Sequence record: MT446392.1 | Source: Escherichia virus TH15 | Direction: 5' to 3' (one strand) | Length of the DNA stretch: 64,000 nt | Shown here: in pieces, positions 1 to 64,000 of the stretch | Numbering within the stretch: the first letter of the stretch is position 1 | How the letters are laid out: each line of letters begins with the position of its first letter | Notes under the pieces: generated by a model | Seen by the model: only the letters and a program-made list of their open reading frames with translations | Database searches by the model: none | What the model was told of the DNA's origin: nothing | Made by a program: the position numbers and the translations under genes

Positions 1-1205
1 GATAGTGAATCGACAACGTTTTCAGGTTTAGTCGGGTCTTGACGTTCTTCTTGTACTTCACCTGTGATTAATGCAAACACTTCACCATCAATTGAATCCA
101 TCTTATAACAAACAGCTTTTGGGTTGCCGCTTATTGTGCTAAAACCAGCTTCAAACAATTTTTCACCAAACGTTGGAGAGTTAGGGTCATTATCAATCGG
201 AGCATCAGAAGATTTAGCTTTGTACACGCGGTCACGGCCAGAAACGTAAATCATGGAATCAGTCGTAGTAATTGCTTCAGCAATTGTTGAGATATAAGCA
301 GGGAGTCTTGCATACGTGCCAAATATTTCAATATCGAATCCGAGATTGATATCCGAACCAATTTTTGCAAATGTTATATCCTGAGAACTGAATCGAACAT
401 CATCAGCAGACCATCTTACGTCACTTGATTTACGACCGTAAAAAATTCGGTCATACCCGAGCACATAAGTTGTCGTATCTGATTGATAATAAATTGTGCG
501 CGATACGGGGTTGCCGATACGGTCATTAAACAATTTCACATAATACCAGTTCTGTCCTTTATCATTGGAGACTTTGACAGTTGTCTGGAATCGTTCAAAC
601 AAATACAACACGCCACCAAGTTCAGCAATCATCGTACGATTAACATCGTTACACACTGGCTGAATGCTACCCTGAATTTCGTGATATTGGTCTTCCTTTA
701 ATACATAGTTTGAAATTGAAGACAAATGAGAATATGCAGGAGTAAAGCTAAAATCTTCGGACATCAACGATGCCGTAATCGCATCATTATTAAAGTTAAT
801 ATAAGCCTGGTTGTTGTTTGCGAATTTTTCTTCAATGAATTTATTTGTTAATGTAAACTCACGCATGTGTTCAAATGTGTATGCGTTAGTTGCAAAGGTT
901 TCAAATTCTTCGGTATAAACCCAATCAGATTGCTCAAAACCCATTGCTGCAACGGCAACACGCATTTTGTAAAATGATACTGGACGAATAAAATCTTGTT
1001 CGAACCATTCATTGTCTGGAGTATAACCTAAATTCCTCCATAACAGATTTTCTTCTGGAATAGCAACACCATTTTCTTTTGTCGGAGCAATCTCAACAAA
1101 ATAATAAAAGTTGGCGCCAACATTATCCCATTTTATGCTAACCTGGTTAGCAGATAGTTTATCAATCCGTAAGCTGGTTACATAAGGGGCTTTAACACTC
1201 ATCAT
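1..1205 (-). CDS. 7: baseplate wedge protein gp7, N-terminal part (gene runs past window start)
   Basis: Minus-strand ORF from ATG at 1205 (SD aagga upstream) open to the window edge, hand-translated; N-terminus MMSVKAPYVTSLRIDKLSANQV resembles T4 gp7; lies downstream of gene 6 as in T4. Confidence 0.6.
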   Translation of the reverse strand, partial: MMSVKAPYVTSLRIDKLSANQVSIKWDNVGANFYYFVEIAPTKENGVAIPEENLLWRNLGYTPDNEWFEQDFIRPVSFYKMRVAVAAMGFEQSDWVYTEEFETFATNAYTFEHMREFTLTNKFIEEKFANNNQAYINFNNDAITASLMSEDFSFTPAYSHLSSISNYVLKEDQYHEIQGSIQPVCNDVNRTMIAELGGVLYLFERFQTTVKVSNDKGQNWYYVKLFNDRIGNPVSRTIYYQSDTTTYVLGYDRIFYGRKSSDVRWSADDVRFSSQDITFAKIGSDINLGFDIEIFGTYARLPAYISTIAEAITTTDSMIYVSGRDRVYKAKSSDAPIDNDPNSPTFGEKLFEAGFSTISGNPKAVCYKMDSIDGEVFALITGEVQEERQDPTKPENVVDSL

Positions 1206-1233
1206 GGTTTCCTTAAAAAGCCTCCGAAGAGGC

Positions 1234-3180
1234 TTATAGTGTAATTGGTTCGAGGTCAATCTTTGTATATTGGGGACGAAGGTCATTCTCAAATACAATC
1301 AGCGAACCATCTTGCGTGTATATATTATCTTGGTTAGGACTTGCATAAAGTTCGATTGATTGAACCTCAAAGCGGTCGGAGGTCAATCCAATCGCAGCGA
1401 TATCCCAAAAAATATAATCAGAATAATAGTCAATTTCGCCGATTGCGTAATAAACTGTTTGGTCAGCCGGAGCTTCCATTTTATTAAAGTCATCTTGTAG
1501 ATAAGGCTGGATGTTTACGTTTTCGATAACATCGCCTTGACGGAATGGACCAATTACCATTTTACCATCACCACGAGAATCTTTATCGGTTGCAACAATG
1601 CGAACGTTATAGGCTTCACCTGTGGTCGGAACAAATTCAAATTCACTTGATTCGACAGAACGGTTGCCATACTGGTTATAGTATTTAATGCCGGATTCTG
1701 GTGTCTTAAAGAAGTTCAGGACTTCACGCACCATCGAAATAGTTGCAGACGAACCAAGAATACTATGATCAGTATTATCAACATATGTGAGCATTTTTGA
1801 CTTAGCAAAACTTCTGTTAAAGATTTCGACTTCATCGATATAATAACGGTCAATTTGATTAATGATTTGCGCTTGCAACCATTGTTCAGATTCTTGTAAT
1901 TTGTTCAGCGCATAAGATACTTTGATATTATGTCTAAGGAACAAATAATCTGGAGAAATAACCGATGGTGTAATTGTTGATACGTTGAAATCCGCCAGGT
2001 AGTTCTGTATGTCCTCACGCTGCACTGCAGTGAGATATAGGCCCGATTTAGGCTTAACTGATATAAACGCATACCCAGGTTTATTGGCGTCCGTAAACGT
2101 CTGTACGGCTTGCACGATTGAGCCGAATCTTTCAGATACGAAGGTATCATAATCCGTTCCGGTGACAGCACGCATCTGCGCTTCACGTTTAACAACAGCC
2201 AGTTCACGGATTCGTTCGATATCTTCCTGGTCCCCGCCACCATCGGCACCGACATAATCAGGGTCGTCATTGTAGTTTTCGGTAATCTTATCCACTGTGA
2301 TATAAGACAACGTATCAGCATAACTGAAATCTACTGCACCGTTAGCATCCGCTCCTGATGTACGAAGATACTCAATAACAATTGTCGAATCTTGTACAGG
2401 TTTAAGACCGCCAATATAGTTGGCTTCCATAACGCCGCCGGCTACAGATTTAGTAGATTCACCTTCACCGAAGAAAAATTCCGTATAACCATCGATTGTT
2501 TCACGCATATAAAATATGGTGGAAGTCGAACCAGCGTGAACCATTGATTTGTTCGTCCAGTCAACCCACTCAACGCCGTTCACGTATAACTTAACTTCTT
2601 TGCGGTCGATATCCGGGTCACGAATAAGAATAGGTTGTTTCGGGTCATATAAAAGTTCTGTACGAATAATACGACCTTGTGCCAGAGATACAATCGGAAG
2701 GTATTGGTTGTTAATATCTTTAACTGCGATAACATTTTCAGTGGTAACAAAAACATAAGGGTCAGCTGATGTATCCCGAGCATAAGCCAGGAACTTAGTT
2801 CCACGAGGTATTTCAATATTCGATGGTTGCAGAGCATGGGAACACGTCAACATAACAGAAGTCTTTGCAGCTGAGCGAGAAGATGGAAGATAGCCATTAT
2901 CCTGTGCCGCCTGAACAACCGAAGACCTTAAGTTTGCAGTTCCGATGAATGTTTCATAAACCGCTGTATTAGCAAACTGCTGCATATACAATGTATTATA
3001 TGCAAGCATATCAATCAGGATGTTCATTCGCGAACCTACGAAATCATAATCCTTAAATTCATCCTGGCTTGATAACCAGTCGATGATGTTCTTTTTAATT
3101 TCTTCAAACGTAGCTCCCACAAATACTTTTGGGATAGCGTTAACGGTTCTTGTTAATTGGTAATTCGTAGGAGTAGCCAT
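1234..3180 (-). CDS. 6: baseplate wedge protein gp6
   Basis: 648-aa ORF (T4 gp6 about 660 aa); position between 5.4 and 7 in the conserved baseplate operon. Confidence 0.75.
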   Translation of the reverse strand: MATPTNYQLTRTVNAIPKVFVGATFEEIKKNIIDWLSSQDEFKDYDFVGSRMNILIDMLAYNTLYMQQFANTAVYETFIGTANLRSSVVQAAQDNGYLPSSRSAAKTSVMLTCSHALQPSNIEIPRGTKFLAYARDTSADPYVFVTTENVIAVKDINNQYLPIVSLAQGRIIRTELLYDPKQPILIRDPDIDRKEVKLYVNGVEWVDWTNKSMVHAGSTSTIFYMRETIDGYTEFFFGEGESTKSVAGGVMEANYIGGLKPVQDSTIVIEYLRTSGADANGAVDFSYADTLSYITVDKITENYNDDPDYVGADGGGDQEDIERIRELAVVKREAQMRAVTGTDYDTFVSERFGSIVQAVQTFTDANKPGYAFISVKPKSGLYLTAVQREDIQNYLADFNVSTITPSVISPDYLFLRHNIKVSYALNKLQESEQWLQAQIINQIDRYYIDEVEIFNRSFAKSKMLTYVDNTDHSILGSSATISMVREVLNFFKTPESGIKYYNQYGNRSVESSEFEFVPTTGEAYNVRIVATDKDSRGDGKMVIGPFRQGDVIENVNIQPYLQDDFNKMEAPADQTVYYAIGEIDYYSDYIFWDIAAIGLTSDRFEVQSIELYASPNQDNIYTQDGSLIVFENDLRPQYTKIDLEPITL

Positions 3181-3188
3181 TTTATTTC

Positions 3189-3482
3189 CTATTTTATAAA
3201 GACTTTTGATGAGGCTTGAGCCACAGTATCACCACATGAAATCGGGTCTGCCATCTGGACGGCCTTTTTGCCTGTAACATACACCTTTGATGTTCTAGGT
3301 TGGGTTACTCCACCATGGGTTTCATATGGTTTTTTAATTTCTGTATGTTCGGTAATAGGGTCCCCGGCAACTAACACAGGAATTCCCCCTGTGAATACTT
3401 TACCTTGGGTTGCATTGATTACAGTCGGCGGCCATGCTTCGTGACCTGCTGTAACACATTGATTAAAACTTAATCCAGCCAT
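3189..3482 (-). CDS. 5.4: PAAR-repeat baseplate spike-tip protein gp5.4
   Basis: 97-aa ORF immediately upstream of gene 6, same size and position as T4 gp5.4. Confidence 0.6.
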
Positions 3483-4004
3483 TTAATCCCTCGCGTATAC
3501 GTATGAACGCAATTTATCTGCACATCGGCTCCAGTTACCGACGATAGTTTTTGTGTAAACTTTTGTCATTGTCTTTCTTACTGGGGCCGGAGGTGGGTCT
3601 GTCTCGTTGCCTGCCCGACTATTACTACCACCAGAGTTCCCTGTGTCTCCTCCAGAGCTCTCTTCTTGAAAGTCATAGGTTAGGGTTACTGTGTATGAAA
3701 AGACCTTCTGGAGGCTCGCTGGGGCCCTCCAGAGATACAATTGAGTGCTCTTATCCACAGGAAGTTCTTCCCATGAAGCAGCAGTTTTGAATTCATCATC
3801 AAGCCGATATTTAAGTGCATCATCTGCAAATCCGAACACGGATTCATAAACACCATAAAGATGATTGCCCTCAACATTAACGCCAGGGGTGGCCTCATAT
3901 TCAGTTATATTTATTTCGACTAATGTTTCGTTTGTTTCTAATTGAGCTGTAAACGTAACATCGATTGAGGCTCCTTCCATGGAGTCTCCTAGGTCAGTGC
4001 TCAT
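3483..4004 (-). CDS. 5.1: hypothetical protein, gp5.1-like by position
   Basis: ORF 3483..4064; start placed at internal Met 21 (4004) because the longer start overlaps gene 5; Ser/Gly/Pro-rich C-terminus. Confidence 0.4.
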   Translation of the reverse strand: MSTDLGDSMEGASIDVTFTAQLETNETLVEINITEYEATPGVNVEGNHLYGVYESVFGFADDALKYRLDDEFKTAASWEELPVDKSTQLYLWRAPASLQKVFSYTVTLTYDFQEESSGGDTGNSGGSNSRAGNETDPPPAPVRKTMTKVYTKTIVGNWSRCADKLRSYVYARD

Positions 4005-4014
4005 TGGGGTTATA

Positions 4015-5757
4015 TTAGCCAATGTCAATCCTCGAACCATCAATAGTATATTGTCCAGATGCAATAGAACTCATTGAAGCCATAGTCTCGGACCAAGCAC
4101 CTGCACAAGTCCAAGATACAGTACCATTTACAGTCCAGTTTAAATTACCATTAGTCGTGCGAGTTTCATTACCTTCTACTAAGGTAGTCGCATCACCCTT
4201 AACAGTAACATCAGCATTTCCTTCAACAATAACAGTAACGTTGCCTTTAACTCTGAGTGTTCCATTACCTTCTACAGTTTTCTCTTCGTTACCACGAATA
4301 TGGATGGTTTCGTTTCCATCGGTCTGACGACGAACGTTAGCCATATTGTAATAGGTTTCATCACCGCCAACGTTGACTTTATTATTACCACCGACATAAG
4401 TACTCGAATCGCCCTGGGTCATATAATAACCATCGGCTACCGTCTTCGAAGTCTTACGACCATCTGGTGCAACTTCCTCGTAGGAGCCAGTCGGGTGAAT
4501 CAGTCGATAACGTTCTTGCCCTGGAGTGTTATCGAATTCCTGAATATGTCCGCCTTCGGTTTGCATTGTCTGCACATAAGGATATTCGCCCTTGTAACTT
4601 GATTCTGGCTCTTTAAATAGAATCCTCGTATCTTCTGGAGTCCACGGGTCGGCCGGGTCAGAATTTGTAGGGGCCGCAAAGGTTTGAATCATCCTATATG
4701 AACGCCCTTTAAATTCCATTTCTTTAGGGGCCATTATACCATATGATTCCATATTACCGGTAAGGATAATCATTGATACCCTTGATGCACGCCCTTTAGT
4801 TTGGTTAAACCATACTGAATTACGAGCTTCCTCAAATGCCTTTTTATAATCGCCTATTAACATTGCACTAAGCATTCCACGGAATTTAGCAAGTCCACCT
4901 AATCCCATTTGGAAAGCCATGTTTTCAAGAGCCATTTGTCTCGAACGGTTTTCTTTATTGTAAACCGGACCTACAACACTATGCCTACCTATATCACTTT
5001 GTACTTTCTTAAGGTCTTCCTGGAATAATTTGGAAGCCTCGTCCATTGATATTGCGCCAGGGTTACCTTTAACTTCACGGCCTATTTGATTAGATAATAT
5101 TTTGTTTATCTGATTCATATCTCTAATAGGTTGTGGTGTAATAAGGTGGCCAATCCCGACAGTCGGATAACCTTCGGTGTCCCAATATACTTTCAGACGA
5201 AGCCCCTCATCACGGTGAAGCATATTTTCAATTGTGAAATTAGGGTTATCGTCTGGCTTAACCTGACTTAAATCAAGACCATCAGGGTTAATACCCAAAT
5301 CAAGGTTTGAATCCTGGATTACGTTTGAAGTGGCATCATAACCAACTTCACCCCCTCGGTTAAGCGCTGCAGCATCATTACCGACATAAAGTGGGTATTG
5401 TCCTGTGGGGTCAGAGAAACCTTCGTTAGGATTTGCTTTTTGCCTTGAGGCTGAACCGTATGTACCAATGACAAGACCGTTGAGCTTCCACTTGTCTAAA
5501 AAGTGACCATACACCTGAGTCCCTGGTACCATACCAGTCATGGCAGTTTGAATTCCAGAAACCGACGCAGATGATGTTGGCATCAGCACAGACATCCATG
5601 GTAGGTCTTCAGTTCTGATACCTTTTACAGGCCCTTGTGATTTCTCATATGGATGCATACCCCATACACGAACACGGACTCTACCTTGCTGAAGCGGGTC
5701 CATTCGGTCTTCAACCACACCGACGAACCAGCTTACACTATCTGACATATTAATCAT
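4015..5757 (-). CDS. 5: baseplate hub / tail lysozyme gp5
   Basis: 580 aa; central lysozyme-like segment (GYPTVGIGHLI, cf. T4 lysozyme [10 protein letters not shown]) and C-terminal VxGxxTxxVEGN beta-helix repeats. Confidence 0.85.
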   Translation of the reverse strand: MINMSDSVSWFVGVVEDRMDPLQQGRVRVRVWGMHPYEKSQGPVKGIRTEDLPWMSVLMPTSSASVSGIQTAMTGMVPGTQVYGHFLDKWKLNGLVIGTYGSASRQKANPNEGFSDPTGQYPLYVGNDAAALNRGGEVGYDATSNVIQDSNLDLGINPDGLDLSQVKPDDNPNFTIENMLHRDEGLRLKVYWDTEGYPTVGIGHLITPQPIRDMNQINKILSNQIGREVKGNPGAISMDEASKLFQEDLKKVQSDIGRHSVVGPVYNKENRSRQMALENMAFQMGLGGLAKFRGMLSAMLIGDYKKAFEEARNSVWFNQTKGRASRVSMIILTGNMESYGIMAPKEMEFKGRSYRMIQTFAAPTNSDPADPWTPEDTRILFKEPESSYKGEYPYVQTMQTEGGHIQEFDNTPGQERYRLIHPTGSYEEVAPDGRKTSKTVADGYYMTQGDSSTYVGGNNKVNVGGDETYYNMANVRRQTDGNETIHIRGNEEKTVEGNGTLRVKGNVTVIVEGNADVTVKGDATTLVEGNETRTTNGNLNWTVNGTVSWTCAGAWSETMASMSSIASGQYTIDGSRIDIG

Positions 5758-6386
5758 AGCGACTTCTCCATCTCACGAATAAGCGCCGAAATAAAAGATT
5801 CGATATCGTTAGGGTCGATTATCTTTATTTCTCGTTTGTATTCATTTTTGCGAATAGCATCTTCATAGATATCCACTGCGGCTAATGGACCTTCGTATTG
5901 TGGGTATAATTTGTTTTTATCGCCTTTATCGTACCAGGTGTATGGATTATCAGGATAAGAAACAAGGTTCCAGAATTTTTCACCATCTTCATTTACATGA
6001 TAAAGAACCTGATTGCCCCCGACATTCGAATATTTCTGAATTGATGCTTGATAAGATGCTTCTTGGGTACAAAGCCAACCATAATACGGGTCATAGATAT
6101 CATTGAGCATAAGGAGAACCCAATAGAGCTGAGTGTTGCCGTATAGCTGATATGCTAATTCTTCCGGGCGCGGAGCTCCGGCAATGTAATAGGTTTTTGG
6201 TGTATAATTGGCCGCGACTCTATCAAAGTAAGCACGATAATTTCTGAAGATGTCTGTCATTGGAATGCTTAAGACGTCTTCTTTCGTTAATGATGCCGAG
6301 TTTTTTCTGATTGTTTTAGCATCATAATCAATTGGGTTAAAAAATGAAAAAAGCATAAAGCCTCCATTTATAAATAAGTATATCAA
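5754..6386 (-). CDS. 53: baseplate wedge protein gp53
   Basis: 210-aa ORF upstream of gene 5 and divergent from gene 4, as in T4; true start may be the internal Met at 6356. Confidence 0.55.
   Translation of the reverse strand: MIYLFINGGFMLFSFFNPIDYDAKTIRKNSASLTKEDVLSIPMTDIFRNYRAYFDRVAANYTPKTYYIAGAPRPEELAYQLYGNTQLYWVLLMLNDIYDPYYGWLCTQEASYQASIQKYSNVGGNQVLYHVNEDGEKFWNLVSYPDNPYTWYDKGDKNKLYPQYEGPLAAVDIYEDAIRKNEYKREIKIIDPNDIESFISALIREMEKSL
6369..6376 (+). promoter_or_regulatory. putative late promoter TATAAATA upstream of gene 4
   Basis: Exact TATAAATA about 29 nt upstream of the gene 4 ATG, in the divergent 53/4 intergenic region. Confidence 0.4.
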
Positions 6387-6404
6387 TATTTATTAGGAGG
6401 CTAT

Positions 6405-6854
6405 ATGGCGTACTCCGGGAAATTTAAGCCCACTAATATAGAAAAATATAAGGGCGACTGGAAGAAAATACAATACAGGTCAAGTTGGGAGGCTTGGTTG
6501 ATGAGATGGCTTGACAACCATCCGAACGTTGTTCAATGGGGTTCTGAGACTGTTATCATCCCTTACTTTAGCAATGCTGATGGTAAAAAGCGCAGGTATT
6601 ATATGGATTTCTGGGTTAAGTTTGATACAGGACAACAGTTCTTTTTCGAAGTTAAGCCATTAAAAGAAACAAGGCCTCCAGCCAAACCGGTTAATAATAC
6701 CGCCGCGAGTAAAAAGAGATTTATTAACGAGATGTACACCTGGAGCGTTAACTCTGACAAATGGAAAGCTGCACAAGCTACCGCGGATAAGATGGGTATA
6801 ACGTTCAGGATAATCACTGAAAACTCACTGAAAAAATTAGGATGGAAAGGATGA
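6405..6854 (+). CDS. 4: head completion protein gp4
   Basis: 149 aa (T4 gp4 150 aa); conserved position and divergent orientation relative to gene 53. Confidence 0.7.
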
Positions 6855-7675
6855 GTATTTTTACATTTATCAATGAATCTGCAGATAAACCGGGTCCGAA
6901 ACCCAGTAAATCCGAACAACAATGGGTTGAGATAGGGGTTGAATTTTATACAGCAAAAGAAAAGGGAATGACCTCGAAGAAGTTTGCTGAAGAGAAGGGA
7001 ATCAACTATTCAACCTTTACCAAAAGCATGTCAAGATATCATTCGAGAATTCAGACTGCTTATAAAGTATCCAAACTCAAAAAGAAACCTGCTGGTAAAC
7101 TTACAAAGGCTGAACGCCAGCTGATAATGGTGAATAGCTTTAGGAAGAGCATAAGAGATAAAATTGCTAACGAAGGTGCTGCAAGCAACACCAAATCTGC
7201 CAGATGGTTCGCTGAGACAATTAAGAAAGCTGTCAGAGGGCACGTAACGGCTAAACCTCAACCAGGTAAGATTTATGCTTATATCTATGATGCAAAGCAT
7301 AAGGATACTCTTCCGTACTGGGACAAATATCCATTAATCATTTATCTTGGGTTAGGTAAGCACAATTTGATGTATGGTTTGAACTTGCACTATATTCCAC
7401 CGAAGGCACGTCAAGAGTTCCTTGAGGAACTTCTTAAGCAATATGCTAATACTCCTACGATTACGAACAAGACTCATCTGAAGATTGATTGGTCAAAGGT
7501 GAAGGGATTTAAAGGGGCTGACCAGATGATTAAAGCATATATACCTGGTAATATAAAAGGCACTATCACTGAAATCAAGCCCAGCGACTGGGCAAATGTG
7601 GTATTACTCCCCCTCCAACAATTTATGTCGAAAGGCAAAAGATTCTCTTCACAAAAAGTATGGAGAAATTCATAA
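6842..7675 (+). CDS. 2: DNA end protector protein gp2
   Basis: 277 aa (T4 gp2 274 aa); position between genes 4 and 3. Confidence 0.7.
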
Positions 7676-7760
7676 TCTATTATCGGTCAGTGTTATTGGT
7701 AAGGACAAAAGGTCTAGAACCATTATAACACTGATTGGTTTAAAGCAAACAAGGTGCACT

Positions 7761-8360
7761 ATGTCAGGTTTATATAATCAAACTAACACGACTAACTTTA
7801 TATTAGAGGTAAGCGATTCAAACCTCACACAGACTTTTAAACTCAACGTTCAAGACGTTACCCTCCCAGGAGTTCACATCCCTGTTACAGATGTCCCGGG
7901 TGGAACACAAGGCATAAATCGCTCCAGTCTTCCTGGTAGTACAATAGAATTCGACCCGCTGATTGTTAACTTTCTGTGTGACAAAGACCTAAGGGCATGG
8001 CTTGATATCTATAAATGGATGCTCTCGCTTAACAACTACATCACACACGAATCAAAGGCATGGCATCCAAAGGGTCGTCCCGAAGCGGTCACGCTTCATA
8101 TCTTAGATAACAACAAGGACAAAATTGTCATGTCAATCCATTACTATGGAGCATGGCCGTCCGACCTGTCAGAGATTCAGTATTCATATAAAGAAGATTC
8201 TGACCCTGCTATCAACGCAACAGCAACTTTTAACTTTAAGTCTTTTGCTGTGGAAATTGATGGTATAATAATAGAAGGTAGACCACAGATTGATAGTAAT
8301 GCAGCAATGCAACAGGAAATCAGGTCTAAGTCAATGCATCCATCTATGAGAAACGTATGA
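7761..8360 (+). CDS. 3: tail completion / sheath stabiliser protein gp3
   Basis: ORF 7596..8360; start placed at Met 56 (MSGLYNQ..., 7761) after the end of gene 2; position as in T4. Confidence 0.6.
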   Translation: MSGLYNQTNTTNFILEVSDSNLTQTFKLNVQDVTLPGVHIPVTDVPGGTQGINRSSLPGSTIEFDPLIVNFLCDKDLRAWLDIYKWMLSLNNYITHESKAWHPKGRPEAVTLHILDNNKDKIVMSIHYYGAWPSDLSEIQYSYKEDSDPAINATATFNFKSFAVEIDGIIIEGRPQIDSNAAMQQEIRSKSMHPSMRNV

Positions 8361-9033
8361 AATTAATTGCGATTGTGGGTAAAAAACGCAGTGGTAAAGA
8401 TACGACTGCTGATTATGTTATTAGTCAAAACGGAACAAAGTGGCAACTTGCTGGTCCAATTAAAGAAGCGCTTTATAAAGCGTGGGTTCGTCAAGACCTG
8501 CCACACAATTTGACCCTGGAAAATTTTGATGGACAAGGTTATGACCGTGAAAAAACATTGATAATGAACAACACCGAAGCTCATATTCTTCTGGTTGATG
8601 CTCTTGAATGGTTAAAACAACAATATAATCTTGACCTTCCGAATCCAGATATGGTTCGTAAAATCATTGAATTTCACACACTAAATAATGTTGAGCCCTG
8701 GACAGTTAGACGTTTCATGCAGACCCTTGGAACTGACATCGTTTGTACAGAGTTCGACAGCATGTTTTGGATTAAAACTTTTGCATGCGATTATCTTGAC
8801 AACCTCTATTCTGGATATAAATATTACGTTGTCCCAGATGTTCGCCAAAAGAACGAACTTGATTCGCTTCGGGCGATGGGTGCTACAATAATCTTTGTAG
8901 AGCGCGATGAAGCAAATCATTCTACTGATACACACATTACGGAAGCTGGACTTCCACCACTAGCTAGTGACATTGTTATTAAAAACGATGGCACACTCGA
9001 AGAACTTTTTGATAAAATTAATAAGGTAATATA

Positions 9034-9034
<1 letters not shown>
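8357..9034 (+). CDS. 1: deoxynucleoside monophosphate kinase gp1
   Basis: 225 aa; N-terminal P-loop GKKRSGKDT; position between genes 3 and 57A as in T4. Confidence 0.8.
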
Positions 9035-9724
<690 letters not shown>

Positions 9725-9725
<1 letters not shown>

Positions 9726-9764
9726 TGTACAAATGAGTGTAGGTGCAGTATTATGTTCCTACAC
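9725..9764 (+). promoter_or_regulatory. early promoter cassette: -35 GTGTAC, -10 TATTAT bracketed by inverted repeat GTGTAGG/CCTACAC
   Basis: GTGTAC, 18-nt spacer, TATTAT; 7-bp inverted repeat flanks the -10; the ATG at 9753 lies inside the -10. Confidence 0.55.
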
Positions 9765-9785
9765 CAACGAACAAACGGAGTTAAA

Positions 9786-10118
9786 ATGAACATCAAGACT
9801 TATAACGAGTTTTTAGTCGAATCCGCCATCAATGAGACCAAATCAATTGATGATAGTGAAGGCTCTCTGAAATTTGGTTTATCCAAAAATGCAGATGGTG
9901 TTTTCTTTCAGATTGGTAATGAACGTTTTCAAACGTCCAAATATTCCAAAGCTGCAGTTGAAGCTGTCCTGAAATCTGGTGGCAAGTGGAAAGGCAAAGA
10001 AGGTACTAAAGAAATTGGTATCGCTGTTGACGGCGGTATGGCTTATTTCAAAATTGGTGATGAACAATTCATTATGTCTGCTCGCGGACGTAAAGAACTT
10101 GCAAAACTTTATAAATAA
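9786..10118 (+). CDS. internal-protein-like protein with capsid targeting sequence (MNIKTYNEFLVE)
   Basis: Start placed at Met 12 of ORF 9753..10118 (SD acggag); N-terminus matches the T4 IP capsid-targeting motif M-K-T-Y/F-x-E-F-x-x-E. Confidence 0.6.
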   Translation: MNIKTYNEFLVESAINETKSIDDSEGSLKFGLSKNADGVFFQIGNERFQTSKYSKAAVEAVLKSGGKWKGKEGTKEIGIAVDGGMAYFKIGDEQFIMSARGRKELAKLYK

Positions 10119-10126
10119 GGTTTCTT

Positions 10127-10399
10127 ATGAAAACTTTCAATGAATTTTTCAACGAGTCCCAACTGAATGAAGAAGTAAAAATTAGTAAATCAGTCAAAGC
10201 TATGATTGACAATATCAATCACCTGTATAGCATTGACTTAACTGACCATATAACAATTGGCAACAAACGCAACTTTTTCGCGTTTGACATTTCAGAACTT
10301 GACCAGAACCAAATTAATAACATTGAGCGTTTTGCCAATGATAAGGGTCTCCGCCACGAGACAGCTGGTTATAAAAAATATGCAATTTATCTAAAATAG
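10127..10399 (+). CDS. internal-protein-like protein with capsid targeting sequence (MKTFNEFFNE)
   Basis: 90 aa; CTS-type N-terminus. Confidence 0.6.
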   Translation: MKTFNEFFNESQLNEEVKISKSVKAMIDNINHLYSIDLTDHITIGNKRNFFAFDISELDQNQINNIERFANDKGLRHETAGYKKYAIYLK

Positions 10400-10407
10400 G
10401 ATTTCAA

Positions 10408-10707
10408 ATGCAAACTTTTCATGAATTTTTGGTAGAAAACAATTACCTGGCGGAAGCAAAAACCTGGCCTCTGGGCCTTCAGAAGAAAAACACCTACAAA
10501 TGGGTTGACTTCAAAGGCAAAGGCGACGCTGAAGACTTTGACCAGCTGCGTAAAAATGGTTATACCTTCCTTGACTCTAACTATAATAAAATTACCTCAT
10601 TTGGTCAGAAATCCAGCATCGCATATATTGAAACTGGTAAAAACACCCCTAAGAACATCACTGACGACTTCGCAGCTTATGGCGTGATTCGCGGTTCAAA
10701 AATGTAA
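10408..10707 (+). CDS. internal-protein-like protein with capsid targeting sequence (MQTFHEFLVE)
   Basis: 99 aa; CTS-type N-terminus. Confidence 0.6.
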   Translation: MQTFHEFLVENNYLAEAKTWPLGLQKKNTYKWVDFKGKGDAEDFDQLRKNGYTFLDSNYNKITSFGQKSSIAYIETGKNTPKNITDDFAAYGVIRGSKM

Positions 10708-10742
10708 TGTACATGATGGGATAACTGCAGTATAATTATCCC
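10707..10742 (+). promoter_or_regulatory. early promoter cassette: -35 ATGTAC, -10 TATAAT inside palindrome GGGATA...TATCCC
   Basis: -35-like hexamer, 18-nt spacer, TATAAT; GGGATA(n6)TATAAT-TATCCC palindrome; leader ATCAACTACTGGAG. Confidence 0.6.
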
Positions 10743-10762
10743 ATCAACTACTGGAGCTACTA

Positions 10763-11041
10763 ATGAAAACTTATCAAGAATTTATTAACGAATCAATTAG
10801 TCACCCGGATATGCTGGAAGACCTGAAAGGACATCTGATGGTTAAGGCCAAACCGGTTGATGGTGGCGCATTTGAGTTGTTTCTTGTTAAAGGCGAAAAC
10901 GGTCCTGATAACAAGAAAGTTTCAGCAATGATGTTGACTAAAGGTTACAAAGTCAGTTCTTCCTGGAATGCTCCATTCACTTACGCGGTAAGCCCTCGTG
11001 AACTGAAAAAAGTTAAAGCTGGACAATATACAAAAATTTAG
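10763..11041 (+). CDS. internal-protein-like protein with capsid targeting sequence (MKTYQEFINE)
   Basis: 92 aa; N-terminus matches the T4 IPI/IPII/IPIII targeting peptide. Confidence 0.65.
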   Translation: MKTYQEFINESISHPDMLEDLKGHLMVKAKPVDGGAFELFLVKGENGPDNKKVSAMMLTKGYKVSSSWNAPFTYAVSPRELKKVKAGQYTKI

Positions 11042-11076
11042 TGTACGTGATGGGATAGTTGCAGTATAATTATCCC
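11041..11076 (+). promoter_or_regulatory. early promoter cassette: -35 GTGTAC, -10 TATAAT inside palindrome GGGATA...TATCCC
   Basis: Near-identical copy (about 85 bp) of the cassette at 10707 including the first codons of the downstream gene. Confidence 0.6.
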
Positions 11077-11096
11077 ATCAACTACTGGAGCTACTA

Positions 11097-11351
11097 ATGA
11101 AAACTTATCAAGAATTTATTAACGAAGCCGCAGATGCAAAAGTTGAGTTTGCTTACGTTGGTTCCCCGCGCGGCAGTTTTTCTAATGAAGAATTCCGTCG
11201 TTCACTGGACAATTTCATGCAGTTAAGTGCTGAAGTATCGCATGATGGCCGTTATGACATCGTTACTATTAGCGGTTCTGAAGACCTTATCAAAAAGTGG
11301 TACAAGCAGAAAGATGTTGAGATGCGTTACTATCGTATCCCTAAAAAATAA
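11097..11351 (+). CDS. internal-protein-like protein with capsid targeting sequence (MKTYQEFINE)
   Basis: 84 aa; CTS-type N-terminus. Confidence 0.65.
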   Translation: MKTYQEFINEAADAKVEFAYVGSPRGSFSNEEFRRSLDNFMQLSAEVSHDGRYDIVTISGSEDLIKKWYKQKDVEMRYYRIPKK

Positions 11352-11386
11352 GTGTACATTTGAATGGGATAGCGTATAATTATCCC
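11352..11386 (+). promoter_or_regulatory. early promoter cassette: -35 GTGTAC, -10 TATAAT inside palindrome GGGATA...TATCCC
   Basis: GTGTAC, 17-nt spacer, TATAAT; palindrome; leader ATCAACTACTGAGGAG. Confidence 0.6.
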
Positions 11387-11408
11387 ATCAACTACTGAGG
11401 AGAATAAA

Positions 11409-11594
11409 ATGAAACGTTGCGAATTAATTAGAAATGTTACTGCCATTGTTGCTGTTACCGCTTTTGGTTTTAGCATGTTTGCTGGCTTTATGTTGAATAT
11501 GCTTTCAACTTCTGAGAATATAATCTCTTTAGTAGTGGCATTCTTAATTGGTTCAATCTCTTTTGTTATGGATAAAATCTCTAAAGGTGAGTAA
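11409..11594 (+). CDS. small hydrophobic protein (two predicted TM segments)
   Basis: 61-aa ORF behind a promoter cassette with SD. Confidence 0.45.
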   Translation: MKRCELIRNVTAIVAVTAFGFSMFAGFMLNMLSTSENIISLVVAFLIGSISFVMDKISKGE

Positions 11595-11595
11595 A

Positions 11596-11976
11596 ATGTA
11601 TAAAGTGTACGCGGATTATCAGGCAAACCCATCTGACAAACCAGAATGTCAAATTGGGTGGGCGCATGACACCCTGCTTGAAGCGGTAGATAACGCCCAG
11701 AAATTAGGATATAGTTACGTAGATATTGTTCAACCATCTGGAACGGTTATTACTCTTGAAGAATTCAAGAATATCAAAACAAACTTTTTACTCTTTGCTG
11801 GCGATAGCTATTATCCCCGGGGCGGTTATGCAGACCTAATCGCAAAAGCCGCTACCGAAGATGAACTGCGTGATATCATTAAAGAAAACGAGAATAAGCC
11901 TCAATATGGTTCTAACCGTTTTGACTGGTGGCAGATTGTTAATGCCAATACTCATACTATTGTTGATGAAGGTTGA
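11596..11976 (+). CDS. hypothetical protein
   Basis: ORF 11548..11976; start placed at Met 17 (MYKVYADY...) directly after the stop of the upstream ORF. Confidence 0.45.
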   Translation: MYKVYADYQANPSDKPECQIGWAHDTLLEAVDNAQKLGYSYVDIVQPSGTVITLEEFKNIKTNFLLFAGDSYYPRGGYADLIAKAATEDELRDIIKENENKPQYGSNRFDWWQIVNANTHTIVDEG

Positions 11977-12455
11977 TTATGAATATTAAATTTGGTCAGA
12001 CCATCCCTAAAGGTTATGTGATTGAAATTGAAACCTGGGAAAATGATGGTGACAACTATAAAACCCAGACAATATTTGGTGTAGAAGAACAAGAAATCCA
12101 GCAGTACAAATATATCCTGGAACTTTTTCAAGGCTCTCATTGTAACTATCCAGATAAATGTGGTAATTCAGAATGGGACGTAGTTAAAGACTTTCTTATC
12201 GCACACATTGAATCTGGTGTAAAATCTGGTCAATTAACTCCTGAATTCATTAACAAAACACTTTGTATTGAAAATCTGGAAAACCTGGTTGAAGGTGACA
12301 ACGGCCAGGAATTTGAATTATTGTGTTCTCTCCAGGAATTGCTGGGCGAGCCGGTGGAATATGATAGCGTTTTGCGCGTAGTTTCGTGGGTAAAATTATA
12401 CATCATCGAAGAAGAAATCCAAATACCAAACGTTAAAGCACTTAATATGCTTTAA
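11973..12455 (+). CDS. hypothetical protein
   Basis: 160-aa ORF, start overlaps upstream stop (possible start at 11979). Confidence 0.45.
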   Translation: MIMNIKFGQTIPKGYVIEIETWENDGDNYKTQTIFGVEEQEIQQYKYILELFQGSHCNYPDKCGNSEWDVVKDFLIAHIESGVKSGQLTPEFINKTLCIENLENLVEGDNGQEFELLCSLQELLGEPVEYDSVLRVVSWVKLYIIEEEIQIPNVKALNML

Positions 12456-12533
12456 GAGTTATGTGTTATTATTAATAAGTACCCTCTATTACCAAAGGTT
12501 CTTCCCTCAAAGAACCTCTCATAATAGAATTAA

Positions 12534-12607
12534 GGCCCTGTAGCTGGACGGTCAAGCGAGCGACTCATAATCGCTGGATGGTGGTTCGATTCCACCCAGG
12601 GCCACCA
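12534..12607 (+). tRNA. tRNA with anticodon CAU (Met, or Ile if lysidine-modified)
   Basis: Hand-folded cloverleaf: acceptor GGCCCTG/CAGGGCC, anticodon stem AGCGA/TCGCT with loop CTCATAA, T-arm GGTGG-TTCGATT-CCACC, encoded CCA. Confidence 0.7.
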
Positions 12608-12741
12608 AACTTATTTTAAATTATCATGGCGATAGGTATTGTAGATGCGGTTCGATTCCGTCCGGGGTAAGTGCCCTAGCATGCTTGGAGCATGAGTGAC
12701 TTAATATTGGTGGTTCGAGTCCACCCCGCTATGAACAAACA
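12608..12741 (+). other. tRNA-like remnants or small structured RNA: two T-arm-like hairpins without a complete cloverleaf
   Basis: GCGG-TTCGATT-CCGT (about 12647-12661) and GGTGG-TTCGAGT-CCACC (about 12709-12725); no matching acceptor strands found by hand. Confidence 0.3.
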
Positions 12742-12817
12742 CGAGGCATAGCTCAGAAGGAAGAGCAAGGACCTTCTAAGTCCTAGGTCGTAGGTTCGAT
12801 TCCTACTGTCTCGACCA
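12742..12817 (+). tRNA. tRNA-Arg (anticodon UCU)
   Basis: Hand-folded cloverleaf: acceptor CGAGGCA/TGTCTCG (one G-U), D-arm GCTC/GAGC with GG loop, anticodon loop CTTCTAA, T-arm GTAGG-TTCGATT-CCTAC, encoded CCA. Confidence 0.75.
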
Positions 12818-13132
12818 AACAAGAAACCGGGTCGCTACCGGTAAGTCGTCGGACTGAAGTTCCCTGTTTAAGGACTGACATTAATAAATCTTTATGTTTT
12901 GTTAATGACCCCTTATCTCACAGCTGAAACGGCGCACCTAATTATCGATTCGAGGAAATATCTTTGCCGTAAGCCGAGTGGCGTTTTTGACGGAACGTTC
13001 GGATATGGTCGAGATATGGCCTTTTAAAAATATTGAGTAGCGTCAACTACTTGATAACCGGGTTCGAATCCCGGCGTATCGTACAAACACTTGCCTAGCA
13101 GGTGGAACCCCGACAAGGTTACCCTAGGTTAA

Positions 13133-13161
13133 AGCCCCTCCCGAAAGGTTGGGGCTTTTTT
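13133..13161 (+). terminator. rho-independent terminator after the tRNA/RNA cluster
   Basis: Hairpin AGCCCC-(12 nt loop)-GGGGCT followed by TTTTTT. Confidence 0.6.
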
Positions 13162-13168
13162 ATAAATA
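13161..13168 (+). promoter_or_regulatory. possible late promoter TATAAATA
   Basis: Exact TATAAATA about 27 nt upstream of the ATG at 13195. Confidence 0.3.
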
Positions 13169-13194
13169 TAACGTACCCATAACTAAGGAAATTT

Positions 13195-13749
13195 ATGAAA
13201 CTTTTAAAATATCTAAGCTGGATTCTGTTAGTGCCACTGGATTTCATTTCAATGATTCTGGCTGTTATCCTTGCACCATTTGTAGTGCCGTTCCATAACA
13301 AAAAGACTGGTAAGCTTCCGTTCGGATTTGACTGGATGATGACATACGATAATCCAATTGATGGTGACCGTGGTCATGTTAAACGTTGGGAAAAAATCAG
13401 AAAATGGCCGTTAGGTGTTTACTTCCAGCGAGTGGCCTGGCTCTGGCGAAATAAAGCCTACAATTTTGCTTATCATAAGCTGGGTCGCGATTGCGATTCT
13501 AAATTCCATTATAAAGGTAATCCTGATGTTGAATCGGGCTCCCCGGATAAAGCTCACCATGGCTGGCTCTGGATGTGGAATGATAATGCATGGGGCGTGT
13601 TCGCTTCCGTACCTTATCTTAAAGTTGGTGGAATCACCTTTTATCTGCGCGTGTATTGCGGTTGGAAGCTCAAAAGTCTTCTGTCCCGTCCTATCCCGAA
13701 AGCTATGTTAGCCTTTCATATCAATCCCTTCCGTTTTTATAAGAACTAA
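13195..13749 (+). CDS. hypothetical membrane-anchored protein
   Basis: 184 aa; N-terminal hydrophobic segment; SD ctaaggaaa upstream. Confidence 0.5.
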   Translation: MKLLKYLSWILLVPLDFISMILAVILAPFVVPFHNKKTGKLPFGFDWMMTYDNPIDGDRGHVKRWEKIRKWPLGVYFQRVAWLWRNKAYNFAYHKLGRDCDSKFHYKGNPDVESGSPDKAHHGWLWMWNDNAWGVFASVPYLKVGGITFYLRVYCGWKLKSLLSRPIPKAMLAFHINPFRFYKN

Positions 13750-13752
13750 TCG

Positions 13753-13777
13753 AACCCGCTCCGGCGGGTTTATTTTT
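13753..13777 (+). terminator. rho-independent terminator
   Basis: AACCCGC-TCCG-GCGGGTT followed by T-tract. Confidence 0.6.
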
Positions 13778-13796
13778 AATATTTCTTCAAAAAGTA

Positions 13797-13826
13797 GTGT
13801 ACATCCGGATTGACCGGGTGCATAAT
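13797..13826 (+). promoter_or_regulatory. early promoter cassette: -35 GTGTAC, -10 CATAAT, ACTGAGTTAC-type leader
   Basis: GTGTAC, 18-nt spacer, CATAAT; leader GATTCCATACTGAGTTAC shared with cassettes at 14864, 33166 and 33755. Confidence 0.5.
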
Positions 13827-13876
13827 GATTCCATACTGAGTTACACACTGAATCACAAAAACTTTGGAGAAATAAA

Positions 13877-14302
13877 ATGAACTTTCTGACCCTGACCTCT
13901 GCATTCTCTGTTACCCGCATCACTAACAAAATGGTTGCTGATGAAGTATGTGAAATCTGCATTCGTGAAGATGCACTTATCCATCTGACTTCAACCCAAA
14001 TTGTTGCCATCGCCAAGTCCCTTAATTCTGAACTGAAGGTAAACACCAAACAGTCAAAAGAATCCATCATTGAATTAATCCAAGCTGAAATGATTGAATT
14101 CCCAATTGAAGAAGTTAAAGAAGAAAAAATCCAGTCCAAATCTGGTAACGCCCGTGACATTTGCTTCCAGGCATTTGCAGAAATTGATATGAATGATAAT
14201 GCAGCTCGTCGCGCTCTGATTGATGACCTGGTTACTACCCATGATATCAAAAAGACTGTTGTTCAGTCTTATGCTTCCAACTTCCGCAAAGCTCAAAAAT
14301 AA
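13877..14302 (+). CDS. hypothetical protein; C-terminal domain shared with the next gene (...VVQSYASNFRKAQK)
   Basis: 141 aa; C-terminal 45 aa paralogous to the C-terminus of 14386..14829. Confidence 0.5.
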   Translation: MNFLTLTSAFSVTRITNKMVADEVCEICIREDALIHLTSTQIVAIAKSLNSELKVNTKQSKESIIELIQAEMIEFPIEEVKEEKIQSKSGNARDICFQAFAEIDMNDNAARRALIDDLVTTHDIKKTVVQSYASNFRKAQK

Positions 14303-14313
14303 TTGAGAAAAGT

Positions 14314-14349
14314 GTTTTACTTCCAAGTGGGATAGTGTATAATTATCCC
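14314..14349 (+). promoter_or_regulatory. early promoter cassette: -35 GTTTTAC, -10 TATAAT inside palindrome GGGATA...TATCCC
   Basis: 17-nt spacer; palindrome flanks the -10. Confidence 0.55.
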
Positions 14350-14385
14350 ATACTGAGTTACCAAATAAACAAACGGGATAATAAA

Positions 14386-14829
14386 ATGAAAACTTCAAAA
14401 CTGGTTAAGTACGTTAAACTGGCATTAAACAACTCTTCTGAAGCTGAAGCGCAATCCGCAGCGCGTATGTTCTTCAAACGTCTGACAGCTGAAGGTATTT
14501 CATTTAACCCGGCAGTATTTGGTATCACTCGTGGCGAAGCTGCTAAACTGGCAACTCTGGCAGGTAAAATTTTTAAAGGTCTGAATGATGGACAGGTTAA
14601 ACCAGAAGTTAAACCTACTCCTAAAGCTGAACCAAAAGCTGAGTGTAAGGCACCTAAACGCTCCGGTATGAGCAACAAAGATTTATGCTATGATATGTTC
14701 AAAACTGTTAATATGTCTAATGGTGCTGCTCGCAGAGCTGTTATTGATATGATTGTGCGTGAGTTTGGATTCAACAAAGCATCAGTTCAATCTTATGCTT
14801 CCAACTTCCGCAAAGAATTTGAAATTTAA
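14386..14829 (+). CDS. hypothetical protein; C-terminal domain shared with the previous gene (...SVQSYASNFRKEFEI)
   Basis: Start placed at Met 18 of ORF 14335..14829 (MKTSKL..., SD gggataa); earlier ATG lies inside the promoter. Confidence 0.5.
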   Translation: MKTSKLVKYVKLALNNSSEAEAQSAARMFFKRLTAEGISFNPAVFGITRGEAAKLATLAGKIFKGLNDGQVKPEVKPTPKAEPKAECKAPKRSGMSNKDLCYDMFKTVNMSNGAARRAVIDMIVREFGFNKASVQSYASNFRKEFEI

Positions 14830-14836
14830 TTCAAAA

Positions 14837-14861
14837 AGGGGGTATACAAGCCCCCTGCTTT
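14837..14861 (+). terminator. hairpin terminator whose loop carries the -35 of the next promoter
   Basis: AGGGGG-TATACAAG-CCCCCT then GCTTT; loop contains GTATAC positioned 18 nt upstream of CATAAT (14866-14871). Confidence 0.5.
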
Positions 14862-14910
14862 AAGGCATAATGATTCCATACTGAGTTACCAAATAAAACT
14901 GGAGAATAAA

Positions 14911-15216
14911 ATGAAATTCATCATCAACCTGGCGCTTGTTGACTTTGATAAAACTGGTAATTTCGCATCTGCTGAAAATATGATTCGCAACACTAAGTTC
15001 AAAGTGCAAGTCCAGCAGGCGGTAGCAAAAGAGTTCTTTACTGATAAATTAACCCACGTTGTCAATCACCTGAATGTGCAAGTTAAATTCACTCGTAAAG
15101 CAGAAACTACAGTTGAATTTGATTTTGAATGTCGTTACCATGATGAATATGTTCGCCGCATCCTTAATATTGTATCTGATGAACTTTACTATGGTGTGCA
15201 GGAAAACAAAATCTAA
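14911..15216 (+). CDS. hypothetical protein
   Basis: 101-aa ORF behind a promoter cassette; SD ctggagaa. Confidence 0.5.
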   Translation: MKFIINLALVDFDKTGNFASAENMIRNTKFKVQVQQAVAKEFFTDKLTHVVNHLNVQVKFTRKAETTVEFDFECRYHDEYVRRILNIVSDELYYGVQENKI

Positions 15217-15220
15217 ATCA

Positions 15221-15256
15221 GTGTACGCTTTAACGGGAACATGATAGTATGTTCCC
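15221..15256 (+). promoter_or_regulatory. early promoter cassette: -35 GTGTAC, -10 TAGTAT bracketed by inverted repeat GGGAACAT/ATGTTCCC
   Basis: 18-nt spacer; 8-bp perfect inverted repeat around the -10. Confidence 0.55.
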
Positions 15257-15292
15257 TGGATAATAAAACATTAACCAACTGAAGGAAATACC

Positions 15293-15886
15293 ATGAATAC
15301 TTTAAAGAAACTTGTTGAATTCATCCGCTCCAAACTGGGTACTGCAATGGCACAAAACCTGTCTATTGAAGACCAATATACTAAAGCGGCAACAACCCTG
15401 ATTGACAAGATTACTGAGCTCCAGACTGCCCACGTTAAGTCTGTTAATGAAGAAAAACGCATCCGCGAGTTAGCGAATGAAAAAGACCAGCTCGCTGCTT
15501 CAAAAGAGCGTGAAATCCGTAAACTGATTGCTGATGGTGCTGATGTTCAGGTCCATGCTAAACTAGGTCTCCTGTATCGCCACACGGCTAAACAACTTCG
15601 TAAGAAGGCAGATGATTATGTTGAAATGCGTAATGAAATTAAATTGAAAGTTAAAGAGCTGGATGATTCTCGTCAGGAACTAGCTGTTAAACTGGAATAC
15701 ATCCGCGAAACTCGTAAGGTATCTGCCCTGGGTATTGCGACTGCAGATGATGTTGTTGAAATCGCTGCATTGACTAAGATTGATATTGAAGACACTCTGA
15801 TGCGTGTTGAAACCTTCAAAGGCCCACAGGTTGGTGTGGATACCACATCCGCTGACATTGAAGAATACATCAATTCACTTAAGTAA
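15293..15886 (+). CDS. hypothetical coiled-coil protein
   Basis: 197 aa, charged and helical composition. Confidence 0.5.
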
Positions 15887-15893
15887 GATAAAA

Positions 15894-15908
15894 GGGGGCT
15901 TTGCCCCC
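15894..15908 (+). terminator. GC-rich hairpin (weak terminator)
   Basis: GGGGGC-TTT-GCCCCC, no clear T-tract. Confidence 0.3.
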
Positions 15909-15929
15909 TAATTGGGAGAGGAGAATATT

Positions 15930-16484
15930 ATGACTTCATACGATAATCTTATATCAAATGTAGAATGGTTTGGCGGCAGTGGTCTTGCCACTGAAACTAA
16001 TACAGTTCTTTATAGAATCCGTGGTGACCTAGGTTATTCCAATGATTTCTTAAGAAGAACAACTAGTCGGGGCGATACTACCAAATTACCTTTTATTTTT
16101 GCTTTGGCTGAAGACCTTTCTTTCGCAGATGCCTTGGAAATTATTGACGTGAATCTGGGCATTCAACGAGTGGAATTCGCTGGACTACGTTATTCAGTGT
16201 ATGCATTAAACGACCCTAGCGATTATAGACAACTTATTGATGCAGACGATGATTATCATTTAGTGTGTTATTTGATGTTAGAAAATGGTGACCACTTTGG
16301 AATGGTTGACCGCCGTCCAACTTACTCTGATATTAAAAATTATGATAAAGATGAGCTTACTATTTTGGCTGCTGAGTATACATCAGAGAGTCGTAAGCAA
16401 CAACGGAAGCTTAATCGTTTTATTACTGAATGTCGTGAATATGCTAAAGGGGTTCAAAATGCGAACGCTATATCTGCCAAGTAA
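15930..16484 (+). CDS. hypothetical protein, C-terminal FITECR motif
   Basis: Start at ATG 15930 (track ORF begins at TTG 15912); SD gagaggag; C-terminal ...NRFITECREYAKG. Confidence 0.5.
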   Translation: MTSYDNLISNVEWFGGSGLATETNTVLYRIRGDLGYSNDFLRRTTSRGDTTKLPFIFALAEDLSFADALEIIDVNLGIQRVEFAGLRYSVYALNDPSDYRQLIDADDDYHLVCYLMLENGDHFGMVDRRPTYSDIKNYDKDELTILAAEYTSESRKQQRKLNRFITECREYAKGVQNANAISAK

Positions 16485-16818
16485 ACCAGAAAAATTTGTA
16501 TACGCGGACAAGATTGATAAAGACCTTATGCCTCCATTTGGAGCTTTGTCCATGTGCATCGTTGGGGTTATAATGATGGTGCTTTGTGGGGATATGGATA
16601 TCATTAGTGTCGGAGTCGCCTGGACACTAATAATCGCAACTCCTTTTATTACAGTCCTGAGTATGATTTTGATAAATGTGTGGCATCAAAATCATATGAA
16701 TAAAGGATATCGTGGACGAGTTAAAGAGTGGGAACAAAAATGTGTTTCCCTACAAAAAGAGCACAAAATTAAATGTGCAGAAGAATTTATCAAGGAGGTT
16801 CGCAATGGAACGGCCTAG
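16459..16818 (+). CDS. small membrane protein, C-terminal FIKEV motif
   Basis: Start at Met 59 of ORF 16285..16818 (MRTLYLP...), overlapping upstream stop; two hydrophobic segments. Confidence 0.45.
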   Translation: MRTLYLPSKPEKFVYADKIDKDLMPPFGALSMCIVGVIMMVLCGDMDIISVGVAWTLIIATPFITVLSMILINVWHQNHMNKGYRGRVKEWEQKCVSLQKEHKIKCAEEFIKEVRNGTA

Positions 16819-17158
16819 TCTTGCACTACATGTTTATCAATTGGCTGAATATGATATTGGTGCCAATTTATTATTAGGGATTGTTACCGCTATGCTCGGG
16901 GGCTTGGTTGGCCTGGTAATGACCACAGTTATGGCTGCAATCGAGGGAGTCATGCCTATTGAGATGGGCTTCTTTATGATAATTGCTCCGGCTGTTGTAG
17001 CCTATTTTATCCCGGTTGTGTATGATATCTGTCACACAAACACCTTGAATGCTCCCATCCGTAAGAGATACGCTTTGGCAATGGCTGAGTATAATAAGTT
17101 CCTGGACAAAACAAAACGTAATGAACTTGAAACCTTTATTAAGGAATGTAAATCATGA
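16805..17158 (+). CDS. small membrane protein, C-terminal FIKECKS motif
   Basis: Start at Met 32 of ORF 16712..17158 (MERPSLALH...); two hydrophobic segments; stop overlaps next ATG (ATGA). Confidence 0.45.
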   Translation: MERPSLALHVYQLAEYDIGANLLLGIVTAMLGGLVGLVMTTVMAAIEGVMPIEMGFFMIIAPAVVAYFIPVVYDICHTNTLNAPIRKRYALAMAEYNKFLDKTKRNELETFIKECKS

Positions 17159-17445
17159 ATAAAATTGAAATCGCTATCCCTAAGTATTATGATGAGAAAT
17201 CTGCAGAAAAAGCTATCTATTCTCTTCTAAATAAGACTTCTGAAATTGAAACACATTGTGAAGAAATCGCTGATGAATATGGCATTGAATTCAGCACCGG
17301 CGATTACGGCACAGGTCGTACATACCACCCAGTCGGTTATGAATGCTCTGAATGGTTTACCCATCATATTGAAGCCAATGGCGGTCGGGTTGAAAATGGT
17401 GTTGTTACCGTTGGTGCTTGGGTCTCCTCTTCTGAGATGTGTTAA
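17155..17445 (+). CDS. W-SSS-x-C family small protein, member 1 (ends ...GAWVSSSEMC)
   Basis: 96 aa; shares the EEIADxY N-terminal helix and W-V-S-S-S-E-x-C C-terminus with the four downstream ORFs. Confidence 0.55.
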   Translation: MNKIEIAIPKYYDEKSAEKAIYSLLNKTSEIETHCEEIADEYGIEFSTGDYGTGRTYHPVGYECSEWFTHHIEANGGRVENGVVTVGAWVSSSEMC

Positions 17446-17454
17446 GGAAATGGT

Positions 17455-17736
17455 ATGATGAACGATTACAGTAAAAATAAAGAACTGGCCAACGCAGTAA
17501 ACGAAATCCATAAAGCTATTCGGCGCGCCGAGGAAATTGCAGACAAATATGAGACTCATTTTAATATATACCCTGCTCGCGGTATGGGCGGTGACTATTA
17601 TTCTCCTGGCGCCTTGAAAGCTGACCTTGCTCATTGGGAAAACTACGGTGAAGCCCAATACGCCATTGTTAACCAACATGACTACACAACGGACCTTGAA
17701 AAAGGTGGTTGGGTTTCCTCTTCTTCTGAATGTTAA
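17455..17736 (+). CDS. W-SSS-x-C family small protein, member 2 (ends ...GGWVSSSSEC)
   Basis: 93 aa; tandem paralogue; stop followed by TAAGGAA SD of the next gene. Confidence 0.55.
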   Translation: MMNDYSKNKELANAVNEIHKAIRRAEEIADKYETHFNIYPARGMGGDYYSPGALKADLAHWENYGEAQYAIVNQHDYTTDLEKGGWVSSSSEC

Positions 17737-17744
17737 GGAATTAT

Positions 17745-17942
17745 ATGTCCCGTGAATTAGATTGTGCAATCCGTACTGCTGCGGCAGCTATTGAAAACGT
17801 TATCCAGATTTGCAAAGAAGAACGCGAAGAAGCTGATATCTATATTGACGGTCAGCGTAATCTGGAACAACATATTACGCTTTATAATGGTTGTATTACT
17901 ATTAGTGGTACCTCTTGGGTGTCCTCCTCTTACGAATGCTAA
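17745..17942 (+). CDS. W-SSS-x-C family small protein, member 3 (ends ...TSWVSSSYEC)
   Basis: Start at Met 6 of ORF 17730..17942 (SD aaggaa); tandem paralogue. Confidence 0.5.
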   Translation: MSRELDCAIRTAAAAIENVIQICKEEREEADIYIDGQRNLEQHITLYNGCITISGTSWVSSSYEC

Positions 17943-17950
17943 GGAAATAA

Positions 17951-18178
17951 ATGACTACTAAAACTGTTAAAGAAATTGAAGACCAAATCCGTGCACTAAT
18001 CTGTGAAGGTGAACAGCTGGCCGATAAAACTGGTGAATACTTTCATGTATATGCTGACAGTCTTCAACGATATATTCCTGCGGGCTGTCCAGAATATGAA
18101 GAATATGACTGGATTCGCGGTGATTATGGTATCCCAGAAGGTAAAGGTTTCTGGTACACCTCCTCTATGTCTTGCTAA
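17951..18178 (+). CDS. W-SSS-x-C family small protein, member 4 (ends ...FWYTSSMSC)
   Basis: 75 aa; tandem paralogue. Confidence 0.5.
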   Translation: MTTKTVKEIEDQIRALICEGEQLADKTGEYFHVYADSLQRYIPAGCPEYEEYDWIRGDYGIPEGKGFWYTSSMSC

Positions 18179-18187
18179 GGAATAAAA

Positions 18188-18412
18188 ATGTCTGATATTA
18201 ATGAATTAGAAAAAGCAGCTCTTGAACTGGCTGCGCTGTATAAGAAAGTTAAAGATATGGCTTCTGCTCAAGATTTCGGTATTGAGCTCGATGATTATGA
18301 TGGCGAAGTTCGTCTTGAAGACTGGTTGAACAGCTCTTGTTATGGTGAAGAAGCTGGTCGAACCTTCGTTGCTCACCCGGATGGTAAAATCTGGTACCCG
18401 AGCAGCTGCTAA
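18188..18412 (+). CDS. W-SSS-x-C family small protein, member 5 (ends ...KIWYPSSC)
   Basis: 74 aa; tandem paralogue, most divergent. Confidence 0.5.
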   Translation: MSDINELEKAALELAALYKKVKDMASAQDFGIELDDYDGEVRLEDWLNSSCYGEEAGRTFVAHPDGKIWYPSSC

Positions 18413-18456
18413 AATTATCACAAGGATGTGATAGGAGGACTTATGCACAAGATTTA

Positions 18457-18486
18457 GTATACAAGTCTAAAGAAACATAGTATCAT
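18457..18486 (+). promoter_or_regulatory. early promoter-like element: -35 GTATAC, -10 TATCAT
   Basis: 18-nt spacer; leader CTCGTCAACTAATGAGGAAA precedes the ATG at 18515. Confidence 0.4.
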
Positions 18487-18514
18487 TATCTCGTCAACTA
18501 ATGAGGAAATCAAT

Positions 18515-18745
18515 ATGTGGTATTACGCCCCAATGGCTGATGAGCCTGTGAAAATTAGTCGCGCTAAGTTTACAAAGATTTACGGCCTCGTTTATAAGAA
18601 GTCTGATTACGGTGTTCGTTTTGAAGATGCACACTGTATCAACGACCCTTATAATGAAGACCTCTATGGCAAATTGGTTCCTATCGTTAAGGGGTCCGCC
18701 TCTGAGATGATAGATGAATCTAATATCTCTGCTGCTGAAATTTAA
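18515..18745 (+). CDS. hypothetical protein
   Basis: 76-aa ORF with SD. Confidence 0.45.
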   Translation: MWYYAPMADEPVKISRAKFTKIYGLVYKKSDYGVRFEDAHCINDPYNEDLYGKLVPIVKGSASEMIDESNISAAEI

Positions 18746-18763
18746 GTTACTGAGGAAAATATT

Positions 18764-19723
18764 ATGATGTTAGTTATTGGCTCTCGCGCATTACATAACG
18801 CCGGTCTGATTGAAAGTAAGAAAATTGAAAACTCTGATTGGGATTTTATCGCTGACCAGGGTTCCTGGAACAGCTTTAAAACCCAGATGATGGGGCAGCA
18901 TGTTCATGTGGATAACCCAGATGTGCAAGCTTTTAAATGTATGCACAATGGTAAAGAAACTTATTTTGAAGCGTACATCGTCCGCGCACTGACAAGTGTT
19001 CGTGAGTTGACTGATGAGTTGCAAGAGGAAGATTTTACTTCCAGTTATCGTCTGCTCAAATATGCAAAGGCAAATATTCAGAAAGACCGTCTATCTGGTT
19101 TTTACTGGGCGACCCCTGATATTTGTCTGGCAATTAAATTGTCTCATCGTTACCTGAAGAACAATCCATTCTTCCTGAAGACAATGAGCCATATTAATTA
19201 CCTTCGTAATAAGGGTGTTGTTCTTAATGATGAACTACAAAAAATCATGCAACAACGACAGGCAGAAACACTGTCATATAGTCACCCTAAACTAGACGTG
19301 GGCAAGAAAACTTTCTTTAATGATACAATCTATACCCTTGACCATGACTCCATCCACGAGGCCGTGGCGCTTGCTGATAAGCCTGCATATAAGTTCTATA
19401 TGAAGGATGATTCAGAAGTCATGACCTCACGTGAAAAATTTGAAGCACTCCCTGATGTTATTAAACTGGCAGGGGTTTATGAAGAAGCATGTGTGCTCGC
19501 TCTGGAGCGTTCGCAGGTTCCTAACGAGTTTAGTATCCCGGCCAGTCATAGCTTCCATATGGCTCTGGAAAAAGTCTGCACCTCCATTACTTCTGGATGG
19601 TTTCGTGAGTATGCCTGGGAACATTACCAGGATGTGGTTAATATGTACAACACCCTGGGTCGCGAAGACTATGTTAAACGTTTCAAGGCTAACCAGCATT
19701 TAATTCGTCCTTTTTCAAAATAA
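18764..19723 (+). CDS. Pol-beta-superfamily nucleotidyltransferase-like protein (function unknown)
   Basis: 319 aa; N-terminal VIGSRA ... SDWDF ... ETYFEAYIV arrangement fits the hG[GS]-x(9-13)-D-x-[DE] minimal NTase signature. Confidence 0.4.
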   Translation: MMLVIGSRALHNAGLIESKKIENSDWDFIADQGSWNSFKTQMMGQHVHVDNPDVQAFKCMHNGKETYFEAYIVRALTSVRELTDELQEEDFTSSYRLLKYAKANIQKDRLSGFYWATPDICLAIKLSHRYLKNNPFFLKTMSHINYLRNKGVVLNDELQKIMQQRQAETLSYSHPKLDVGKKTFFNDTIYTLDHDSIHEAVALADKPAYKFYMKDDSEVMTSREKFEALPDVIKLAGVYEEACVLALERSQVPNEFSIPASHSFHMALEKVCTSITSGWFREYAWEHYQDVVNMYNTLGREDYVKRFKANQHLIRPFSK

Positions 19724-19725
19724 GT

Positions 19726-19755
19726 GTGTACAACCAAATGGGGCTATGACATAAT
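19726..19755 (+). promoter_or_regulatory. early promoter cassette: -35 GTGTAC, -10 CATAAT
   Basis: 18-nt spacer. Confidence 0.5.
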
Positions 19756-19782
19756 GGTCCCACAATCAATGAGGAAAATATT

Positions 19783-20469
19783 ATGAACGGTCCTAAAACT
19801 TTTAATAGTCAAGCTCGTGCAGTTGGTGGTTTTGCACATAACGTACAAAATGACCAAATCAAAAATGAACCAATGTTCTTTAACTGTGATTTGAGTTTTG
19901 CTTGGGATAATGGTGGTCCAATCACTCGTAGCTTTATTGCCAATCTCCCAATTGATTGGACTAATCAACATGTTGTGTTTGATTCACGTGCGCATATGTT
20001 AATGCCAGGTTGGTATCCAGCTATCCCTGGCTATCATCATGATGATGTTCCTCGTCCACCCATTCCAACAGGACAACATTTTATTACTGCAGGACAACCT
20101 GATTATGACAATCCTCGCTATTTGTCTGAACACATTCTTGGTCTTGTTAACGCTGATGTGTGCCCTACCCATTTTGCTACAGGCGAAGCCACCTTTAGTG
20201 AAATCCCAGAAGGTGAACTGATTTATCGCCAATGGCATAAAGAAGTTCTGGCTAAAATTGAATCAGGTGAATTAGAGCAATGGGAAGCTCCTGACCGCAC
20301 ACTCCTGCAGTTTAATTGTCATACCTGGCATACTGGTTCCCAGACAGTGCGCAATGGCTGGCGTTGGTTTGGTCGTGTATCTCGTAACACTGACCGTGTT
20401 AAAAATATTACCAATGAAATCCGCGTTAATGCCCAAGTATATCTGGAATTCCCTATGGAGGGATGGTAA
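19783..20469 (+). CDS. hypothetical protein
   Basis: 228-aa ORF with SD gaggaaaa. Confidence 0.5.
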   Translation: MNGPKTFNSQARAVGGFAHNVQNDQIKNEPMFFNCDLSFAWDNGGPITRSFIANLPIDWTNQHVVFDSRAHMLMPGWYPAIPGYHHDDVPRPPIPTGQHFITAGQPDYDNPRYLSEHILGLVNADVCPTHFATGEATFSEIPEGELIYRQWHKEVLAKIESGELEQWEAPDRTLLQFNCHTWHTGSQTVRNGWRWFGRVSRNTDRVKNITNEIRVNAQVYLEFPMEGW

Positions 20470-21044
20470 TGATGTATGAACCCGGTTGCATGGGTGATAT
20501 GAAAGGTCCACAAGGATGTGCAGGTATTCCAGTTCCAAGAGATGAATTTATGATTACCAAAAGATATTGGGCAAACCTTGATGATGGTGATGAAGGAATC
20601 AAGGTGGAAAACGTTGATTGGTCGCACTGTAACCGTCATATGAAAGAGCTTTTGATTGAGGAATATAAAATGAAGCACATCGTTAAAGGTTGGCAACCAG
20701 AACCACATAAAGAACAAACACCTGACCCATTGATTTGTTATAGTGAAAAATATGGTTTTCGTACATGGAGCGATGAATATGACAAGTTGGTGTGCTCCAG
20801 GTTCTATGTTTGGATGGGAATACTATTTTTTCCAATCCTGTGGTTTTTCCTGACAACGAAAAATGACTTGCCAATTTGCGTATTCGGGGCAGCAGTATCT
20901 GCGGCCATTGCAGGTATTATCGCATCATTTTTGTGGACCTCTGTTATTGAAGTACCTTTTCGTATTTCTAAAGTTAAAAAGGTATATGACAATATCACAA
21001 AGAAAAATACATTAAACTCTTTTATTGAGGAATGTCGTAAATGA
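20463..21044 (+). CDS. membrane protein, C-terminal FIEECRK motif
   Basis: 193 aa; two C-terminal hydrophobic segments; tail matches the FIxEC family at 15930-17158; stop overlaps next ATG. Confidence 0.5.
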   Translation: MVMMYEPGCMGDMKGPQGCAGIPVPRDEFMITKRYWANLDDGDEGIKVENVDWSHCNRHMKELLIEEYKMKHIVKGWQPEPHKEQTPDPLICYSEKYGFRTWSDEYDKLVCSRFYVWMGILFFPILWFFLTTKNDLPICVFGAAVSAAIAGIIASFLWTSVIEVPFRISKVKKVYDNITKKNTLNSFIEECRK

Positions 21045-21277
21045 GTATTGCAATTTATATTAAATCAGAGTCATGTGATTCTTACCTGTATTCCTATGAT
21101 AAAGGTACGCCCGAAGTTGAAATCAAAGATGATTTAGAAATTGACCTGGACTTGTTCCGCCCGATTTCTGAATACAGAGTTCAAACTTCTAGTAGTGAAT
21201 CGCCATCAACAGAAACACGTATTGAAATTATTATGGCCGAAATCTTTAAAAAATCTTGGGAACGTGATGATGAGTAA
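21041..21277 (+). CDS. hypothetical acidic small protein
   Basis: 78-aa ORF translationally coupled on both sides. Confidence 0.45.
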   Translation: MSIAIYIKSESCDSYLYSYDKGTPEVEIKDDLEIDLDLFRPISEYRVQTSSSESPSTETRIEIIMAEIFKKSWERDDE

Positions 21278-21728
21278 GAAAAACGTGGTGAAAGAATTAT
21301 CTGCTGGCATTATTTTCATGACTGAAGATAAAGAGTTATTCATGGGTCGTGTGACTGGTTCTCGCAAACCGGGTATGCCTGCACATAAATGGGATATCCC
21401 TAAGGGTCATGTTGAAGCCGGCGAATCCCCGATTGAAGCGGCTATGCGTGAATGTGAAGAAGAAACAGGCTTTACCCAGTATGACCCGGCATTCTTAAAA
21501 GACCTAGGCGAGTTCCGTTATTCAGATAACAAAAACCTTCACCTGTTTTTGTACACGGTCCCGGTCGAGCATGAGCAATTCAGACATAGTAAATGCTCCG
21601 CATATCATACATTCCCGGATGGTAGTTCGGTCCCAGAGTTTGATGCATTTGCTCTGATTAAACCGAGTCAATGGCAATACGTAATGGGTAAATCGATGTA
21701 TAAGGTTTTGACTCAAATTTTCGGATAA
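21267..21728 (+). CDS. nudE: Nudix hydrolase NudE
   Basis: Start at Met 43 of ORF 21141..21728; Nudix box GHVEAGESPIEAAMRECEEETGF; lies immediately upstream of e as T4 nudE (e.1). Confidence 0.75.
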   Translation: MMSKKNVVKELSAGIIFMTEDKELFMGRVTGSRKPGMPAHKWDIPKGHVEAGESPIEAAMRECEEETGFTQYDPAFLKDLGEFRYSDNKNLHLFLYTVPVEHEQFRHSKCSAYHTFPDGSSVPEFDAFALIKPSQWQYVMGKSMYKVLTQIFG

Positions 21729-21739
21729 TAAATACACAT

Positions 21740-22495
21740 ATGAATTATCTAAAAATATATGAATCTTTAATAGTATCTGCTATTAAAAGACCTCTTACAC
21801 AAGGATACACCGAAAAACATCATATTTTACCGAAATCGATGGGTGGTAATGATTCTATTGATAATTTAGTTACCCTTACCGCCCGTGAACATTTTATTGC
21901 ACACTTATTATTGGCAAGAATTTTTAAGAATCGCGAAATGTGGTCCGCTGCATATATGATGGCTTCAACAAGTCTAACTAACTCGGATAGACATAGATGC
22001 TCGTCACATTTATATGAATTATTGCGTAAACAAGCGTCGGTATATAATTCAGGTGAAAATTCTCCAAATTGGGGAATAAAACGTTCTGAAGAAACACGAT
22101 TAAAAATGTCAATTTCAAAAATGGGTATCAGGAATCCAATGTACGGTATTCCACAATGTTTGGAACACTCTCATAAAATTAGCCTTGGTGTTACCGAAGC
22201 TTTTAAAAATCCAGAAATGAAAGAACGCCACCGTCAAAGTGTTTCTGGAGAGAATAATGGGTTTTATGGAAAAAAACATTCCGAAAAAAGTTTGGAAAAA
22301 CAGCGGAATACAAAACGGAAAGGATTTCCTTGGGACAATTATTTGGAATTGTACCCAATTTGGGTTTCATTAAATTGCCCCAAGCATCCAACATTCACAA
22401 ATGAACTTGTTAAATTGGGATACCCCAAAAAGAAGCTTGTTCGAATAGTGGAAGAGTTTAAAAATGAATATATTCGAAATGCTACGCATAGATGA
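21740..22495 (+). CDS. HNH homing endonuclease
   Basis: 251 aa; N-terminal [11 protein letters not shown]...[20 protein letters not shown] is the typical HNH core; NUMOD-like basic repeats at the C-terminus; overlaps start of e by 32 nt. Confidence 0.7.
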
Positions 22496-22952
22496 AGGTT
22501 GTAAATTAGATTTGTATAAAGATACCGAGGGGTACTATACCATTGGTATCGGGCAACTGATAACTAAGAACCCATCGAAAGATGTTGCTCGTGCCGAGCT
22601 CGACAAGCTCATGGGTCGCGTCTGTAATGGTCGCATAACCCAGCACGAAGCTGAAACATTGTTTAACCGTTCGGTCGAAAAAGCTAAAGCCGGAATATTG
22701 AGGCATCCTGTCTTAAAACCTGTTTATGATGTACTGGATGAAGTTCGTCGTTGTGCACTCATTAATATGGTATTCCAGATGGGTGTTGCCGGGGTTGCTG
22801 GTTTTCCTAAGGGACTGCGATTGCTCAAGGCCAAATCGTGGGAAGCTGCTGCTAAGGAACTGGCGGACTCAAGATGGTATAAAGTCCAGACTCCAAACCG
22901 GGCCAAACGAGTTATTGAAACTTTCCGTACTGGAACTTTTGACGCTTATTAG
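22464..22952 (+). CDS. e: endolysin (T4 lysozyme homologue, gene e)
   Basis: 162 aa; [12 protein letters not shown]...[11 protein letters not shown]...[13 protein letters not shown]...[13 protein letters not shown] closely parallels T4 lysozyme. Confidence 0.9.
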
Positions 22953-22989
22953 TTTACATCTCCAAACGATAGGGTTATAATGACCCTAT
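22952..22989 (+). promoter_or_regulatory. early promoter cassette: -35 GTTTAC, -10 TATAAT bracketed by inverted repeat ATAGGGT/ACCCTAT
   Basis: 18-nt spacer; 7-bp inverted repeat around the -10; leader ATCAACTACGGAG. Confidence 0.55.
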
Positions 22990-23007
22990 CAACTACGGAG
23001 AACAAAC

Positions 23008-23424
23008 ATGACTCGCATTAATTTAACCCTGGTATCTGAACTTGCTGACCAACACCTTATGGCTGAATACCGCGAGCTTCCTCGCGTGTTTGGTGCTGTT
23101 CGTAAGCATGTGCAAAATGGTAAAAAGGTGTCTGACTTTAAAATCCCATCATCTTTTCTTTTAGGAACTGGTCATGTCACCTTCTTTTATGATAAGCTTT
23201 TGTTCCTTAAAAACCGTCATCAAGAACTTATTGCTGAATGTTTAAAGCGAGGGTTTAATATAAAAGATATTTCTACCCAAGATTTAAATGATATTCCTGA
23301 TGAATGGAAGAATGATTATCAACCATCAATCTGGTCAATTGAAATCAGTCAATCCAGACTGAATGAGAAAATTTCTCAAAAGCCTACCTGGTACAAATAC
23401 TATGGGAAAGCTGTGTACGCTTAA
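23008..23424 (+). CDS. denV: endonuclease V (pyrimidine dimer DNA glycosylase) DenV
   Basis: 138 aa; [34 protein letters not shown]... closely parallels T4 DenV, same length. Confidence 0.9.
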
Positions 23425-23442
23425 CTAAAAAGGTTGTATAAT
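23413..23442 (+). promoter_or_regulatory. early promoter cassette inside the 3' end of denV: -35 GTGTAC, -10 TATAAT
   Basis: 18-nt spacer; -10 overlaps the denV stop region; the ATG at 23434 lies inside the element. Confidence 0.45.
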
Positions 23443-23472
23443 GATTTTATCAACCAAACAATGGAATATAAA

Positions 23473-23736
23473 ATGAAAACTTATCAAGAATTTATTACTG
23501 AATCTGCCAAAGCTCCTGCTGGTTCCTTTAAAGTCCGTGCCTTCGCTGGTGATGCTGAAGACTTTGGCTCACTGAAGCGCAACGGTTATTCTTTCTTTGG
23601 TGGTGATGGTAAAGAAATTGTTACCTATGCAAAACGTCGCGAAATCGCATTCGTGGTTGCTGGTAAGAAAGTATCCCCAGAAGATATTGAAGTTGACTTT
23701 GAGACCTTTGGTATTGTTTCTGGCGGTAAAGCTTAA
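23473..23736 (+). CDS. internal-protein-like protein with capsid targeting sequence (MKTYQEFITE)
   Basis: Start at Met 14 of ORF 23434..23736; CTS-type N-terminus; position matches T4 ipII/ipIII near denV. Confidence 0.6.
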   Translation: MKTYQEFITESAKAPAGSFKVRAFAGDAEDFGSLKRNGYSFFGGDGKEIVTYAKRREIAFVVAGKKVSPEDIEVDFETFGIVSGGKA

Positions 23737-23738
23737 CT

Positions 23739-23767
23739 GTTTACTTTATGATGGGATAGTGTATAAT
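23739..23767 (+). promoter_or_regulatory. early promoter cassette whose -10 overlaps the start codon of the next gene
   Basis: -35 GTTTAC, 17-nt spacer, GGGATA, TATAAT; the ATG at 23766 is formed by the last two bases of TATAAT plus G. Confidence 0.5.
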
Positions 23768-24065
23768 GTTAACTTATCAAGAATTTATCACAGAAGCCAA
23801 AGTTCCTAAAGCATTTCAAATTGGGGTTCAAGGCAATTTAGACCAACAATATGTTGATGCTATTGTAGCAAGCCTCGGTAAACAAGGGGTGCAAGTGGAT
23901 TTGGTTGATTTTACCAAAGGCAATACTTTTAATATTGTTACATCTAAAGGTTCTTTAGCTAAAGTTAAAAAGGCCTTTGGCGTAGCACAAGCATACGAAA
24001 TCGACCATTCTGAATTCGAAAATAAAGGTCGCCAGAACACAATTAAAGGCTCTGGTTCTTTTTAA
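23766..24065 (+). CDS. internal-protein-like protein with capsid targeting sequence (MLTYQEFITE); leader deleted
   Basis: 99 aa; CTS N-terminus with K2L change; no SD, ATG inside the upstream -10. Confidence 0.5.
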   Translation: MLTYQEFITEAKVPKAFQIGVQGNLDQQYVDAIVASLGKQGVQVDLVDFTKGNTFNIVTSKGSLAKVKKAFGVAQAYEIDHSEFENKGRQNTIKGSGSF

Positions 24066-24229
24066 TAAAGGCAAACCGACCCTCTCCTCATGAACGTCGT
24101 GTCCTCTGAGTGATGGACCTTTCCCTACCTGTAATAAGGTCGAGCCCGAGTGCGGTAAGGGGTTTACATTCGGATACATGGATGAATTAATGTGCCAAGG
24201 AATGGCCCCAAAACCTTAAGAGAAACAAT

Positions 24230-24775
24230 ATGAGAACTTTTTTAACTGGACCTTATCTATCCCTGATGAATGCTTTTACCCACCATTCTGATGCTCGAAT
24301 AGAAGAACTTTGTAAGACCGATTGTTATATTCCTCCAATGGAAGTCTTGCTCAAAGAATACTGCACACTCCGTATGGATGGCGGGCGACAATCAGGTAAA
24401 TCTACTGCAGTAACTAATTTTGCTGCTAACTGGATTTATGACGGAGGTACAGTAATTGTCCTGTCTAATACCTCGGCTTATGCAAGAATTTCATCCGATT
24501 CTATCAAAAATGATTTTATTCGTTTTAGCGCGGAAGATATTCGTTACCGGCTTTTCCATGATTCATTACGTAGCTTTATCGGTAATAAAGGTTCTAAATT
24601 CCGTGGCCTTGCGCTTTCACGCGTATTGTATATAATTGATGAACCTATTAAAGCTCCTGATATGGACAAGATTTACGATATCCATATGAAAACTGTACAA
24701 CACTGCTGCCATGCTCATTGTTTTAAAACGGGTGAAACAGTTCGTCCTCAATTTTTTGTGATTGGAATGCAATGA
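24230..24775 (+). CDS. P-loop NTPase-like protein
   Basis: 181 aa; Walker A-like GGRQSGKST about residue 50. Confidence 0.45.
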   Translation: MRTFLTGPYLSLMNAFTHHSDARIEELCKTDCYIPPMEVLLKEYCTLRMDGGRQSGKSTAVTNFAANWIYDGGTVIVLSNTSAYARISSDSIKNDFIRFSAEDIRYRLFHDSLRSFIGNKGSKFRGLALSRVLYIIDEPIKAPDMDKIYDIHMKTVQHCCHAHCFKTGETVRPQFFVIGMQ

Positions 24776-25128
24776 TGAATACTATCGAAGTTTTTGAATA
24801 TTGTTATAGCAGCTCCGCTTGTAATAAAAAGGCCCTCGTAGAAAACTATGAGATATTCCATTTTAAACCTAAACGGTATCGTTTGACTAAAGGTCCATTC
24901 AAGGGACAACAGGTTCTCTGTACCGCACCAAATGAACGTCTGATGAATATCATTCCATATTTCAAAATGGAATTCATTGGCAGACGTTATAAAGGGCTAA
25001 TCACTCAAAGCCTGATGGCTTATGGCTCTGATCCGATTTTGATGGAACAAACCGAATTTAAAAAGTTTTATACAGGTTCAGCCGTTTTAGCTGAACCTAA
25101 AGGCTTTACGGTGGCCCATCATGGCTAA
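24772..25128 (+). CDS. hypothetical protein
   Basis: 118-aa ORF, start overlaps upstream stop. Confidence 0.45.
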   Translation: MMNTIEVFEYCYSSSACNKKALVENYEIFHFKPKRYRLTKGPFKGQQVLCTAPNERLMNIIPYFKMEFIGRRYKGLITQSLMAYGSDPILMEQTEFKKFYTGSAVLAEPKGFTVAHHG

Positions 25129-25339
25129 ATTGATTATCGAAGGTTCTGATGAAGCCTTGAAAAGATTCGTTGAATGGTTTAATGGCCCGGGCGAACAAGA
25201 CTTTCTGGAAGTCTGGGACGGTGGTCAATGGAATGGTAAAGAAATGGTTTACCCAACTACCTATATCTCCGTGCAAGGGTGGACTGACAGACTTCGTTTG
25301 GTAGAATATGATATCGCAACTGGCGAGGAAGTGAAATGA
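25121..25339 (+). CDS. hypothetical protein
   Basis: 72-aa ORF, translationally coupled. Confidence 0.45.
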   Translation: MAKLIIEGSDEALKRFVEWFNGPGEQDFLEVWDGGQWNGKEMVYPTTYISVQGWTDRLRLVEYDIATGEEVK

Positions 25340-25599
25340 TTGAAGATATCAAAGGTTACAAGCCACATACCGACGATAAAATCGGTAAAGTGAACGCTAT
25401 TAAAGATGCAGAAGTTCGTCTTGGATTGATGTTTGATGCTCTGATTGAAGAAGCATATATCTTGAAAGAAAATGAAACAGAGCAACAAACCAAAGAAGAT
25501 ATGGATGCAGTGCAGGCTCTTAAGTATGCTAAGCAACATCTAAAAGAAGCCAGCATGTGGGCATGTCGTGCAGTATTTCGACCCGAGGAAAAATACTAA
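25336..25599 (+). CDS. hypothetical protein
   Basis: 87-aa ORF, translationally coupled. Confidence 0.45.
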
Positions 25600-25904
25600 T
25601 GGCGCAGATTAATTCTGGTTTTGGTTATGAGTTATCAACCGCTTCTCATCGCCGCATAAATGATTCCAATCCGTTTGGATTCACATCGAAACAGCCAAAA
25701 ATTCAAAGTCTAGACGATTTCCAGGAAGTTATTCGTAAGGCCTTTCAGGACTACGGGAACTATCTTAAAGAAGATTCAAACGACTGTCTTGAAGAAGATG
25801 AAATTGCTTACTACGAGCAACGCCTTGAACAGCTTAAGAATTTGCACGCTGTTCGTGCCGAAGTCTCACAATCATTAAATAAGCTAATTCGTTTTAAAGA
25901 ATAG
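25599..25904 (+). CDS. hypothetical protein
   Basis: Start at Met 15 of ORF 25557..25904 (TAATG overlap with upstream stop). Confidence 0.4.
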
Positions 25905-25939
25905 TGTACAAGCAGGTTGAAATGAGTTATGATTATCCC
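25904..25939 (+). promoter_or_regulatory. early promoter cassette: -35 GTGTAC, -10 TATGAT, half palindrome TATCCC
   Basis: 18-nt spacer; leader ATCAAACAAAAGGAG precedes regB. Confidence 0.45.
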
Positions 25940-25960
25940 ATCAAACAAAAGGAGATAATC

Positions 25961-26419
25961 ATGACTACTATCGATTCAAGTGTTTACATTCGCCGCAATA
26001 AACTTCGTCGTATTTTTGAAACGGAGTTCCTCAAAATTAATAATGCTATCAACAAGGCTTGTAAAGAAGCAGGCCTTGAAGCATTCTTCATTAAGTACAG
26101 TCCACACCTGTTGGACCGTGCAATCCAACGTGAAATTGACGAACAATATGTTTTTGACTTGTTTGGAAAAATCACACCACATGTAAAAGAAATTGTTGAA
26201 TTCCTGGAGATGAAACCACTCCCGGAAGTTGAAGCACAAATTGACCCGAATGTGAACTACCGTCCACTTCGTCTGGAAATCACAGACAAGAACCTATGGT
26301 TAGGAATGACAGTTAACCCAGCTCTTCCTGGGAAGTCTCCAACCATGTGTTGTCGTATGGCGTTTGTTAACTCTAATCGTCTGGAAGGAAAAATTAGCAC
26401 AAAAGTGATTTATATCTAA
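25961..26419 (+). CDS. regB: endoribonuclease RegB
   Basis: Start at Met 20 of ORF 25904..26419; ...YIRRNKLRR...HLLDRAIQREIDE...RPLRLEITDKNLWLG... parallels T4 RegB. Confidence 0.85.
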   Translation: MTTIDSSVYIRRNKLRRIFETEFLKINNAINKACKEAGLEAFFIKYSPHLLDRAIQREIDEQYVFDLFGKITPHVKEIVEFLEMKPLPEVEAQIDPNVNYRPLRLEITDKNLWLGMTVNPALPGKSPTMCCRMAFVNSNRLEGKISTKVIYI

Positions 26420-26429
26420 TGGGGAATTC

Positions 26430-26972
26430 ATGAAAAAAGTAATAGCCACTTTACTATTGACAGTTAGTATGTCTGCCCATAGCGTAGAGCCTACTTTCAG
26501 TAATGAACAGATGGAAAATCTTCAATATGCGTATGCATTTGGAGAACAGTTCCAGAAAAATGGTAAGTACAAAGAAAATCCGCACCAACATAATGGTTTG
26601 GGATATATCATGGCTGGATTAACCTGGCAGGAAAGTTCTGCCGGGGTTAATACAGGATTAAATAAAGATAAGCATCATGCATATGGTATATTCCAAAATT
26701 ATCTTCCAACCGTGCGCGAGCGCGTAAAACAGGTTGGGTGGACAATGACAGATAAAGAAATAATCAAGATGATAAGCAAGAGAGAGAACAGTGCACGCTG
26801 GGCTTATATTGAGCTTTCATACTGGTTGAACATTCACAAGGGGGACATAAGAAAAACACTATCATCATATAACGCAGGGTGGAATGTGAAAGCTGGAAAT
26901 ACGTATGCTTCACAGGTCCTAGAAAAAGCTAACTACTTAAAATCACGAGGCCTATTAAAAACGGTGGATTAA
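26430..26972 (+). CDS. secreted protein, possible lytic transglycosylase (SLT-like)
   Basis: 180 aa; N-terminal signal peptide; QESSAG ... AYGIFQ resembles the SLT catalytic ES ... G-h-M-Q pattern. Confidence 0.4.
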   Translation: MKKVIATLLLTVSMSAHSVEPTFSNEQMENLQYAYAFGEQFQKNGKYKENPHQHNGLGYIMAGLTWQESSAGVNTGLNKDKHHAYGIFQNYLPTVRERVKQVGWTMTDKEIIKMISKRENSARWAYIELSYWLNIHKGDIRKTLSSYNAGWNVKAGNTYASQVLEKANYLKSRGLLKTVD

Positions 26973-27332
26973 ATGGTAAGAGTCATAACTTTAGCCATAG
27001 GGTTAGTATTCAGCACGGGAGGAATAGCTTCAGTACAGAGCGATGATAATAATAGCATCATAGAATATGCAACGAGGACGGCCAAAGATTATTGTGCATC
27101 AAGCAATGTGGATTGTGTAATCCAGTTTAGTGCCAAACTCACTGCTGCATATAAAGACGGTCAAAATGATGTTGAACACACTCTTATGAAAAAGAGTATT
27201 TTATCCAACAAATATGAAAAGAAACTATTTGAAATGGATTGTATTCTGTCGAGTGCCAAATATAAAGCGGCCTGCACCAGTATGGTTGACAGGTTAGTCG
27301 ATTCCTATAACAGAGGATTGAACTCTAAATGA
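26973..27332 (+). CDS. secreted Cys-containing protein
   Basis: 119 aa; N-terminal signal-like hydrophobic segment. Confidence 0.45.
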   Translation: MVRVITLAIGLVFSTGGIASVQSDDNNSIIEYATRTAKDYCASSNVDCVIQFSAKLTAAYKDGQNDVEHTLMKKSILSNKYEKKLFEMDCILSSAKYKAACTSMVDRLVDSYNRGLNSK

Positions 27333-27793
27333 TTGTTAACTATATTAAGGGCGATATTGTCGCCCTTTTTCTCGAAGGAAACATCATAGCTCATGGCTGT
27401 AATTGTTTCCATACAATGGGTTCAGGCGTTGCTGGCCAACTGGCAAAGGCTTACCCAAAAATTTTAGAAATGGATAAGACATCAACTGAATACGGTTCCC
27501 GAGAAAAACTCGGTGATATGTCTATCGTTTTTAAACATAAACCAACTGGATTTGGTATGTGCTATAACCTTTATACCCAGTATGAACCGGGTCCAAATCT
27601 GGATTATGGTGCTTTAGTAAATTGCATGATAGAATTAAATCGACAAGCAGAATCCCTTTTGTTCAAGCCTGTGATTTATATTCCCAGGATTGGATGTGGT
27701 ATTGCAGGTGGTGATTGGGATAAGGTTTCCCGGTTAATTGATATGTTTACTCCTGACATTGATTTGATAGTGGTGGATTATGAGTCAAACTAG
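27329..27793 (+). CDS. macrodomain protein (ADP-ribose binding/processing fold)
   Basis: 154 aa; GDIV...NIIAHGCNC...GSGVAGQLA... and C-terminal IPRIGCGIAGGDW match the conserved macrodomain motif layout. Confidence 0.5.
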   Translation: MIVNYIKGDIVALFLEGNIIAHGCNCFHTMGSGVAGQLAKAYPKILEMDKTSTEYGSREKLGDMSIVFKHKPTGFGMCYNLYTQYEPGPNLDYGALVNCMIELNRQAESLLFKPVIYIPRIGCGIAGGDWDKVSRLIDMFTPDIDLIVVDYESN

Positions 27794-27986
27794 TATTCTT
27801 AAAAATGCTCACTGTGAAAAGTGTAAATGGCCAGTTGTTTTTGCTTTATGCAACGATGAAATGATATGTGATTTTGATTATTGGTGCTATTGTTCTAATA
27901 AAGGGTGTGTGAATCATGCAGGCGCCGGTTTCTATTCCGGGTTTCAACCGTATCCAGACTTTGTAAAACAAGGTGAACCGAAATGA
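27780..27986 (+). CDS. Cys-rich small protein (putative zinc-binding)
   Basis: 68 aa with CxxC ... CxxxxxxC ... CxC ... C pattern. Confidence 0.45.
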   Translation: MSQTSILKNAHCEKCKWPVVFALCNDEMICDFDYWCYCSNKGCVNHAGAGFYSGFQPYPDFVKQGEPK

Positions 27987-28168
27987 GTTTAAGTATTAGT
28001 CAGAAAAGTAGATTGTTTGAGCTTATCCATGAGCTTTTGGACGAGCATACGGAAGCGAACGCTTTTTATGATGAATACGGCCCGATAGATGCCGAACATC
28101 AGGAAGAATTTGCTAATCGGTTTGATGAGAAAGAAAACGAATTAATTGCTTATGTGAATACTCTTTAA
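27983..28168 (+). CDS. hypothetical acidic small protein
   Basis: 61-aa ORF, translationally coupled. Confidence 0.4.
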   Translation: MSLSISQKSRLFELIHELLDEHTEANAFYDEYGPIDAEHQEEFANRFDEKENELIAYVNTL

Positions 28169-28177
28169 GAAGGTGAT

Positions 28178-28750
28178 ATGGCGAGTTTAATTTATCATTA
28201 CGCAGCAATGAATGCAGGCAAAACAGCTTCATTGCTGACTGCAGCTTATTCCTATAAAGAGCGTGGAATGAGTGTGCTTTTGCTAAAACCTGTTATTGAT
28301 AATCGGGACTCGGAATCTGAAATTAAATCACGTATTGGTATTAGCCAGGAAGCAAACCTGGTAACGGCCGACATGAACCTGTTTGAATTCTATAAATGGG
28401 CCGAGTCTCAAAAGGATATCCATTGTGTCCTGGTTGATGAAGCTCAATTTTTGTTACCAGAGCAAATTGACCAGTTAGCACGAGTGGTTGATAATTACAA
28501 TATCCCCGTTATGTGTTACGGGTTAAGAACAGATTTTCGGGGTCAATTATTTCCCGGTTCAGCCAGACTTCTGGCTATTTCGGATAAACTGGTTGAATTA
28601 AAGGGCGTCTGCCATTGCGGCCGGAAAGCAACCATGACCGCTCGAGTAATCGACGGTGCTGCTGTAAAGGACGGCGAGCAAGTGTTAGTCGGTGGGAATG
28701 AATCGTACGTATCTTTATGCAGGAAACATTGGCTCGAATTGACAAGCTGA
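28178..28750 (+). CDS. tk: thymidine kinase
   Basis: 190 aa; P-loop NAGKTASL, VDEAQF and C-terminal CxCG...C zinc motif typical of type II thymidine kinase. Confidence 0.85.
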   Translation: MASLIYHYAAMNAGKTASLLTAAYSYKERGMSVLLLKPVIDNRDSESEIKSRIGISQEANLVTADMNLFEFYKWAESQKDIHCVLVDEAQFLLPEQIDQLARVVDNYNIPVMCYGLRTDFRGQLFPGSARLLAISDKLVELKGVCHCGRKATMTARVIDGAAVKDGEQVLVGGNESYVSLCRKHWLELTS

Positions 28751-28757
28751 GGTCCTT

Positions 28758-29033
28758 ATGATATATAAGATTTGGACGTATATCTCTATTTTTGTTATTG
28801 CTGGAATTGCATTTATCCCCACACAAACAGATAGCGAGAGATATGAAAGGGAAATTGAAATAGTAGCAAGCACGTACCATTCTGTTAATAAAGAATGCCC
28901 GAATAAAAATGGAATAAATTTACAAAAAGCACATTATATGCTGACTGTTACTAGCCCAGTGCAAAGAATATGGGTTGATAGACATTTTTCTGATTTATTT
29001 GCAATATATTGTTTCAAGTTTAAAAGATTATAA
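28758..29033 (+). CDS. small membrane protein
   Basis: 91 aa with N-terminal TM segment. Confidence 0.45.
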   Translation: MIYKIWTYISIFVIAGIAFIPTQTDSERYEREIEIVASTYHSVNKECPNKNGINLQKAHYMLTVTSPVQRIWVDRHFSDLFAIYCFKFKRL

Positions 29034-29107
29034 ATACAGTTACTAACTAGTATTCCGCTATGTTAAGGCTGCAAAGCGTAATCATGACCAACAATAAGGA
29101 GTCCTTT

Positions 29108-29404
29108 ATGGACCTTATTCGAGGACTTTCTCTAAGTCTATTACTAATGGGCTGTTTAGGCCCAAATCTGTCCTCTGCTACAGATGGTAAATTTACCCAG
29201 TATGCAGATAGTGCGATGCAAATCTATTCGCAATTCAAAGAACCCAGCGTCGAGCAGTCCGAACAATTTTGGGCTTTTATTAAAACCGAATGGAACAATA
29301 AGAGTCAATGTGTAAATGAAATCACATGTCAAATTGATGGCCGGGCTGCTGCAGTCGAATACGCTAAATTAATGAAGGTAAAATTGGAAGATGAAATTCG
29401 ATGA
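29108..29404 (+). CDS. putative lipoprotein
   Basis: Start at Met 17 of ORF 29060..29404 (strong SD aaggag); signal peptide with lipobox-like LLMGC. Confidence 0.45.
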   Translation: MDLIRGLSLSLLLMGCLGPNLSSATDGKFTQYADSAMQIYSQFKEPSVEQSEQFWAFIKTEWNNKSQCVNEITCQIDGRAAAVEYAKLMKVKLEDEIR

Positions 29405-29774
29405 TTTCGTAACAGGTCGTGGGTCTGAGGTGGATTCATACATTGGGTGGCTATTAACCTCTTTAGCATATTTTAAGTCCGCCCATCTTGAAACCAAAAG
29501 TTACGCCCGCCATAAAGCTTATGATTTCTACTTCACAGAAATCCAAGGTCCACTCGACCAGTTCAGTGAGCAATGGTTAGGTTACAGCGGGAAACAATAC
29601 AAAGCTGCATTACCGTCCGCCTCGGACTTGCCGAAAGATACAATTTTGTTTTTAGATGAAATGATTAAAAGCTCGGAAAGAGTCTATAAAGTTGTACCCA
29701 AGGCTATTCAATCGACTCTGGACGATATCGTTGGAGTTTTCTTTCAGACTAAGTATCTGTTAACACTAGAGTAA
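29391..29774 (+). CDS. hypothetical protein
   Basis: 127-aa ORF, translationally coupled. Confidence 0.45.
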   Translation: MKFDDFVTGRGSEVDSYIGWLLTSLAYFKSAHLETKSYARHKAYDFYFTEIQGPLDQFSEQWLGYSGKQYKAALPSASDLPKDTILFLDEMIKSSERVYKVVPKAIQSTLDDIVGVFFQTKYLLTLE

Positions 29775-29781
29775 TTCAAAA

Positions 29782-29807
29782 GGTCTGCCTTCGGGTGGAC
29801 CTTTTTT
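29782..29807 (+). terminator. rho-independent terminator (UUCG-loop hairpin)
   Basis: GGTCTGCC-TTCG-GGTGGACC followed by TTTTTT. Confidence 0.55.
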
Positions 29808-29816
29808 CATTTAGGG

Positions 29817-29852
29817 GTTTACATCCTCATAAAAAGGGTGTACTATTATCCC
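29817..29852 (+). promoter_or_regulatory. early promoter cassette: -35 GTTTAC, -10 TACTAT, TATCCC half-site
   Basis: 18-nt spacer; leader ATCAACTACTGAGGAG. Confidence 0.5.
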
Positions 29853-29874
29853 ATCAACTACTGAGGAGAACACA

Positions 29875-30078
29875 ATGAGAATTAAAAATATCAAGATTGA
29901 TGCAGTTAATACTGGTGATGAGGTTGTTATCTATCTTAATGATTATGCAATCTTTATGGACAGTGCCACTGATGAAGAAGTGGTTGAACTCTTACAGAAA
30001 GCTCCATTTGAACTGTGTGAAGAAGATGCTACTCATCTTTCATCAGCAATTTTCTCATTATCATATGTGGTGGAATAA
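29875..30078 (+). CDS. hypothetical small protein
   Basis: 67-aa ORF behind a promoter cassette. Confidence 0.45.
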   Translation: MRIKNIKIDAVNTGDEVVIYLNDYAIFMDSATDEEVVELLQKAPFELCEEDATHLSSAIFSLSYVVE

Positions 30079-30314
30079 TGAAACTTACAAATACCATGGT
30101 TTCATTGGAATATGAAACCAATAATCATATTCTTGAAATTAAGATATTTGATGACAGAAGCATATTTGCTGATTACAGGGGGTACAGAATCCGCTTGGAA
30201 AAGGAACAGCTTAAAGATGTTGAGCTTTTTAAAGAAACATTAAAAAGTTGCGGGTGTAAACTGAAAAATACTCAAGTCCAAGAATTAATTTCTACCATTA
30301 TCAAATACTGGTGA
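30078..30314 (+). CDS. hypothetical small protein
   Basis: 78-aa ORF, translationally coupled. Confidence 0.45.
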   Translation: MKLTNTMVSLEYETNNHILEIKIFDDRSIFADYRGYRIRLEKEQLKDVELFKETLKSCGCKLKNTQVQELISTIIKYW

Positions 30315-30317
30315 TAT

Positions 30318-30500
30318 ATGATTACTTTAGAACAAATTGAAAAAATTATTAAACTCGCTCGCGATATTGAAATTGACTCATATGAACTAGCTGTTGAACA
30401 TTGCGAAGGATATTCATATTCTGGGATAGAGCAGTGCAAACGTGATTTAAATGGTTCTAAAGAAAAATTAGTCGCTTATCTAAACGAGTTGAAAGCATAA
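30318..30500 (+). CDS. hypothetical small protein
   Basis: 60-aa ORF. Confidence 0.4.
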   Translation: MITLEQIEKIIKLARDIEIDSYELAVEHCEGYSYSGIEQCKRDLNGSKEKLVAYLNELKA

Positions 30501-30757
30501 TGGCTGTTGGATTTGCAAAAGATGGTGCTGAACAGTTAGAGATGGAAGCGGTTGTACAAGCCGCTATCACCCATGCGAGAGCACAGGTTTCAGTTGAAAG
30601 GGAGTCTGCTAAATTCTGTTTTGACTGCGATGAAAAAATTCCTGAAGCGCGGAGACAAGCGATTAAAGGTGTGATATATTGTGTTGGTTGCCAATCAATG
30701 CATGATAAAGTTTTTAAACGTGAGCCACGTAACTGTTGGCATAGGAGCATGAGATGA
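30500..30757 (+). CDS. TraR/DksA-family C4 zinc-finger protein
   Basis: 85 aa; CFDCDEKIPEARRQAIKGVIYCVGCQ matches the C4-type zinc finger of the TraR/DksA family. Confidence 0.5.
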   Translation: MAVGFAKDGAEQLEMEAVVQAAITHARAQVSVERESAKFCFDCDEKIPEARRQAIKGVIYCVGCQSMHDKVFKREPRNCWHRSMR

Positions 30758-30848
30758 TTTACTATCTTGAACCTTGGGCTTGGTTAATAATGGCTGTAGG
30801 GCCTGTTTTAATTGGTTTATTCTTTTCATGGTTAGCGAGGAAACTGTA

Positions 30849-31064
30849 ATGTTATACGACCCTAGTGGTAATTCTGAAAATGGTGTGATTGTTCTGGAGC
30901 CTGAGCATCCGACTGGTGATGTATACCGTACCGTTGAAGTGTGTGAATGTAATTTCGTTGAAGGAAATACCGGTGGGATTTCCATTGAGCAAGATGATGA
31001 TGTTATTTACCTGGATGCAAGCCAAGTAGAAGCTCTTTATAGTATTTTAAAACATAACCGTTAA
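30849..31064 (+). CDS. hypothetical small protein
   Basis: Start at Met 26 of ORF 30774..31064 (SD gaggaaa); a 31-aa hydrophobic peptide ORF lies just upstream. Confidence 0.4.
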   Translation: MLYDPSGNSENGVIVLEPEHPTGDVYRTVEVCECNFVEGNTGGISIEQDDDVIYLDASQVEALYSILKHNR

Positions 31065-31076
31065 GAGGAAATTAAA

Positions 31077-31631
31077 ATGATTATTGAAAAATCTGGGTTG
31101 TTTGGTGACCTGACTGCCGATGTAATTGATAATGCAATCGTGCTTAAACAAGAAGATGATACAGTCGTTTTGACCATTCAAGATATTCAGAACCTGTACG
31201 AGTTGTCTGTTATTGATGCAGAGCAGTATATTCGAACTCGTAATCGTGTCTTTAAAATTAACGATGAAGTTGTGGCTTGGTTGTATCGAGGTGAAAATGG
31301 CTTTAATCTGGAAACCGAATGGGCTTGTTTATCCATTAAAAACCGTTCAGAATTTTTAGAGAAAATTTTTAAACTCTTCCAAGAAGAGTGTGTACCTGAG
31401 CTCGAATGGAAAATCCCCGGTTGTGATGCTATTATACATTCAAGCGAAACCTTTGAAGGTGATGAAGAAGGTGATTATAATACTGAATTCAGTGTCTACC
31501 AATATCAAGGTCGCGATATGTTATCTATCATCCAGACCCACGGTGGTGAAGCTGAAGTAGTATTCACTAAAGACGAATTAAAAGTTCTGGTAAAATACCT
31601 GAACACTGTTATCCCAACTATGAACCCTTAA
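31077..31631 (+). CDS. hypothetical protein
   Basis: 184-aa ORF with SD gaggaaa. Confidence 0.5.
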   Translation: MIIEKSGLFGDLTADVIDNAIVLKQEDDTVVLTIQDIQNLYELSVIDAEQYIRTRNRVFKINDEVVAWLYRGENGFNLETEWACLSIKNRSEFLEKIFKLFQEECVPELEWKIPGCDAIIHSSETFEGDEEGDYNTEFSVYQYQGRDMLSIIQTHGGEAEVVFTKDELKVLVKYLNTVIPTMNP

Positions 31632-31641
31632 GGAAAATATT

Positions 31642-32094
31642 ATGATTATCAATACAAACTCTTGGCACGCTAAATTACACGACCGTTTTTATGACCGTCA
31701 TTCTCGACCACACTCTTTGTGTGCTTACTTCTGGAAAATTGTATGGGCCTGTTTTGTTTGTGCAGGTTTTATTGGCAGTACAGTCTTCTGCTTAACTGTT
31801 GCAGGTGCTGGTGTATTGGAGCAGTTCTTTGTATTAAGTATTCCGGTTGGTTTAGGGCTAGGGTTTATTTTAGGACTGGCTACAATGGCTATTATTCTGG
31901 CGGTAGTATTTGGTTTAATGTATGGTCTAATGAATTTATGGTCCTGGTATGATTTACGTAAAGAAGAAAAAGAATGGGAACGAATTAAAGCTGGGCGTGA
32001 AGGCCGAGAAACTAAAGAAAACGTTTTCATTCAATATATCAAAGCTCGTAAATCTAAGATGTGCCCGGTAATCCATTTTGAGGCGAAGAAATGA
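31642..32094 (+). CDS. membrane protein
   Basis: 150 aa; multiple hydrophobic segments. Confidence 0.5.
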   Translation: MIINTNSWHAKLHDRFYDRHSRPHSLCAYFWKIVWACFVCAGFIGSTVFCLTVAGAGVLEQFFVLSIPVGLGLGFILGLATMAIILAVVFGLMYGLMNLWSWYDLRKEEKEWERIKAGREGRETKENVFIQYIKARKSKMCPVIHFEAKK

Positions 32095-33101
32095 GAACAG
32101 TTATGAAGGGCTATTTTGGCTCACATCTTTATGGAACAAGTACTCCGGAATCTGATGTTGATTTTAAAGAAATCTTTGTTCCACACCCACGTGACATTCT
32201 GTTAGGTACGGCTATGAACCATACCAACTTGAACACGAATAATACGGCATCCAAAAACACTAAAGACGATGTTGACCACGAGCTTTATAGTCTGAAATAT
32301 TTCTTTAAACTGGCGGCTGAAGGCGAAACTGTTGCTCTGGACATGATTCACACTCCGGCTAACCTGGTAGTCAAATCCGATTTACCAGATGTATGGAAGT
32401 TTATCCAAGACAACCGTTCACGGTTCTATACGACCAACATGAAAGCATATTTGGGGTACGTCCGTAAGCAAGCTTCAAAATATGGTGTTAAAGGTTCTAG
32501 ACTGGCTGCTTTACGTGGTGTACTGGCAATTGTTAACCAGATTCCTGAACAGTGGGTTGACTACCAAGAAGATGGTTCGACTAAACAACGTCGCACTAAA
32601 GTTGAAGATATTAAGCATCGTCTCCCAGAGAACGAATTCTGTGAATGGGTATTCCATAACCATGAGAAAACTGGCCCTCAAACGTTTTATACTGTTCTCG
32701 GTCGCAAATACCAAACTACTTTGTCATTAATCGAGCTTAAGCAATCTCTGAATAAACTTGATGCTGAATATGGTGAACGTGCTCGTAAGGCTGAAGCTAA
32801 CGAAGGTATTGACTGGAAAGCTCTGAGCCACGCTTATCGTGCTGGATATCAGTTGAAGGAAATTTATATGACCGGTGACCTTCAATATCCTTTACGAACA
32901 GCCCCATTTATCCTTGAAATCAAACAAGGGCTACATGCTTTTAAAGATGTACAGGCTGAACTTGAAGCTATCGTTGATGAAGTCGAAACTAATGCCATCT
33001 GGGCTGCTAAGAACGGTATGCCCGATAAGGTAGACATGAAGTTCTGGGACAAGTTTGTTGAAGAGGTATATCTTGACAACCACAATTCCTATTATTGTTA
33101 A
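32091..33101 (+). CDS. nucleotidyltransferase (Pol-beta superfamily) domain protein
   Basis: 336 aa; N-terminal GSHLYGTSTPESDVDF is a clear G[GS]-x(9-13)-D-x-D NTase signature. Confidence 0.5.
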   Translation: MRTVMKGYFGSHLYGTSTPESDVDFKEIFVPHPRDILLGTAMNHTNLNTNNTASKNTKDDVDHELYSLKYFFKLAAEGETVALDMIHTPANLVVKSDLPDVWKFIQDNRSRFYTTNMKAYLGYVRKQASKYGVKGSRLAALRGVLAIVNQIPEQWVDYQEDGSTKQRRTKVEDIKHRLPENEFCEWVFHNHEKTGPQTFYTVLGRKYQTTLSLIELKQSLNKLDAEYGERARKAEANEGIDWKALSHAYRAGYQLKEIYMTGDLQYPLRTAPFILEIKQGLHAFKDVQAELEAIVDEVETNAIWAAKNGMPDKVDMKFWDKFVEEVYLDNHNSYYC

Positions 33102-33107
33102 ATTCTA

Positions 33108-33134
33108 AGGACCCTTCGGGGTCCTTTTTTATTT
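33108..33134 (+). terminator. rho-independent terminator (UUCG-loop hairpin)
   Basis: AGGACCC-TTCG-GGGTCCT followed by TTTTTT. Confidence 0.7.
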
Positions 33135-33143
33135 TAAAAAGTA

Positions 33144-33173
33144 GTGTACAACAAGATGGTCATGAGGCATAAT
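33144..33173 (+). promoter_or_regulatory. early promoter cassette: -35 GTGTAC, -10 CATAAT, ACTGAGTTACC leader
   Basis: 18-nt spacer; leader GATTCCATACTGAGTTACCAAATAAAAACGGGAG. Confidence 0.55.
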
Positions 33174-33213
33174 GATTCCATACTGAGTTACCAAATAAAA
33201 ACGGGAGAATAAA

Positions 33214-33420
33214 ATGTTAGAATTAATCAAAGCTGCTGGTGAAAAAGGTCTGATGGTTAACACTCGTGACCCTGAACAACGTCAAGCATTTGGTGAGTTA
33301 AAAGCCAAAGGTCTGGTTAAAGCATCCCTTGGTATTGGTAATGCTTTGCGTGTGACTTTGACCCCTGCAGGTAAAGCAATGTTCTTCCCTAAACCATTAC
33401 CAAAACGTCGTCGCAAGTGA
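33214..33420 (+). CDS. hypothetical basic small protein
   Basis: 68-aa ORF behind a promoter cassette. Confidence 0.45.
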   Translation: MLELIKAAGEKGLMVNTRDPEQRQAFGELKAKGLVKASLGIGNALRVTLTPAGKAMFFPKPLPKRRRK

Positions 33421-33426
33421 GGAATT

Positions 33427-33729
33427 ATGAAAAAGTATGAAATTGACATGATTGATGCATGTCTTAAATCTGCTGACCATTTTAAGTTGAAAATGCACAA
33501 GTTAAGAGGAATGGTCAAAACTCCAGAAGAGAAGAAACGTTATGCTCTGAAGGAGAAATGTAAAGCTCTTATCATGATGGATAAGATGCAAATGGTCGCC
33601 GCAGAAGCCCACAGGACAAGAAAAGCAGAGGCCCTTGGTGTTTATATGGCTGAACAGATTCATCGCGCACAGCAAGCCGTTAAGAGCGCCTGGTTCAGTG
33701 GCAGTGATGGTGAAAGAACTTTTAATTAA
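33427..33729 (+). CDS. hypothetical protein
   Basis: 100-aa ORF with SD. Confidence 0.45.
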   Translation: MKKYEIDMIDACLKSADHFKLKMHKLRGMVKTPEEKKRYALKEKCKALIMMDKMQMVAAEAHRTRKAEALGVYMAEQIHRAQQAVKSAWFSGSDGERTFN

Positions 33730-33731
33730 AT

Positions 33732-33761
33732 GTGTACACCAGTATGGGAGCGTGACATAAT
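33732..33761 (+). promoter_or_regulatory. early promoter cassette: -35 GTGTAC, -10 CATAAT, ACTGAGTTACC leader
   Basis: 18-nt spacer; same leader class as 33144. Confidence 0.55.
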
Positions 33762-33799
33762 GTTCCTATACTGAGTTACCAAACAAACGGGAGAATAAA

Positions 33800-34324
33800 A
33801 TGGAAGCCAAATCAATCTTTAATCTGATTAATTACAATAATGGTAATTTTAAATCAGAAGCACAAAGCAAGTTCTTTAATGATGTTGCTTGTGCAGGTGA
33901 GATTACAGTATCAGGCGGTCAAACTTATAAAAACGCCTGGAACTGGATTGTAAATGTTGATTCAGTTGGTATTGTTGATGTGTATAAAAACACCAACAAA
34001 AACCGCTCTTTGTTCTGGTCAAGAGAGACTAATGCTGAGTATCAGGCAACAAGAGCAAAGAAAAATATGCCTACTGAATCTGATGTACAGAACATCAAAT
34101 CAGATATCCAATATTATGATGGTCTGATTGCTGAACAACAAGCAGTGCTTGATAAGTTCAATGAAATCAAAGCATGTAAAGAGATTCCTGAATTCATGAG
34201 GGAATCAGTTAATGAACAATACAATCTCACTTCAGAGCGTATTGAAACCTATACCAAACAAAGAGCAGAGCGCCAGGTACTCCTTCAGAAGTTTGAAGAG
34301 CGTTTAAAGACGGTTCTCGCATAA
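33800..34324 (+). CDS. hypothetical protein
   Basis: 174-aa ORF with SD gggagaa. Confidence 0.5.
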   Translation: MEAKSIFNLINYNNGNFKSEAQSKFFNDVACAGEITVSGGQTYKNAWNWIVNVDSVGIVDVYKNTNKNRSLFWSRETNAEYQATRAKKNMPTESDVQNIKSDIQYYDGLIAEQQAVLDKFNEIKACKEIPEFMRESVNEQYNLTSERIETYTKQRAERQVLLQKFEERLKTVLA

Positions 34325-34387
34325 ACGCTTTATACCAAGGATGGTATAATGGTTCTGACCTTTGATTAATCTATTGAGGAAAATAAT

Positions 34388-34801
34388 ATGTCACAAGCAA
34401 TTAATGAAATTCGTTCTGAAGTTAAAAAAGCAGTTAAATTTAACAGTATTCCGAGCACTAAAGATGTGGTTTTAAATGTTTTATATATGATGTGGAATAA
34501 GTTCAATGTTTGTACTAATTCTGCTGAATTCACTAAAATCTTTAATAAAACAACGGGCTTGCTTACATTAGAAGACCGAGTCATGAAATCTCTTCATCGT
34601 TCAGGTATGTTGTCTCGTGCTAATGCCAAAATTTTACTTAAAAATTATAATAAAGGTTATGACCTTTATGGTCGTGCGATTAGCACCATGACATTTGATG
34701 AAGTGGTCAAAGACCTTCATACTAACCAACGCCGTTTATTGGCATTAGGTGCTCGTTTAGCAAGCGGTCAAGATAAACAAATGACCTTTAAAAACCAATA
34801 A
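34388..34801 (+). CDS. hypothetical protein
   Basis: 137-aa ORF with SD gaggaaa. Confidence 0.5.
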   Translation: MSQAINEIRSEVKKAVKFNSIPSTKDVVLNVLYMMWNKFNVCTNSAEFTKIFNKTTGLLTLEDRVMKSLHRSGMLSRANAKILLKNYNKGYDLYGRAISTMTFDEVVKDLHTNQRRLLALGARLASGQDKQMTFKNQ

Positions 34802-34910
34802 TTCTTTAGATTATAAACTATTTAATGTTATTAAAGGTCAAAATGAAGGCGAATACAGTATTTCTTCTTTTAGTGGATGTCAATACGAAAACTGGAAATT
34901 CCATCTTCGT

Positions 34911-35237
34911 TTGGCTTTGTCTGAACTCGAACATCATGGGGTTCTTACCTTCTATGATGTTAAAACTGGAGGCGTCCAGCGTATTAAACTATGTCAAATT
35001 AAAGACCGAGTTGTAGTTGATAGTCCTTCAGAACAAGCTCCTAAAATGGAACCTGTTCCAGTGCGAAGCAATGAAAAATATTCAGAGCAAATTGAGCTTT
35101 TCACTAAACAGATTGAAGAGCTTAACATCACCATCCAGCAGCAAGATGATGAAATTTTCCGTCTGTCAGGACTGAATAATGCAGCGAAAGCCGAACGTCA
35201 GAAACTGATGAACGTTATTAAATTGCTTAAGGATTAA
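34911..35237 (+). CDS. hypothetical coiled-coil protein (start uncertain, possible frameshift)
   Basis: Track ORF begins at TTG 34911; the frame is open from about 34785 without an ATG, while an overlapping frame carries ATGs at 34825 and 34843. Confidence 0.3.
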   Translation: MALSELEHHGVLTFYDVKTGGVQRIKLCQIKDRVVVDSPSEQAPKMEPVPVRSNEKYSEQIELFTKQIEELNITIQQQDDEIFRLSGLNNAAKAERQKLMNVIKLLKD

Positions 35238-35321
35238 TTATGGAATGGCTTGCTGTTCTTGGTTATGTATTCGTTGCCACAGGTATTCTGTGGCTGATAT
35301 TCTCAAATATTGTAGGTTAAT

Positions 35322-35537
35322 ATGGAAATTGTAGGTTTTATTCTCCTTTACTTTATGTTAGGATTCATGACGACCATTATCATTCATAAATCGGGTGATT
35401 GGAATCCAATCGAAATTGAATCAAGTTATGATGCAGTATTCATTACACTAGTATGGCCTCTGCTTTGGTTTGCTTTGGCAATTATGATGGTGTTTTGGCC
35501 TATTGCTAAATTCTATGAAAAATTATTTGGACTATGA
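35322..35537 (+). CDS. small membrane protein
   Basis: 71 aa, two hydrophobic segments. Confidence 0.5.
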   Translation: MEIVGFILLYFMLGFMTTIIIHKSGDWNPIEIESSYDAVFITLVWPLLWFALAIMMVFWPIAKFYEKLFGL

Positions 35538-35538
35538 T

Positions 35539-36438
35539 ATGAAAATTAAAACTCGCGCTGAATATGCTAGTAGTTATGAACCACATGACGGTCGTGTGAC
35601 TCGTCTTATCGCAATGAATTCTTTGGTTAACTTTGGCAAAATCAAATCAGGTTCTGCTACCCAGGGGTATGGTCAACGTATTGTAAGAATTAACTCTCTG
35701 AATGATTACTGCCGCCGCCCAGCGTTTTTGTTTGGTGCCACGGTTCGTAAGAGTATCAAGGAAATTCTGGCCGGCGGATTTCGTATTCGCAAAGCTCCGG
35801 TTAACATCAAGAACTATAATTTTAACTCTGACAACTTGATTATCAATATCAAGAATGATGGTGTACAGATTAAGTTCAAACCAACTACCAAGGGCGATGT
35901 TGCTCTTTGTCATAACTTTAAAGAGGTTATGGGTATTGCGCTGTTTTATATGCGCCATGCTGTTGAATCGTACACGTTTGATGAAGATACAAATTATATC
36001 CACCAAACGGAAAAATTCCTCAAAACTATAGTCATTGATATTAAATTAACTAAAGAATATCTTTTGTCTTATGCTCCTTATCAAGAGAAAAATGAACCAG
36101 AAGAGGAAAAGGAACCAGAAATGGAACGTATCCCTACCGCATCATATGGCCCAGCATTTGCAGGTCAGTTTAAATCTTACGACCAGACTAAAATTTCACC
36201 ACTGGAAGTTAAAAATATGTATCAATGGAAAATCCAGCCAAACAGCTCTCTTGAAATCTTTAACCCACCAATGAAGCCTATTGAGAGCTATCATGCTGAT
36301 GCTATCCGGGAATCAGTTAACCGCTTAAATGGTCTGATTGAAGATGAGAAAAAGGGTATCCAGGATGTTCTGAATCGCATCAAGAATATGGAAAAACAAC
36401 GCAATAAATTGCAAGCGGCAATCAAAGCATTAAAATAA
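35539..36438 (+). CDS. hypothetical protein
   Basis: Start at Met 13 of ORF 35503..36438, directly after the upstream stop. Confidence 0.5.
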   Translation: MKIKTRAEYASSYEPHDGRVTRLIAMNSLVNFGKIKSGSATQGYGQRIVRINSLNDYCRRPAFLFGATVRKSIKEILAGGFRIRKAPVNIKNYNFNSDNLIINIKNDGVQIKFKPTTKGDVALCHNFKEVMGIALFYMRHAVESYTFDEDTNYIHQTEKFLKTIVIDIKLTKEYLLSYAPYQEKNEPEEEKEPEMERIPTASYGPAFAGQFKSYDQTKISPLEVKNMYQWKIQPNSSLEIFNPPMKPIESYHADAIRESVNRLNGLIEDEKKGIQDVLNRIKNMEKQRNKLQAAIKALK

Positions 36439-36496
36439 TGTTTACTTCCAAGGATGGAGGGAGTATAATGAATTCCTACTTTATGAGGAGAACACT

Positions 36497-37489
36497 ATGA
36501 CACGTAATGAATATATCCAGGCCTTTAACTCAACTATCGACACAAAAGTAAAACCATTAATAGGTGAATCGGCTATCCTTTTAATTATCAATTTCTGGTT
36601 AAATCAGATTGACTCGACAATTGTTGCATCTGGACGCTTCAAGAAAGACATTGCAACTATTGCGAGTCGTGCTGGTAACGATGATATCAAGAAAACTTTT
36701 AAAAGTTCCCGAGTCCTGGCATACCTGGTTAATAAAGACCTTCTTAACAAGTTTGGTGTTGAATCCAGACGTGGTAAAGGTACAATTGGATATCATTGGT
36801 TTGGCGATGTTGAAAAATACTATCTTGATAAACAAGGCTATACTGCTTCTGAATTCGCAAATTGTTGGGCTCGTGAATTCAGAGATAACAAAATGTCTAT
36901 CATCAAATCAGCGACAAAATTGATGGGTGGTGATTTTCGCACTATCTCCCATTTGGCTGAGCACATGATAAATGTTAAAGATTCTGGTGAAAACCAGGTA
37001 ATTATTGCAGTTAAGTATGAATTCTTTACGCCAGTGGCTACTCCAGAAAATGTCAAAAAGTACCTTGATGTTGCCTGTACGCTTACTCATCAGCTGCAGT
37101 GTGCACTTAATTATATGCGCACTGTTGAAAAAATTAAAGTAGACCCTATCACCAGTGCTCATGGTTGGAAAGGTTGGAAAATTGTGGTGACATTACGCGA
37201 AGTTAAATGTGCAAAGCAACCAACTGTTGCAGAAATCTATAAAAAGAAAAGTGAGGAAATTATGAATGCTCCGCATGAAGTTACTACCCTTGAAGACCTG
37301 ATTGATAACCTGAATAATGAGCCAGTGAAACAAAAAGCGCCTGAAATTGTTGCCCTGGAAACAGCGTATAATGAAGCTCTTGCTGTTAATAAAAAGGCAA
37401 CTGAAGACTATACAAAAGCCAAGCGACTTTGGGAAGAATCAACCAATCGTCTGGATAAACTGGAACAGGCTCTGGAGCTGTTGAAATGA
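36497..37489 (+). CDS. hypothetical protein
   Basis: 330-aa ORF with SD gaggag. Confidence 0.5.
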   Translation: MTRNEYIQAFNSTIDTKVKPLIGESAILLIINFWLNQIDSTIVASGRFKKDIATIASRAGNDDIKKTFKSSRVLAYLVNKDLLNKFGVESRRGKGTIGYHWFGDVEKYYLDKQGYTASEFANCWAREFRDNKMSIIKSATKLMGGDFRTISHLAEHMINVKDSGENQVIIAVKYEFFTPVATPENVKKYLDVACTLTHQLQCALNYMRTVEKIKVDPITSAHGWKGWKIVVTLREVKCAKQPTVAEIYKKKSEEIMNAPHEVTTLEDLIDNLNNEPVKQKAPEIVALETAYNEALAVNKKATEDYTKAKRLWEESTNRLDKLEQALELLK

Positions 37490-37803
37490 AAAATCGTTTA
37501 AGAGAAGATATTGCTGCAGCCTCTAATACAGATTTATTGAAATTTATTAAAGAAGCCGAGCTCGATGAAATTAAATTGAATGGAAAAATTCATGGCTGTG
37601 ATGATTATAGCCGAGATATTCCTGATTGGAATGCTATTATTAAAATTGTCGAACGTCGTGAAAAAGCTTCTAAGAACGTTCCTAACTGTCCTATGTGTGG
37701 AACTGAACAAGTCCAGTTGATTCAATGGCGACATAATCCGCTTCAGTATAAATGTCGCATGTGTAAACACAAATTTGAGAGAGATGAAAATGGCAAAGCG
37801 TAA
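37486..37803 (+). CDS. zinc-ribbon protein
   Basis: 105 aa; CPMCG ... CRMC pair near the C-terminus. Confidence 0.45.
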
Positions 37804-38035
37804 AGAATATGTTGAGACCGCCGAAAGGGTGGTCCGTGAATTAACTCTGGCCTATTATAAAGAACACGGCAAATTTCCGGATAGTTATTCGGTATTGAAA
37901 TCCGCTTTAACCCGTTCGTATAATAATATCCTTACTGAAGTGCATGATATCAGAAATGCACACCTTAAAGAAACTGGAACAGAGCTTGACCGCTCTGAAG
38001 TATTCAAACAAGTATTAGGAATTCAAGATGTTTAA
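37790..38035 (+). CDS. hypothetical protein
   Basis: Start at Met 6 of ORF 37775..38035. Confidence 0.4.
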
Positions 38036-38291
38036 AGTATATGGCTATGATTCAAACATTCATCGTTGTGTTTTCTGCGACAATGCAAAACGTCTACTTG
38101 ACGTTAAAAAACAGCCTTACGAATTCATCAACGTGATGCCTGAAAAAGGTGTGTTTGATGATGAGAAGATTGCTCAACTCCTGGCTGCACTTGGTCGCGA
38201 ATCCCAAATTGGTTTGACTATGCCACAAGTGTTTGCTCCTGACGGAAGTCATATTGGTGGCTTCGACCAACTGCGAGAATATTTCAAATGA
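38028..38291 (+). CDS. nrdC: thioredoxin / glutaredoxin NrdC
   Basis: 87 aa; [24 protein letters not shown]...[25 protein letters not shown] closely parallels T4 NrdC including the CxxC site. Confidence 0.9.
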
Positions 38292-38477
38292 TTGAATTAA
38301 TGTTGGGTGTTTTGTATCTTATCATTGGTATTGGTTATGCTAAGACCCTAGCTAAATTAGATGATTTCGGTGCAGGTGATTTTTGTTGGTGGCTGACGTC
38401 TATGATTTGTTGGCCTTTATTTCTGGTTGGTGCTTCATTCTGGAACTTTAAATGATTGACGAATTTATGGTGGAATT

Positions 38478-38786
38478 ATGATTGGATTAAATGAACAGAC
38501 TATTTTTCTAGGTGATGGTACCGAAGATGACCTAGAATATAAACTCTATGAATACATGGTAGCCCTGGCGAAAGAAGAAGGTATTGACTTTGCTGTGGCT
38601 AATCCATATGGCGAGAACACCGTTGTAATCGGTGGCACTGCTTATGAAGTCCAATGGCAATACGTTGGGCTTGAATCTGAAGAATATGAAGAAGATAAGC
38701 ATGGCGATTGGCATCCGGTTGGTCCTTGGTATTGGGACGACGGCGAGCCTGATTTTGAAGTAAGTAGTTATTGGTGTGACCGTTAA
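38478..38786 (+). CDS. hypothetical acidic protein
   Basis: 102-aa ORF. Confidence 0.45.
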   Translation: MIGLNEQTIFLGDGTEDDLEYKLYEYMVALAKEEGIDFAVANPYGENTVVIGGTAYEVQWQYVGLESEEYEEDKHGDWHPVGPWYWDDGEPDFEVSSYWCDR

Positions 38787-38832
38787 GCCATGGTATACCG
38801 CTCGATGGGAAACTGTCGAGCCAGAGGAACCG

Positions 38833-38862
38833 GTTTACAACGGTTTCGAAACAGAGTATAAT
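38833..38862 (+). promoter_or_regulatory. early promoter cassette: -35 GTTTAC, -10 TATAAT, palindromic spacer GGTTTCGAAAC
   Basis: 18-nt spacer. Confidence 0.5.
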
Positions 38863-38902
38863 GAACCTTCAAACAATGATTTAATCGATATGGAGTTTGG
38901 AT

Positions 38903-39076
38903 ATGAGTACCAAAATTGAAGTTGGCCGTCACAAAGGCCGTTTAATTGAACATTCTCTTTACGAGTTGTCGGATTCTCGTAAGTTACCTGATGAAGAATC
39001 TGCTTTAATTTTTGCCGCGGCAGATTATATTCATTGGCTTGAAGCCCAACTTCGCTTTTCTGATGAGGTCTTTTAA
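38903..39076 (+). CDS. hypothetical small protein (57 aa, below the ORF-track cutoff)
   Basis: Hand-translated MSTKIEVGRHKGRLIEHSLYEL...; stop overlaps next ATG (TAATG). Confidence 0.35.
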   Translation: MSTKIEVGRHKGRLIEHSLYELSDSRKLPDEESALIFAAADYIHWLEAQLRFSDEVF

Positions 39077-39345
39077 TGTTTTTAGAAATTGTTAATATTC
39101 ATGCTGCTCAATCAGGTTTTATGAAAGAGCTTCAAGACGCGGGATTTAAAAATGGTGATGTTATCCAGGCGTTAAGACAACGTTTTGACCCTGATGTTGA
39201 ATGTAATGTTTGGGACGTTGTTGAAGCAGATGAATACCTTTTTGATACCATAGAAATTGAAGGGTCATGGACCTGTATCACTGAGTATATGATAATTGAT
39301 AATGGTAACGTTGAATGCCATTATCCTTGTTTTAGGATTGTTTAA
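39076..39345 (+). CDS. hypothetical small protein
   Basis: 89-aa ORF, translationally coupled. Confidence 0.45.
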   Translation: MFLEIVNIHAAQSGFMKELQDAGFKNGDVIQALRQRFDPDVECNVWDVVEADEYLFDTIEIEGSWTCITEYMIIDNGNVECHYPCFRIV

Positions 39346-39521
39346 TGAAAACTAAATTAGTCTATACTGAAAAATTAAATGGTGCCAAGGTCTGGAAACT
39401 TCTTATCAAAGGAAGTCCTACCGACCAGTTTATGGCCACCTGTGTGGGATTGTATACTCGTCCTACCAAAAAGATGATTCGTCAATTTAAACGGTTGCAT
39501 CGCTCTTTCTATAATATTTAA
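39345..39521 (+). CDS. hypothetical basic small protein (58 aa, below the ORF-track cutoff)
   Basis: Hand-translated MKTKLVYTEKLNGAKVWKLL...; TAATG coupling to the upstream ORF. Confidence 0.35.
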   Translation: MKTKLVYTEKLNGAKVWKLLIKGSPTDQFMATCVGLYTRPTKKMIRQFKRLHRSFYNI

Positions 39522-39557
39522 TAAATACCCTTATCTAATAATGGTAGGGGTTAAATT

Positions 39558-40634
39558 ATGCAAGATTATGGCCATTGGTCTGTATTTGAAGAAGTTGACA
39601 TTAAAAATTATATTGGGTTTGTGTACGTGATTACATTTGAAGACGGTCGCAAATATGTTGGTGCTAAAAAGATTTGGAAACGAATCAAAGCAGCTCCATG
39701 CACATTCAAGCGCGGTCCCAAAAAAGGTTTTGAAGAATCTGATTGGAAAACCTACACATCCTCATCAAATGAGTTAAACTCAATTCTGGAAAATGGTATA
39801 AAGCCAAAAGAAATGATTATCATGGGTTGGTATCCAACTTGGGGTAAAACACTTATGGCTGAAATGGAAATGCAACTAGCTAATGATGTTTTGCGAGACC
39901 CAATGTGGCTCAACAAACAGATTGGTGGTCATTTCAACCCCAACTGTTTTGATGATTTGACTCAAGATGATATTGCTCGATGGATTGAATTTGACAAAGG
40001 CAATGAACATGTTAATTGGCCTGTGATGTATAAAATGGGTCAGAAAACTAAATATGTTAAACCTGACGAAGTTGAAAATTATTTGGCGAAGGGTTGGCAG
40101 TTTGGGCGTTCTCGTTCAGAAAAGCATGGAATAATTACCAATTGTTCTTCGTATAAAATTTGGGATTACCAGACTGATACGGAAGTTGAAGTCGTTAACC
40201 AAACCGAGTTCGCGCAAGAAAATGAAATCTCTGCAAGTCATTTAACCAGACTGTTACAGGGTGATTTAGACCTAATTCAGGAACGTTGGGGCTTACCTCC
40301 GACCATTGCACGACAAAGATACAAATTTGCTTTGGCTGATGATAGTGTAAAATTTATATCGAACGCTGATGTTGAACAATATTTTGGTGTTGGTCGCGGT
40401 GGTTGTGCAAAAATATTAAAAGATGGAAAAATTAAAAAGTTGGTCGTGGAAGACAAAAAATCGCATAAAGCAAAACTTGCAACCATGGATTTAGTCAAAA
40501 CAGTTCGACATGAAAAAGTTTCACAAATGGAATTAAACTTTTTCAAAGATATGGTTAATCCGCTATCTCAAACTGAAAGAGATAACTTAACAGTATGGCT
40601 CGAAAGCTATATACAGTATTTAAAAAACAACTGA
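39558..40634 (+). CDS. possible GIY-YIG-type (Seg-like) endonuclease
   Basis: 358 aa; N-terminal YIGFVYVITFEDGRKYVGAKK resembles the GIY-(10 aa)-YIG module; remainder unassigned. Confidence 0.35.
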   Translation: MQDYGHWSVFEEVDIKNYIGFVYVITFEDGRKYVGAKKIWKRIKAAPCTFKRGPKKGFEESDWKTYTSSSNELNSILENGIKPKEMIIMGWYPTWGKTLMAEMEMQLANDVLRDPMWLNKQIGGHFNPNCFDDLTQDDIARWIEFDKGNEHVNWPVMYKMGQKTKYVKPDEVENYLAKGWQFGRSRSEKHGIITNCSSYKIWDYQTDTEVEVVNQTEFAQENEISASHLTRLLQGDLDLIQERWGLPPTIARQRYKFALADDSVKFISNADVEQYFGVGRGGCAKILKDGKIKKLVVEDKKSHKAKLATMDLVKTVRHEKVSQMELNFFKDMVNPLSQTERDNLTVWLESYIQYLKNN

Positions 40635-40772
40635 GGAAATCGCTCAAATGATTAATTTTTATGGCTACATATTTTATGCTTTAGCTGAATCTATGAATGA
40701 TATTATCCGCCGCATGGGTGACGAGTATCCTTCTCAATGGCTATTCCTCGTAACCAATACAGGACCTTTCTA

Positions 40773-40988
40773 ATGAATAATTTTCGCAATGCGGCGGCAG
40801 ATATCCTGGCAAACATAACGCTTGTGTTGTTCATCGTTTGTCTGCTTATTCTGGCTATCCCGTTTGGTTTGCTGTTTGTTATCATCGGTTGGTTAAGCAC
40901 TAATCCTGGCCTCGAAAGCTCTGAATTCAACAAAAGAATCCAGGCTATTCATAATACCATTGCAAAAATGCTGAAGGTGAAAGAATGA
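40773..40988 (+). CDS. small membrane protein
   Basis: Start at Met 13 of ORF 40737..40988, coupled (TAATG) to a 41-aa upstream ORF at about 40648-40772. Confidence 0.4.
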   Translation: MNNFRNAAADILANITLVLFIVCLLILAIPFGLLFVIIGWLSTNPGLESSEFNKRIQAIHNTIAKMLKVKE

Positions 40989-41284
40989 AACGTTTTGAAG
41001 AATATGTAGCTACTAATTGGACCGCATGGGACAAGTTCGGTGATGAATGGTACTTCCATGACTGTGACTTGGACCCGAAATTCTTTGCTGATAAAGAAGA
41101 AGACCTTAAAGATATCTATGCTCTATCTGAGATTCATGGAATCAAACCGACGGTTTATTTCTCTTTCGACGACACTGGTTTCCTTGTACAGGTTTATGTC
41201 CCGTATGCAACCGCCAGCGATGAAGAAGTTATTAAAACCTGGAACTACCAAGGAGTGATTTCCTGTGGGCCAAAACTCGACTAA
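40985..41284 (+). CDS. hypothetical protein
   Basis: 99-aa ORF, translationally coupled. Confidence 0.45.
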   Translation: MKRFEEYVATNWTAWDKFGDEWYFHDCDLDPKFFADKEEDLKDIYALSEIHGIKPTVYFSFDDTGFLVQVYVPYATASDEEVIKTWNYQGVISCGPKLD

Positions 41285-41582
41285 GATTGAAATCTATGGT
41301 ATCCCCGAAGAAGTCGGTCGATGCCCTGGTTGTATGCACGTCAGGAGCCTTCTGGGCTCCTTAAACCTTCCTTATACATTCTATTCAGTCCTTAACAAAC
41401 AAGGCTCTGAAATCGCTTATGACAGGCCATTAATCGTGTCTTTGGCTAAGCGTGCTGGATATCCTACCCTTAACATTCGTTACCCAGTGATTTTTGTCAA
41501 TGATGAAAAAATGACCAATATTCCTGCCTTTAAAACAAAACTGATATCCCTGGGGTATGACCAGGACTTAATTGAAGATTAA
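41265..41582 (+). CDS. thioredoxin-fold (glutaredoxin-like) protein
   Basis: 105 aa; CPGC motif near the N-terminus in an NrdC-like context. Confidence 0.4.
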   Translation: MGQNSTKIEIYGIPEEVGRCPGCMHVRSLLGSLNLPYTFYSVLNKQGSEIAYDRPLIVSLAKRAGYPTLNIRYPVIFVNDEKMTNIPAFKTKLISLGYDQDLIED

Positions 41583-41584
41583 AA

Positions 41585-41618
41585 AGGGGTGTACAAGCCC
41601 CTTTGAATGATGTATCAT
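41585..41618 (+). promoter_or_regulatory. overlapping terminator hairpin and early promoter (-35 GTGTAC in the hairpin loop, -10 TATCAT)
   Basis: AGGGG-TGTACAAG-CCCCT hairpin; GTGTAC, 18-nt spacer, TATCAT; ATGAT/ATCAT inverted repeat around the -10. Confidence 0.5.
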
Positions 41619-41649
41619 TATCCCATCAACTACTGATGAGGAAAACAAA

Positions 41650-41832
41650 ATGGTTATTCAAGATAAAGAAATTAAAGTTGACCGGTATTATTCTGTAAAT
41701 GGCTATCCTGTACAGGTAACCAAAGTGACTGACCAAGATGTATGGTATCGTCCTTTGAAATGGCCTGATGCTCCGTTGATGGTGTGTGACCGTAGCTTGT
41801 TCAATACAGTTGCAAAAGGACCTAAATTATGA
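41650..41832 (+). CDS. hypothetical small protein
   Basis: 60-aa ORF with SD gaggaaa. Confidence 0.45.
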   Translation: MVIQDKEIKVDRYYSVNGYPVQVTKVTDQDVWYRPLKWPDAPLMVCDRSLFNTVAKGPKL

Positions 41833-42077
41833 GCCTTAAATTGCACGCAATGAAAAATATCATTACCCTTAATCTGGATGATGAGCGTCTGATTTTTCTC
41901 ACCATCACTGATAAGAATATTGAAATTGCAAATGGTCCTAAGACTTATTGTTGCCCAGTAAAAAATTGGAAGCATGTAACCTTTTTGTCCCTGGGCGAAC
42001 GTCTGGAAGACCTTAAGTTGGATTTGGGTATCAAAGATATCCAGTATATCAAAAATCTTATTGACGCTAACTGCTGA
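41829..42077 (+). CDS. hypothetical small protein
   Basis: 82-aa ORF, translationally coupled. Confidence 0.45.
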   Translation: MSLKLHAMKNIITLNLDDERLIFLTITDKNIEIANGPKTYCCPVKNWKHVTFLSLGERLEDLKLDLGIKDIQYIKNLIDANC

Positions 42078-42084
42078 GGTAACT

Positions 42085-42378
42085 ATGGGTAAAACTATTC
42101 GTCGCAAAGAATTGTCTGTAAAAGATTTTTATTATTCAGGGCGTCGTCAGGCGCGCTGTGGTGTAAGTCAGGAACAAGTTGAAGAAAATATCTTCCGTTC
42201 AGACAAATGGAAGCGTATGCGTGGTGTTGATTCAGAAGTTAAGAATGAGATGAATCGTCAACTGCGTAAAGAAGTTCGTCAGTTGAAAAAAGATGTGTAC
42301 GTTGAGGATGATTTTGATTATAATACTTCTCATCGTGTTGCAAAGCGTAAATCAAATGAATGTTACCGTTATAGCTGA
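42085..42378 (+). CDS. hypothetical basic protein
   Basis: Start at Met 9 of ORF 42061..42378 (SD gaggt). Confidence 0.45.
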   Translation: MGKTIRRKELSVKDFYYSGRRQARCGVSQEQVEENIFRSDKWKRMRGVDSEVKNEMNRQLRKEVRQLKKDVYVEDDFDYNTSHRVAKRKSNECYRYS

Positions 42379-42517
42379 GGAAAATATGAATATCAAACGA
42401 ATGTTTTTTAAGCAGGGGTTATACACTTTAAATGCTACTCCAAAGGGTGATACAACTAAGTGGTCAGTAAATGACTGGATTAAATTCATTGATGAAAATG
42501 GCAATTGGAAAATTTAA

Positions 42518-42715
42518 ATGAATCCTGAATCTAAATTATCACAGCGAATTGCCGAATCTCGTCGTCAGTTCTTTGAAAATATGATGGCCCAAGGTATTGA
42601 TGACGAAGTTTTTCTGAACTGGTTTTGGAATCACAAATATTCAAGCTGTTCAGGAGCAATATTAATATCCGTCGCATTGATGTATGAAGGATGGAAAGCC
42701 GCTAAAGCGCAGTAA
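42518..42715 (+). CDS. hypothetical small protein
   Basis: 65-aa ORF. Confidence 0.4.
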   Translation: MNPESKLSQRIAESRRQFFENMMAQGIDDEVFLNWFWNHKYSSCSGAILISVALMYEGWKAAKAQ

Positions 42716-42723
42716 AAACCAAC

Positions 42724-42745
42724 GGGGTCATGGTATAATGACCCC
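42724..42745 (+). promoter_or_regulatory. -10 TATAAT inside perfect palindrome GGGGTCAT...ATGACCCC
   Basis: 8-bp inverted repeat arms flank the -10; no good -35 seen. Confidence 0.4.
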
Positions 42746-42782
42746 AAGGATAATAAAATTTTAATTGAATGAGGAATATATC

Positions 42783-43109
42783 ATGACTGCATCTATCACT
42801 AACACCATCGCTAATTTCGCATTTGCTAAAGTCAACACTCTGATGAAATCTGGTTTCGTTACTCCTGAGATTCTGGACCAGTGGGAAGGTGATGTACAGA
42901 AGTTGATTATTGCAGAAGGTCAGACAATGGGTAAAGCACGTATTCGTGAAAGCCTTGTTCAGTATATCCTGAATGAATTTGATGTAGTAGCGTTTGGTCT
43001 GCCGCTCCCACGTGAAAACAAAGAAGTTTCTGACAAAGCCATCAAGCGCATGAATTCCCAGCGCAAGAAAGGTTTTGTTGACCTGAAAATTGTTAAGGGC
43101 GAGAAATGA
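42783..43109 (+). CDS. hypothetical protein
   Basis: Start at Met 7 of ORF 42765..43109 (SD gaggaa). Confidence 0.45.
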   Translation: MTASITNTIANFAFAKVNTLMKSGFVTPEILDQWEGDVQKLIIAEGQTMGKARIRESLVQYILNEFDVVAFGLPLPRENKEVSDKAIKRMNSQRKKGFVDLKIVKGEK

Positions 43110-43372
43110 TTAAAATTAAACTCTCTCATTATGAGAAAAACCTGGAAATGATTACTATGAAAGAAGAACTCCTAAATGATATCCGCTTTACGGGTTACGC
43201 AGTTCAATTTAATGATGTTGGTGTCCTCCAGATTGAAGGCGACCACTTTATTATTGAATATGAATTCAAGCAGTATTGGTTGTATGCCAAAGATGAAGTT
43301 GGCGGGATTGATTATGTTGACCAGTTTGATAAGCTTGATGATGTTTTAGAAGCTGCCCAATTGGTGCACTGA
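43106..43372 (+). CDS. hypothetical small protein
   Basis: 88-aa ORF, translationally coupled. Confidence 0.45.
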   Translation: MIKIKLSHYEKNLEMITMKEELLNDIRFTGYAVQFNDVGVLQIEGDHFIIEYEFKQYWLYAKDEVGGIDYVDQFDKLDDVLEAAQLVH

Positions 43373-43638
43373 TGCACATCAATCATACAATGATATCCGT
43401 CCAGGACCTGGGAACGTTTTGGGTGGATGAATTCATGAAAATAACATTCTTCCCACACGCAGAAGGGTATGGCTCCTGGGAATCTCATATCAGCATGTTG
43501 AATGAAGGTCAATACCGCAACGAGCATGACCGGCTGATGGAATTCATTAGTGATGCTGAGGTTATCCCTTATATTGACATCCACGAATTTAAGGCAATTA
43601 TGGAGAAGGTCTTCCAGGCTTACTGTTTACTTCGCTAA
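43372..43638 (+). CDS. hypothetical small protein
   Basis: 88-aa ORF, translationally coupled. Confidence 0.45.
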   Translation: MHINHTMISVQDLGTFWVDEFMKITFFPHAEGYGSWESHISMLNEGQYRNEHDRLMEFISDAEVIPYIDIHEFKAIMEKVFQAYCLLR

Positions 43639-43686
43639 CGCTTTGTATCAAGGATGATATAATATTCATATACTAAGTGAGGCGAT

Positions 43687-44244
43687 ATGAACGAAATTAA
43701 ATTAACCAAGAATAACTATGTAAATAATAAAGAGCTTCTGAAAGCTATTTCGGAGTGGAAACAGAAGCTGAATGCGAACACCGACCCAAATAAAATTATT
43801 CGCCAGAACGATGTTATTGGTCTGGCAATTATGCTTATAGCCGAAGGTCTTAGCAAACGTTTCAACTTTTCAGGATATACCCAATCTTGGAAGCAGGAAA
43901 TGATAGCGGACGGAATTGAGGCCGCAATAAAAGGTCTTCATAACTTCGACGAAACAAAATACGATAATCCACATGCTTACATAACAATGGCTTGCTTCAA
44001 TGCTTTCGTTCAGCGTATCAAAAAAGAACGTAAAGAAATGGCAAAGAAATATAGCTACTTCGTCCATAACGTGTACGATTCACGTGACGACGATATGGTG
44101 GCTCTGGCTGACGAAACATTTATCCAGGACATCTATGACAAAATGACACAGTACGAATCCTCCTTAGTTAAAGCGCCAGGGTCTGATAAGAGCGCCAAAG
44201 ATAAAGAAGGTGATTTGGATTTTTTATATGGAACATCAATTTGA
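43687..44244 (+). CDS. 55: late-transcription sigma factor gp55
   Basis: 185 aa; ...NYVNNKELL...[40 protein letters not shown]... closely parallels T4 gp55, same length. Confidence 0.9.
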
Positions 44245-44461
44245 TATTACCGATTTTTTAGATAAAATCGAGGAAGACTTTACAGCGCTCCCATATTTCA
44301 TTAAACTTTATCTGCGAGACATAAAAGGTCTTCCAATTGATATCGACCCTTTAAACGTCCGGAATCTGGAATTTACTTCACCGGATAATAACGTTGATTA
44401 CCGTTATCATGTGGATAATGCTAATCTATATTTTACAATTGAGTTAACTCCCAAGGATTAA
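44228..44461 (+). CDS. hypothetical small protein
   Basis: Start at Met 7 of ORF 44210..44461, overlapping the end of gene 55. Confidence 0.4.
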
Positions 44462-44462
44462 T

Positions 44463-44774
44463 ATGCAAGCTCCAGATATTTCTCAACTGACCGATAAGCA
44501 GATTGAAGAAGCACAGGAACGTCTCGAAGAAGCGAACGCACTCGAAGCTACCAGCCAGGCAGCAAAGATTCTGAAAAAGAATGCTCGTGAAATTGAACGC
44601 CTGAATAAGCATGCTCAAGGGGCAGTGCTGGAAAACAATTTTGAAGCATACAAATATGCTTTAGTTAAACTGCGTGGAATTTACCGCCAACCAGTTACGG
44701 AAGACCTGATTAAGTTGATGTGGGAAACTACTCGCAAGCAAATTTGGGAAATCGTAAATGGCATTAGTAAATAA
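44463..44774 (+). CDS. hypothetical protein
   Basis: 103-aa ORF. Confidence 0.45.
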   Translation: MQAPDISQLTDKQIEEAQERLEEANALEATSQAAKILKKNAREIERLNKHAQGAVLENNFEAYKYALVKLRGIYRQPVTEDLIKLMWETTRKQIWEIVNGISK

Positions 44775-44958
44775 ACCTTTTAAACGGCTTCTTGTTGGAG
44801 CCGCTTTCAGACTTCGCTCATATGGTAATATCTGTATTAAGCAGACTGAAACCGAATACAAAATGATTGGCCAGTATTCTGACGGTATTTTTCAGATTGA
44901 GCCAGTAGCGAAGGTGTGGGTTGATTCACATCAACTTAAGAAATGGTGGCAAAGGTGA
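44758..44958 (+). CDS. hypothetical small protein
   Basis: 66-aa ORF. Confidence 0.4.
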   Translation: MALVNKPFKRLLVGAAFRLRSYGNICIKQTETEYKMIGQYSDGIFQIEPVAKVWVDSHQLKKWWQR

Positions 44959-45214
44959 TAACATGGACGGCGGGCTAATGAAAGACGAACATCCAGATTT
45001 TTAAGAGGTCATATGAATGACGAGTACGAAAAAGTTTAAGAGACTACGTTATGATGAATTCGACGGATTTTGATAAGATTAAATCTGACAAAAATGAGAT
45101 GATGCTTCAATTTGAAGCCGCTCGTATTAAAGCAGAAAATGAAGGTACTATTACCTATAAACCCATCAAGTTCAAGTCTTCTCATGAACCTCTGTATGGT
45201 GTATTAATTGGAAA

Positions 45215-45237
45215 GGAAGCCTAGTGCTTCCTTTTTT
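45215..45237 (+). terminator. rho-independent terminator
   Basis: GGAAGC-CTAGT-GCTTCC followed by TTTTTT. Confidence 0.65.
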
Positions 45238-45264
45238 GCTTTATAGTCGGGATGATAAAATGAA
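45232..45264 (+). promoter_or_regulatory. possible MotA-type middle promoter (TTTGCTTTA box, about 12-nt spacer, TAAAAT)
   Basis: MotA-box-like TGCTTTA overlapping the terminator T-tract, -10-like GATAAAAT downstream. Confidence 0.3.
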
Positions 45265-45281
45265 CCAACTGAGGAGAACAT

Positions 45282-45425
45282 ATGGAATTATTTTTAGGAT
45301 ATGTCGTGTTATTCATGGCATTCTACACATTCACACGAACTTGTTGGATAGGATTCTTTTCTACTCCTGACGGGTTCATCTCATTAATTTTATTTTGCAT
45401 TGCGATAACGGCGCTTGGCTTATGA
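45282..45425 (+). CDS. small hydrophobic peptide (47 aa, below the ORF-track cutoff)
   Basis: Hand-translated MELFLGYVVLFMAFYTF...; strong SD gaggagaa; stop overlaps gene 47 start (ATGA). Confidence 0.4.
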   Translation: MELFLGYVVLFMAFYTFTRTCWIGFFSTPDGFISLILFCIAITALGL

Positions 45426-46441
45426 AAATTTTAAATTTAGGTGATTGGCACTTAGGTGTCAAAGCTGACGACCCATGGGCTCAAAACATTCAACGCGATG
45501 GTATTTTACAGGCGATTGCATATTCCAAGGCAAATGGGATTAAAGTCTGGATTCAATATGGTGATATTTTTGACGTCCGTAAGGCCGTAACGCATAAGAC
45601 GATGGAATTCAGCCGCGAGATTATGGAACTCCTTCGTGAAGCAGGAATTACTATGCACACGATAGTCGGGAACCATGACATGAATCTGAAGAATAAGATT
45701 CATCCTAATGCTATCACTGAACTCCTGAATAAGTATGACCATGTTAAAATCTACGACAAGCCAACGACTGTTGATTTTGACGGTTGTCAGATTGATATGA
45801 TTCCATGGATGTGTGACGAGAACGCGACTGACATTCATCAACACATCAAAACTTCTGGTGCCGAATATTGCATCGGTCATTGGGAATTAACTGGGTTTTA
45901 TTTCTATAAAGGATTGAAATCTCACGGACTTGAGCCTGATTTCCTTAAGAAGTACAAGCAAGTTTGGTCTGGTCACTTTCACACCATTTCAGAAGCTGCA
46001 AACGTTAAGTACATCGGTACACCATGGACATTAACAGCAGGTGATGAGAATGACCCGCGCGGATTCTGGGAATTTGATACCGAAACCGAAGAGATGAAAT
46101 TTATTCCGAATGAAACCACCTGGCATCGGAAGATTTTCTATCCAAACGAAACTATTAACTACGACGACTTCAAAGACTTATCAGTCCGTGTTATTGTAGA
46201 AAAAGTCGATAAAGACCTGACCAAGTTCGAATCTGAATTAGAAAAGCGTGTGCATGAATTGCGTGTTGTCAATAAGGTTGATAACAGTGTTGATACATCA
46301 GATTCCGAAGAAGAGTTAGACATAAAACGCTTAACTGATATGATGGCAGAATATATCGATGCATTACCTGATGCCAATGAGAAAGAATCAAAAGCTCTCA
46401 AAGCATTGGCCAACAAATTATATCTTGAGGTGCAACCGTGA
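45422..46441 (+). CDS. 47: recombination nuclease subunit gp47 (Mre11/SbcD-like)
   Basis: Start at Met 10 of ORF 45395..46441 gives 339 aa as in T4 gp47; N-terminal LNLGDWHLG metallophosphoesterase motif. Confidence 0.85.
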   Translation: MKILNLGDWHLGVKADDPWAQNIQRDGILQAIAYSKANGIKVWIQYGDIFDVRKAVTHKTMEFSREIMELLREAGITMHTIVGNHDMNLKNKIHPNAITELLNKYDHVKIYDKPTTVDFDGCQIDMIPWMCDENATDIHQHIKTSGAEYCIGHWELTGFYFYKGLKSHGLEPDFLKKYKQVWSGHFHTISEAANVKYIGTPWTLTAGDENDPRGFWEFDTETEEMKFIPNETTWHRKIFYPNETINYDDFKDLSVRVIVEKVDKDLTKFESELEKRVHELRVVNKVDNSVDTSDSEEELDIKRLTDMMAEYIDALPDANEKESKALKALANKLYLEVQP

Positions 46442-46701
46442 GACTTTATGATTTTAATGAAGCGGGACTTGAACATATCCGCGAATGTGATGTGGTTGAC
46501 GATGATAACCAACCGAATACGATTAAGTATTGGTTTGAAGCCATTACTGACCGGGAAACCGGCCAACTTATCAAAGTCTATGTAGTCACTGATTGGGCTG
46601 TAGAATTTAGCTTTAATGTAATGGAAGATGATACTCCAGAGACATTAATTCATATGGCTGAATCATGTATCAAGGATGCTTATTACGATGAAGACTTTTA
46701 A
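46438..46701 (+). CDS. hypothetical acidic small protein
   Basis: 87-aa ORF between genes 47 and 46. Confidence 0.45.
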   Translation: MRLYDFNEAGLEHIRECDVVDDDNQPNTIKYWFEAITDRETGQLIKVYVVTDWAVEFSFNVMEDDTPETLIHMAESCIKDAYYDEDF

Positions 46702-48370
46702 GCTAAAGAAAGTTATCTATAAAAATATCATGTCAGTTGGAGCGCAAGCAATTACGGTTCAACTTGATAAAGTCCAGAAAACTCTGGTGACCGGTAAGAA
46801 CGGTGCAGGTAAATCAACCTTCCTTGAAGCCGTTACATTTGCATTGTTTGGTAAGCCTTTTCGTGATGTTAAGAAAGGGCAGTTGATTAACTCGAGCAAC
46901 AAAAAAGATATGCTCGTTGAATTGTGGATGGAATATGATGGAAAAGAATACTATATCAAGCGTGGGCAAAAACCCAATGTTTTTGAAATCTCTTGTGGCG
47001 GTGAACGTCTTGATGAATCTGCCAGCAGTAAAGACTTCCAAGCAGAATTTGAACAGCTTATCGGAATGTCATACGCCAGTTTCAAACAGATTGTCGTGCT
47101 CGGCACAGCTGGATATACCCCTTTCATGGGCCTATCCACTCCTGCAAGAAGAAAACTTGTCGAAGACCTGTTAGAGGTTTCTGTACTGGCGGATATGGAT
47201 AAGCTGAACAAATCTCTTATCCGTGAAGTCAACAGTCAAATCCAGGTGATTGATGTTCAGCATGATGGTGTTGTGCAACAGATTAAAATCTACCAGGACA
47301 ACGTTGAAAAGCAGAAAAAATTATCAGGTGATAATCTGCTGCGGTTGCAAACGATGTATGATGATTTGGCTTCAGAAGCTCGTGATATCAAATCAACGAT
47401 TGATGAAGCAACGACAAGATTGACCGAGATTATTTTGGGCGAAGACCCTGAACAGGAACTGACGAAAGTCAAGCAAGAATCGTTCCTGATTAAATCGAAA
47501 ATCGATAGCTTCCGTAAAGTAATCGGTTTGTACGAGAAAGGCGGTTGTTGCCAAACGTGTTTGAGTCAATTGTCGCCAGGAGACTCCATAGTCCCCAGGA
47601 TTGAGACAAAGATTGAAGAGTATAATCGTGAGTCTGATAGCCATAAAGCTCTCCAGGCCTCCATTCAGGAGCGATTTGATGCGTACGCTGAAGCAAGACA
47701 AAACCAACGTACAATAGCTCAAGAGATTCAAACTAAGAAACAAACATTAATCCAGACTGTGGATAAAGCTAAAAAGGTTAAGACGTTAATTGAACAAGCT
47801 AAGTCTGAATTCATTGACCATGCCGATGATATTAAAACGCTTCAAGACCAGCTTGATAAAATAGTCAAACAGAAATCTGACCTTGTTATGGAAAAATATC
47901 AACGTGGTATCTTAACTGATATGTTGAAAGATTCTGGAATCAAAGGCGCGATTATTAAGAAATATATTCCTATCTTTAATAAGCAAATTAATGCTTATCT
48001 GAAAGTTATGGAAGCTGATTATAGTTTTACGCTTGATGAAGAATTCAACGAAACAATTAAATCTCGTGGGCGTGAAGACTTTAGCTATGCATCATTTAGC
48101 CAGGGTGAAAAAGCTCGTATCGATATTGCATTGTTGTTTACATGGCGTGATATTGCTGCGAAAGTATCTGGTGTGCAAATTAGTACGTTGATTCTGGATG
48201 AGGTCATGGATTCAGCCACTGACGCCGAAGGCATCAAAGCTATCCAGGCAATTATCAATAAATTAGAAGGTCAAAACGTGTTTATCATTAGCCATCGTGA
48301 ACACGACCCAGAAGCATATGGGCAGCATCTTCAAATGAAAAAAGTTGGTCGATTTACTGTTCTGGAATGA
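46688..48370 (+). CDS. 46: recombination nuclease ATPase subunit gp46 (Rad50/SbcC-like)
   Basis: Start at Met 5 of ORF 46676..48370 gives 560 aa as in T4 gp46; Walker A GKNGAGKST; closely parallels T4 gp46. Confidence 0.9.
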   Translation: MKTFKLKKVIYKNIMSVGAQAITVQLDKVQKTLVTGKNGAGKSTFLEAVTFALFGKPFRDVKKGQLINSSNKKDMLVELWMEYDGKEYYIKRGQKPNVFEISCGGERLDESASSKDFQAEFEQLIGMSYASFKQIVVLGTAGYTPFMGLSTPARRKLVEDLLEVSVLADMDKLNKSLIREVNSQIQVIDVQHDGVVQQIKIYQDNVEKQKKLSGDNLLRLQTMYDDLASEARDIKSTIDEATTRLTEIILGEDPEQELTKVKQESFLIKSKIDSFRKVIGLYEKGGCCQTCLSQLSPGDSIVPRIETKIEEYNRESDSHKALQASIQERFDAYAEARQNQRTIAQEIQTKKQTLIQTVDKAKKVKTLIEQAKSEFIDHADDIKTLQDQLDKIVKQKSDLVMEKYQRGILTDMLKDSGIKGAIIKKYIPIFNKQINAYLKVMEADYSFTLDEEFNETIKSRGREDFSYASFSQGEKARIDIALLFTWRDIAAKVSGVQISTLILDEVMDSATDAEGIKAIQAIINKLEGQNVFIISHREHDPEAYGQHLQMKKVGRFTVLE

Positions 48371-48375
48371 GCCTC

Positions 48376-49092
48376 TTATTGAGGCTTCATTTTGCAGTTA
48401 TCAAAATGCCAACGTTTCATATTAGCTGGTGTACCGACTACATTACAGTGTGGACACTGAATTTTGGGGTCCACCTTTTTCTTCCGGTTTGGATTGGATT
48501 TGCAGAATTGTCGGTGAGTGGATATAACACACTTTTTACCTTCAATACCACAAAATTCACAAGTTAAAATTTCATGTTTAGCTTGTTTTAATCCTACTGA
48601 AATTTTTTGCTTTCGTTCTTCTGAAATAGTATGAACAACCTTGTTTGGACCTTTGGAACAGTTATCAAAATGCCAACGATTCATATTGCCAACGAGACCG
48701 GTTTTTCCACAATGTGGACATTCAACTCTCGGTTTTAATTTGGCAGATTCTGACATTTTCTTTCTGGTTTCATCGGAGAAAATTTTATTTTGTTGAGCTT
48801 CCAAGTTTTTACGACGAAGCCATCCAAATAATTTGTTTTTGCTTCTGTCGGTGTTTGGTGCAGAAACTGTCATCATGCGTGCGGCATAGACCAAAGAAGC
48901 ATTATTTGGATGCATTTTGACCAACAGTTGATGACAAACGAAATGTTCCTCGGGAGTTAAATCAACAAGATTTGAAGCGTCGTCTGCCCCACCCATACAA
49001 CGGGGTATAATGTGATGACTTTCAGAGTATGTGGTTAATTTGCGATTCAATGCTCTGCTAATAAGCTTTTGGTAAATGATGTTATAATTCAT
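48376..49092 (-). CDS. HNH homing endonuclease with repeated C-terminal zinc-finger-like motifs
   Basis: Start at Met 68 of minus ORF 48376..49293: MNYNIIYQKLISRA...ESHHIIPRCMGG is the typical HNH start; three CPHCG...NMxRWHFDNC-type repeats follow. Confidence 0.7.
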   Translation of the reverse strand: MNYNIIYQKLISRALNRKLTTYSESHHIIPRCMGGADDASNLVDLTPEEHFVCHQLLVKMHPNNASLVYAARMMTVSAPNTDRSKNKLFGWLRRKNLEAQQNKIFSDETRKKMSESAKLKPRVECPHCGKTGLVGNMNRWHFDNCSKGPNKVVHTISEERKQKISVGLKQAKHEILTCEFCGIEGKKCVISTHRQFCKSNPNRKKKVDPKIQCPHCNVVGTPANMKRWHFDNCKMKPQ

Positions 49093-49329
49093 ATCAGACC
49101 CTTGTTTGATACTGCAACGGATAATATTATTTATGAGCAATTTTTTAACCGGGCAGCATTTACTGGCTGTCCCCGAAATTAAACGATATGTGTTAGTTAA
49201 TACCTTTTCGAAAGATGAACACCTAGTTACTGAACGTGACTTACAAAACGCTTTCGGTGAAGAATATGTTAAAATAATCGCGAACAGACACAAAGCCTGG
49301 TTCGCATATGAATACTTTGATTAATTGAA

Positions 49330-49755
49330 TTGAATAGAGAGAATATTATGAACAACGTAACTGCTAAAGATATCCAAGTTAAAACCATCCGCACCGACGC
49401 TAACCCACATAACCAAAACCGCATCCGTAAATCCTGGGTCCTGGCATGTGATGAAGTATCTGCCACCCGTCTGAAATCACTTCCTCAAGAAGTTAAATTT
49501 ATGTTGTATGGTGTTATTGATACTGATGTATCTGATAAGTGGATTGAACTGATGCAACGTCATTACACCGAATCTCTGGCAGCTGGTGCTAAACTGGTTA
49601 TCGACCGTGACGGCTCCGAACGTCTAGAAGATGATTACTGTGTTGACTTCGATGACCACCTGGTCCAAGCTGGTTCTATTATTGCTGCGCAACTTCCAGA
49701 GTATATTGAATCTCTTCCGGAAGCTATCCGCAAACAAATGGCAGTTGTTGCGTGA
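49330..49755 (+). CDS. hypothetical protein (position corresponds to T4 rpbA/45.2)
   Basis: 141-aa ORF upstream of the gene 45 cluster. Confidence 0.4.
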   Translation: MNRENIMNNVTAKDIQVKTIRTDANPHNQNRIRKSWVLACDEVSATRLKSLPQEVKFMLYGVIDTDVSDKWIELMQRHYTESLAAGAKLVIDRDGSERLEDDYCVDFDDHLVQAGSIIAAQLPEYIESLPEAIRKQMAVVA

Positions 49756-50639
49756 ATTTGATTTATAAAATAACCTTTATAACAAGGGAACAAAATAACG
49801 AATTCCCTTGTTATTATATTGGTTCAAAGGTTGATGCGACATTTAACGGTCAAAATATTCTCGACAAAAATAATAAAATTTATACAGGTTCTCCGAATTC
49901 AAAATACACTAAGCTGTATAATGAATTGATTGATAGAGGTGACTATATTGTTACTATCATTGGAGAAACAAAGCAGGACCCAAGAAAAATAGAAAATATT
50001 TTTCAAATGTCAGTTAAAGCTGTAACCAATGAGAAGTACTTTAATAAAACGTATGCTCACGACCAAAGCCGGTATGATGCTCCTGGATATGCTCCATACC
50101 GAAACTTGAAAACAGGTAAAGTCGTTAAATTGCATCCATCTGAACTTACATCTGATTATGTTGGTGTTCGTAAAGACTGCTCAATTTCGGATAAGCACAT
50201 TCAAGCAATTAAAGACTTTCAAAAAGAATATTGGACTGCCGAAGCTCGACAAGCAAGGTCTATTGAAGTCAAAAATCGTTATAAAGATGCCGAGTATGCT
50301 TTAAAATTCAAAGTTATAATGAATACATCTGAAGTATACGAAAAATATTTAAAATCAATTACTGAATATTGGAATAATTCAGATAATAGAATAAAGGCTT
50401 CAAAACGAGCAACTGAAAGAAATGCTAGTCCTGAGTTTAAAGAAAAATTTAGGAAATCCAAAGCAAGGGGAACCTGGTTGCAGTATGAAGATGAACTTAA
50501 AACATTGTGGAATGCTTTAGGTCAACCGGGGTATATTAAGTTTAGAAAACACGCCATTGAACATGGGTTTAATGATGAAAATTATCAGGGTGCAATCCGG
50601 TCCTGGTCAAATTATTATGTTAATAGGAAAATGAAATGA
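49752..50639 (+). CDS. GIY-YIG homing endonuclease (Seg-like)
   Basis: 295 aa; N-terminal LIYKITFITREQNNEFPCYYIGSK is a GIY-(13 aa)-YIG module; lysine-rich repeats follow. Confidence 0.6.
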   Translation: MNLIYKITFITREQNNEFPCYYIGSKVDATFNGQNILDKNNKIYTGSPNSKYTKLYNELIDRGDYIVTIIGETKQDPRKIENIFQMSVKAVTNEKYFNKTYAHDQSRYDAPGYAPYRNLKTGKVVKLHPSELTSDYVGVRKDCSISDKHIQAIKDFQKEYWTAEARQARSIEVKNRYKDAEYALKFKVIMNTSEVYEKYLKSITEYWNNSDNRIKASKRATERNASPEFKEKFRKSKARGTWLQYEDELKTLWNALGQPGYIKFRKHAIEHGFNDENYQGAIRSWSNYYVNRKMK

Positions 50640-51331
50640 AATTTAGTCGTGACACCATCGCAGTTCTGAAAAACTTCACCTCCATCTACTCTGGCATTAT
50701 GCTTAAGCCGGGTAATACCATCTTGACTCGTTCCGTAACTGGAGCGTCATATGGCGAAGCCGAAATCAATGATACAATTGACTTTGAAGCTGCGATTTAT
50801 GACCTGAACGGCTTCTTAAGTATCCTGGGCCTGGTAACTGACCAAGCTGAAGTATCTCTAGCTGAAGACGCATCAAACATCATTATCAAAGACCAACGTT
50901 CAACGATTCACTGGCCTGCAGCAGACCCGAGCACTATCGTGTTCCCTGCTAAGAAGATTCCTTTCCCGGTAGCTAAGGTTATCTTCGACCTGAAAGGCAG
51001 TGACCTGCAGCAGCTTCTGCGTGTGGCTGGTGGTTTGTCTCTGGATACTTTTGCAATCACCAACAAAGACGGTAAGATTGTTATCCATGGTTATAACCAG
51101 CTCGAAGATAAAGAATTAGCGCGTCCATTGTATTCCCTGGTGTGTGGTGATTACGAAGGTGATGCAGCGTTTAAATTTATCATTAACAAACTGAACATGA
51201 AAATGATTCCGGCTGATTACCGTGTTATGCTTTGGGCGAAAGATGATAAATTTGCTACGAAGTTTGAAGGCACACAAGCAAGTTATGTGATTGCAATGGA
51301 ACAAGGCTCTAGCCACGAATTCCAAGATTAA
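50636..51331 (+). CDS. 45: sliding clamp gp45
   Basis: 231 aa; MKFSRDTIAVLKNFTSIYSGIMLKPG...IHWPAADPSTIVFP... closely parallels T4 gp45. Confidence 0.9.
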   Translation: MKFSRDTIAVLKNFTSIYSGIMLKPGNTILTRSVTGASYGEAEINDTIDFEAAIYDLNGFLSILGLVTDQAEVSLAEDASNIIIKDQRSTIHWPAADPSTIVFPAKKIPFPVAKVIFDLKGSDLQQLLRVAGGLSLDTFAITNKDGKIVIHGYNQLEDKELARPLYSLVCGDYEGDAAFKFIINKLNMKMIPADYRVMLWAKDDKFATKFEGTQASYVIAMEQGSSHEFQD

Positions 51332-51385
51332 TAAATGGGGCTTCGGCCCCATGGAGTATTGAGTAGAAACTAATGAGGAAAATAT

Positions 51386-52345
51386 ATGTTAACGGTTAAT
51401 GACAAAGAATTCATGTGGGAACAAAAATACCGCCCAGGTACATTATCAGAGTGTATTCTGCCGGCTCATGATAAAGAAACATTAGAGGCGATTGTTAAAA
51501 AAGGTTTGATTCCTAACTTGATTCTGGTCAGTAGTTCCCCTGGTACTGGTAAGACAACAGTTGCGAAAGCTATGTGCGCGGATACGAATTCTGATATGCT
51601 GTTTGTTAACGGCTCCGATTGCCGAATTGACTTTGTGCGTAATGAATTGACTCGCTTTGCATCATCCAAATCAATCGAAGGACGCCGTAAGGTAATCGTG
51701 ATTGACGAGTTCGACCGCGCGGGTCTGGCGGAATCCCAGCGACACCTCCGTAGTTTCATGGAAGCTTATTCAAGCAACTGTTCTATCATTATGACCGCGA
51801 ACAACATCGATGGTATCATCACTCCATTGCAGTCCCGTTGTCGTGTGATTAAATTCGGTGAGTCAACCGATGAAGACCGCACCTCCATGCTTAAGCAGAT
51901 GATTCATCGTTCAGTGGCTATCTGTAAGAACGAAGGTGTTGAAATCGAAGACCTGAAAGTTGTTGCTGCCCTGGTTAAGCATAACTTCCCGGACTTGCGT
52001 AAGACAATTAACGAGCTTGACCGTTACTCTGCGAAGGGTGTTATCGATTCTGGTATCTTAAGTATCGTGACAAATAATCGCACTCCAATCGATGATGTGA
52101 TTGATGCCCTTAAAGACCGTAACTTTAAAGTTCTTCGTGGTCTGGCACCGAAATTTGCAAACGATTATTCAAACTTCATTGCCAAGCTCGCTGATGAAAT
52201 GTATGGCAAACTGACTGGTGCAAGCATCATCCGTATGTATGAAATTGTGGGTGAGAACAATCAGTATCACGGGCTGGCAGCGAACACCGAAGTTCACCTG
52301 ACCTACTTGTTTGCTCAACTGGCTGGGGAAATGAAATGGCTGTAA
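51386..52345 (+). CDS. 44: clamp loader large subunit gp44
   Basis: 319 aa as in T4 gp44; Walker A SSPGTGKTT; conserved position. Confidence 0.85.
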   Translation: MLTVNDKEFMWEQKYRPGTLSECILPAHDKETLEAIVKKGLIPNLILVSSSPGTGKTTVAKAMCADTNSDMLFVNGSDCRIDFVRNELTRFASSKSIEGRRKVIVIDEFDRAGLAESQRHLRSFMEAYSSNCSIIMTANNIDGIITPLQSRCRVIKFGESTDEDRTSMLKQMIHRSVAICKNEGVEIEDLKVVAALVKHNFPDLRKTINELDRYSAKGVIDSGILSIVTNNRTPIDDVIDALKDRNFKVLRGLAPKFANDYSNFIAKLADEMYGKLTGASIIRMYEIVGENNQYHGLAANTEVHLTYLFAQLAGEMKWL

Positions 52346-52914
52346 GTCTCTTTGATGATGACGTTCAATTAAACGAACATGAGGTTGCGTGGAAATCACG
52401 CGACTTTAACAAAATTCAGGAATTGTCTGATTCATACAAAGAGAAAGCCGAAAATGAATTGTTTGCGATTCTTAATGATGTCACCGTGAGTAAAAAGCCT
52501 CGGTGTCTGATTCAATCGGAAAACTATAATAAATTTTGGTTGGACAATGCCCTGAGCCAACATGTTGATTGTATTATGCAGGTCAATGTGATGAACTTAA
52601 TCGGGGCCGGGTTAACAGACCAGCAGCATTACAATTATCTGTTGCATGCAGTTCCACAAGGCAAGCGTTATGGCAAATGGGCGAAGGCTGAGCCGGATGT
52701 AGTCAGCGTCCAGCTTGTGTTAAAGCTTTTAATGAAATATTATACAATTAATGCAGATGATGCTTTGATGTATATGGAAACATTGAAAGTCAAAGGTAGT
52801 CTTAAAGATGTTTTGAAAAAGACAAAGGGTCTGGTGACGGATGAATTCTTAAAGACCGTTACCAGTAATGTGAAAGAACAAAAAGAAATTAAAAAACAAA
52901 TATTGGAATGGTAA
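52336..52914 (+). CDS. 62: clamp loader small subunit gp62
   Basis: 192 aa (T4 gp62 about 187 aa); overlaps the gene 44 stop; conserved position. Confidence 0.8.
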   Translation: MAVSLFDDDVQLNEHEVAWKSRDFNKIQELSDSYKEKAENELFAILNDVTVSKKPRCLIQSENYNKFWLDNALSQHVDCIMQVNVMNLIGAGLTDQQHYNYLLHAVPQGKRYGKWAKAEPDVVSVQLVLKLLMKYYTINADDALMYMETLKVKGSLKDVLKKTKGLVTDEFLKTVTSNVKEQKEIKKQILEW

Positions 52915-52915
52915 A

Positions 52916-53284
52916 ATGATTGAAATTACATTAAAGCAACCTGAAGACTTCCTGAAAGTTAAAGAAACTCTGACCCGTATGGGCATCGCAAATAATAAAG
53001 ACCGTGTGCTGTACCAGAGCTGTCACATCCTCCAAAAGCAAGGTCGTTACTATATTGTTCACTTCAAAGAAATGCTGCGCATGGATGGCCGCCAGGTGGA
53101 TATTGATGGCGAAGACTATCAGCGCCGTGATTCCATCGCTCAACTGCTCGAAGACTGGGGCTTAATCGCTATCAAAGAAGAAGAGCATAATGAATTGTTC
53201 GCAGTAACAAATAACTTCCGTGTTATCTCATTCAAACAAAAAGACGACTGGAAGCTCGTGGCCAAATATACAATTGGAAATTAA
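52916..53284 (+). CDS. regA: translational repressor RegA
   Basis: 122 aa; MIEITLKQPEDFLKVKETLTRMGIANNKDRVLYQSCHILQK... closely parallels T4 RegA, same length. Confidence 0.9.
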   Translation: MIEITLKQPEDFLKVKETLTRMGIANNKDRVLYQSCHILQKQGRYYIVHFKEMLRMDGRQVDIDGEDYQRRDSIAQLLEDWGLIAIKEEEHNELFAVTNNFRVISFKQKDDWKLVAKYTIGN

Positions 53285-53285
53285 T

Positions 53286-53504
53286 ATGAATACTGAAATT
53301 AAACAAGAATTGATGAATGACATTAAAGTTGCTTATGGATTGACTGAAGACCAGACCGTATTTGACCTTGATGAAGATTTACAGCTAGAATTCCAAAAAG
53401 AATTTGAAAGGGCTGTTAATCCAAACTGCAAAGTTTTCCAAGCCGTTATTAAAACTATTACATCCGAAGGCGTAAGGTATACTCGTCATGCGGTAGAAAT
53501 TTAA
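53286..53504 (+). CDS. hypothetical small protein
   Basis: Start at Met 23 of ORF 53220..53504, right after the regA stop. Confidence 0.4.
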   Translation: MNTEIKQELMNDIKVAYGLTEDQTVFDLDEDLQLEFQKEFERAVNPNCKVFQAVIKTITSEGVRYTRHAVEI

Positions 53505-53509
53505 AGCAA

Positions 53510-53529
53510 AGGGACTTCGGTCCCTTTTG
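53510..53529 (+). terminator. UUCG-loop hairpin / weak terminator upstream of gene 43
   Basis: AGGGAC-TTCG-GTCCCT followed by TTTGT; then TAGTATAAT -10-like element at 53531-53538. Confidence 0.45.
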
Positions 53530-53589
53530 TAGTATAATAGCGTCAAGTCATAAAACAAAAGTCAATCACTCGACTATAAAGGAAACCAA

Positions 53590-55113
53590 ATGCAAGAATT
53601 TTATTTAACTATCGAACAAATCGGTGACAACCTGCTCGAACGGTACATTGACAAGAATGGTCATGAACGTGTTCGTGAAATCCCTTATGCTCCATGCTTG
53701 TTTATGCATGCTCGCGAAGACCAGGCTGCAAAGTATACAGACATCTATAATAAAGGTTGTGTGAAAAAAGAATTCGATTCCATGCGTGATGCATCCCAGT
53801 GGATGAAGCGCATGAACGATATGGGCCTCGAAGCTATGGGTATGGACGATTTCAAACTCGCGTACCTGAGCGACCGTTACCCACATGAAATCAAATACGA
53901 TTCAAGTAAAATCCGTGTGGCTAACTTCGATATCGAGGTGACATCTCCTGATGGGTTCCCTGAGCCGTCTGAAGCACGTCACCCTATCGATGCCCTGACG
54001 CACTATGATTCGGTAGACGATAAATTCTATGTCTTTGACCTTTTGAGCTCGCCATACGCCACTGTGGAGCAATGGTCTATTGATATTGCTGCTAAGCTGC
54101 AGGAAGATGGCGGTGATGAAGTCCCCGAAGAAATCCTGGAAAAAATTGTTTATATGGCTTTCGATTCAGAAGAAGAAATGCTCCAGCAGTATTTGGTATT
54201 CTGGAACGAGAAAACTCCGGTTATGTTAACTGGTTGGAACATCGAGAAATTTGATATTCCGTATATCTACAACCGCATTAAAAATGTATTTGGTGAAGCT
54301 ACGGCCAAACGTCTGAGCCCACATCGTCGTACAAAAGTTAAAGTCATTAACAACGGCTTTGGTGAAGAACAAGAAATCATTCAGATTCTGGGTATCTCTG
54401 TTCTGGATTATCTGGACCTGTACAAAAAGTTCAGCTTCACAAACCAACCGTCTTACTCGTTGGACTATGTTGCGGAATCTGAGCTGGGTGTTGGTAAACT
54501 TCCGTATGATGGCCCGATTTCTAAATTACGTGAATCCAATCACCAGCGATACATCAGCTATAACATCATTGACGTTTATCGTGTTGTGCAGATTGACCGT
54601 AAGCGACAGTTCATTAACCTGAGCCAATCGATGGGTTATTATGCAAAGATGCAGATTCAGTCTGTATTCAGCCCAATCAAAACTTGGGATGCGATTATCT
54701 TTAACAGTCTGAAGACTCAAAACAAGGTTATCCCTGAAACCAAATCACATGTTCGTCAATCGTTCCCTGGTGCATTTGTTAAGGAACCGATTCCGAACGC
54801 ATACAAATATGTAATGAGCTGTGACTTAACATCTCTGTATCCGAGCATCATCCGACAGATTAACATCAGTCCAGAAACGATTGCCGGGTCATTTGCACCA
54901 GCCCAGATGCACGAATACATCGCAGGAACTGCTGACCGTCCATCTGATGCATTTAGTTGTGCGCCAAATGGTATGATGTATTTTAAAGATGTTGCGGGTA
55001 TTATTCCGACAGAAGTTGAGAAAGTTTTTAATCAACGAAAAACCGAAAAGAAAAAGATGTTGGCGGCACAACGTAATAGTGAATTGATTAAAGAAATTTT
55101 ACATGGAAAATAA
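53590..55113 (+). CDS. 43: DNA polymerase gp43, N-terminal segment (exonuclease and N-terminal domains)
   Basis: 507-aa ORF ending in a stop; contains B-family polymerase N-terminal and 3'-5' exonuclease regions (e.g. FDIEV); continues in ORF 55791..56966. Confidence 0.85.
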   Translation: MQEFYLTIEQIGDNLLERYIDKNGHERVREIPYAPCLFMHAREDQAAKYTDIYNKGCVKKEFDSMRDASQWMKRMNDMGLEAMGMDDFKLAYLSDRYPHEIKYDSSKIRVANFDIEVTSPDGFPEPSEARHPIDALTHYDSVDDKFYVFDLLSSPYATVEQWSIDIAAKLQEDGGDEVPEEILEKIVYMAFDSEEEMLQQYLVFWNEKTPVMLTGWNIEKFDIPYIYNRIKNVFGEATAKRLSPHRRTKVKVINNGFGEEQEIIQILGISVLDYLDLYKKFSFTNQPSYSLDYVAESELGVGKLPYDGPISKLRESNHQRYISYNIIDVYRVVQIDRKRQFINLSQSMGYYAKMQIQSVFSPIKTWDAIIFNSLKTQNKVIPETKSHVRQSFPGAFVKEPIPNAYKYVMSCDLTSLYPSIIRQINISPETIAGSFAPAQMHEYIAGTADRPSDAFSCAPNGMMYFKDVAGIIPTEVEKVFNQRKTEKKKMLAAQRNSELIKEILHGK

Positions 55114-55801
55114 ATTGCATTTTGTGTATAAAATTACAAATAACATTAATGGTAAAATTTACATCGGTGTTCACAGCACCGATGATATTAATGATGGATA
55201 TTTGGGCAAAGGTACTTTAATTCAGAAAGCTATTAAAAAATATGGGAAATCTAATTTTAAAAAGGAAATTTTGGAATTTTTCGAGGACCGCACTTCAGCC
55301 TTTGACAAAGAGCGAGAGCTTGTAACCAGAGAATTTGTCAGTTTGACAACAAACTATAATTTAAAAACTGGCGGCGAAGGTGGTGCAATGTATGGTAAAA
55401 CCAATCCGATGTATGGTCGAACATATAGGAAGTCGGAATCAGAGAAGACCCAAATTTCGTTGCGATTTAAAAATGTTCCCAAAACCAACCAGCACAAACA
55501 AAACCTATCCAATTCATTACTCGGTAAACCCAGACCGGACATCGCTGAGAGACAGCGCGGATTGTTACCCTGGAATGTTAATTCTATTCGCAATAACAAA
55601 ACCAGACTAAGAAAATTCGCCGACCTGGATATTATTTTCGATTATTGGTCTAGTCATAAATGTGGTGTTAAAGCATTAGCGAATTGGTATCAACTGGCGA
55701 CGTATAATGAATTAGCATCCGTTATGCGATTCATTAAAAAGTATGGTGACCCGCGACTGAATGGTGATTGGAAAAAATTTAAGGCTGACTATGAATATTG
55801 A
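55103..55801 (+). CDS. GIY-YIG homing endonuclease inserted within gene 43
   Basis: 232 aa; HFVYKITNNINGKIYIGVHS is a GIY-(10 aa)-YIG module; MYGKTNPMYGRT repeats; overlaps both polymerase ORFs by about 11 nt. Confidence 0.75.
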   Translation: MENKLHFVYKITNNINGKIYIGVHSTDDINDGYLGKGTLIQKAIKKYGKSNFKKEILEFFEDRTSAFDKERELVTREFVSLTTNYNLKTGGEGGAMYGKTNPMYGRTYRKSESEKTQISLRFKNVPKTNQHKQNLSNSLLGKPRPDIAERQRGLLPWNVNSIRNNKTRLRKFADLDIIFDYWSSHKCGVKALANWYQLATYNELASVMRFIKKYGDPRLNGDWKKFKADYEY

Positions 55802-56966
55802 TTATAATGCTGATTTTACAGAAGAACAAATCGAATACTTAAAAACTTTGTCTAAAGATGAATTGGAACACCATTTATACAATTCTCAAATGGCTGAAGT
55901 AGCTGCAAACACCGCGCAGATTAACCGTAAACTGCTTATCAATAGCTGTTATGGTGCTCTGGGCAATATCTGGTTCCGTTACTTTGACCTGCGAAATGCA
56001 ACTGCGATTACATCTTTCGGGCAACTTGCATTGCAGTGGATTGAGCGTAAAGTTAACGAATACTTCGATAGTGTTTGTGGTACAAGTGGTGAGACTTACG
56101 TATTCTATGGCGATACTGACTCCATTTATATCCAGTGCGATAACCTGATTAAAAAGGTTGGTGGTGAATCTAAATTCCGCGATACAAACCACCTGGTTGA
56201 CTTCATGGACAAGTTTGCAAAAGACCGTCTGGAACCGGCAATTGATAAAGCTTTCCGTGAACTGGCCGAATACATGAACAATAAACAGCACCTTATGTTT
56301 ATGGACCGTGAAGCGATTGCATGTCCTCCGCTGGGTTCTAAAGGCGTGGGTGGATTCTGGACGGCGAAGAAGCGTTATGCGTTGAACGTGTATGATATGG
56401 AAGGCACACGATATGCTGTTCCGAAACTGAAAATTATGGGTCTGGAAACTCAAAAGTCGAGCACTCCAAAAGCATGTCAGAAAGCTCTGAAAGAATGTAT
56501 CCGTCGCATGCTGCAAGAAGGTGAAGAATCTCTGCAGACATACTTCAAGGAATTCAATAAGGAATTTAATGAGCTTAACTACATGACCATCGCAGGTGTA
56601 TCATCGGTTAACAACATCCAGAAATATAATGAGGGCGGTTTCCCTGGATTTAAGTGCCCGGCTCATATCAAAGGTGTGCTTGCATATATGCGTGCAACTA
56701 AAGGGCTGAAGACTGTTCCGCAAATCATGGAAGGGGAAAAGGTGTATGTGCTTCCTCTTAAAGTTGGTAATCCGTTTGGCGAAACCGTGATTGCGTGGCC
56801 ATCAGGGATTGAACTCCCGATTGAAATTCGTGACCAAGTCTTGCAGTGGATGGACTACAACACACTGTTCCAGAAGACTTTTGTTAAGCCATTGACAGGG
56901 TTCTCTGAAGCAGCTAAGGTTGATTACGAGAAAAAAGCATCTCTTTTTGATATGTTTGATTTTTAA
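55791..56966 (+). CDS. 43: DNA polymerase gp43, C-terminal segment (palm/thumb, motif C YGDTDS)
   Basis: Start at Met 11 of ORF 55761..56966; INSCYGALGN and YGDTDSIY polymerase motifs. Confidence 0.85.
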   Translation: MNIDYNADFTEEQIEYLKTLSKDELEHHLYNSQMAEVAANTAQINRKLLINSCYGALGNIWFRYFDLRNATAITSFGQLALQWIERKVNEYFDSVCGTSGETYVFYGDTDSIYIQCDNLIKKVGGESKFRDTNHLVDFMDKFAKDRLEPAIDKAFRELAEYMNNKQHLMFMDREAIACPPLGSKGVGGFWTAKKRYALNVYDMEGTRYAVPKLKIMGLETQKSSTPKACQKALKECIRRMLQEGEESLQTYFKEFNKEFNELNYMTIAGVSSVNNIQKYNEGGFPGFKCPAHIKGVLAYMRATKGLKTVPQIMEGEKVYVLPLKVGNPFGETVIAWPSGIELPIEIRDQVLQWMDYNTLFQKTFVKPLTGFSEAAKVDYEKKASLFDMFDF

Positions 56967-57038
56967 GTGTTTACAATGGCAAAGGATTGCCGTATGATTA
57001 CTCCATCAATTACTGATGATTAACTTAAGGATATTAAA

Positions 57039-57281
57039 ATGGAAACATTAATTGCGGGTACTGTTGTTCTTGGTGCTGGTTCTTTCTTCTTGGCTGCACT
57101 GACCTATTTTCTACCGTGGATTATCGCGCTACTGCGTGGAACCAAAAGTAATTGCGGAATCTTCTTTGTTAACCTTCTGTTAGGTTGGACAATGGTTGGG
57201 TGGTTTATTGCGTTTATTTGGGCACTCGTTGCTGAACGTAAATCAAACGCACAGTTAATTATCATCAAGGAAACCAAATGA
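57039..57281 (+). CDS. imm: superinfection immunity membrane protein Imm
   Basis: 80 aa with two TM helices, downstream of gene 43 as in T4. Confidence 0.6.
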   Translation: METLIAGTVVLGAGSFFLAALTYFLPWIIALLRGTKSNCGIFFVNLLLGWTMVGWFIAFIWALVAERKSNAQLIIIKETK

Positions 57282-57421
57282 AGATAATTACAATTATTGT
57301 ACTGATTGCATTTTTTAGTATGTCAATCTATTGGGCAATAATGACTCCGCATATGATTCCAACTTTAATTTTGGGTTGGATATTTTTGGGACTCCAAGCC
57401 CGTTATGAATGTTTTAATTGA
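57278..57421 (+). CDS. small hydrophobic peptide (47 aa, imm.1-like by position)
   Basis: Hand-translated MKIITIIVLIAFFSMSIYWAIM...; ATGA overlap with imm. Confidence 0.4.
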   Translation: MKIITIIVLIAFFSMSIYWAIMTPHMIPTLILGWIFLGLQARYECFN

Positions 57422-57431
57422 GGAAAATACA

Positions 57432-57935
57432 ATGAAAAAGTTAGCTATCGCAGCTGTTATGCTGCTATCTGGTTGTGCTTACCAGGGTGATGTAGTTAAT
57501 GTCAGTGAAATTGGTAAAGCGCGAATTGCTGCAGACCGTCAGGTGCATAATGGTTCCTTTGATTTCAAAGGTGGTACTGGGCTTATCTACAAACGCGACA
57601 ATAGTCAGTGTGGAAATAACTGCGCGAAATATGCTCAACAAGAAATTGAGTACAAACGCGAGCAAGCTGCGAAGCATGATGAAGTAATCGCTAAATTAGA
57701 AGCAGAAACTAAGCGACAAAATGACTTGGATACTGTTAACCAGATTTCACAGGTCTGCATGTCTTACATCAATATGCAGATAAACATCATGCGCGCGGAA
57801 GCTTATCAGGCAGCGGAGACTGGTTCTCCAAAAGCCAATGAGTATCGCGATATGTATCAGCGTTCTGCTCAAAATCGTCTGAGCTATATTAATAAATGTG
57901 TGGCTAAAGAGAAAGCCCGCCAAGGTATTAACTAA
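57432..57935 (+). CDS. lipoprotein (candidate superinfection-exclusion factor)
   Basis: Start at Met 10 of ORF 57405..57935; signal peptide plus lipobox LLSGC; occupies the interval where T4 has genes 42 and beta-gt. Confidence 0.5.
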   Translation: MKKLAIAAVMLLSGCAYQGDVVNVSEIGKARIAADRQVHNGSFDFKGGTGLIYKRDNSQCGNNCAKYAQQEIEYKREQAAKHDEVIAKLEAETKRQNDLDTVNQISQVCMSYINMQINIMRAEAYQAAETGSPKANEYRDMYQRSAQNRLSYINKCVAKEKARQGIN

Positions 57936-57942
57936 CATTAAT

Positions 57943-57969
57943 TGCTCTAAAAATACAGTGATATAATTA
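57943..57969 (+). promoter_or_regulatory. possible MotA-type middle promoter upstream of uvsX
   Basis: MotA-box-like TTGCTCTA, about 13 nt, then TATAAT (57964-57969). Confidence 0.3.
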
Positions 57970-58020
57970 TCCTATCTTAAACCTGTGAGAAAAATATAAT
58001 GGTGCCTATGGAAAAAATGA

Positions 58021-59199
58021 ATGTCTATTGCAGATTTGAAATCCCGTTTGATTAAAGCTTCTACATCCAAAATGACCGCGACTCTTACCAAGTCCAAGTT
58101 TTTTAATGATAAAGATGTAGTTCGTACAAAAATCCCGATGCTGAACATTGCAATCAGCGGTGCACTAGATGGTGGTATGCAGTCAGGTTTGACTATTTTT
58201 GCTGGTCCGTCAAAACACTTTAAATCCAATATGGGTTTAACGATGGTCTCTGCATATATGAACAAATACCCCGAAGCAATCTGTTTGTTCTATGATTCAG
58301 AATTTGGTATCACAGAAGCCTATCTGCGTGCAATGAAAGTAGACCCGGAACGTGTTATTCATACACCAATCCAGTCGGTTGAACAATTGAAAGTTGATAT
58401 GGTTAACCAGCTTGAAGCAATTGAGCGTGGTGAAAAAGTCATTATCTTTATTGACTCAATCGGTAACATGGCGTCGAAAAAAGAAACAGAAGATGCGATG
58501 AACGAAAAAGTCGTTGGTGATATGACTCGCGCTAAATCCCTGAAATCTCTGTTCCGTATTGTTACCCCATATTTTAGTATCAAGGATATTCCTTGTGTCG
58601 CGGTTAACCATACAATTGAGACGATTGAGATGTATAGCAAAACCGTTATGACCGGTGGTACAGGTGTTATGTATTCTGCGGACACCGTATTCATTATCGG
58701 CAAACGCCAGATTAAAGAAACCGGTAAAGAGCTTGAAGGTTTCCAATTTGTACTGAACGCCGAAAAATCTCGTATGGTCAAAGAGAAAAGTAAATTCTTC
58801 ATTGATGTAAAATTCGATGGTGGTATTGACCCGTATTCTGGCCTGCTTGATATGGCAATGGAAATTGGATTTGTGGTGAAGCCGAAAGTTGGTTGGTATA
58901 ACCGTGAATATCTTGATGTTGAGACCGGTGAAATGGTCCGCGAAGAAAAATCATGGCGAGCAAAAGATACTAACTGCACTGAATTCTGGGGCCCGCTGTT
59001 CAAGCACGAACCTTTCCGTGATGCAATCAAACGTCATTACCAACTGGGTGCAATCGATAGCAATGCTGTTGTTGATGCCGAAGTTGATGAGCTTATTAGT
59101 TCGAAAGTTGAAAAATACTCTGCACCAGAAGGCAAATCAAAACCATCTGCGGCAGACATCGAAAACGATTTAGATATGATGGAAGACCTTGATGAGTGA
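58021..59199 (+). CDS. uvsX: recombinase UvsX (RecA-like)
   Basis: 392 aa; ...LKSRLIKASTSKMTA...KIPMLNIAISGALDGGMQSGLTIFAGPSKHFKSN... closely parallels T4 UvsX. Confidence 0.9.
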   Translation: MSIADLKSRLIKASTSKMTATLTKSKFFNDKDVVRTKIPMLNIAISGALDGGMQSGLTIFAGPSKHFKSNMGLTMVSAYMNKYPEAICLFYDSEFGITEAYLRAMKVDPERVIHTPIQSVEQLKVDMVNQLEAIERGEKVIIFIDSIGNMASKKETEDAMNEKVVGDMTRAKSLKSLFRIVTPYFSIKDIPCVAVNHTIETIEMYSKTVMTGGTGVMYSADTVFIIGKRQIKETGKELEGFQFVLNAEKSRMVKEKSKFFIDVKFDGGIDPYSGLLDMAMEIGFVVKPKVGWYNREYLDVETGEMVREEKSWRAKDTNCTEFWGPLFKHEPFRDAIKRHYQLGAIDSNAVVDAEVDELISSKVEKYSAPEGKSKPSAADIENDLDMMEDLDE

Positions 59200-59533
59200 T
59201 ATCGATTTATCTGATTTAGATAATTTCGAGAAAGATGCGGAGGGAGCTAAGGCTCCTTCTGTGCCTTACTACGAAAAAAGTTTGGAGATTATCCGGCAAT
59301 CCATGGGAACTGTACGACAGGAAATTCTGTTATCACTTCCCGATGGGTCCAGTCACATCGTGTACGTAACCGGAATTAAAATTGAACCATCTGGAAAAGT
59401 TTCAGTTGATTTCGGCACCCCTTCTGAAGACCGCAAAGCGGAGCTTGCAGTGCATGTAGAAAAGTGTGTTACAATGCAAATACAAGATGAAATTGATAAG
59501 ATTAAAATGAAAAAGAGGTGGTGGAAGTGGTAG
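59189..59533 (+). CDS. 40: gp40-like protein
   Basis: 114-aa ORF between uvsX and gene 41 as in T4. Confidence 0.5.
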   Translation: MMSDIDLSDLDNFEKDAEGAKAPSVPYYEKSLEIIRQSMGTVRQEILLSLPDGSSHIVYVTGIKIEPSGKVSVDFGTPSEDRKAELAVHVEKCVTMQIQDEIDKIKMKKRWWKW

Positions 59534-60957
59534 AAACTATTTTATCCCAGCTACTCTTTAACAAGGAATATTTTGTTAAAGTCTGGCCATATCTGAATAA
59601 TACATATTTTGAAAAGGGTCCTGCGAAGACCCTTTTTAATACGATTAACGAACATGTAAAAGAATATCAAGCAGTGCCAACTAAGACTGCACTTGATATC
59701 GCGCTCGACGGTTCTGACCTTTCTGAAGTTGAATATGAAGGCACAAAGAAACTCTTAGGAGTCCTGGCCGATACTCCAGAAGACCAGGAATGGTTGGTCA
59801 GAGAAACCGAGAAGTATGTACAGAAGTCTGCGATGTTCAATGCCACATCCAGGATTATCGAAATCCAGAGTAATGCCGAACTTCCGAAAGATAAGCGTGA
59901 TAAACGAATCCCGGATATCGGGGCTATCCCTGACATTATGCGCGATGCATTGTCTATTTGTTTTGACTCTGCTCTGGGCCATGACTGGTTAAACGATTAC
60001 GAAGCTCGATTCCAGACTTATCTGAACAAATCGAAGAAAGTTCCGTTCCGTATTAACATCCTGAATAAAATTACGAAGGGTGGAGTTGAGTACGGTACAG
60101 AGAACGTTTTACTAGCCGGGACAAACGTCGGGAAATCCCTTGGACTCTGTTCATTAGCCGCTGACTATCTTCAGACTGGTCATAACGTTCTTTATATAAG
60201 CATGGAAATGGCTGAAGAAGTATGTGCCAAACGTATTGATGCCAACTTGCTGGATGTGTCTCTGGATGATATTGATGAAGGTCATATATCATGGGCGGAA
60301 TATAAAGCTAAGATGGAAAAATGGCGTGCTTCCGGGACTCTCGGGACTCTGAAGATAAAACAATATCCAACTGGGGGCGCGCATGCGGATACCTTCCGTG
60401 CATTACTGAACGAGTACAAACTGAAGCAAGGATTTGTACCAGATGTGATTATTGTTGACTACCTGGCAATCTGCGCAAGCTCAAGACTGAAAACGTTTAC
60501 CGAAAACAGTTACGGCCTGATTAAGATGGTTGCAGAAGAACTTCGTGGTCTGGCGGTCGAGAAAAATGTGGTCCTATGGACCGCGGCGCAGACAACCAGG
60601 GGCGCGAACGTTGCAGCTGAGATTGATATGGCTGACATCGCAGAATCCTTTGGTATTGCTCACACGGCTGACTTTATGTTGGGTGTTGTTGAGACCGAAG
60701 AATTCGCTCAAATGGGACTGCAGTTAATCAAACAGCTTAAGTCTCGTTATGGCGATAAGAACTACTATAATAAATTCAAGATGGGTGTTAAGAAAGGTAA
60801 TCAACGCTGGTATGAGGTTGATGATGATTCAGCTCCTAAACAAGGCCCTACGGTGAAAGAAGCCACTGGTGAGATGAATCGTCAGGCTGAAATGAATAGA
60901 CAAACCAGGGTCAACAGGAGCGACCTGGATGACCTTGCCGCTCAAATGAAATTTTAA
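59518..60957 (+). CDS. 41: replicative DNA helicase gp41
   Basis: 479 aa with GTG start (59518 or 59527); ...LFNKEYFVKVWPYLNNTYFE...GTNVGKSLGLCSLAADYLQTGHNVLYISMEMAEE... closely parallels T4 gp41. Confidence 0.9.
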   Translation: MVEVVETILSQLLFNKEYFVKVWPYLNNTYFEKGPAKTLFNTINEHVKEYQAVPTKTALDIALDGSDLSEVEYEGTKKLLGVLADTPEDQEWLVRETEKYVQKSAMFNATSRIIEIQSNAELPKDKRDKRIPDIGAIPDIMRDALSICFDSALGHDWLNDYEARFQTYLNKSKKVPFRINILNKITKGGVEYGTENVLLAGTNVGKSLGLCSLAADYLQTGHNVLYISMEMAEEVCAKRIDANLLDVSLDDIDEGHISWAEYKAKMEKWRASGTLGTLKIKQYPTGGAHADTFRALLNEYKLKQGFVPDVIIVDYLAICASSRLKTFTENSYGLIKMVAEELRGLAVEKNVVLWTAAQTTRGANVAAEIDMADIAESFGIAHTADFMLGVVETEEFAQMGLQLIKQLKSRYGDKNYYNKFKMGVKKGNQRWYEVDDDSAPKQGPTVKEATGEMNRQAEMNRQTRVNRSDLDDLAAQMKF

Positions 60958-60968
60958 AATATTTTAAA

Positions 60969-60989
60969 AGGGGCTTACAGCCCCTTTTT
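60969..60989 (+). terminator. rho-independent terminator after gene 41
   Basis: AGGGGC-TTACA-GCCCCT followed by TTTTTC. Confidence 0.65.
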
Positions 60990-61002
60990 CTTATGTTATA
61001 AT
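60973..61002 (+). promoter_or_regulatory. early promoter overlapping the terminator loop (-35 GCTTAC, -10 TATAAT)
   Basis: 18-nt spacer; leader GACCCTATCAACTACTGGAG. Confidence 0.45.
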
Positions 61003-61028
61003 GACCCTATCAACTACTGGAGAATAAA

Positions 61029-61346
61029 ATGAAAACTATTGATTGCAAAGCGGAATACAAAGTTTATTATCATGGCTCAAGCTCTAATGCTGGAATCCAA
61101 AATATGCTTTGCCCTCCTGATGCAACTGGTGTTCTGTCAGAAGTTGGGCGCAAGAAAAATTTAGGGCGTGTGTTTTTTACTGAAGATATTGGTTTGGCAC
61201 GTATCTATGCAGGAAGAGCAGCTCGTTCAGTGGGAGGAGAACCCCGTCTTTATCGTGTGATTGCACCTGTTGATGTGGTTTGTTTAAATGATACTAAAGG
61301 CGCAACAGTTTATCACGCAGACTGGGCGTTTTGTGAGGAAATCTAA
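61029..61346 (+). CDS. small protein with ADP-ribosyltransferase-fold-like H-G-S motif (tentative)
   Basis: 105 aa; KVYYHGSSSNAGIQNML...GRVFFTEDIGLARIYA resembles the H-G-S ... aromatic ... acidic layout of PARP/Tpt1-type folds. Confidence 0.3.
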   Translation: MKTIDCKAEYKVYYHGSSSNAGIQNMLCPPDATGVLSEVGRKKNLGRVFFTEDIGLARIYAGRAARSVGGEPRLYRVIAPVDVVCLNDTKGATVYHADWAFCEEI

Positions 61347-61559
61347 ATGTATAAATTAGAGAACGTAGTGTTTATTGGTTGGTTTGAAAATGGTAATATG
61401 TTTACCAAAGAAACCGCGCTGGATGTTAGTGACCAAAAAATGATTGAATGGGTTACGGTGCAGTATGCAGAGGTGAATAATGCGCTGGTGAAAGCCTTTG
61501 TTAATGACAATAAAGTTTTTGAATGTGATTATCGTATCCACTTATCTGAGGAAATCTAA
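61347..61559 (+). CDS. hypothetical small protein, paralogue of 61560..61901
   Basis: 70 aa; shares the ...NNALVKAFVNDNKVFECD block with the next ORF; junction GAGGAAATCTAAATG on both sides. Confidence 0.45.
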   Translation: MYKLENVVFIGWFENGNMFTKETALDVSDQKMIEWVTVQYAEVNNALVKAFVNDNKVFECDYRIHLSEEI

Positions 61560-61901
61560 ATGGCTTTTAATCCAGAAGACCGCGTAAAAGTAACAATCAA
61601 AGTGAGTGCTGTTGGCGTTCCATCTTTTGAGCGCTCAAGTATGTTCCATCCCGCAGGTATTCACTGGTATGTTCAGAAGACTGCTGATAACTATAATGCG
61701 CTTGTTGAAGCTTTTGTTGATGACAAGCTAATTCATAAAGTAGACATGCGTAAGGGTACCGCATTGCGTAATCTGATTTTGACCGTTGAAGCGCAACTGT
61801 TAAATGAAGAAATCTGCCTTACTGATATTGAAGCAGCTCTTCATATTGCACGTGCTGAATATTACAACTTGACCGGTTTTTCAGTTGAAGGCGAAAAATA
61901 A
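61560..61901 (+). CDS. hypothetical protein, paralogue of 61347..61559
   Basis: 113 aa; shares the ...YNALVEAFVDDKLIHKVD block. Confidence 0.45.
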   Translation: MAFNPEDRVKVTIKVSAVGVPSFERSSMFHPAGIHWYVQKTADNYNALVEAFVDDKLIHKVDMRKGTALRNLILTVEAQLLNEEICLTDIEAALHIARAEYYNLTGFSVEGEK

Positions 61902-61936
61902 GTGTACAACAAAGGGATAATGCAGTATATTATCCC
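61902..61936 (+). promoter_or_regulatory. early promoter cassette: -35 GTGTAC, -10 TATATT inside palindrome GGGATAA...TATCCC
   Basis: 18-nt spacer; leader ATCAACTACTGAGGAG. Confidence 0.55.
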
Positions 61937-61959
61937 TATCAACTACTGAGGAGATTGAA

Positions 61960-62253
61960 ATGAAAAAGTTATTAATCGCGGCAATTCTTACCGTAGCATC
62001 ATGTGGTACAGCTCCTGTAACCGCTGGACTTGATAAAGACCTTTGTGAGTGGTCTATGACTGCTGACCAGACTGATGTTGAACATCAGATTTATGCTGAT
62101 ATCATGAATATTACTAAACGTGACCGCCCAGATATGGTTAAAGAAGTATCTGACCAACTGGCTTCTGGCGACGTTATGCAGTATAACTATGTTCTGTATT
62201 GCGATGCTTCATTTGACAACAGCAAGATTGTTCAATGGGTTACAGGTGAATAA
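61960..62253 (+). CDS. putative lipoprotein
   Basis: 97 aa; signal peptide with lipobox TVASC. Confidence 0.5.
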   Translation: MKKLLIAAILTVASCGTAPVTAGLDKDLCEWSMTADQTDVEHQIYADIMNITKRDRPDMVKEVSDQLASGDVMQYNYVLYCDASFDNSKIVQWVTGE

Positions 62254-62254
62254 A

Positions 62255-62695
62255 ATGATTAACAGAAATTTAGTTATCAAAAAACTTCGTTGTAAAAATC
62301 AAAATGCACAGGCATACAGGATGTTTTGGAGCGACGACCCCATCCAATACCTGGGTTATTTTCTTGTTGATAGTGATAATAGAATTACGTTTGCTCATAA
62401 ACTTCTTAACAAAGAATTAAACCATTGGCAAGAACTTATTGCGGTCAAGTCTAAATTATTTTCGCGCAATACAATGCACCAATTGGTTTATTTTTTCGCT
62501 GATGGTATTCCTGACAAGGTTGAATTTGATGGGTTTGAATTTAAAGACATCAACCCTGATAATGAATTGAATGACAGTATTGTTAATATGGGTATCCCGG
62601 GTAAGTACATCAAAAACAGTCTTTTGAAACTTCTGGAAACTCCTGTATATTCAGTTGACGACCAAATTTTTAATGCCTTCATGAAGCGAGATTAA
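62255..62695 (+). CDS. hypothetical protein, C-terminal DDQIFNAFMKRD tail
   Basis: Start at Met 46 of ORF 62120..62695, directly after the upstream stop; C-terminal tail shared with the next gene. Confidence 0.45.
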   Translation: MINRNLVIKKLRCKNQNAQAYRMFWSDDPIQYLGYFLVDSDNRITFAHKLLNKELNHWQELIAVKSKLFSRNTMHQLVYFFADGIPDKVEFDGFEFKDINPDNELNDSIVNMGIPGKYIKNSLLKLLETPVYSVDDQIFNAFMKRD

Positions 62696-62696
62696 T

Positions 62697-63056
62697 ATGA
62701 GTTATTATAATTTTCTGAATTTTGAACTGGTGAGCAATAATGATGGTAATGCCCGTTATGAATTTCGTGAGCCTCGGTTTAATCAGGCGATTGGTTATAT
62801 TATCGTTAAAGATGATGTTATCATAAAGGCTCGCTCATTTATGGTAATGAGTGGACCTTATGAAGATACTCGTGGCTATCCATTTGATAAAAAGAATGTA
62901 CGCGATTGTGCAGCATGGATAACCGGAAACCCTGAAATTGGGGTCATGATATCTACTGAAGCAAATGACATTCTGGAAGGGGCTTGGGTTAAAGCTCAAG
63001 AACTGCCTACTGATATTGATGACCAGATTTTTAATGCCTTCATGAAGCGAGGTTAA
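62697..63056 (+). CDS. hypothetical protein, C-terminal DDQIFNAFMKRG tail
   Basis: 119 aa; the last 12 codons plus stop/start junction are near-identical to those of the preceding gene. Confidence 0.45.
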   Translation: MSYYNFLNFELVSNNDGNARYEFREPRFNQAIGYIIVKDDVIIKARSFMVMSGPYEDTRGYPFDKKNVRDCAAWITGNPEIGVMISTEANDILEGAWVKAQELPTDIDDQIFNAFMKRG

Positions 63057-63057
63057 T

Positions 63058-63279
63058 ATGTTTGTTTTGACCCAATTCTCTAAAGCAATATATAGTTACT
63101 CTTGTCAGTGGGAAGTCTTTATTGATACTCCTTCGCCTAAGTATGGTGTTTTTGGACGAGTAACTACACAAGCTTACGTTGCGCGACCGACTAAACGTCA
63201 GATTCGTAAGCTTAAAAAGGCACATCGTCAATTGATTAAAAGAAGGGAACAATATGAGTGCAATGTGTACGGGCTCTAA
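63058..63279 (+). CDS. hypothetical basic small protein
   Basis: 73-aa ORF, translationally coupled. Confidence 0.4.
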   Translation: MFVLTQFSKAIYSYSCQWEVFIDTPSPKYGVFGRVTTQAYVARPTKRQIRKLKKAHRQLIKRREQYECNVYGL

Positions 63280-63445
63280 GATTTCGGTCTTCCAGATTTT
63301 TGAAGAATATGAAATCGTGTCGCAAGACCAAGAAGCAATCCATGTTATCGCTGATGATGGTGTTACCTGGATTATTCCATTGTATCATGAAGACACTTAT
63401 GAAGTGACTGATGCAAATGGTGATAAAGCTATCTTCGTTGTATAA
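63254..63445 (+). CDS. hypothetical small protein
   Basis: 63-aa ORF. Confidence 0.4.
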   Translation: MSAMCTGSKISVFQIFEEYEIVSQDQEAIHVIADDGVTWIIPLYHEDTYEVTDANGDKAIFVV

Positions 63446-63447
63446 AT
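63440..63447 (+). promoter_or_regulatory. putative late promoter TATAAATA
   Basis: Exact TATAAATA about 17 nt upstream of the ATG at 63464. Confidence 0.4.
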
Positions 63448-63463
63448 AGCGGAAAGGGGGTGT

Positions 63464-63631
63464 TATGAAAACATTCAAAGATTTTATAAACGAAGATATG
63501 GTTGCAGGTGATGCAGGTGGAAACCCAACTAATATCGCAACAGGTACCACTTCCGGGGCAGTTGTCAATAAAGGCCCTGAACAAATCCCATCAAAAAAGC
63601 GTAAGAATAAAGACGATAAACCTACAGTATA
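63464..63631 (+). CDS. small protein with capsid-targeting-type N-terminus (MKTFKDFINE; 55 aa, below the ORF-track cutoff)
   Basis: Hand-translated MKTFKDFINEDMVAGDAGGNPTNIATGTTSGAVVNKGPEQIPSKKRKNKDDKPTV; SD aaaggggg; preceded by a late-promoter motif. Confidence 0.45.
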
Positions 63632-63664
63632 ATGGTCCTTCGGGGCCATTGAAATGAGGAAACT

Positions 63665-64000
63665 ATGTCATATATTGATAGAGAATTTGCAATCAGAGCT
63701 TTATCGTATCAACCACGTTATAGAGAAGTCACCGGGAGCACATTTAAGGCAAACTGTCGTTGTAAGGTTTGCGGTGACTCCCAGAAAGATTCACACAAGG
63801 CCCGATTCTGGGCGTATACCAATCCGTCTGATGGTGCGGTTTACGTGAAATGTTTTAACTGTGACTACTCCACGCATATAAGCAAATACATAAAAGAGTT
63901 TGAGCCGGATTTGCACCGGGAATATATGGTTGAGAAGTACAAGGAAAACGCCTTCGGTCGACAACGTAATGAAGTTGCAGAAGCTCCGAAAGAACAAGAA
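63665..64000 (+). CDS. 61: DNA primase gp61, N-terminal part (gene runs past window end)
   Basis: Hand-translated open frame from ATG 63665 to the window edge: ...CRCKVCGDSQKDSHKARFWAY...VKCFNCDYSTHISKYIKEFEPDLHREY... resembles the T4 gp61 zinc-binding N-terminus. Confidence 0.75.
   Translation, partial: MSYIDREFAIRALSYQPRYREVTGSTFKANCRCKVCGDSQKDSHKARFWAYTNPSDGAVYVKCFNCDYSTHISKYIKEFEPDLHREYMVEKYKENAFGRQRNEVAEAPKEQE

Follow-up and report, generated by a model that had tools for sequence, protein, structure and literature searches.

The DNA considered here, hereafter the window, is a stretch of 64,000 nucleotides of Escherichia virus TH15 (sequence record MT446392.1), in which an open reading frame encoding a protein of 154 residues is tightly enclosed between the gene vs and the ortholog of tk.3. 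The positions of this gene, of its overlaps with the two neighbours and of the residues that are relevant for the discussion of its function are collected in Table 1.

Table 1. Macrodomain gene of the window, overlaps with the adjacent genes and functionally relevant residues
Feature	Position	Strand	Basis
Macrodomain gene orthologous to T4 tk.4/adfM; 154 aa, TAG stop codon	27329..27793	+	ATG-to-TAG ORF
ATGA overlap between the TGA stop of vs and the ATG of the macrodomain gene	27329..27332	+	Direct sequence reading
Asp9 in KGD, adenine-contact Asp of macrodomains	27353..27355	+	Nearly invariant; aligns with the KGD of TARG1, BT1257 and SCO6735
H22-G23-C24-N25, NAAN equivalent	27392..27403	+	H22, G23 and N25 invariant in 60 homologs
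Loop 1, M30-G31-S32-G33-V34-A35-G36, Gly-rich, diphosphate-binding	27416..27436	+	G31 and G33 invariant in all aligned ALC1-like macrodomains
Gln84 (CAG) at the catalytic-Lys position	27578..27580	+	Invariant in 60 family members; MAFFT and hhalign
Loop 2, P119-R-I-G-C-G-I-A-G-G-D-W130, second phosphate/distal-ribose-binding	27683..27718	+	P119, G122, G124 and W130 invariant
Last 14 bases of the macrodomain gene, shared with the beginning of the tk.3 ortholog (Phage_zn_bind)	27780..27793	+	ORF coordinates

The ORF is a genuine gene and not a chance reading frame, as indicated by several concordant observations. In particular, its product matches the Pfam Macro profile PF01661 with an E-value of 1.4e-8 and 35.1 bits, to be compared with a gathering cutoff of 22 bits, along profile positions 2-117 (117/118 covered), and it matches PHROG 335 with an E-value of 5e-70. 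Moreover, 788 homologs of the protein are found in a large protein collection, relatives are detected by tblastn in 2782 of 50,697 phage records, and the GC content of the gene (0.387) is like that of the window (0.396), so that no compositional sign of recent horizontal acquisition was found in this comparison. The phage records with tblastn matches show that the family spans phages of Escherichia, Klebsiella, Salmonella, Pseudomonas, Vibrio, Acinetobacter and Aeromonas.

The ATGA overlap suggests that vs and the macrodomain gene may be translationally coupled in one operon; in T4, according to its annotation, vs and tk.4 likewise overlap by 4 bases. At the opposite end, the ORF that starts within the macrodomain gene (27780-27986) matches Pfam PF23895 with an E-value of 1.3e-28. 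The close packing of the macrodomain gene with both neighbours corresponds to the usual style of phage operons. A scan for promoters and terminators between 24 and 30 kb returned 19 promoter-like sites, compared with 17 expected from shuffled sequences, and is consequently uninformative on the transcription start of the macrodomain gene.

The 2.4 kb around the gene are 98% identical to the Escherichia phages TH40, TH22, UPEC01 and vB_EcoM_VR20. TH40 carries an identical protein, while UPEC01 is classified in the Straboviridae, Tevenvirinae, genus Gaprivervirus, and its copy, located in the 98%-identical region, is already annotated in GenBank as a macro-domain protein. In addition, T4 and the window have in common the gene order regB, vs.1, vs, tk.4, tk.3, tk.2, tk, followed by the rI region. 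The Pfam matches of the window neighbours, namely REGB_T4, Phage_zn_bind, DUF7438, TK, Antiholin and DUF5856, confirm the T4/UPEC01 order, with the difference that T4 has an additional small gene, tk.1, before tk, which is absent from the string of the window. In both phages the gene has vs and tk.3 as its direct neighbours and precedes tk, and the encoded proteins, of 155 aa in T4 and 154 aa in the window, show 59% identical and 75% positive residues in an alignment of 152 aa (E=8e-71). Specifically, T4 Tk.4 shares with the window protein the Gln at the catalytic-Lys position, the H-G-C-N segment and loop 1, whereas loop 2 reads GCGIAGGDW in the window protein and GAGIGKGNW in T4 Tk.4. Judged by identity and gene order, the window gene and T4 tk.4 (adfM) are syntenic orthologs, the former in a Gaprivervirus-type T-even phage. 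An earlier, sequence-only reading of this DNA had hinted that T4 has no macrodomain gene at this position; tk.4 sits exactly there, and the novelty implied for the window gene is thereby gone. In other words, the gene is already known, as its sequence is in GenBank and, for the ortholog in T4, both a name and a phenotype have been reported.

Fold and class of the encoded protein

The structure of the window protein was modelled with AlphaFold2 from a family alignment of 60 sequences, in which identity goes as low as about 40%. The model has a pLDDT of 95.5 and a pTM of 0.90, and the predicted fold is a three-layer alpha/beta/alpha arrangement with a central mixed beta-sheet. Structure comparison gives scores of 18.4 with BT1257 (2afc), 17.5 with the macrodomain of M. 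tuberculosis DarG (5m3i), 17.4 with yeast Poa1p (6lfq) and 16.8 with both human TARG1 (2lgr) and the Thermosipho DarTG (7omu), while the macrodomains of coronaviruses, alphaviruses, PARP, MacroD and PARG all score 13.8 or less. The same set of neighbours is returned by Foldseek, with TARG1 at E=3e-10, and a sequence search of the PDB finds Poa1p and BT1257 (9e-10 each), SCO6735 (1e-7) and, more weakly, M. tuberculosis DarG (2e-6) and TARG1 (2e-3). The closest structural neighbours are TARG1, DarG, Poa1p, BT1257/SCO6735 and ALC1, and not MacroD, PARG or viral Mac1: the window protein belongs to the ALC1-like/TARG1 class as a stand-alone macrodomain.

The identification as a macrodomain, which the sequence-only reading had proposed on the basis of motifs, is thus upheld by the PF01661 match above cutoff, by the AlphaFold2 model and by Foldseek, with structure prediction returning a macrodomain fold and not a different one. 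The motifs quoted at the time are all present, namely KGDIV at residues 7-11, NIIAHGCNC at 18-26, GSGVAGQLA at 31-39 and IPRIGCGIAGGDW at 118-130, and Pfam, model and alignments agree that they had been correctly assigned to the adenine-contact Asp, to an H-x-x-N segment equivalent to NAAN and to phosphate loops 1 and 2. In macrodomains, the conserved Asp close to the N-terminus touches the adenine of ADP-ribose, and in the window protein the residues of the predicted ADP-ribose pocket (D9, G31/G33, G122/G124) are conserved or invariant. As to the central segment, H22 aligns with H23 of Poa1p and H32 of TARG1, N25 aligns with N23 of the AdfM protein of phage PhiKZ and with the Asn of DarG, and G23, invariant in the family, occupies the position of Val25 in SCO6735. 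Loop 2 is near-identical to the PRIGCGLAGGxW of BT1257 and SCO6735.

Human TARG1 (OARD1/C6orf130) and yeast Poa1p, which are 20-25% identical to the window protein, act on distinct molecules: the substrate of TARG1 is Glu/Asp-linked ADP-ribose on proteins, that of Poa1p is ADP-ribose-1''-phosphate. A Poa1p-like function, i.e., that of a phosphatase or esterase acting on small molecules such as ADP-ribose-1''-phosphate or O-acetyl-ADP-ribose, is implied by the label 'phosphatase' in PHROGs and RefSeq and by the JGI label 'O-acetyl-ADP-ribose deacetylase'. The sequence match to Poa1p is, moreover, about as good as that to DNA-acting enzymes, which speaks against the action on DNA that we favour below. 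The match, however, mainly involves the N-terminal 70 residues. In the alignment to the deposited Poa1p mutant chains, in which sequence similarity is confined to the two ends of Poa1p, the probed positions H23, S30 and F152 correspond to H22, which is conserved, Thr29 and Ala126. The database labels derive from homology transfer, and we know of no source of ADP-ribose-1''-phosphate in T-even infection. In addition, a Poa1p-like function would leave unexplained the specific DarTG2 phenotype of the T4 ortholog. For the window protein we regard it as very improbable. A weak Appr-1''-p phosphatase side activity is common among macrodomains, and a side activity of this kind on ADP-ribose-1''-phosphate is possible for the window protein. 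With regard to annotation, the names now in use for the gene, 'phosphatase' and 'hypothetical protein', describe it less accurately than would tk.4/adfM ortholog, macrodomain, putative DNA ADP-ribosylglycohydrolase against DarTG2.

Gln84 at the position of the catalytic lysine

The column of the alignment that holds the catalytic Lys contains Lys in TARG1 (K84), in the DarG proteins of T. aquaticus (K80) and M. tuberculosis and in gp104 of phage PhiKZ (within 'PTK'). The same column contains Gln in the window protein (Q84, within 'NLYTQ'), in T4 Tk.4 and in every other member of the family, as well as in BT1257 and SCO6735 (Gln85). The second catalytic residue of TARG1, Asp125, is also replaced, with A126 standing in its column, so that the Lys84/Asp125 pair of TARG1 becomes Gln84/Ala126. 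Profile-profile alignment with hhalign places NLYTQY opposite NFPTKK of DarG (E=7e-12) and opposite NMIGQH of SCO6735 (E=8e-16). PDB alignments supplied the sequences of BT1257, of SCO6735 and of the two DarG macrodomains, the latter with PhiKZ gp104 as the query. The TARG1 sequence used is consistent with the TARG1 fragment in a PDB alignment. The sequence of gp104 was obtained from the methods of the paper that describes it (PMC13309987). A pairwise HMMER alignment to BT1257 was discarded: it treated 'GQ' as an insertion and thus hid the Gln match, whereas MAFFT with the family and hhalign agree that Q84 corresponds to Q85.

A precedent for a macrodomain of this type is provided by SCO6735, which lacks both catalytic residues and still takes DarT-made thymidine-ADP-ribose off DNA; it is more efficient than DarG or TARG1 on this thymidine-linked modification, and it rescues cells from DarT (PMC9411070). 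Its Q85A and Q85E variants are inactive, and it has been proposed that the backbone of Val25 positions a water molecule as proton donor while Gln85 positions the ribose (PMC9411070). As Q84 matches this essential Gln85, catalysis by the Gln-type Tk.4/AdfM proteins is probably lysine-independent. The invariant Gly23 in place of Val25 would be a tolerable change if the role of that residue is played by its backbone.

The similarity has its limits. SCO6735 and BT1257 are cellular and not phage proteins, and they are 26-28% identical to the window protein. With their subclass the window protein shares the Gln at the Lys position and the lack of a Lys/Asp dyad, but it has neither Lys34 nor the extended basic mobile loop. 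Specifically, the loop that follows the Gln is 5-6 residues shorter in the window protein than in SCO6735/BT1257 and is devoid of Lys89 and Lys94, having instead the length seen in TARG1 and DarG, while the 'mobile loop' of SCO6735 is five residues longer and basic; the position of Lys34 is occupied by Ser32. Both the extended basic mobile loop and Lys34 contribute to the DNA activity of SCO6735 (PMC9411070). Furthermore, SCO6735 is a basic protein with a pI of 9.7, whereas the window protein is acidic, with a pI of 5.1. Whether the acidic pI speaks against a DNA substrate was considered, and the argument was dropped, given that PhiKZ gp104, a proven DNA de-ADP-ribosylase, has a pI of 5.05 (about 5.05-5.09 in the two phage proteins).

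The absence of the catalytic Lys could also be taken to mean that the protein is a non-catalytic binder of ADP-ribose, which would shield or sequester modified DNA, free ADP-ribose or a signal derived from ADP-ribose. The macrodomain of ALC1 is a reader of poly(ADP-ribose), a binder that is not known to be an enzyme, and a pure binder is conceivable because ALC1 too carries a Gln at this position. Binding by itself, however, leaves the DNA unrepaired, and SCO6735 shows that a Gln is compatible with high activity (PMC9411070). We give such a purely binding role a very slim chance.

By sequence, the window protein is not a DarG, in that it has neither the catalytic Lys, nor a C-terminal DarT-binding domain, nor an adjacent darT. 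The DarG of DarTG2 systems (T. aquaticus, M. tuberculosis; 5M31, 5M3E, 5M3I) has the catalytic Lys where the window protein has Gln; the DarT-binding domain was not found in the 154 residues, and darT was not found beside the gene, whose neighbours are vs and tk.3. With the NCBIfam DarG model NF048014, which has a cutoff of 250, the window protein obtains 30.1 bits over positions 2-138 of the 338 positions of the model, while the positive control gp104 obtains 137.8 bits (macrodomain part).

PhiKZ gp104, the 'AdfM' of chimalliviruses (Cell Rep 2026), is also a stand-alone phage macrodomain, of 162 aa, that counters DarTG2. It removes DarT2 ADP-ribose from an oligonucleotide in vitro, and this activity is weakened by the N23A substitution, at the Asn equivalent to N25 of the window protein (PMC13309987). 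BLASTP aligns gp104 with the window protein at 27% identity over only 33 aa, and gp104 matches M. tuberculosis DarG with an E-value of 9e-25. Likewise, DarG models assign gp104 138 bits (NCBIfam) and 133 bits (PADLOC), compared with 29-36 for the window protein and T4 Tk.4. These comparisons indicate that the name AdfM covers phage proteins of two different lineages of the same class, a Gln-type represented by Tk.4 and a Lys-type represented by gp104, and the T-even AdfM and the DarG-type AdfM of chimalliviruses seem to go back to separate recruitments. A broader proposal, on which we are nearly evenly divided and which we therefore put forward tentatively, is that the Tk.4/AdfM family does not descend from a captured DarG and would instead go back to the independent recruitment of a Gln-type ALC1-like macrodomain with a short TARG1-like loop, capable of lysine-independent removal of ADP-ribose from DNA and possibly endowed with a wider substrate range. 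If this is true, phages would have reached 'AdfM' at least twice, starting from different macrodomain lineages, and substrates beyond those of DarG (other bases, RNA or protein) become conceivable. The replacement of Lys by Gln is a modest mechanistic and evolutionary point, whose meaning is that the T-even AdfM would work like SCO6735 and not like DarG. The invariant Gln84 in place of the catalytic Lys in the T-even family may be new: in the available text of the two AdfM papers, the preprint on T4 and the study of gp104 (PMC13309987), neither the Gln-for-Lys replacement nor the separate recruitment is put forward.

Predicted role against DarTG2

The function of the T-even proteins can be approached through T4. 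A T4 phage without adfA and adfN stays resistant to DarTG2, an observation from which a further anti-DarT factor was predicted (PMC11825919). A HIDEN-SEQ preprint of November 2025 reports that, when a T4 transposon library was screened on a DarTG2 host, tk.4 was the single significant hit, and that a clean tk.4 deletion makes T4 sensitive to DarTG2 (10.1101/2025.11.20.689424). The gene was accordingly renamed adfM, for 'anti-DarT factor macrodomain', a structural similarity to M. tuberculosis DarG was remarked, and the authors proposed, with genetics as support, that ADP-ribose is enzymatically removed from DNA (10.1101/2025.11.20.689424). The suggestion of the sequence-only reading that the protein could reverse a host defence based on ADP-ribosylation agrees with this sensitivity of the T4 deletion. 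On the grounds of the deletion phenotype, the likeliest function would be the removal of DarT2 ADP-ribose from thymidine, and an anti-DarTG2 role of the T-even Tk.4 family is probable, the source being T4 genetics in one preprint. Both this role and the hydrolysis of DNA-ADP-ribose are what we infer for the 59%-identical ortholog in the window.

The best explanation, which we consider probable, is that the window protein erases the ADP-ribose placed by DarT2 on thymidine in single-stranded DNA and thereby defeats DarTG2, using catalysis of the SCO6735 type. The protein would be made from the prereplicative regB-vs.1-vs-tk.4-tk.3-tk.2-tk string, with a timing taken from the T4 map, and would bind the ADP-ribose that the host DarT2 has put on thymidine of single-stranded phage DNA. 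Hydrolysis of the base-ribose bond would then restore a replicable template, and the DarTG2 defence would be beaten. As the window protein lacks a DarT-binding domain, it would act solely by erasing the modification, unlike the host antitoxin DarG. As Gln84 takes the place of the catalytic Lys of DarG, catalysis would probably be of the SCO6735 type: Gln84 would hold the distal ribose in position, and the acting group would be a water kept in place by the backbone, not a lysine nucleophile. Against this explanation stand the identity to T4 Tk.4, which is only 59% and accompanied by a different loop 2, and the absence both of the Lys of DarG, TARG1 and PhiKZ AdfM and of the mobile loop and Lys34 of SCO6735. 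The Gln that the ALC1 macrodomain carries at this position counts against it as well.

Macrodomains of the TARG1 class cleave ADP-ribose that is ester-linked to Asp or Glu and are not known to cleave that linked to Arg, which is the substrate of ARH/DraG-type enzymes. A protein de-ADP-ribosylase could in principle tune the marks set by the phage enzymes Alt, ModA and ModB, or clean phage proteins hit by the ADP-ribosyltransferases of host defences. Indeed, TARG1 and SCO6735, members of the same class, cleave both protein- and DNA-linked ADP-ribose (PMC9411070), and ADP-ribosyltransferases are encoded by T-even phages (PMC8120803). Nevertheless, Alt, ModA and ModB are Arg-specific (PMC8120803), the window protein is devoid of the dyad with which TARG1 acts on proteins (Lys84/Asp125), and DarG is inactive on proteins (PMC9411070). 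Moreover, T4 can do without tk.4 on plain E. coli K-12, and the gene becomes important only with DarTG2 (10.1101/2025.11.20.689424). An action on proteins is, in our judgement, quite improbable. Consequently, the idea of the sequence-only reading that the macrodomain might regulate the phage's own Alt/ModA/ModB modifications finds no support, since those marks are Arg-linked and subject to cleavage of the ARH/DraG type.

RNA, instead of or besides DNA, is a further conceivable substrate, in which case the protein would reverse the modifications made by toxins that target RNA, CmdT-like ones for example. Genes related to RNA, such as regB and vs, surround it, and reversible ADP-ribosylation of RNA and its macrodomain erasers are documented (PMC11833690, PMC13036486, PMC11618068). 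However, the CmdTAC defence is reported to be robust against T-even phages that carry tk.4 (PMC11618068), so that tk.4 evidently does not neutralise CmdTAC. Direct evidence tying the T-even Tk.4 family to RNA substrates is lacking as well, and we judge this reading to be very unlikely.

AdfB of phage ICP1 was considered as a possible macrodomain relative and set aside, as it is described as an inhibitor that binds DarT directly. T-even phages, for their part, would stack several anti-DarT factors, a picture to which the window gene adds a further case, namely AdfA, the NADAR enzyme AdfN, directed at the guanine modification, and the macrodomain, directed at the thymidine modification.

Genes flanking the macrodomain gene

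Two small genes, orthologs of T4 tk.3 and tk.2, lie directly 3′ of the macrodomain gene and are translationally linked with it. The tk.3 product is a Cys-rich protein of 68 aa, and the tk.2 product additionally displays a weak, sub-threshold Pfam match to Unstab_antitox ('addiction module component', E=0.006). Since full activity of AdfN, the NADAR anti-DarT factor of T4, depends on a further T-even factor (PMC11825919), small co-transcribed partners such as tk.3 and tk.2 may merit attention. Further downstream, the tk.2 and tk genes of T4 are separated by another small gene, tk.1 (3856-4044 of the T4 locus used for gene-order comparison). The window phage lacks a tk.1 counterpart: its tk.2 ortholog runs to 28168, and its tk gene follows from 28178.

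On the upstream side, the product of the vs ortholog, the valyl-tRNA synthetase modifier, has a hydrophobic, signal-peptide-like N-terminus (MVRVITLAIGLVFSTGGIASV) and gave no match in a Pfam search. Such a start is odd for a protein whose reputed target is a cytoplasmic synthetase. According to the HIDEN-SEQ preprint (10.1101/2025.11.20.689424), a transposon screen of T4, vs is the T4 gene with the strongest depletion in minimal medium. The vs.1 product is likewise signal-peptide-like at its N-terminus (MKKVIATLLLTVSMSAHS); its counterpart is annotated as an SLT-domain protein in UPEC01 and as a lytic transglycosylase in P8, and a Pfam search of the product at E<=0.01 returned no match.

Genes flanking the macrodomain gene, and tRNA genes of the window
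Feature	Position	Strand	Basis
vs.1 ortholog	26430-26972	+	ortholog of T4 vs.1
vs ortholog	26973-27332	+	ortholog of T4 vs
tk.3 ortholog	27780-27986	+	PF23895 Phage_zn_bind, E=1e-28
tk.2 ortholog	27983-28168	+	DUF7438
tRNA-Met (CAT)	12534-12607	+	ARAGORN
tRNA-Arg (TCT)	12742-12817	+	ARAGORN

Longer relatives and annotation labels

Many phage relatives of the macrodomain protein are larger (186-260 aa among BFVD matches), as for example tk.4 of Acinetobacter phage 133 (245 aa) and Gp101 of Erwinia phage vB_Eam-MM7 (260 aa), and the macrodomain occupies just positions 54-205 of the 422-position PHROG 335 profile. Therefore, in some phage lineages the domain is fused to additional parts.

The macrodomain is labelled 'phosphatase' in both RefSeq and PHROGs. 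In UPEC01, the closest annotated relative, several product names look like mis-transfers: three different small ORFs are all called 'endoribonuclease', 'thymidine kinase' is used twice, and mobD-region ORFs are called 'molybdopterin-guanine dinucleotide biosynthesis protein'.

tRNA genes

The T4 tRNA cluster comprises eight tRNA genes, while ARAGORN detects only two in the 64-kb window; accordingly, the cluster appears to be reduced in the lineage of the window phage.

Follow-up and report, generated by a model that had tools for sequence, protein, structure and literature searches.

The small gene at 30500..30757 (+) in the DNA of Escherichia virus TH15 raises the question of whether this phage makes a factor of the TraR/DksA family, to which branch of the family such a factor belongs, and whether it acts on the host RNA polymerase. 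We have addressed this by a computational analysis of a stretch of 64,000 nucleotides from sequence record MT446392.1, here called the window. The gene is an ORF of 85 aa, as the initial annotation had claimed; it lies on the + strand and runs from ATG to TGA, and its translation is MAVGFAKDGAEQLEMEAVVQAAITHARAQVSVERESAKFCFDCDEKIPEARRQAIKGVIYCVGCQSMHDKVFKREPRNCWHRSMR. An antisense ORF of 97 aa (30457-30750) was considered and rejected as a gene, because the pattern of substitutions follows the + frame.

The surrounding 4 kb are 93-96% identical to the Escherichia phages VR26, VR25, and VR7 (Straboviridae, Tevenvirinae, Gaprivervirus), and the stretch derives from a Gaprivervirus-like relative of T4. 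The counterpart in VR7, VR7ORF106c, is labelled "hypothetical protein" and is 97.6% identical to the TH15 protein. The gene is preceded by tk, rI, MobD.7/rI.-1 (DUF5856), mobD.5, a 78-aa ORF, and mobD.3 (DUF7438), and followed by a 31-aa ORF, a DUF7189 gene, mobD.1, a membrane protein gene, and nrdC.11, such that the order of genes matches tk-rI-rI.-1-mobD.x-nrdC.11 in T4-like phages. Its start codon overlaps the stop codon of the upstream gene (TAATG) and its stop codon overlaps the start codon (ATGA) of a hydrophobic ORF of 31 codons (MIYYLEPWAWLIMAVGPVLIGLFFSWLARKL; 30754-30849, +), and the gene is translationally coupled inside an operon. The 31-codon ORF is kept in VR7, VR26, and HX01 and is missing next to the homologues in the Klebsiella phage and the jumbo phages. 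The G+C content of the zinc-finger gene is 43.4%, compared with 32-34% in the three small genes upstream (29875-30500) and 39.6% in the window. The higher value is compatible with a ybiI-like gene of bacteria as the source, or with a composition rich in Ala, Gly, and Arg.

The transcription unit is bounded upstream by an intrinsic-terminator-like hairpin (29778..29805, +) that follows MobD.7/rI.-1 and is conserved in VR7, VR26, T4, and the Klebsiella phage. Downstream of the hairpin, and about 650 nt upstream of the gene, is a candidate T4 early-type sigma-70 promoter, GTTTACA-17-TACTAT (29817..29846, +), the sequence of which we take to be the T4 early-promoter signature. Both hexamers and a GAGGAG RBS are invariant in five phages including T4. 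The candidate promoter would drive transcription from mobD.5 via the zinc-finger gene to nrdC.11, with an end at the terminator at 33107-33126. Neither a late TATAAATA box nor a MotA box was found between the candidate promoter and the zinc-finger gene. Judged from these signals, early expression of the gene is likely, since the early-type elements are conserved and late and MotA boxes are missing in between. The early accessory setting that had been proposed for the gene is thus borne out by the tk-rI-mobD-nrdC.11 collinearity, the conserved upstream terminator, and the early-type promoter. MotA-box-like sites (WWTGCTTYA) number 23 in the window, where shuffled sequences give an expectation of 9.9 +/- 3.4; this excess fits a T4-type middle-promoter system. 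On the + strand, none of these sites falls within 27848-40675.

Two observations concern the neighbouring genes. The product of MobD.7/rI.-1 (29391-29774, +) carries the RefSeq name "starvation-inducible transcriptional regulator" in T4, VR7, VR26, and others. The name seems unsupported, because DUF5856 is the sole family match, and through this label the gene may be confused with the DksA-like gene. MobD.5 (29875-30078) and the DUF7189 protein (30849-31064) have the segment "...D(D/E)VVIYL(N/D)..." in common, suggesting distant paralogy among several of the block's small genes.

The family assignment of the product was based on a C4 zinc finger, and the finger holds up well, with profile matches far better than chance would give. 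It spans residues 40-65 (CFDCDEKIPEARRQAIKGVIYCVGCQ; 30617..30694, +) and has the form CxxC-x17-CxxC (C40, C43, C61, C64) plus Q65. In the alignment, the cysteine spacing equals that of C37/C40/C58/C61 in TraR, and the four cysteines are invariant among 43 aligned relatives. Pfam PF01258 (zf-dskA_traR) is matched at 37 bits (E 3.3e-9), above its gathering cut-off of 24.9, PHROG 54 ("DksA-like zinc-finger protein") is matched at E 2.7e-20, and profile-profile comparison with a TraR-type alignment returns a probability of 99.5%. We infer that the phage protein binds zinc. In the long ORFs of the whole 64-kb window there is one other CxxC..CxxC motif, CPMC-x18-CRMC in an ORF of 105 aa (37486-37803, +), apparently a zinc ribbon without relation to the TraR/DksA finger.

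The initial annotation called the protein TraR/DksA-type. This stands for the family and falls for the TraR branch, in that the best fit is to the YbiI type, both in the ranking of NCBIfam models and in the match to the solved structure 2KGO. The YbiI equivalog NF008243 is the top-scoring model with 77.2 bits and aligns with residues 1-73, followed by the TraR subfamily TIGR02419 (53.7), the TraR equivalog NF010268 (31.8), and DksA NF033459 (14 bits); all four scores are below the respective cut-offs of 96, 59.7, 108, and 105. Among solved relatives ranked by sequence, E. coli YbiI (2KGO) comes first (E 2.7e-9, aligned from residue 1) and the TraR-RNA polymerase complexes 5W1S/6N57 come second (E about 2e-5). 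The AlphaFold model (pLDDT 71) consists of a helix at residues 6-28, the finger, a helix at 62-71, and a short helix at 80-83. A fold search with this model ranked 2KGO first, then 6N57_M (TM 0.55 over 64 columns), 5W1S, and finally DksA, with 7KHI and 5VSW as distant matches. As modelled, the three-part fold resembles that of TraR; the predicted helix at 62-71 occupies the position of TraR_C and is followed by 14 more residues.

The same division is seen on inspection of 204 relatives from two large database searches, in which three types could be told apart (the TraR reference sequence was from an F-like plasmid). Members of the phage clade start with MAVGFAKDGAEQ and end in FKRxPRNCWHRSMR. 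Members of the bacterial YbiI clade start with MAxG[FW]AKDGAVQ and end in [YF]NRRGSKDSQLR. Proteins of the TraR type, including authentic TraR and lambda Orf73, are about 70 aa long, start with M..DxxDxA, and are without a tail. The phage and YbiI clades match each other in hhalign at 99.9% probability, and P0063, which ends in ...NRKVWHRSMR, is an intermediate that joins them. On these sequence criteria we place the phage protein in the YbiI type and not in the TraR type; it is not a DksA. The neighbourhood of one bacterial YbiI-type gene (P0054) was also examined and was uninformative.

In a pairwise codon comparison of five copies (TH15, VR7, VR26, the Klebsiella phage, and a 378-kb Asteriusvirus), the N-terminal 12 codons have 48 synonymous and 0 non-synonymous differences and the C-terminal 14 codons have 24 and 4, compared with 60 and 95 in the helix (residues 13-39) and 78 and 52 in the zinc finger (residues 40-65). 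The gene is real and under purifying selection at the protein level, and the strongest constraint is on both termini rather than on the finger.

At the N-terminus, the invariant motif MAVGFAKDGAEQ (residues 1-12; 30500..30535, +) was characterized from sequence lists, hhalign, and spacing. Like the bacterial start MAGGFAKDGAVQ, it conforms to the YbiI signature MAxG[FW]AxDGAxQ. In hhalign, D8-G9-A10 pairs with D6-E7-A8 of the DxxDxA tip of TraR. The DxxDxA motif is incomplete, only xxxDxA being present (F5-A-K-D8-G-A10), and the first Asp is missing in 40 of the 40 phage-clade clusters. D8 lies 31-33 residues ahead of the first Cys, a distance for which the second Asp of the TraR type has its mode at 30-32, and it is preceded by 7 residues as against 4-6 in the TraR type. 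Other T4-like YbiI-type proteins start with GWGPSDDGF and not with DGA, and the DxA match is therefore not branch-wide. Within the finger, PEARR (P48, E49, A50, R51, R52; 30641..30655, +) corresponds to P45-E46-A47-R48-R49 of TraR. Among the 43 aligned relatives, P48, R51, and R52 do not vary and E49 hardly varies; the position of TraR P43 is taken by K46 and is variable across the clade.

At the C-terminus, the invariant tail FKREPRNCWHRSMR (residues 72-85; 30713..30754, +; AF2 pLDDT about 51-65) has no counterpart in TraR-type proteins. By sequence comparison, the phage tail PRNCWHRSMR is a derived form of the bacterial YbiI tail [YF]NRRGSKDSQLR, to which it is homologous through intermediates such as P0063 and from which it has clearly diverged. 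We considered whether conservation of the tail is an effect of the overlapping RBS and start codon of the downstream gene and rejected this explanation, because in the jumbo phage, where a gap of 60 bp precedes the next gene, the tail is equally conserved and kept with synonymous changes. The proteins of KP15, Acj61, fGh-Ecl01, KPV15, and X20 (88 aa) have the bacterial YbiI tail as their C-terminal 12 residues (YNRRGSKDSQLR), although identity elsewhere is about 45%. Bacteria and phages thus have in common a short C-terminal motif under very strong conservation. A metagenomic homologue of 145 aa (P0030) runs 60 residues beyond the usual ...WHRSMR end, an extension that is due to stop-codon loss or an assembly artefact.

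One explanation for this pattern is that the protein has a role unrelated to RNA polymerase, in which the conserved termini bind another partner or a metal and the TraR/DksA fold is a mere scaffold. The features that define YbiI, the G-[FW]-x-x-x-D start and the long tail, are exactly those that TraR is without, and the phage tail has gained Cys79, Trp80, and His81 as possible ligands for a metal or a partner. There is precedent in the TraR homologue of VP882, which acts through a partner protein; some members of the C4-finger family are unlike DksA in their action, and the authors of the work on TraR hold that the C4 finger alone is no predictor of DksA/TraR-like function. However, the residues by which TraR grips RNA polymerase are invariant or nearly so in a finger that otherwise varies. 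In addition, no partner gene conserved beside the homologues was found when Gaprivervirus, Klebsiella-phage, Yersinia-phage, and jumbo-phage contexts were compared, and neither the zinc-finger protein nor its two coupled neighbours matched any PADLOC defence model. Taken together, we consider a role away from the polymerase unlikely.

The gene is widespread. Database searching yielded at least 40 clusters of the phage type, with identities as low as 59%, and by tblastn 778 phage records contain relatives; intact copies span T4-like genera and jumbo phages. In Jiaodavirus, Winklervirus, and Karamvirus, YbiI-type genes are found downstream of rI/DUF5856; in Acinetobacter phage Acj61, the gene adjoins nrdC.11, and in Slopekvirus KP15 and Yersinia phage phiR1-RT it is near the primase and dCTPase genes. 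In the Asteriusvirus jumbo phages, the gene is located in the direct terminal repeat amid small early-type genes.

Several lineages have lost or damaged copies. In T4 itself, the gene is missing and the tiny and unrelated mobD.2a and mobD.2 are found at its position; the idea that these are relics of a zinc-finger gene was rejected for want of any resemblance. RB69-like Mosigvirus have a chimera that retains the last ~28 residues, corresponding to PHROG 25948, the second PHROG match. These chimeras are 54-64 aa long (P0048, P0051, P0056; in Escherichia phage HX01 at 2459-2623 of L004) and consist of a DUF7189-like N-terminus and the C-terminus of the zinc-finger protein, with "...DDD(M)VVIY|CVGCQ" as the junction and with loss of the first CxxC. 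The junction suggests a deletion by way of a short VIY microhomology. At the site of the HX01 chimera, RefSeq has just an ORF of 23 aa in another frame. In phiR1-RT (2501-2753 of L009), there is a frameshift near codon 31 and an R52L substitution in the PEARR loop, and this copy is either decaying or affected by a sequencing error. It is found near the primase, dCTPase, and modA genes, not near rI; in the sister phage fHe-Yen9-01, the copy is intact, with 84 aa (P0025).

The gene is evidently dispensable, given that T4 lacks it, RB69-like phages have the chimera, and phiR1-RT carries a frameshifted copy, and we regard it as an old, mobile, and non-essential accessory gene. The same absence, C-terminal fragment, and frameshift with R52L could be taken to mean that it is a functionless passenger or a decaying remnant in a hyperplastic region of the genome. 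This is contradicted by the strong purifying selection on the intact gene, by the number and divergence of its clusters across T4-like genera and jumbo phages, and by its translational coupling within an operon, and we find it very improbable. We take the gene to be an accessory fitness factor.

As an annotation, the gene is already known, because the protein has been deposited and labelled and the domain was listed in Aeromonas phage 44RR (Nolan et al., 2006), and it has earlier been discussed in T4-like phages. The exact TH15 protein is in public collections, where its cluster at 95% identity goes under two names, "Zinc finger DksA/TraR C4-type domain-containing protein" and "TraR family C-4 type zinc finger protein". 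In the searchable literature, we found no functional test of a YbiI-type protein beyond a remark on YbiI (PMC2613031) and no discussion of the distinctive YbiI-type termini.

The action of TraR-type factors provides a framework for considering function. In TraR, the N-terminal helix with DxxDxA reaches the active site of the polymerase (PMC9239242, PMC6970531), and S2 is placed 4.3 A from the catalytic Mg2+ (PMC6970531). The C4 globular domain is one of four defining features; P43 and P45 are involved in binding, R48 contacts the rim helices, E46, R49, and K50 contact beta'Si3, and the C-terminal helix sits on the beta lobe and Si1 (PMC9239242, PMC6970531). TraR makes use of betaSi1 and beta'Si3, insertions found in proteobacterial RNA polymerase (PMC9239242). 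Both TraR and lambda Orf73 lower the activity of rRNA and ribosomal-protein promoters. The DxxDxA tip is needed for the activity of both; Orf73 D3N is strongly impaired (PMC9239242). Gp34 of X. bovienii naturally lacks D3, yet binds RNA polymerase equally to TraR and complements a dksA deletion; its IC50 for inhibition of rrnB P1 is 415 nM versus 50 nM for TraR, about 8-fold weaker (PMC9239242). Overproduced YbiI rescues the auxotrophy of a dksA mutant, according to a remark given as "data not shown" (PMC2613031).

The function suggested in the initial annotation, secondary-channel binding with a redirection of host transcription, is carried over from TraR, lambda Orf73, and DksA, and the phage protein is on another branch of the family. 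[quoted passage not shown] We put it no more strongly than this, because the first Asp is missing, the N-terminus is longer, an extra tail is present, and the TraR and YbiI model scores are below cut-off. Our preferred reading, to which we give roughly even odds, is that the protein is an early zinc protein that binds the secondary channel by the PEARR loop and the N-terminal helix and alters initiation independently of ppGpp. A small zinc-binding protein would be made early in infection, its N-terminal helix would enter the secondary channel of the polymerase of the host, and the beta' rim helices and beta'Si3 would serve as anchoring points for the PEARR loop. The kinetics of initiation would then be altered without ppGpp, as with TraR and lambda Orf73. 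Promoters for rRNA and ribosomal proteins would be lowered in the TraR/Orf73 manner, and polymerase and resources would be freed for phage genes. This direction of the effect on transcription is one that we infer.

The preferred reading is supported by the retention of P48, E49, R51, and R52 and by the placement of D8 and A10 in the TraR register. An incomplete tip may suffice, because Gp34 is active without D3 and overproduced YbiI rescues dksA, and TraR-like action is plausible in the host, because it is a proteobacterium with betaSi1 and beta'Si3. An activity that is weaker than that of TraR or qualitatively modified is to be expected, since the first Asp is missing and the tip is 2-3 residues longer. 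Doubt comes from the missing first Asp and P43, the impairment of Orf73 D3N, and the extra invariant tail, for which the TraR mechanism has no equivalent. It also comes from the fact that T4-like phages shut off the host by other means and that the gene is absent or decayed in some lineages.

The combination of kept anchoring residues (P48, E49, R51, R52) and an incomplete catalytic-site motif also brings to mind a blocker or competitor. Such a protein, having a defective acidic tip, would occupy the channel and exclude DksA/ppGpp and GreA/GreB, leaving transcription in the infected cell insensitive to the host stringent response rather than imitating that response. The tip aspartates of DksA are required for function and not for binding (PMC9239242), and Rnk is a precedent for a secondary-channel binder that acts purely as a competitor. 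However, no part of the protein is conserved more strongly than its first 12 residues, in which non-synonymous differences number 0; this would not be expected of a passive plug. In addition, YbiI reportedly complements the loss of dksA rather than phenocopying it (PMC2613031). We hold a protein that acts mainly as a blocker to be unlikely.

One further possibility, which we put forward tentatively and with a low expectation, combines channel binding with the unusual termini. The YbiI-type proteins of bacteria, T4-like phages, and jumbo phages may constitute a functionally distinct class of secondary-channel proteins, in which the aromatic N-terminus plugs the active site or the NTP site and the tail recruits a partner or a second site on the polymerase, for a step in take-over by lytic phages unlike that of TraR and Orf73. 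Their effect would then go beyond a tuning of the kinetics of the open complex. Plugging is suggested because the Gly-flanked aromatic N-terminus extends 2-3 residues past the TraR tip, which is itself so close to the Mg2+.

If RNA polymerase is the target, a secondary-channel effector would be added to the T4-type toolkit for transcription take-over. To our knowledge, none of Alt/ModA/ModB, Alc, AsiA/MotA, and gp55/gp33 uses the secondary channel. The orphan E. coli YbiI would likewise gain a function by analogy, and the distinct and extremely conserved termini lead to simple testable predictions. As it stands, the gene is a correctly recognized member of a known and annotated family and is dispensable in several lineages.

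Among known proteins, E. coli YbiI is similar to the phage protein in its MAxG[FW]A.D.A.Q start, its finger, its PEARR loop, its length of 88 aa, and its long and conserved C-terminal tail. It differs in the sequence of the tail (NRRGSKDSQLR versus RNCWHRSMR in the phage protein) and in an Arg at the position of the phage His25. The host ybiI gene is sigma-S-dependent and adjoins iron-uptake genes, whereas the phage protein is probably expressed early. The TraR of F has in common with the phage protein the C4 spacing, the P45/E46/R48/R49 residues, the register of D6 and A8, and the architecture of N-terminal helix, globular domain, and C-terminal helix. In contrast, D3 and P43 have no counterpart in the phage protein, the N-terminus of which is 2-3 residues longer, and 21 residues follow the last Cys, compared with 8-15 in the TraR type. 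DksA shares the Pfam finger domain; however, it has 151 aa, a coiled coil, and ppGpp-binding residues, whereas the 85 aa of the phage protein include a single N-terminal helix.

KP15_23, Acj61p130, KPV15 gp134, X20, fGh-Ecl01, and 44RR ORF130c belong to the same family and are annotated as DksA-like zinc-finger proteins. For several of them, the gene occupies the same locus on the downstream side of rI and DUF5856. Their identity is about 40-47%, and they have a GWGPSDDGF-type start and the exact bacterial tail YNRRGSKDSQLR. The phage-encoded homologues that have been tested, lambda Orf73, P2 Orf82, VP882 Orf61, VHML Orf8, and X. bovienii Gp34, are likewise small members of the family; they are encoded in early operons amid small ORFs, bind RNA polymerase, and inhibit rRNA promoters. 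Gp34 is without the first Asp, as is the TH15 protein, and yet is active. These homologues are TraR-type proteins of temperate phages or prophages and are without the YbiI-type start or tail, whereas the phage that encodes the TH15 protein is T4-like, strictly lytic, and equipped with other systems for host shut-off.

Follow-up and report, generated by a model that had tools for sequence, protein, structure and literature searches.

The open reading frame (ORF) at 32091..33101 on the plus strand of the 64,000-nucleotide stretch of Escherichia virus TH15 analyzed here (hereafter the window) is, on sequence comparison, the ortholog of T4 nrdC.11. It encodes a 336-residue Pol-beta nucleotidyltransferase (NTase) of the RlaP family (PF10127), placed by Pfam, PHROG and its identity with the T4, VR7 and VR25 proteins in a 'long', NrdC.11-type clade, and this subfamily diverges, as far as alignments can tell, from the biochemically characterized RlaPs outside the catalytic core. 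By analogy with those enzymes, we consider it reasonably probable that the NrdC.11 ortholog restores nucleotides at RNA 3′ ends and, together with phage Pnkp and Rnl1, counters anticodon nucleases. This analysis adds that the NrdC.11-type clade diverges outside the core and that it is paired, in RNA-repair operons of bacteria, with canonical RlaP.

The ORF starts with ATG and ends with TAA, and its N-terminus, MRTVMKGYFGSHLYGTSTPESDVDF, carries G10-S11 followed, after ten residues, by D22-V23-D24, so that both the coordinates and the G-S-x10-D-x-D motif given in an earlier, sequence-only reading of this DNA were recovered. The DNA around the ORF is 93–96% identical to that of the T4-like coliphages VR7, VR25, VR26 and TH22 (Straboviridae, Tevenvirinae, Gaprivervirus). 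The protein is 99% identical to its VR7 and VR25 counterparts, which bear the RefSeq label nucleotidyltransferase, and in the VR7 record the corresponding gene is named nrdC.11. In a tblastn comparison it shares 82.4% identity over 100% coverage with T4 NrdC.11 (AF158101.6, 55441–56445, labeled 'NrdC.11 conserved hypothetical protein'; CDD PHA02603, PHROG 388), which has the same size, sits at the equivalent place in the mobD/nrdC early-gene block and differs by ordinary sequence divergence only. The same protein matched 1,547 phage records, T4 among them, and did so over its full length in 1,443; nrdC.11 is a conserved T4 accessory gene in the usual mobD–nrdC early block. Directly upstream, the window has an ORF for a 150-residue membrane protein where T4 has the homing endonuclease mobD; the window also lacks two small ORFs that lie 3′ of nrdC.11 in VR7. 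The gene is therefore already known, and its sequence in itself adds nothing new. The sequence-only reading had described a protein of unknown function and had recognized no T4 protein in either this ORF or a second one at 18764..19723. The former description does not hold, the gene being an annotated RlaP family member with a published predicted role; the latter is wrong for the ORF at 32091..33101, because T4 NrdC.11 matches it at full length. The VR7 counterpart of the second ORF carries no T4 gene name.

The translation start context (32080..32094, plus strand; read directly from the sequence and the ORF list) contains a GAGG Shine–Dalgarno element 7 nt 5′ of the ATG, and the ATG overlaps, as ATGA, the TGA stop codon of the upstream membrane-protein ORF (31642..32094). 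Starting 6 nt past the nrdC.11 stop codon, a terminator scan and direct inspection of the sequence located an intrinsic-terminator-like hairpin, AAGGACCC-UUCG-GGGUCCUU, followed by a T-run (33107..33136, plus strand), with a perfect 8-bp stem and a UUCG loop. This hairpin is the probable end of the transcription unit, but it is to be read as a consensus match only, because the 5 kb scanned contained five terminator-like sites versus 3.1 ± 1.7 in shuffled sequence. Promoter-like sites were not enriched (16 versus 15.2 in shuffled sequence), and for this reason no promoter is called near the gene.

Assignment to the RlaP family follows from several profiles. The Pfam RlaP model scores 41.9 bits against the protein (cut-off 23, E = 1.2e-10), in an alignment that covers only residues 8–134 (profile positions 25–142 of 249), and PHROG 388, 'nucleotidyltransferase', aligns with it over the full length (E = 1.9e-132). 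With Pfam above its cut-off and PHROG at full length, the GS/DxD motif is not a chance occurrence, and these two matches, together with the NTase core of the structural model described below, bear out the nucleotidyltransferase fold that had been proposed. An HMM built from canonical short RlaPs and run on the 64-kb window likewise matched this ORF and no other. Searched exhaustively, a set of 1.84 billion cluster representatives yielded 3,052 clusters at E ≤ 1e-3, of which 787 reached E ≤ 1e-30; almost all were 300–350 residues long and matched over the full length. An alignment of the TH15 protein with 101 representatives of the clade (34–52% identity; 102 sequences in total), of which 101 match Pfam RlaP, has G10, S21, D22, D24, Y131, K243, H247, R250 and P267 invariant, with S11, D60, D62, D84 and others conserved in at least 90% of sequences. 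The NTP_transf_2 model stayed below its cut-off (13.8 bits versus 21), and searches of PDB sequences with either the single protein or the family profile found no relative.

An AlphaFold2 model of the NrdC.11 ortholog, computed from the 102-sequence alignment (mean pLDDT 94.9, pTM 0.82), confidently predicts four consecutive parts, all on the plus strand. Residues 1–95 (32091..32375) form the predicted NTase catalytic core, with G10-S11, D22-x-D24, the third carboxylate D62 and the conserved D60 and D84; strand 2 begins with D22 and D24, and D62 opens the strand at residues 61–67. There follows a conserved, net-basic helical segment (residues 96–150, 32376..32540; net charge +7, model helices within 99–149), in which W102, R109, Y123, Q127, K130, Y131, K134 and R137 are conserved and which is a candidate surface for contacts with RNA or NTP. 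The third part, a beta-rich insert at residues ~151–210 (32541..32720; strands 154–158, 164–168, 184–191, 195–202 and 205–208), is the least conserved region of NrdC.11-type proteins (mean top-residue frequency 0.26) and ranges from 36 to 72 residues among homologs. The remainder, residues 211–336 (32721..33098), is modeled as a helical bundle that carries P267 and the motif D241-W-K243-x3-H247-x2-R250, called invariant, and ends with a terminal helix at residues 316–335. In Foldseek comparisons, the model resembles Hailong HalB, the ANT(4′) kanamycin nucleotidyltransferase and the JCSG NTase-like structure 3c18 at 11–13% identity, in the generic NTase core (E ≥ 0.014, TM ≤ 0.28), and these three proteins are unlike NrdC.11 in their C-terminal parts, substrates and biology.

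For comparison with the canonical, or short, form, RlaPs of ~255–290 residues were recovered from bacterial loci and 15 of them were aligned into a profile; one recovered protein matches PF10127 over positions 1–248 of 249 (E = 1e-77). Canonical bacterial RlaP has a homologous catalytic core and a two-part plan of NTase followed by helical region that, in broad terms, is probably common to the NrdC.11 type. However, it is ~70–80 residues shorter than the NrdC.11 ortholog, and the NrdC.11 type, unlike canonical RlaP, possesses the variable beta-rich insert and a C-terminal motif of its own (K243/H247/R250). Alignment of the long and short profiles with hhalign was significant over the first ~90 residues only (Prob 93.8%, E = 1.8e-7), pairing G10-S11 with the G-S of the short form, D22 and D24 with D42 and D44, D62, the third conserved aspartate of the Pol-beta signature in the NrdC.11 type, with the invariant D75, and D84 with the invariant E97. 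Because this alignment stops at about residue 94, NrdC.11-type proteins are a distinct long subfamily. The C-terminal region, for which the sequence-only reading had suggested a structure-based classification, is a helical bundle in the AlphaFold2 model, and profiles trimmed to residues 96–336 or 210–336 had no similarity to canonical RlaP (hhalign Prob <1%). With ~240 residues thus falling outside any profile similarity to canonical RlaP, the substrate or product of NrdC.11 could differ. Separately, the idea that long and short RlaPs share a K-x3-[H/Y]-x2-R motif was considered and rejected as evidence of homology (hhalign Prob <1%).

The long clade is also found in cellular genomes, as full-length proteins of 32–51% identity on contigs of up to 5.6 Mb, and these genomes supply the clearest of the context evidence. 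Neighbors within ~6 kb were counted at 71 cellular loci with a callable long-RlaP gene. Pnkp, RtcB, Ro60, Rnl1, HAD-PNKP or a CCA enzyme was present at 16 of these, and a canonical short RlaP lay directly 3′ of the long one, on the same strand and with an overlapping or near-zero spacer, also at 16; several of these long-then-short tandems are on Mb-scale contigs. A repair-type gene, a short RlaP or both accompanied the long RlaP at 29 of the 71 loci, and at 18 of the 37 that had at least 5 kb on both flanks. In a Nitrosospira locus the order is Ro60, RtcB, RtcA, long RlaP, short RlaP, Hen1, an AAA gene, one further ORF and Pnkp; in Asticcacaulis, Hen1 and Pnkp precede the long and short RlaPs; and at a further locus (L097), HAD-PNKP and an Rnl1-like gene adjoin the long RlaP. 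Since a genome has at most about one operon of this kind, we infer that these frequencies far exceed those of random placement. Cellular members of the long clade are, like canonical RlaP, associated with RNA-repair operons.

This association with RNA-repair genes exists at the level of the clade and not locally in the window. The window holds a single RlaP gene and, within its 64 kb, no RNA ligase, Pnkp, RtcB, Ro60 or CCA-adding enzyme, and across 77 viral loci, mostly T4-like, almost no local linkage of nrdC.11 to RNA repair was seen. VR7, the closest annotated relative, does encode pseT and rnlA, at ~86–90 kb from nrdC.11. The 'RNA ligase' label of VR7 57B was rejected as local repair context, the gene being Acb1. 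Outside the T4-like phages, the NrdC.11-type gene of phiM12 is flanked by two RNA ligase genes, that of Ruegeria phage V10 lies within a tRNA cluster, a HAD_PNKP gene overlaps the start of the NrdC.11-type gene on one contig, and metagenomic phages carry a CCA-adding enzyme (PolyA_pol+HD), PTH2 or an Rnl2-type ligase within 10 kb of it; three further contexts of this kind had no repair-related neighbor, and one more lay on a contig too short to be informative. Taken as a small sample without a formal background control, the non-T4-like phage contexts are suggestive of a link between the NrdC.11 type and RNA repair.

Repair of tRNA by T4 Pnkp and Rnl1 is a textbook case of phage counter-defense. 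RloC removes a nucleotide, so that simple religation yields a dead tRNA, and whether phages have an answer to such nucleases as well has long been asked. The founding paper on RlaP, by Burroughs and Aravind in 2016, is said to be where the predicted role of the family was published. Among the end-restoring NTases of jumbo phages, RlaP was later described as the most prevalent, with a distribution that mirrors that of RNA ligases, and was predicted to refill the nucleotides removed by RloC-type nucleases ahead of ligation (Iyer et al. 2021). A preprint of December 2025 (Carruthers, Fatma and Huang; 10.64898/2025.12.29.696909) characterized the RlaPs of P. fluorescens and P. aeruginosa, from RtcB-RlaP-RtcA operons: they add one or two NMPs to an RNA 3′-OH, prefer Mn2+, show little NTP specificity, reject DNA and protein substrates, label full-length tRNAs in vitro and partly rescue the aminoacylation of a tRNA that lacks one anticodon-loop nucleotide. 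The crystal structure of PfRlaP, from the same work, comprises an N-terminal NTase and a C-terminal helical domain with a cleft between them; the final helix folds back against the NTase domain. The preprint also raises the problem that non-specific addition leads to mostly wrong repair products, and it places T4 NrdC.11 in cluster 5 of its SSN, as an RlaP of unknown function, and canonical RlaP in cluster 1a (10.64898/2025.12.29.696909).

The fold, the family membership, the invariance of the catalytic residues and the clade-level repair context in cells are established here; the substrate, reaction and biological role of NrdC.11 we infer from bacterial homologs that have only the catalytic core in common with it. 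The carboxylate triad D22/D24/D62, with a divalent metal (Mn2+ in the characterized bacterial enzymes), would use NTPs to add one or a few NMPs to the 3′-OH of a broken RNA. The main substrate would be tRNA 5′ halves produced by RloC-type host anticodon nucleases, which remove a nucleotide in addition to cutting. The phage's own Pnkp (pseT) and RNA ligase 1 (rnlA), whose genes lie elsewhere in the genome, would then reseal a full-length, functional tRNA. nrdC.11 would thus be an accessory counter-defense gene, dispensable in permissive laboratory hosts; the T4 block nrdC.11–mobD.3 can be deleted, as is expected of a conditional counter-defense gene. A literature search returned no experimental paper on NrdC.11 itself and no publication reporting an effect of nrdC.11 on plating with RloC or another defense. 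The obvious candidate for an answer to nucleotide-removing nucleases such as RloC is NrdC.11, a protein conserved across more than 1,500 sequenced phage genomes. Functional transfer from the bacterial RlaPs would nevertheless draw on enzymes with which only the N-terminal ~90 residues are detectably shared, and the divergence of the clade and the pairing of long and short forms mean that the Pseudomonas results should not be assumed for T4 NrdC.11.

The side-by-side occurrence of long and short RlaP in operons suggests that the two forms are not redundant, and hence that the long form may not perform the PfRlaP reaction. One tentative and on the whole unlikely extension of the end-restoring role is that the long RlaP is functionally distinct from the short one, with the C-terminal domain and beta-insert giving selectivity for the RNA end or the nucleotide, for example for the correct wobble nucleotide, and that T4-like phages would carry this selective form as a stand-alone antidote to RloC-type nucleases. 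If true, a selective long RlaP would address the preprint's problem of mostly wrong products. A further step away, NrdC.11 might be functionally distinct as a specificity-conferring or partner subunit, acting for instance with an NTase or ligase or adding a defined nucleotide, in which case recognition of the damaged RNA would fall to the insert and the unique C-terminal domain, and the long form would be the only one that T4-like phages retained. The long-then-short tandems at 16 of 71 cellular loci would fit such a partnership, although they may merely reflect an old duplication; the C-terminal ~240 residues that cannot be aligned to canonical RlaP, the clade-specific invariant K243/H247/R250 and the insert, as the most variable region, would fit it as well. 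Yet phages carry the long form alone, and the invariance of its catalytic residues makes the long form itself a probable active NTase; we regard a partner subunit as improbable.

Alternatively, the protein could be an enzyme of tRNA 3′-end (CCA) repair or maturation, which would rebuild the 3′-terminal nucleotides of trimmed or CCA-less host or phage tRNAs instead of acting at anticodon-loop breaks. The family adds NMPs at RNA 3′-OH ends with little NTP specificity, and full-length tRNAs are among the RNAs that it labels in vitro. Some of the phage homologs are located in tRNA gene clusters or close to tRNA-related enzymes such as PTH2, and phage tRNA genes are present in the window. Class II CCA-adding enzymes also belong, with NrdC.11, to the Pol-beta superfamily and perform template-independent addition to the RNA 3′-OH. 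However, these enzymes and the poly(A) polymerases (PF01743) differ from the NrdC.11 type in their C-terminal domains, and the NrdC.11 ortholog has no Pfam match to the CCA-adding enzyme domains PF01743, PF12627 and PF13735 even at E ≤ 1. Moreover, distinct roles are suggested by several phages in which a genuine CCA-adding enzyme (PolyA_pol+HD) is encoded close to, but separately from, the NrdC.11-type gene, and in cells the clade is found in operons for break repair (RtcB, RtcA, Pnkp, Hen1) and not in tRNA maturation loci. Some T4 tRNAs need the host cca enzyme for maturation, which suggests that T4 itself lacks CCA-adding activity and counts further against such a function. A CCA enzyme therefore appears rather doubtful, and restoration of broken ends ahead of ligation is the reading that we prefer.

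Nucleotidylation of a protein or small molecule as anti-defense, whether by an MNT-like antitoxin AMPylating a host HEPN toxin, an aminoglycoside-NTase-like enzyme or an oligonucleotide or signal synthase of the HalB or CD-NTase kind, is very improbable, since the structural similarity that would suggest it is that of the generic NTase core (11–14% identity), the MntA equivalog scores only 13.2 bits (cut-off 60), the PADLOC defense-system models, including those for defense NTases, have no match, MNT and toxin-type NTases (type VII TA, AbiEii/MenT) are small, single-domain and HEPN-paired whereas this protein has 336 residues and large extra domains, the gene context is RNA repair, and the specific match is to RlaP, whose characterized members leave protein and DNA unmodified.

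The ORF at 18764..19723, which the sequence-only reading had taken for a second NTase-like protein, encodes 319 residues and corresponds to VR7ORF136c, whose annotation notes a resemblance to an ORF of JS98. Its profile matches are Pfam DUF7277+DUF7275 and PHROG 2141, and homologs are present in 731 phage records. The GS/DxD residues are genuine conserved positions, with G6, S7, D25 and D27 invariant among 13 homologs, but the NTase class itself found no support: neither the long nor the short RlaP profile showed similarity, and neither half of the protein had an NTase or HEPN match in Pfam at E ≤ 10. A single-sequence AlphaFold2 model was unusable (pLDDT 36). The protein also gave a weak match to an RNase L KEN/HEPN-domain profile (E = 0.016), centered on an invariant R148-N-x-G151.

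In bacterial genomes, the long, NrdC.11-type RlaP gene can stand in tandem with its canonical counterpart: a short RlaP directly follows the long one in 16 of the 71 cellular loci, including L098, L104, L112, L133, L154, L156, L167, L170 and others, with the anchor at ~8001–8950 in each. Such pairs are often housed in RtcB/RtcA/Hen1/Pnkp/Ro60 operons, and we found no earlier description of this long–short pairing in the accessible literature. Among phages, a divergent metagenomic representative (L008, 10974–11978, and L009, 1529–2533) carries an AcrVA2-like gene (PF26125) immediately after the NrdC.11-type gene and, further downstream, a CCA-adding enzyme and an Rnl2-type ligase. A shortened T4 record (OL964745.1; 159,752 bp) has lost all of nrdC.11 but its final ~38 codons (49715–49828), in keeping with laboratory dispensability of the gene.

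Genes upstream of the window's nrdC.11 ortholog (32091–33101) on the same, plus strand include an 85-residue DksA/TraR C4 zinc-finger ORF (30500–30757; PF01258, E = 3.3e-9), which lies 1.3 kb upstream and is co-directional, and a MobD.1 ortholog (31077–31631) with Pfam hits (E = 2.5e-30 and 4e-21) to T4_y05I_N/C, described as a ‘putative transcription factor’. Directly 3′ of nrdC.11 is a terminator hairpin, followed by an RB69-ORF102c-like gene at 33214. By contrast, in the T4-like coliphage VR7 the gene is followed by the small ORFs VR7ORF100c and 099c, both of which are missing from the window (33102–33213, compared with 8074–8658 in the VR7 locus, L001). Many GenBank/UniRef entries name the nrdC.11 product ‘thioredoxin’, and one names it ‘HNH homing endonuclease’; the former label is apparently inherited from the nrdC locus name, and a Pfam search found no thioredoxin domain in the protein.

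The ORF at 18764–19723 (plus strand), a weaker nucleotidyltransferase-like candidate in the sequence-only reading, encodes a 319-residue DUF7277 + DUF7275 protein (PHROG 2141, VR7ORF136c) whose counterpart is apparently missing from T4. Residues G6-S7 and D25-x-D27 are invariant in a 13-homolog alignment, and a weak profile match to the RNase L KEN/HEPN ribonuclease domain (E = 0.016) surrounds an invariant R148-N-x-G151. The protein could be a nucleotidyltransferase–HEPN-like fusion; neither half was confirmed by any profile method, and alignment-free AF2 gave no usable structure.

Elsewhere in the window, the gene 57B ortholog (9270–9725, plus strand) matches the Pfam family Acb1, an anti-CBASS 2H phosphodiesterase (E = 1.2e-59), and the VR7 RefSeq label for gene 57B, ‘RNA ligase’, is misleading. 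Two phage tRNA genes, tRNA-Met(CAT) (12534–12607) and tRNA-Arg(TCT) (12742–12817), lie on the plus strand, whereas the VR7 annotation of the stretch compared lists tRNA-Met only.

Follow-up and report, generated by a model that had tools for sequence, protein, structure and literature searches.

Immediately after the stop codon of nrdH, at position 41585, the genome of Escherichia virus TH15 carries a GC-rich stem-loop whose loop contains a hexamer resembling a promoter -35 element, which raises the question of whether one short intergenic sequence both ends the transcript of the upstream gene and starts that of the next. The DNA analysed here (the window; 64,000 nucleotides of MT446392.1) extends from gene 4 to gene 61, in the early/middle region of a T4-like myovirus of the genus Gaprivervirus (VR7/VR25 group), and is 91-97% identical to the Gaprivervirus coliphages VR7, VR25, VR26 and SP18, whose records have the reverse orientation. 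A first-pass annotation of the window had proposed that three such hairpins, here called element 1 (41585), element 2 (14837) and element 3 (60966), stop upstream transcription and launch a new transcript, making each small gene an insulated unit.

Results

Three stem-loops enclose the -35 hexamer of a predicted promoter

All three hairpins, each with a -35-like hexamer in its loop, are present where the annotation had placed them, except that the third ends at 60985 and not at 60986. The -10 element reported downstream was likewise found at each site, with a spacer of 17 bp rather than 18. The features of the three loci are as follows.

41585-41602, + strand: element 1 stem-loop, AGGGG-TGTACAAG-CCCCT, as read in the sequence
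41583-41604, + strand: element 1 stem extended by added A-T pairs, AAAGGGG-TGTACAAG-CCCCTTT
41590-41595, + strand: element 1 -35 hexamer, TGTACA, within the loop
41613-41618, + strand: element 1 -10 hexamer, TATCAT, after a spacer of 17 bp
41625-41832, + strand: conserved leader of element 1, ATCAACTACTGATGAGG, and a 60-aa gene with its ATG at 41650
14837-14856, + strand: element 2 stem-loop, AGGGGG-TATACAAG-CCCCCT
14843-14871, + strand: element 2 promoter, TATACA (14843), 17 bp, CATAAT (14866-14871)
14901-14911, + strand: GGAGAATAAAA, an exact RegB consensus at the ribosome-binding site, with gene 14911-15216 downstream
60969-60985, + strand: element 3 stem-loop, AGGGGC-TTACA-GCCCCT
60966-60988, + strand: element 3 extended stem, AAAAGGGGC-TTACA-GCCCCTTTT, followed by TTTTTCTT
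60974-61002, + strand: element 3 promoter, CTTACA (60974), 17 bp, TATAAT (60997-61002)
61019-61029, + strand: GGAGAATAAAA, RegB consensus at the ribosome-binding site of gene 61029-61346

The stems contain 4-6 G-C pairs and close loops within the 3-8 nt expected of a canonical intrinsic terminator, with folding energies of -8 to -11 kcal/mol: -7.9 kcal/mol for the core of element 1 (41586-41601; z -2.6 against shuffles), -10.8 kcal/mol for element 2 (z -2.2) and -9.5 kcal/mol for element 3 (z -3.4). Each hairpin starts 1-9 nt past the upstream stop codon, 1 nt after that of nrdH (41580-41582) for element 1 and 9 nt after that of the gp41 (gene 41) helicase for element 3, and 67-81 bp separate the upstream stop from the next ATG. 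Transcription is predicted to start near 41625, 14878 and 61009 for elements 1, 2 and 3, respectively. The genes downstream encode 60, 101 and 105 aa and have no Pfam matches; the 60-aa gene after element 1 is a homologue of T4 55.6, and element 2 has small genes of unknown function on both sides. An Rfam search of the window returned two tRNAs and nothing else.

A scan of the window for composites, defined as a perfect GC stem of 4 bp or more whose loop includes a -35-like hexamer spaced 16-18 bp from a -10, recovered three loci only, namely elements 1-3, all on the + strand. Among 200 dinucleotide-preserving shuffles the mean was 0.1 (both strands), and none (0/200) reached three. The overlap of hairpin and promoter that the annotation had reported is therefore real and non-random.

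The loop hexamers belong to a repeated family of early cassettes

A generic sigma-70 scan barely exceeded background (69, 70 and 51 sites, against 54, 64 and 48 in shuffles) and did not discriminate, so we used instead the family-specific pattern TRTACA-N17-YATNAT, which has 10 matches in the window, all on the + strand, against 0.18 expected. The loop hexamers of elements 1-3 are true members of this family. Listing every NNTACA followed by a -10 at 16-18 bp yielded about 20 + strand cassettes with a common plan: an A-tract (AAAAA) whose end is about 4 nt short of the -35, the -35 itself (mostly TGTACA, with TATACA, TTTACA or CTTACA as less frequent forms), a 17 bp spacer, the -10 and a leader of roughly 25 nt that is of one of two conserved types, tATCCCATCAACTACTGAGGAG or gATTCCATACTGAGTTACCAAATAAA..GGAGAATAAAATG. 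The ribosome-binding site is of the GGAG type and often an exact match to GGAGRAYARAA, the strong cleavage consensus of RegB (PMC3014915); GGAGAATAAAA, an exact match, occurs in five leaders including those of elements 2 and 3, against 0.34 expected. Beyond the three elements, and two cassettes listed further below with the UUCG hairpins that precede them, the family includes the following members.

9726-9754, + strand: early promoter, stem-loop over the -10
10708-10762, + strand: early cassette, stem-loop ATGGGATAA...TTATCCCAT around the -10
11042-11096, + strand: near-identical copy of the 10708-10762 cassette, the pair flanking a small ORF at 10763-11041
11353-11408, + strand: early cassette, stem-loop over the -10, RegB consensus at 11399
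13798-13826, + strand: early promoter, CCGG/CCGG stem-loop in the spacer, preceded by a terminator at 13752-13771
14303-14385, + strand: early cassette TTTACT-16-TATAAT, a chimera of two VR25 cassettes
18458-18486, + strand: early promoter TATACA-17-TATCAT, hairpin not significant, at an indel junction relative to VR25
19727-19755, + strand: early promoter, stem-loop over the -10
22953-22981, + strand: early promoter TTTACA-17-TATAAT, stem-loop ATAGGGT...ACCCTAT over the -10; VR25 has ip5 at this junction
25905-25933, + strand: early promoter of the cassette family
33733-33761, + strand: early promoter, 13-bp stem-loop over the -10 (z = -5.2), RegB consensus at 33790
56970-56998, + strand: early promoter, GGCAA/TTGCC stem-loop in the spacer
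61903-61931, + strand: early promoter, stem-loop GGGATAAT...ATTATCCC over the -10, at an indel junction relative to VR25

Folding of 16 cassettes from about -60 to +5 gave z scores of -1.2 or lower against their own shuffles for 13 of them (mean z about -2.2). Nearly all cassettes bear a stem-loop, and its position varies among the -35, the spacer, the -10 and the upstream region: it lies over the -35 in three (elements 1-3), over the -10 in about 8-10 (9726, 10708, 11353, 19727, 22953, 33733 and 61903; also 11042, 15222 and 42723) and within the spacer in two (13798 and 56970), and in two more (29778 and 33107) the promoter is closely preceded by a C(UUCG)G terminator that stands apart from it. 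Elements 1-3 are the most eye-catching subclass of a phenomenon that is general in the cassette family. That the three sites are copies within a repeated family, in which the stem-loop more often covers the -10, had been overlooked by the annotation, and its view of each small gene as an insulated unit is overstated: early cassettes occupy about 20 of 126 same-strand gene boundaries, and the -35 lies in a loop at only three.

In an alignment of the family, cassettes with a hairpin over the -35 have GGGG in place of the usual nTAG between A-tract and -35, which puts the G arm at about -39 to -36, and their C arm, CCCC, falls at about -29 to -26. Most family members have the A-tract, with or without a hairpin over the -35. 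The positions of these two arms are not base-specific contacts under the accepted model of sigma-70 promoters.

The cassettes resemble promoter-early stem-loops of other T4-type phages

Arbiol et al. (2010) described promoter-early stem-loops (PeSLs) in RB49/phi1: strong promoters of sigma-70-like type that combine a polyG/polyC stem-loop with AT-rich sequence upstream. Those with stem-loops overlapping the -35 form one of five subclasses (PMC2839356). Promoter activity was measured, one PeSL stem-loop cut lacZ expression as much as rrnB T1 did, and recombination between PeSLs yielded mini-circles, for which a crossover was located in the loop (PMC2839356). Comeau et al. (2014) extended PeSLs to T4/PST (TTTACW-N17-TAYWAT) and KVP40/nt-1 (PMC4122927).

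Like PeSLs, the cassettes of the window are intergenic repeats in which an AT-rich region precedes an early promoter (17 bp spacer) that is combined with a GC-rich stem-loop, and which run on to the ribosome-binding site and start codon (ATG) of a small gene; like PeSLs, they place the stem-loop variably, including over the -35 or the -10, and lie in variable regions at indel or replacement junctions. By sequence, every defining feature of a PeSL was found: promoter, stem-loop, intergenic position, repetition and association with indels and chimeras. They differ in the -35, which is T(G/A)TACA in the window, TTGACA in RB49/phi1 and TTTACW in T4/PST, and elements 1-3 depart from the T4/PST PeSLs, whose stem-loops are drawn just upstream of the promoter. 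The RB49/phi1 PeSLs were assayed experimentally, whereas the cassettes of the window are predicted from sequence. In the searchable full texts, we found no paper describing such cassettes in the VR7/VR25 group, and a search of full texts for phage terminators whose hairpin loop overlaps a promoter gave nothing relevant.

Bacterial terminators often overlap the next promoter, the stem-loop DNA acting as the -35 and the T-tract aiding the -10, and the coupled promoter makes termination more efficient, in vitro as well as in vivo, as Fletcher, Forrest, Cooper, Adams, Kapanidis and Grainger report for genes on the chromosomes of Acinetobacter and other bacteria (Fletcher et al., 2026; bioRxiv 10.64898/2026.08.19.745784). 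Elements 1-3 share with these terminators a stem-loop that provides the -35, a T-tract before the -10, an upstream A-tract, a setting between tandem genes and shortened intergenic regions. The bacterial 3' and 5' ends are mapped, with a modal separation of 10 bp, whereas those of the window are predicted, about 15-20 bp apart; and the bacterial elements are chromosomal, whereas those of the window are repeated, mobile-looking phage cassettes.

T4 early promoters, a class with UP, -35, TGn and -10 elements that is used immediately after infection (Hinton, 2010; PMC2988021), likewise resemble those of the window in being strong sigma-70 promoters whose -35 is non-canonical, with TACA in it, and lies downstream of an A-rich element, but their TGn extended -10 is mostly absent from the cassettes, in which the -35 is predominantly TGTACA. 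Lambdoid morons, too, are single small genes with their own promoter and terminator (PMC2839356), but they have no shared flanking repeats, whereas in the window the regulatory cassette itself is the repeated, recombining unit.

We consider it likely that elements 1-3 are compact members of a repeated early-gene cassette family, equivalent to PeSLs, that terminate or attenuate upstream transcription and then re-initiate it. That termination and initiation do take place at elements 1-3 we infer, as we do any coupling of the two.

Predicted terminator strength differs among the elements

Terminator strength was predicted from T-tracts scored with a weighted scheme of the d'Aubenton-Carafa type, in which clear terminators of the window reach 4.68 (29782), 5.20 (33109) and 4.31 (45212). 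The tail of element 3, TTTTTCTT, scores 4.65 with 7 U in 8, its T-tract fills the promoter spacer (9 T) and abuts the -10 in full, and a terminator scan scores the element as an intrinsic terminator on both strands. Element 1 (tail TTTGAATG; score 2.66; 4 U in 8) is borderline, with a T-tract that partially abuts the -10, and the sense-strand tail of element 2, TGCTTTAA, is a poor U-tract (1.70) that abuts it poorly. The U-tracts are predicted to end about 15-20 bp before the predicted transcription starts; promoter-coupled terminators are those with a 3' end no more than 35 bp upstream of a start on the same strand (Fletcher et al., 2026). By sequence, element 3 is thus a canonical, bidirectional-looking intrinsic terminator, element 1 a borderline one and element 2 a poor one. 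Element 3 is probably an efficient terminator; unless polymerase bound at the promoter strengthens them, elements 1 and 2 probably act as leaky attenuators or as protectors of the 3' end. The order stop codon, hairpin, promoter, leader, ATG, packed into 67-81 bp, agrees with the module that the annotation had envisaged, which stops one transcript and restarts the next, and such modules are known by experiment to function in RB49/phi1 PeSLs (PMC2839356) and in bacterial promoter-coupled terminators (Fletcher et al., 2026), but efficient termination is predicted only at 60966.

The five further hairpins with UUCG-type loops that the annotation had listed provide a comparison. All five are C(UUCG)G tetraloops with a C-G closing pair and a GC-rich stem, all are intergenic, and their positions are as follows.

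29778-29846, + strand: C(UUCG)G terminator (29778-29805, tail TTTTTTCA), then promoter TTTACA-17-TACTAT (29818-29846)
33107-33173, + strand: C(UUCG)G terminator (33107-33126, tail TTTTTTAT), then promoter TGTACA-17-CATAAT (33145-33173)
51335-51352, + strand: C(UUCG)G hairpin between genes 45 and 44, U-tract absent, score 0.67
53508-53527, + strand: C(UUCG)G hairpin upstream of gene 43, then TTTTGTAG, then TATAAT (53533-53538), score 3.65
63632-63649, + strand: C(UUCG)G hairpin beginning inside TATAAT (63628-63633), U-tract absent, score 1.80

The suggestion that some of these act mainly in mRNA stability or processing is reasonable for three of the five, while the other two, at 29778 and 33107, are by sequence textbook terminators followed by a promoter. 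With weak or absent U-tracts, the hairpins at 51335, 53508 and 63632 are more likely to be stability, processing or translation elements, and that at 51335 is, by its sequence, not a terminator. C(UUCG)G hairpins were reportedly described in intercistronic regions of T4 by Tuerk and colleagues, in PNAS in 1988; the five of the window are likewise exact and lie between genes, show no real difference from those of T4 and are ordinary for a T4-type phage.

The weak sense-strand U-tracts at 41585 and 14837 also bear on an alternative role for the hairpins over the -35, those two especially, as mainly 3'-end protectors or processing barriers that block exonucleases after read-through and cleavage and do not release polymerase. 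Similar GC hairpins with neither U-tract nor promoter exist at 15893-15909 and 51335-51352, RegB and RNase E extensively process the early mRNAs of T4-type phages (PMC3014915), and cassettes of the window contain RegB consensus sites. Against this alternative stand the full T-tracts of element 3 and of most homologous composites in other phages, as well as the PeSL stem-loop that matched rrnB T1 in a reporter assay (PMC2839356), and protection and termination can coexist. As the main function of the hairpins, we find it rather unlikely.

The composites are conserved and recur at a fixed spacing

The element 1 hairpin over the -35 is identical at the nrdH/55.6 junction of VR25 and ECML-359 (Gaprivervirus), and a further copy, with the T-rich spacer TTCTTTCT, occurs elsewhere in the genomes of VR25, VR26 and VR20. 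At the same junction, Dhakavirus (VR5, Bp7) has a GTTTAC promoter and no hairpin, and in Mosigvirus (PhAPEC2, PHB12) hairpin and promoter are apart, a stem-loop that the PhAPEC2 record annotates as a terminator being followed after about 100 bp by a GTTTACA promoter. These three arrangements across genera indicate that an early promoter is ancestral at nrdH/55.6 and that fusion with the hairpin is one of several solutions; since the orthologous site in Dhakavirus has no hairpin, the hairpin is not required for 55.6 expression. Element 2 is kept in P8 (with one extra G), M719-6WT.2 and RZ. Element 3 reads GGGGC-TTACA-GCCCC in the window and in VR20 and is a perfect palindrome, GGGG-TGTACA-CCCC, in VR25, a single compensatory pair difference (U-A in VR25, C-G in the window and VR20) that leaves the TACA core intact; as the stems are nearly invariant G-runs and C-runs, support from covariation is minimal for all three elements.

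The pattern AAGGGG-N(1-2)-TACA-N(0-2)-CCCCTT matched 101 unique contexts in IMG/VR. Thirteen of them have a -10 (5 or more positions of 6 matching) spaced exactly 17 bp away, compared with about one for any other spacing from 8 to 44. The 13 composites include two groups from uncultured, distant T4-like phages, one beside gp41/thyX-like and the other beside gp43-like genes, and one in the Enterococcus siphophage IME196, between tail genes; in most of the 13, the spacer is a full T-tract. A scan of IMG/VR with a 14-mer from the leader returned mostly chance matches in unrelated contigs and was used only to find extra VR20, VR25 and VR26 loci.

These comparisons bear on the proposal that the overlap serves nothing in itself, terminator and promoter having been squeezed into gaps of 67-81 bp in a tightly packed genome, where a -35 within the loop is the only fit. 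In favour of this proposal, the intergenic regions are very short, other genera separate the two elements or omit the hairpin at the same site, and the position of the stem-loop is free within the family (-35, spacer, -10 or upstream). Against this, the same design recurs at exactly 17 bp in unrelated phage lineages, and experiments on bacterial examples have shown the shared bases at work in both functions and an effect of the promoter on terminator efficiency; compaction would, moreover, still amount to function, as a selected arrangement. We judge the proposal unlikely.

Several cassettes lie at indel junctions

Comparison with relatives, mainly VR25, places indel junctions in or beside cassettes at 60957-60965, 61899, 18464, 22938-22976, 10792/11338, 13774 and 33101; other indel junctions are homing-endonuclease insertions. 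Because cassettes and indels both prefer intergenic gaps, the enrichment of junctions at cassettes is only suggestive. Element 3 is at a gene-deletion junction: VR20 and VR25 have gp41, a UUCG terminator, a promoter, an extra gene and then a cassette with its -35 in the loop, whereas in the window gp41 is followed directly by the element 3 cassette, with the junction within the shared A-tract/G-run. In the chimera at 14303-14385, the promoter half matches the VR25 cassette upstream of VR25_149 and the leader half the downstream one, with the crossover in the shared CCATACTGAGTTACCAAATAAA, and the window lacks the gene VR25_149. Chimeras and indel junctions at cassettes are what shuffling between PeSLs would lead one to expect. 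With a 501-bp query centred on element 2, each Gaprivervirus genome gives matches at 7-11 places. Relative to VR25, elements 1 and 2 do not lie at indel junctions, and they are stable across the Gaprivervirus genomes examined.

The elements might be selected mainly as DNA recombination substrates, either as portable blocks of homology or as cruciform-prone palindromes, by which small genes are shuffled, with secondary roles in transcription. The chimeric cassettes and those at indel junctions are in keeping with such selection, as are the near-identical tandem cassettes around ORF 10763-11041, the 7-11 copies per genome and the mini-circles of RB49/phi1 with their crossover in the loop (PMC2839356). 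The conserved positions, however, are exactly the determinants of promoter and ribosome-binding site and occur on the coding strand only, elements 1 and 2 are stable across the genomes examined, and recombination between repeats follows from the existence of repeats, with no need for separate selection. Selection of this kind is, in our estimation, improbable as the main explanation.

Discussion

The anatomy of the cassettes, their non-randomness, family membership, conservation in relatives, chimeras and indel junctions are direct observations. In the reading that we favour, in which elements 1-3 are PeSL-like cassettes that terminate or attenuate and then re-initiate, the upstream A-tract would serve as an UP-like promoter element, and the G-run and C-run arms would flank the -35 hexamer so that it becomes the loop, as it can because the arms occupy positions that RNA polymerase does not read base-specifically. 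The A-tract and the T-rich start of the spacer would lengthen the stem and supply the U-tract. RNA of the upstream gene would fold into the hairpin and be terminated or attenuated, efficiently at 60966, partially at 41585 and weakly at 14837, and the hairpin may also guard the 3' end of the upstream transcript. RNA polymerase would begin the new transcript about 15-20 bp further on, and the shared cassette sequence of about 60-90 bp would be a substrate for homologous recombination that adds, removes and swaps small genes.

A more far-reaching version would make the cassette with its -35 in the loop a dual-coded switch, a built-in timer that needs no antiterminator protein because termination depends on promoter occupancy. 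In such a switch, the A-tract would be both UP element and stem extension, the arms would be unread G/C runs, the loop would be the -35 and the T-tract the spacer. If this were true, early shut-off (alpha ADP-ribosylation, AsiA) would cause the weak hairpins at 41585 and 14837 to stop terminating, and insulated single-gene early transcripts would give way to delayed-early/middle transcripts made by read-through. T4 55.6 (comC-alpha/goF), whose homologue lies directly downstream of element 1, is a gene with a historical link to read-through of early transcription. This version is drawn by analogy with the bacterial coupled terminators, for which dependence of termination on promoter occupancy has been shown, and we hold it to be speculative, with a small chance of being correct.

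Very improbable, finally, is that the 41585 and 14837 hairpins are terminators of antisense (minus-strand) transcription: the terminator scan calls these two elements on the minus strand only (tails TTTTTAATC and TTTTGAATTA), but it does so because the A-tract of the promoter is a T-run on that strand, and this A-tract lies upstream of most cassettes, also those without a hairpin over the -35, and is better read as an UP-like element; the late-promoter core TATAAATA was not found on the minus strand anywhere in the window, and that strand has no genes downstream of about 6400. Antisense termination was on these grounds, the A-tract being a feature of the promoter family and the minus-strand late core being absent, rejected as the main role of elements 1 and 2.

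Elements 1-3 are a real finding and a largely ordinary one, a local version of PeSL cassettes whose architecture, promoter and terminator activities and role in gene shuffling are already published, and they open no new question here. The recurrence in IMG/VR at exactly 17 bp supports the recent claim that promoter-terminator coupling is general. For the phages themselves, the cassettes are of practical use in annotating early transcription units in genomes of the VR7/VR25 group and explain the sites at which small genes are gained and lost. With them, the VR7/VR25 coliphages join the T4-type phages that carry PeSL cassettes, in a tidy variant in which the loop of the terminator is the -35 of the promoter.

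Early cassettes and predicted RegB sites

The early cassettes of the window combine an early promoter and a leader, nearly always together with a stem-loop, and in five of them, at 11399, 14901, 33204, 33790 and 61019 on the + strand, the ribosome-binding site is GGAGAATAAAA. This sequence matches exactly the strong RegB cleavage consensus GGAGRAYARAA (PMC3014915; chance expectation 0.34), and on the strength of this motif we infer that RegB probably inactivates the early mRNAs of these five cassettes shortly after infection. Elsewhere, a 92-aa ORF (10763-11041) is bracketed by near-identical 55-bp promoter/stem-loop cassettes at 10708-10762 and 11042-11096, the tandem arrangement from which mini-circles of promoter-early stem-loops (PeSL) have been reported; VR25, a close relative, carries a different sequence in place of window segment 10792-11338. 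The first gene 3' of element 1, the hairpin at 41585 with a promoter -35 in its loop, lies at 41650-41832 and is a homologue of T4 55.6, which the reference list of a review (Hinton, 2010; PMC2988021) gives as comC-alpha, a gene implicated in early-transcription read-through.

Other stem-loops

A GC hairpin at 15893-15909 (AGGGGGC-TTT-GCCCCCT), located between two + strand genes, resembles element 1 and element 2 (the equivalent hairpin at 14837) minus their promoter, and its T-tract is found on the minus strand only. The stem-loop at 42723-42746, GGGGTCAT-GGTATA-ATGACCCC, encloses a TATAAT and has the highest stability among the stem-loops scored for a T-tract (-15.3 kcal/mol); neither a recognisable -35 nor a sense-strand U-tract accompanies it.

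Two UUCG hairpins lie close to a TATAAT. In the one located 5' of gene 43 (53508-53538), the loop region is GGGACTTCG and ends 13 nt upstream of TATAAT, the position expected for a MotA box, with the rare centre ACTT that is also present in T4 P46, and only four of nine positions match the MotA box. The hairpin may be a middle-promoter stem-loop (PmSL). At 63628-63649, the start of a C(UUCG)G hairpin falls within the TATAAT hexamer, upstream of which neither a -35 nor a MotA box was recognised; if this TATAAT is a real -10, the transcript start would fall within the 5' arm of the hairpin.

Endonuclease ORFs and inserts

Gene 43, encoding the family-B DNA polymerase, is divided into two ORFs within 53590-56966 and is continuous, without interruption, in VR25. 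This locus and two window-specific inserts comprise the following features:

48368-49142, window-specific insert
49752-50639, window-specific insert, 295 aa, without Pfam match
53590-55113, gene 43 first ORF, 507 aa, exonuclease domain and beginning of the polymerase domain
55103-55801, GIY-YIG endonuclease ORF, 232 aa, between the two gene 43 ORFs
55761-56966, gene 43 second ORF, 401 aa

Within 39558-40773, a SegE-type GIY-YIG endonuclease ORF (358 aa) occupies the position that gene 49 (endonuclease VII), nrdD and nrdG fill in VR25, a stretch totalling ~2.9 kb, and tblastn of these three VR25 proteins against the whole 64 kb window returned no match; similarity to the relative VR7 picks up again at 40618. 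An HNH/NUMOD3 homing-endonuclease-like ORF (251 aa, 21740-22495) is missing in VR25.

The same design in other phages

Morganella phage MP1 (NC_031020; sequence L132, 364-413), of the genus Gualtarvirus, carries the cassette AAAAAGTAG-TGTACA-N17-TATAAT-TATCCCATACTGAGTTA, as in the window, labelled in its record solely as a putative, MEME-derived promoter. Because MP1 belongs to another genus, the cassette family reaches past Gaprivervirus. The -35-in-loop design also occurs between tail genes of Enterococcus phage IME196 (KT932701; sequence L042, 7368-7440), as AAAGGGG-TTTACA-CCCCTTTGTTTTTGTGTTATAAT with a TG-extended -10; IME196 is a Gram-positive siphophage, and the -35-in-loop composite therefore extends outside the T4-like phages.
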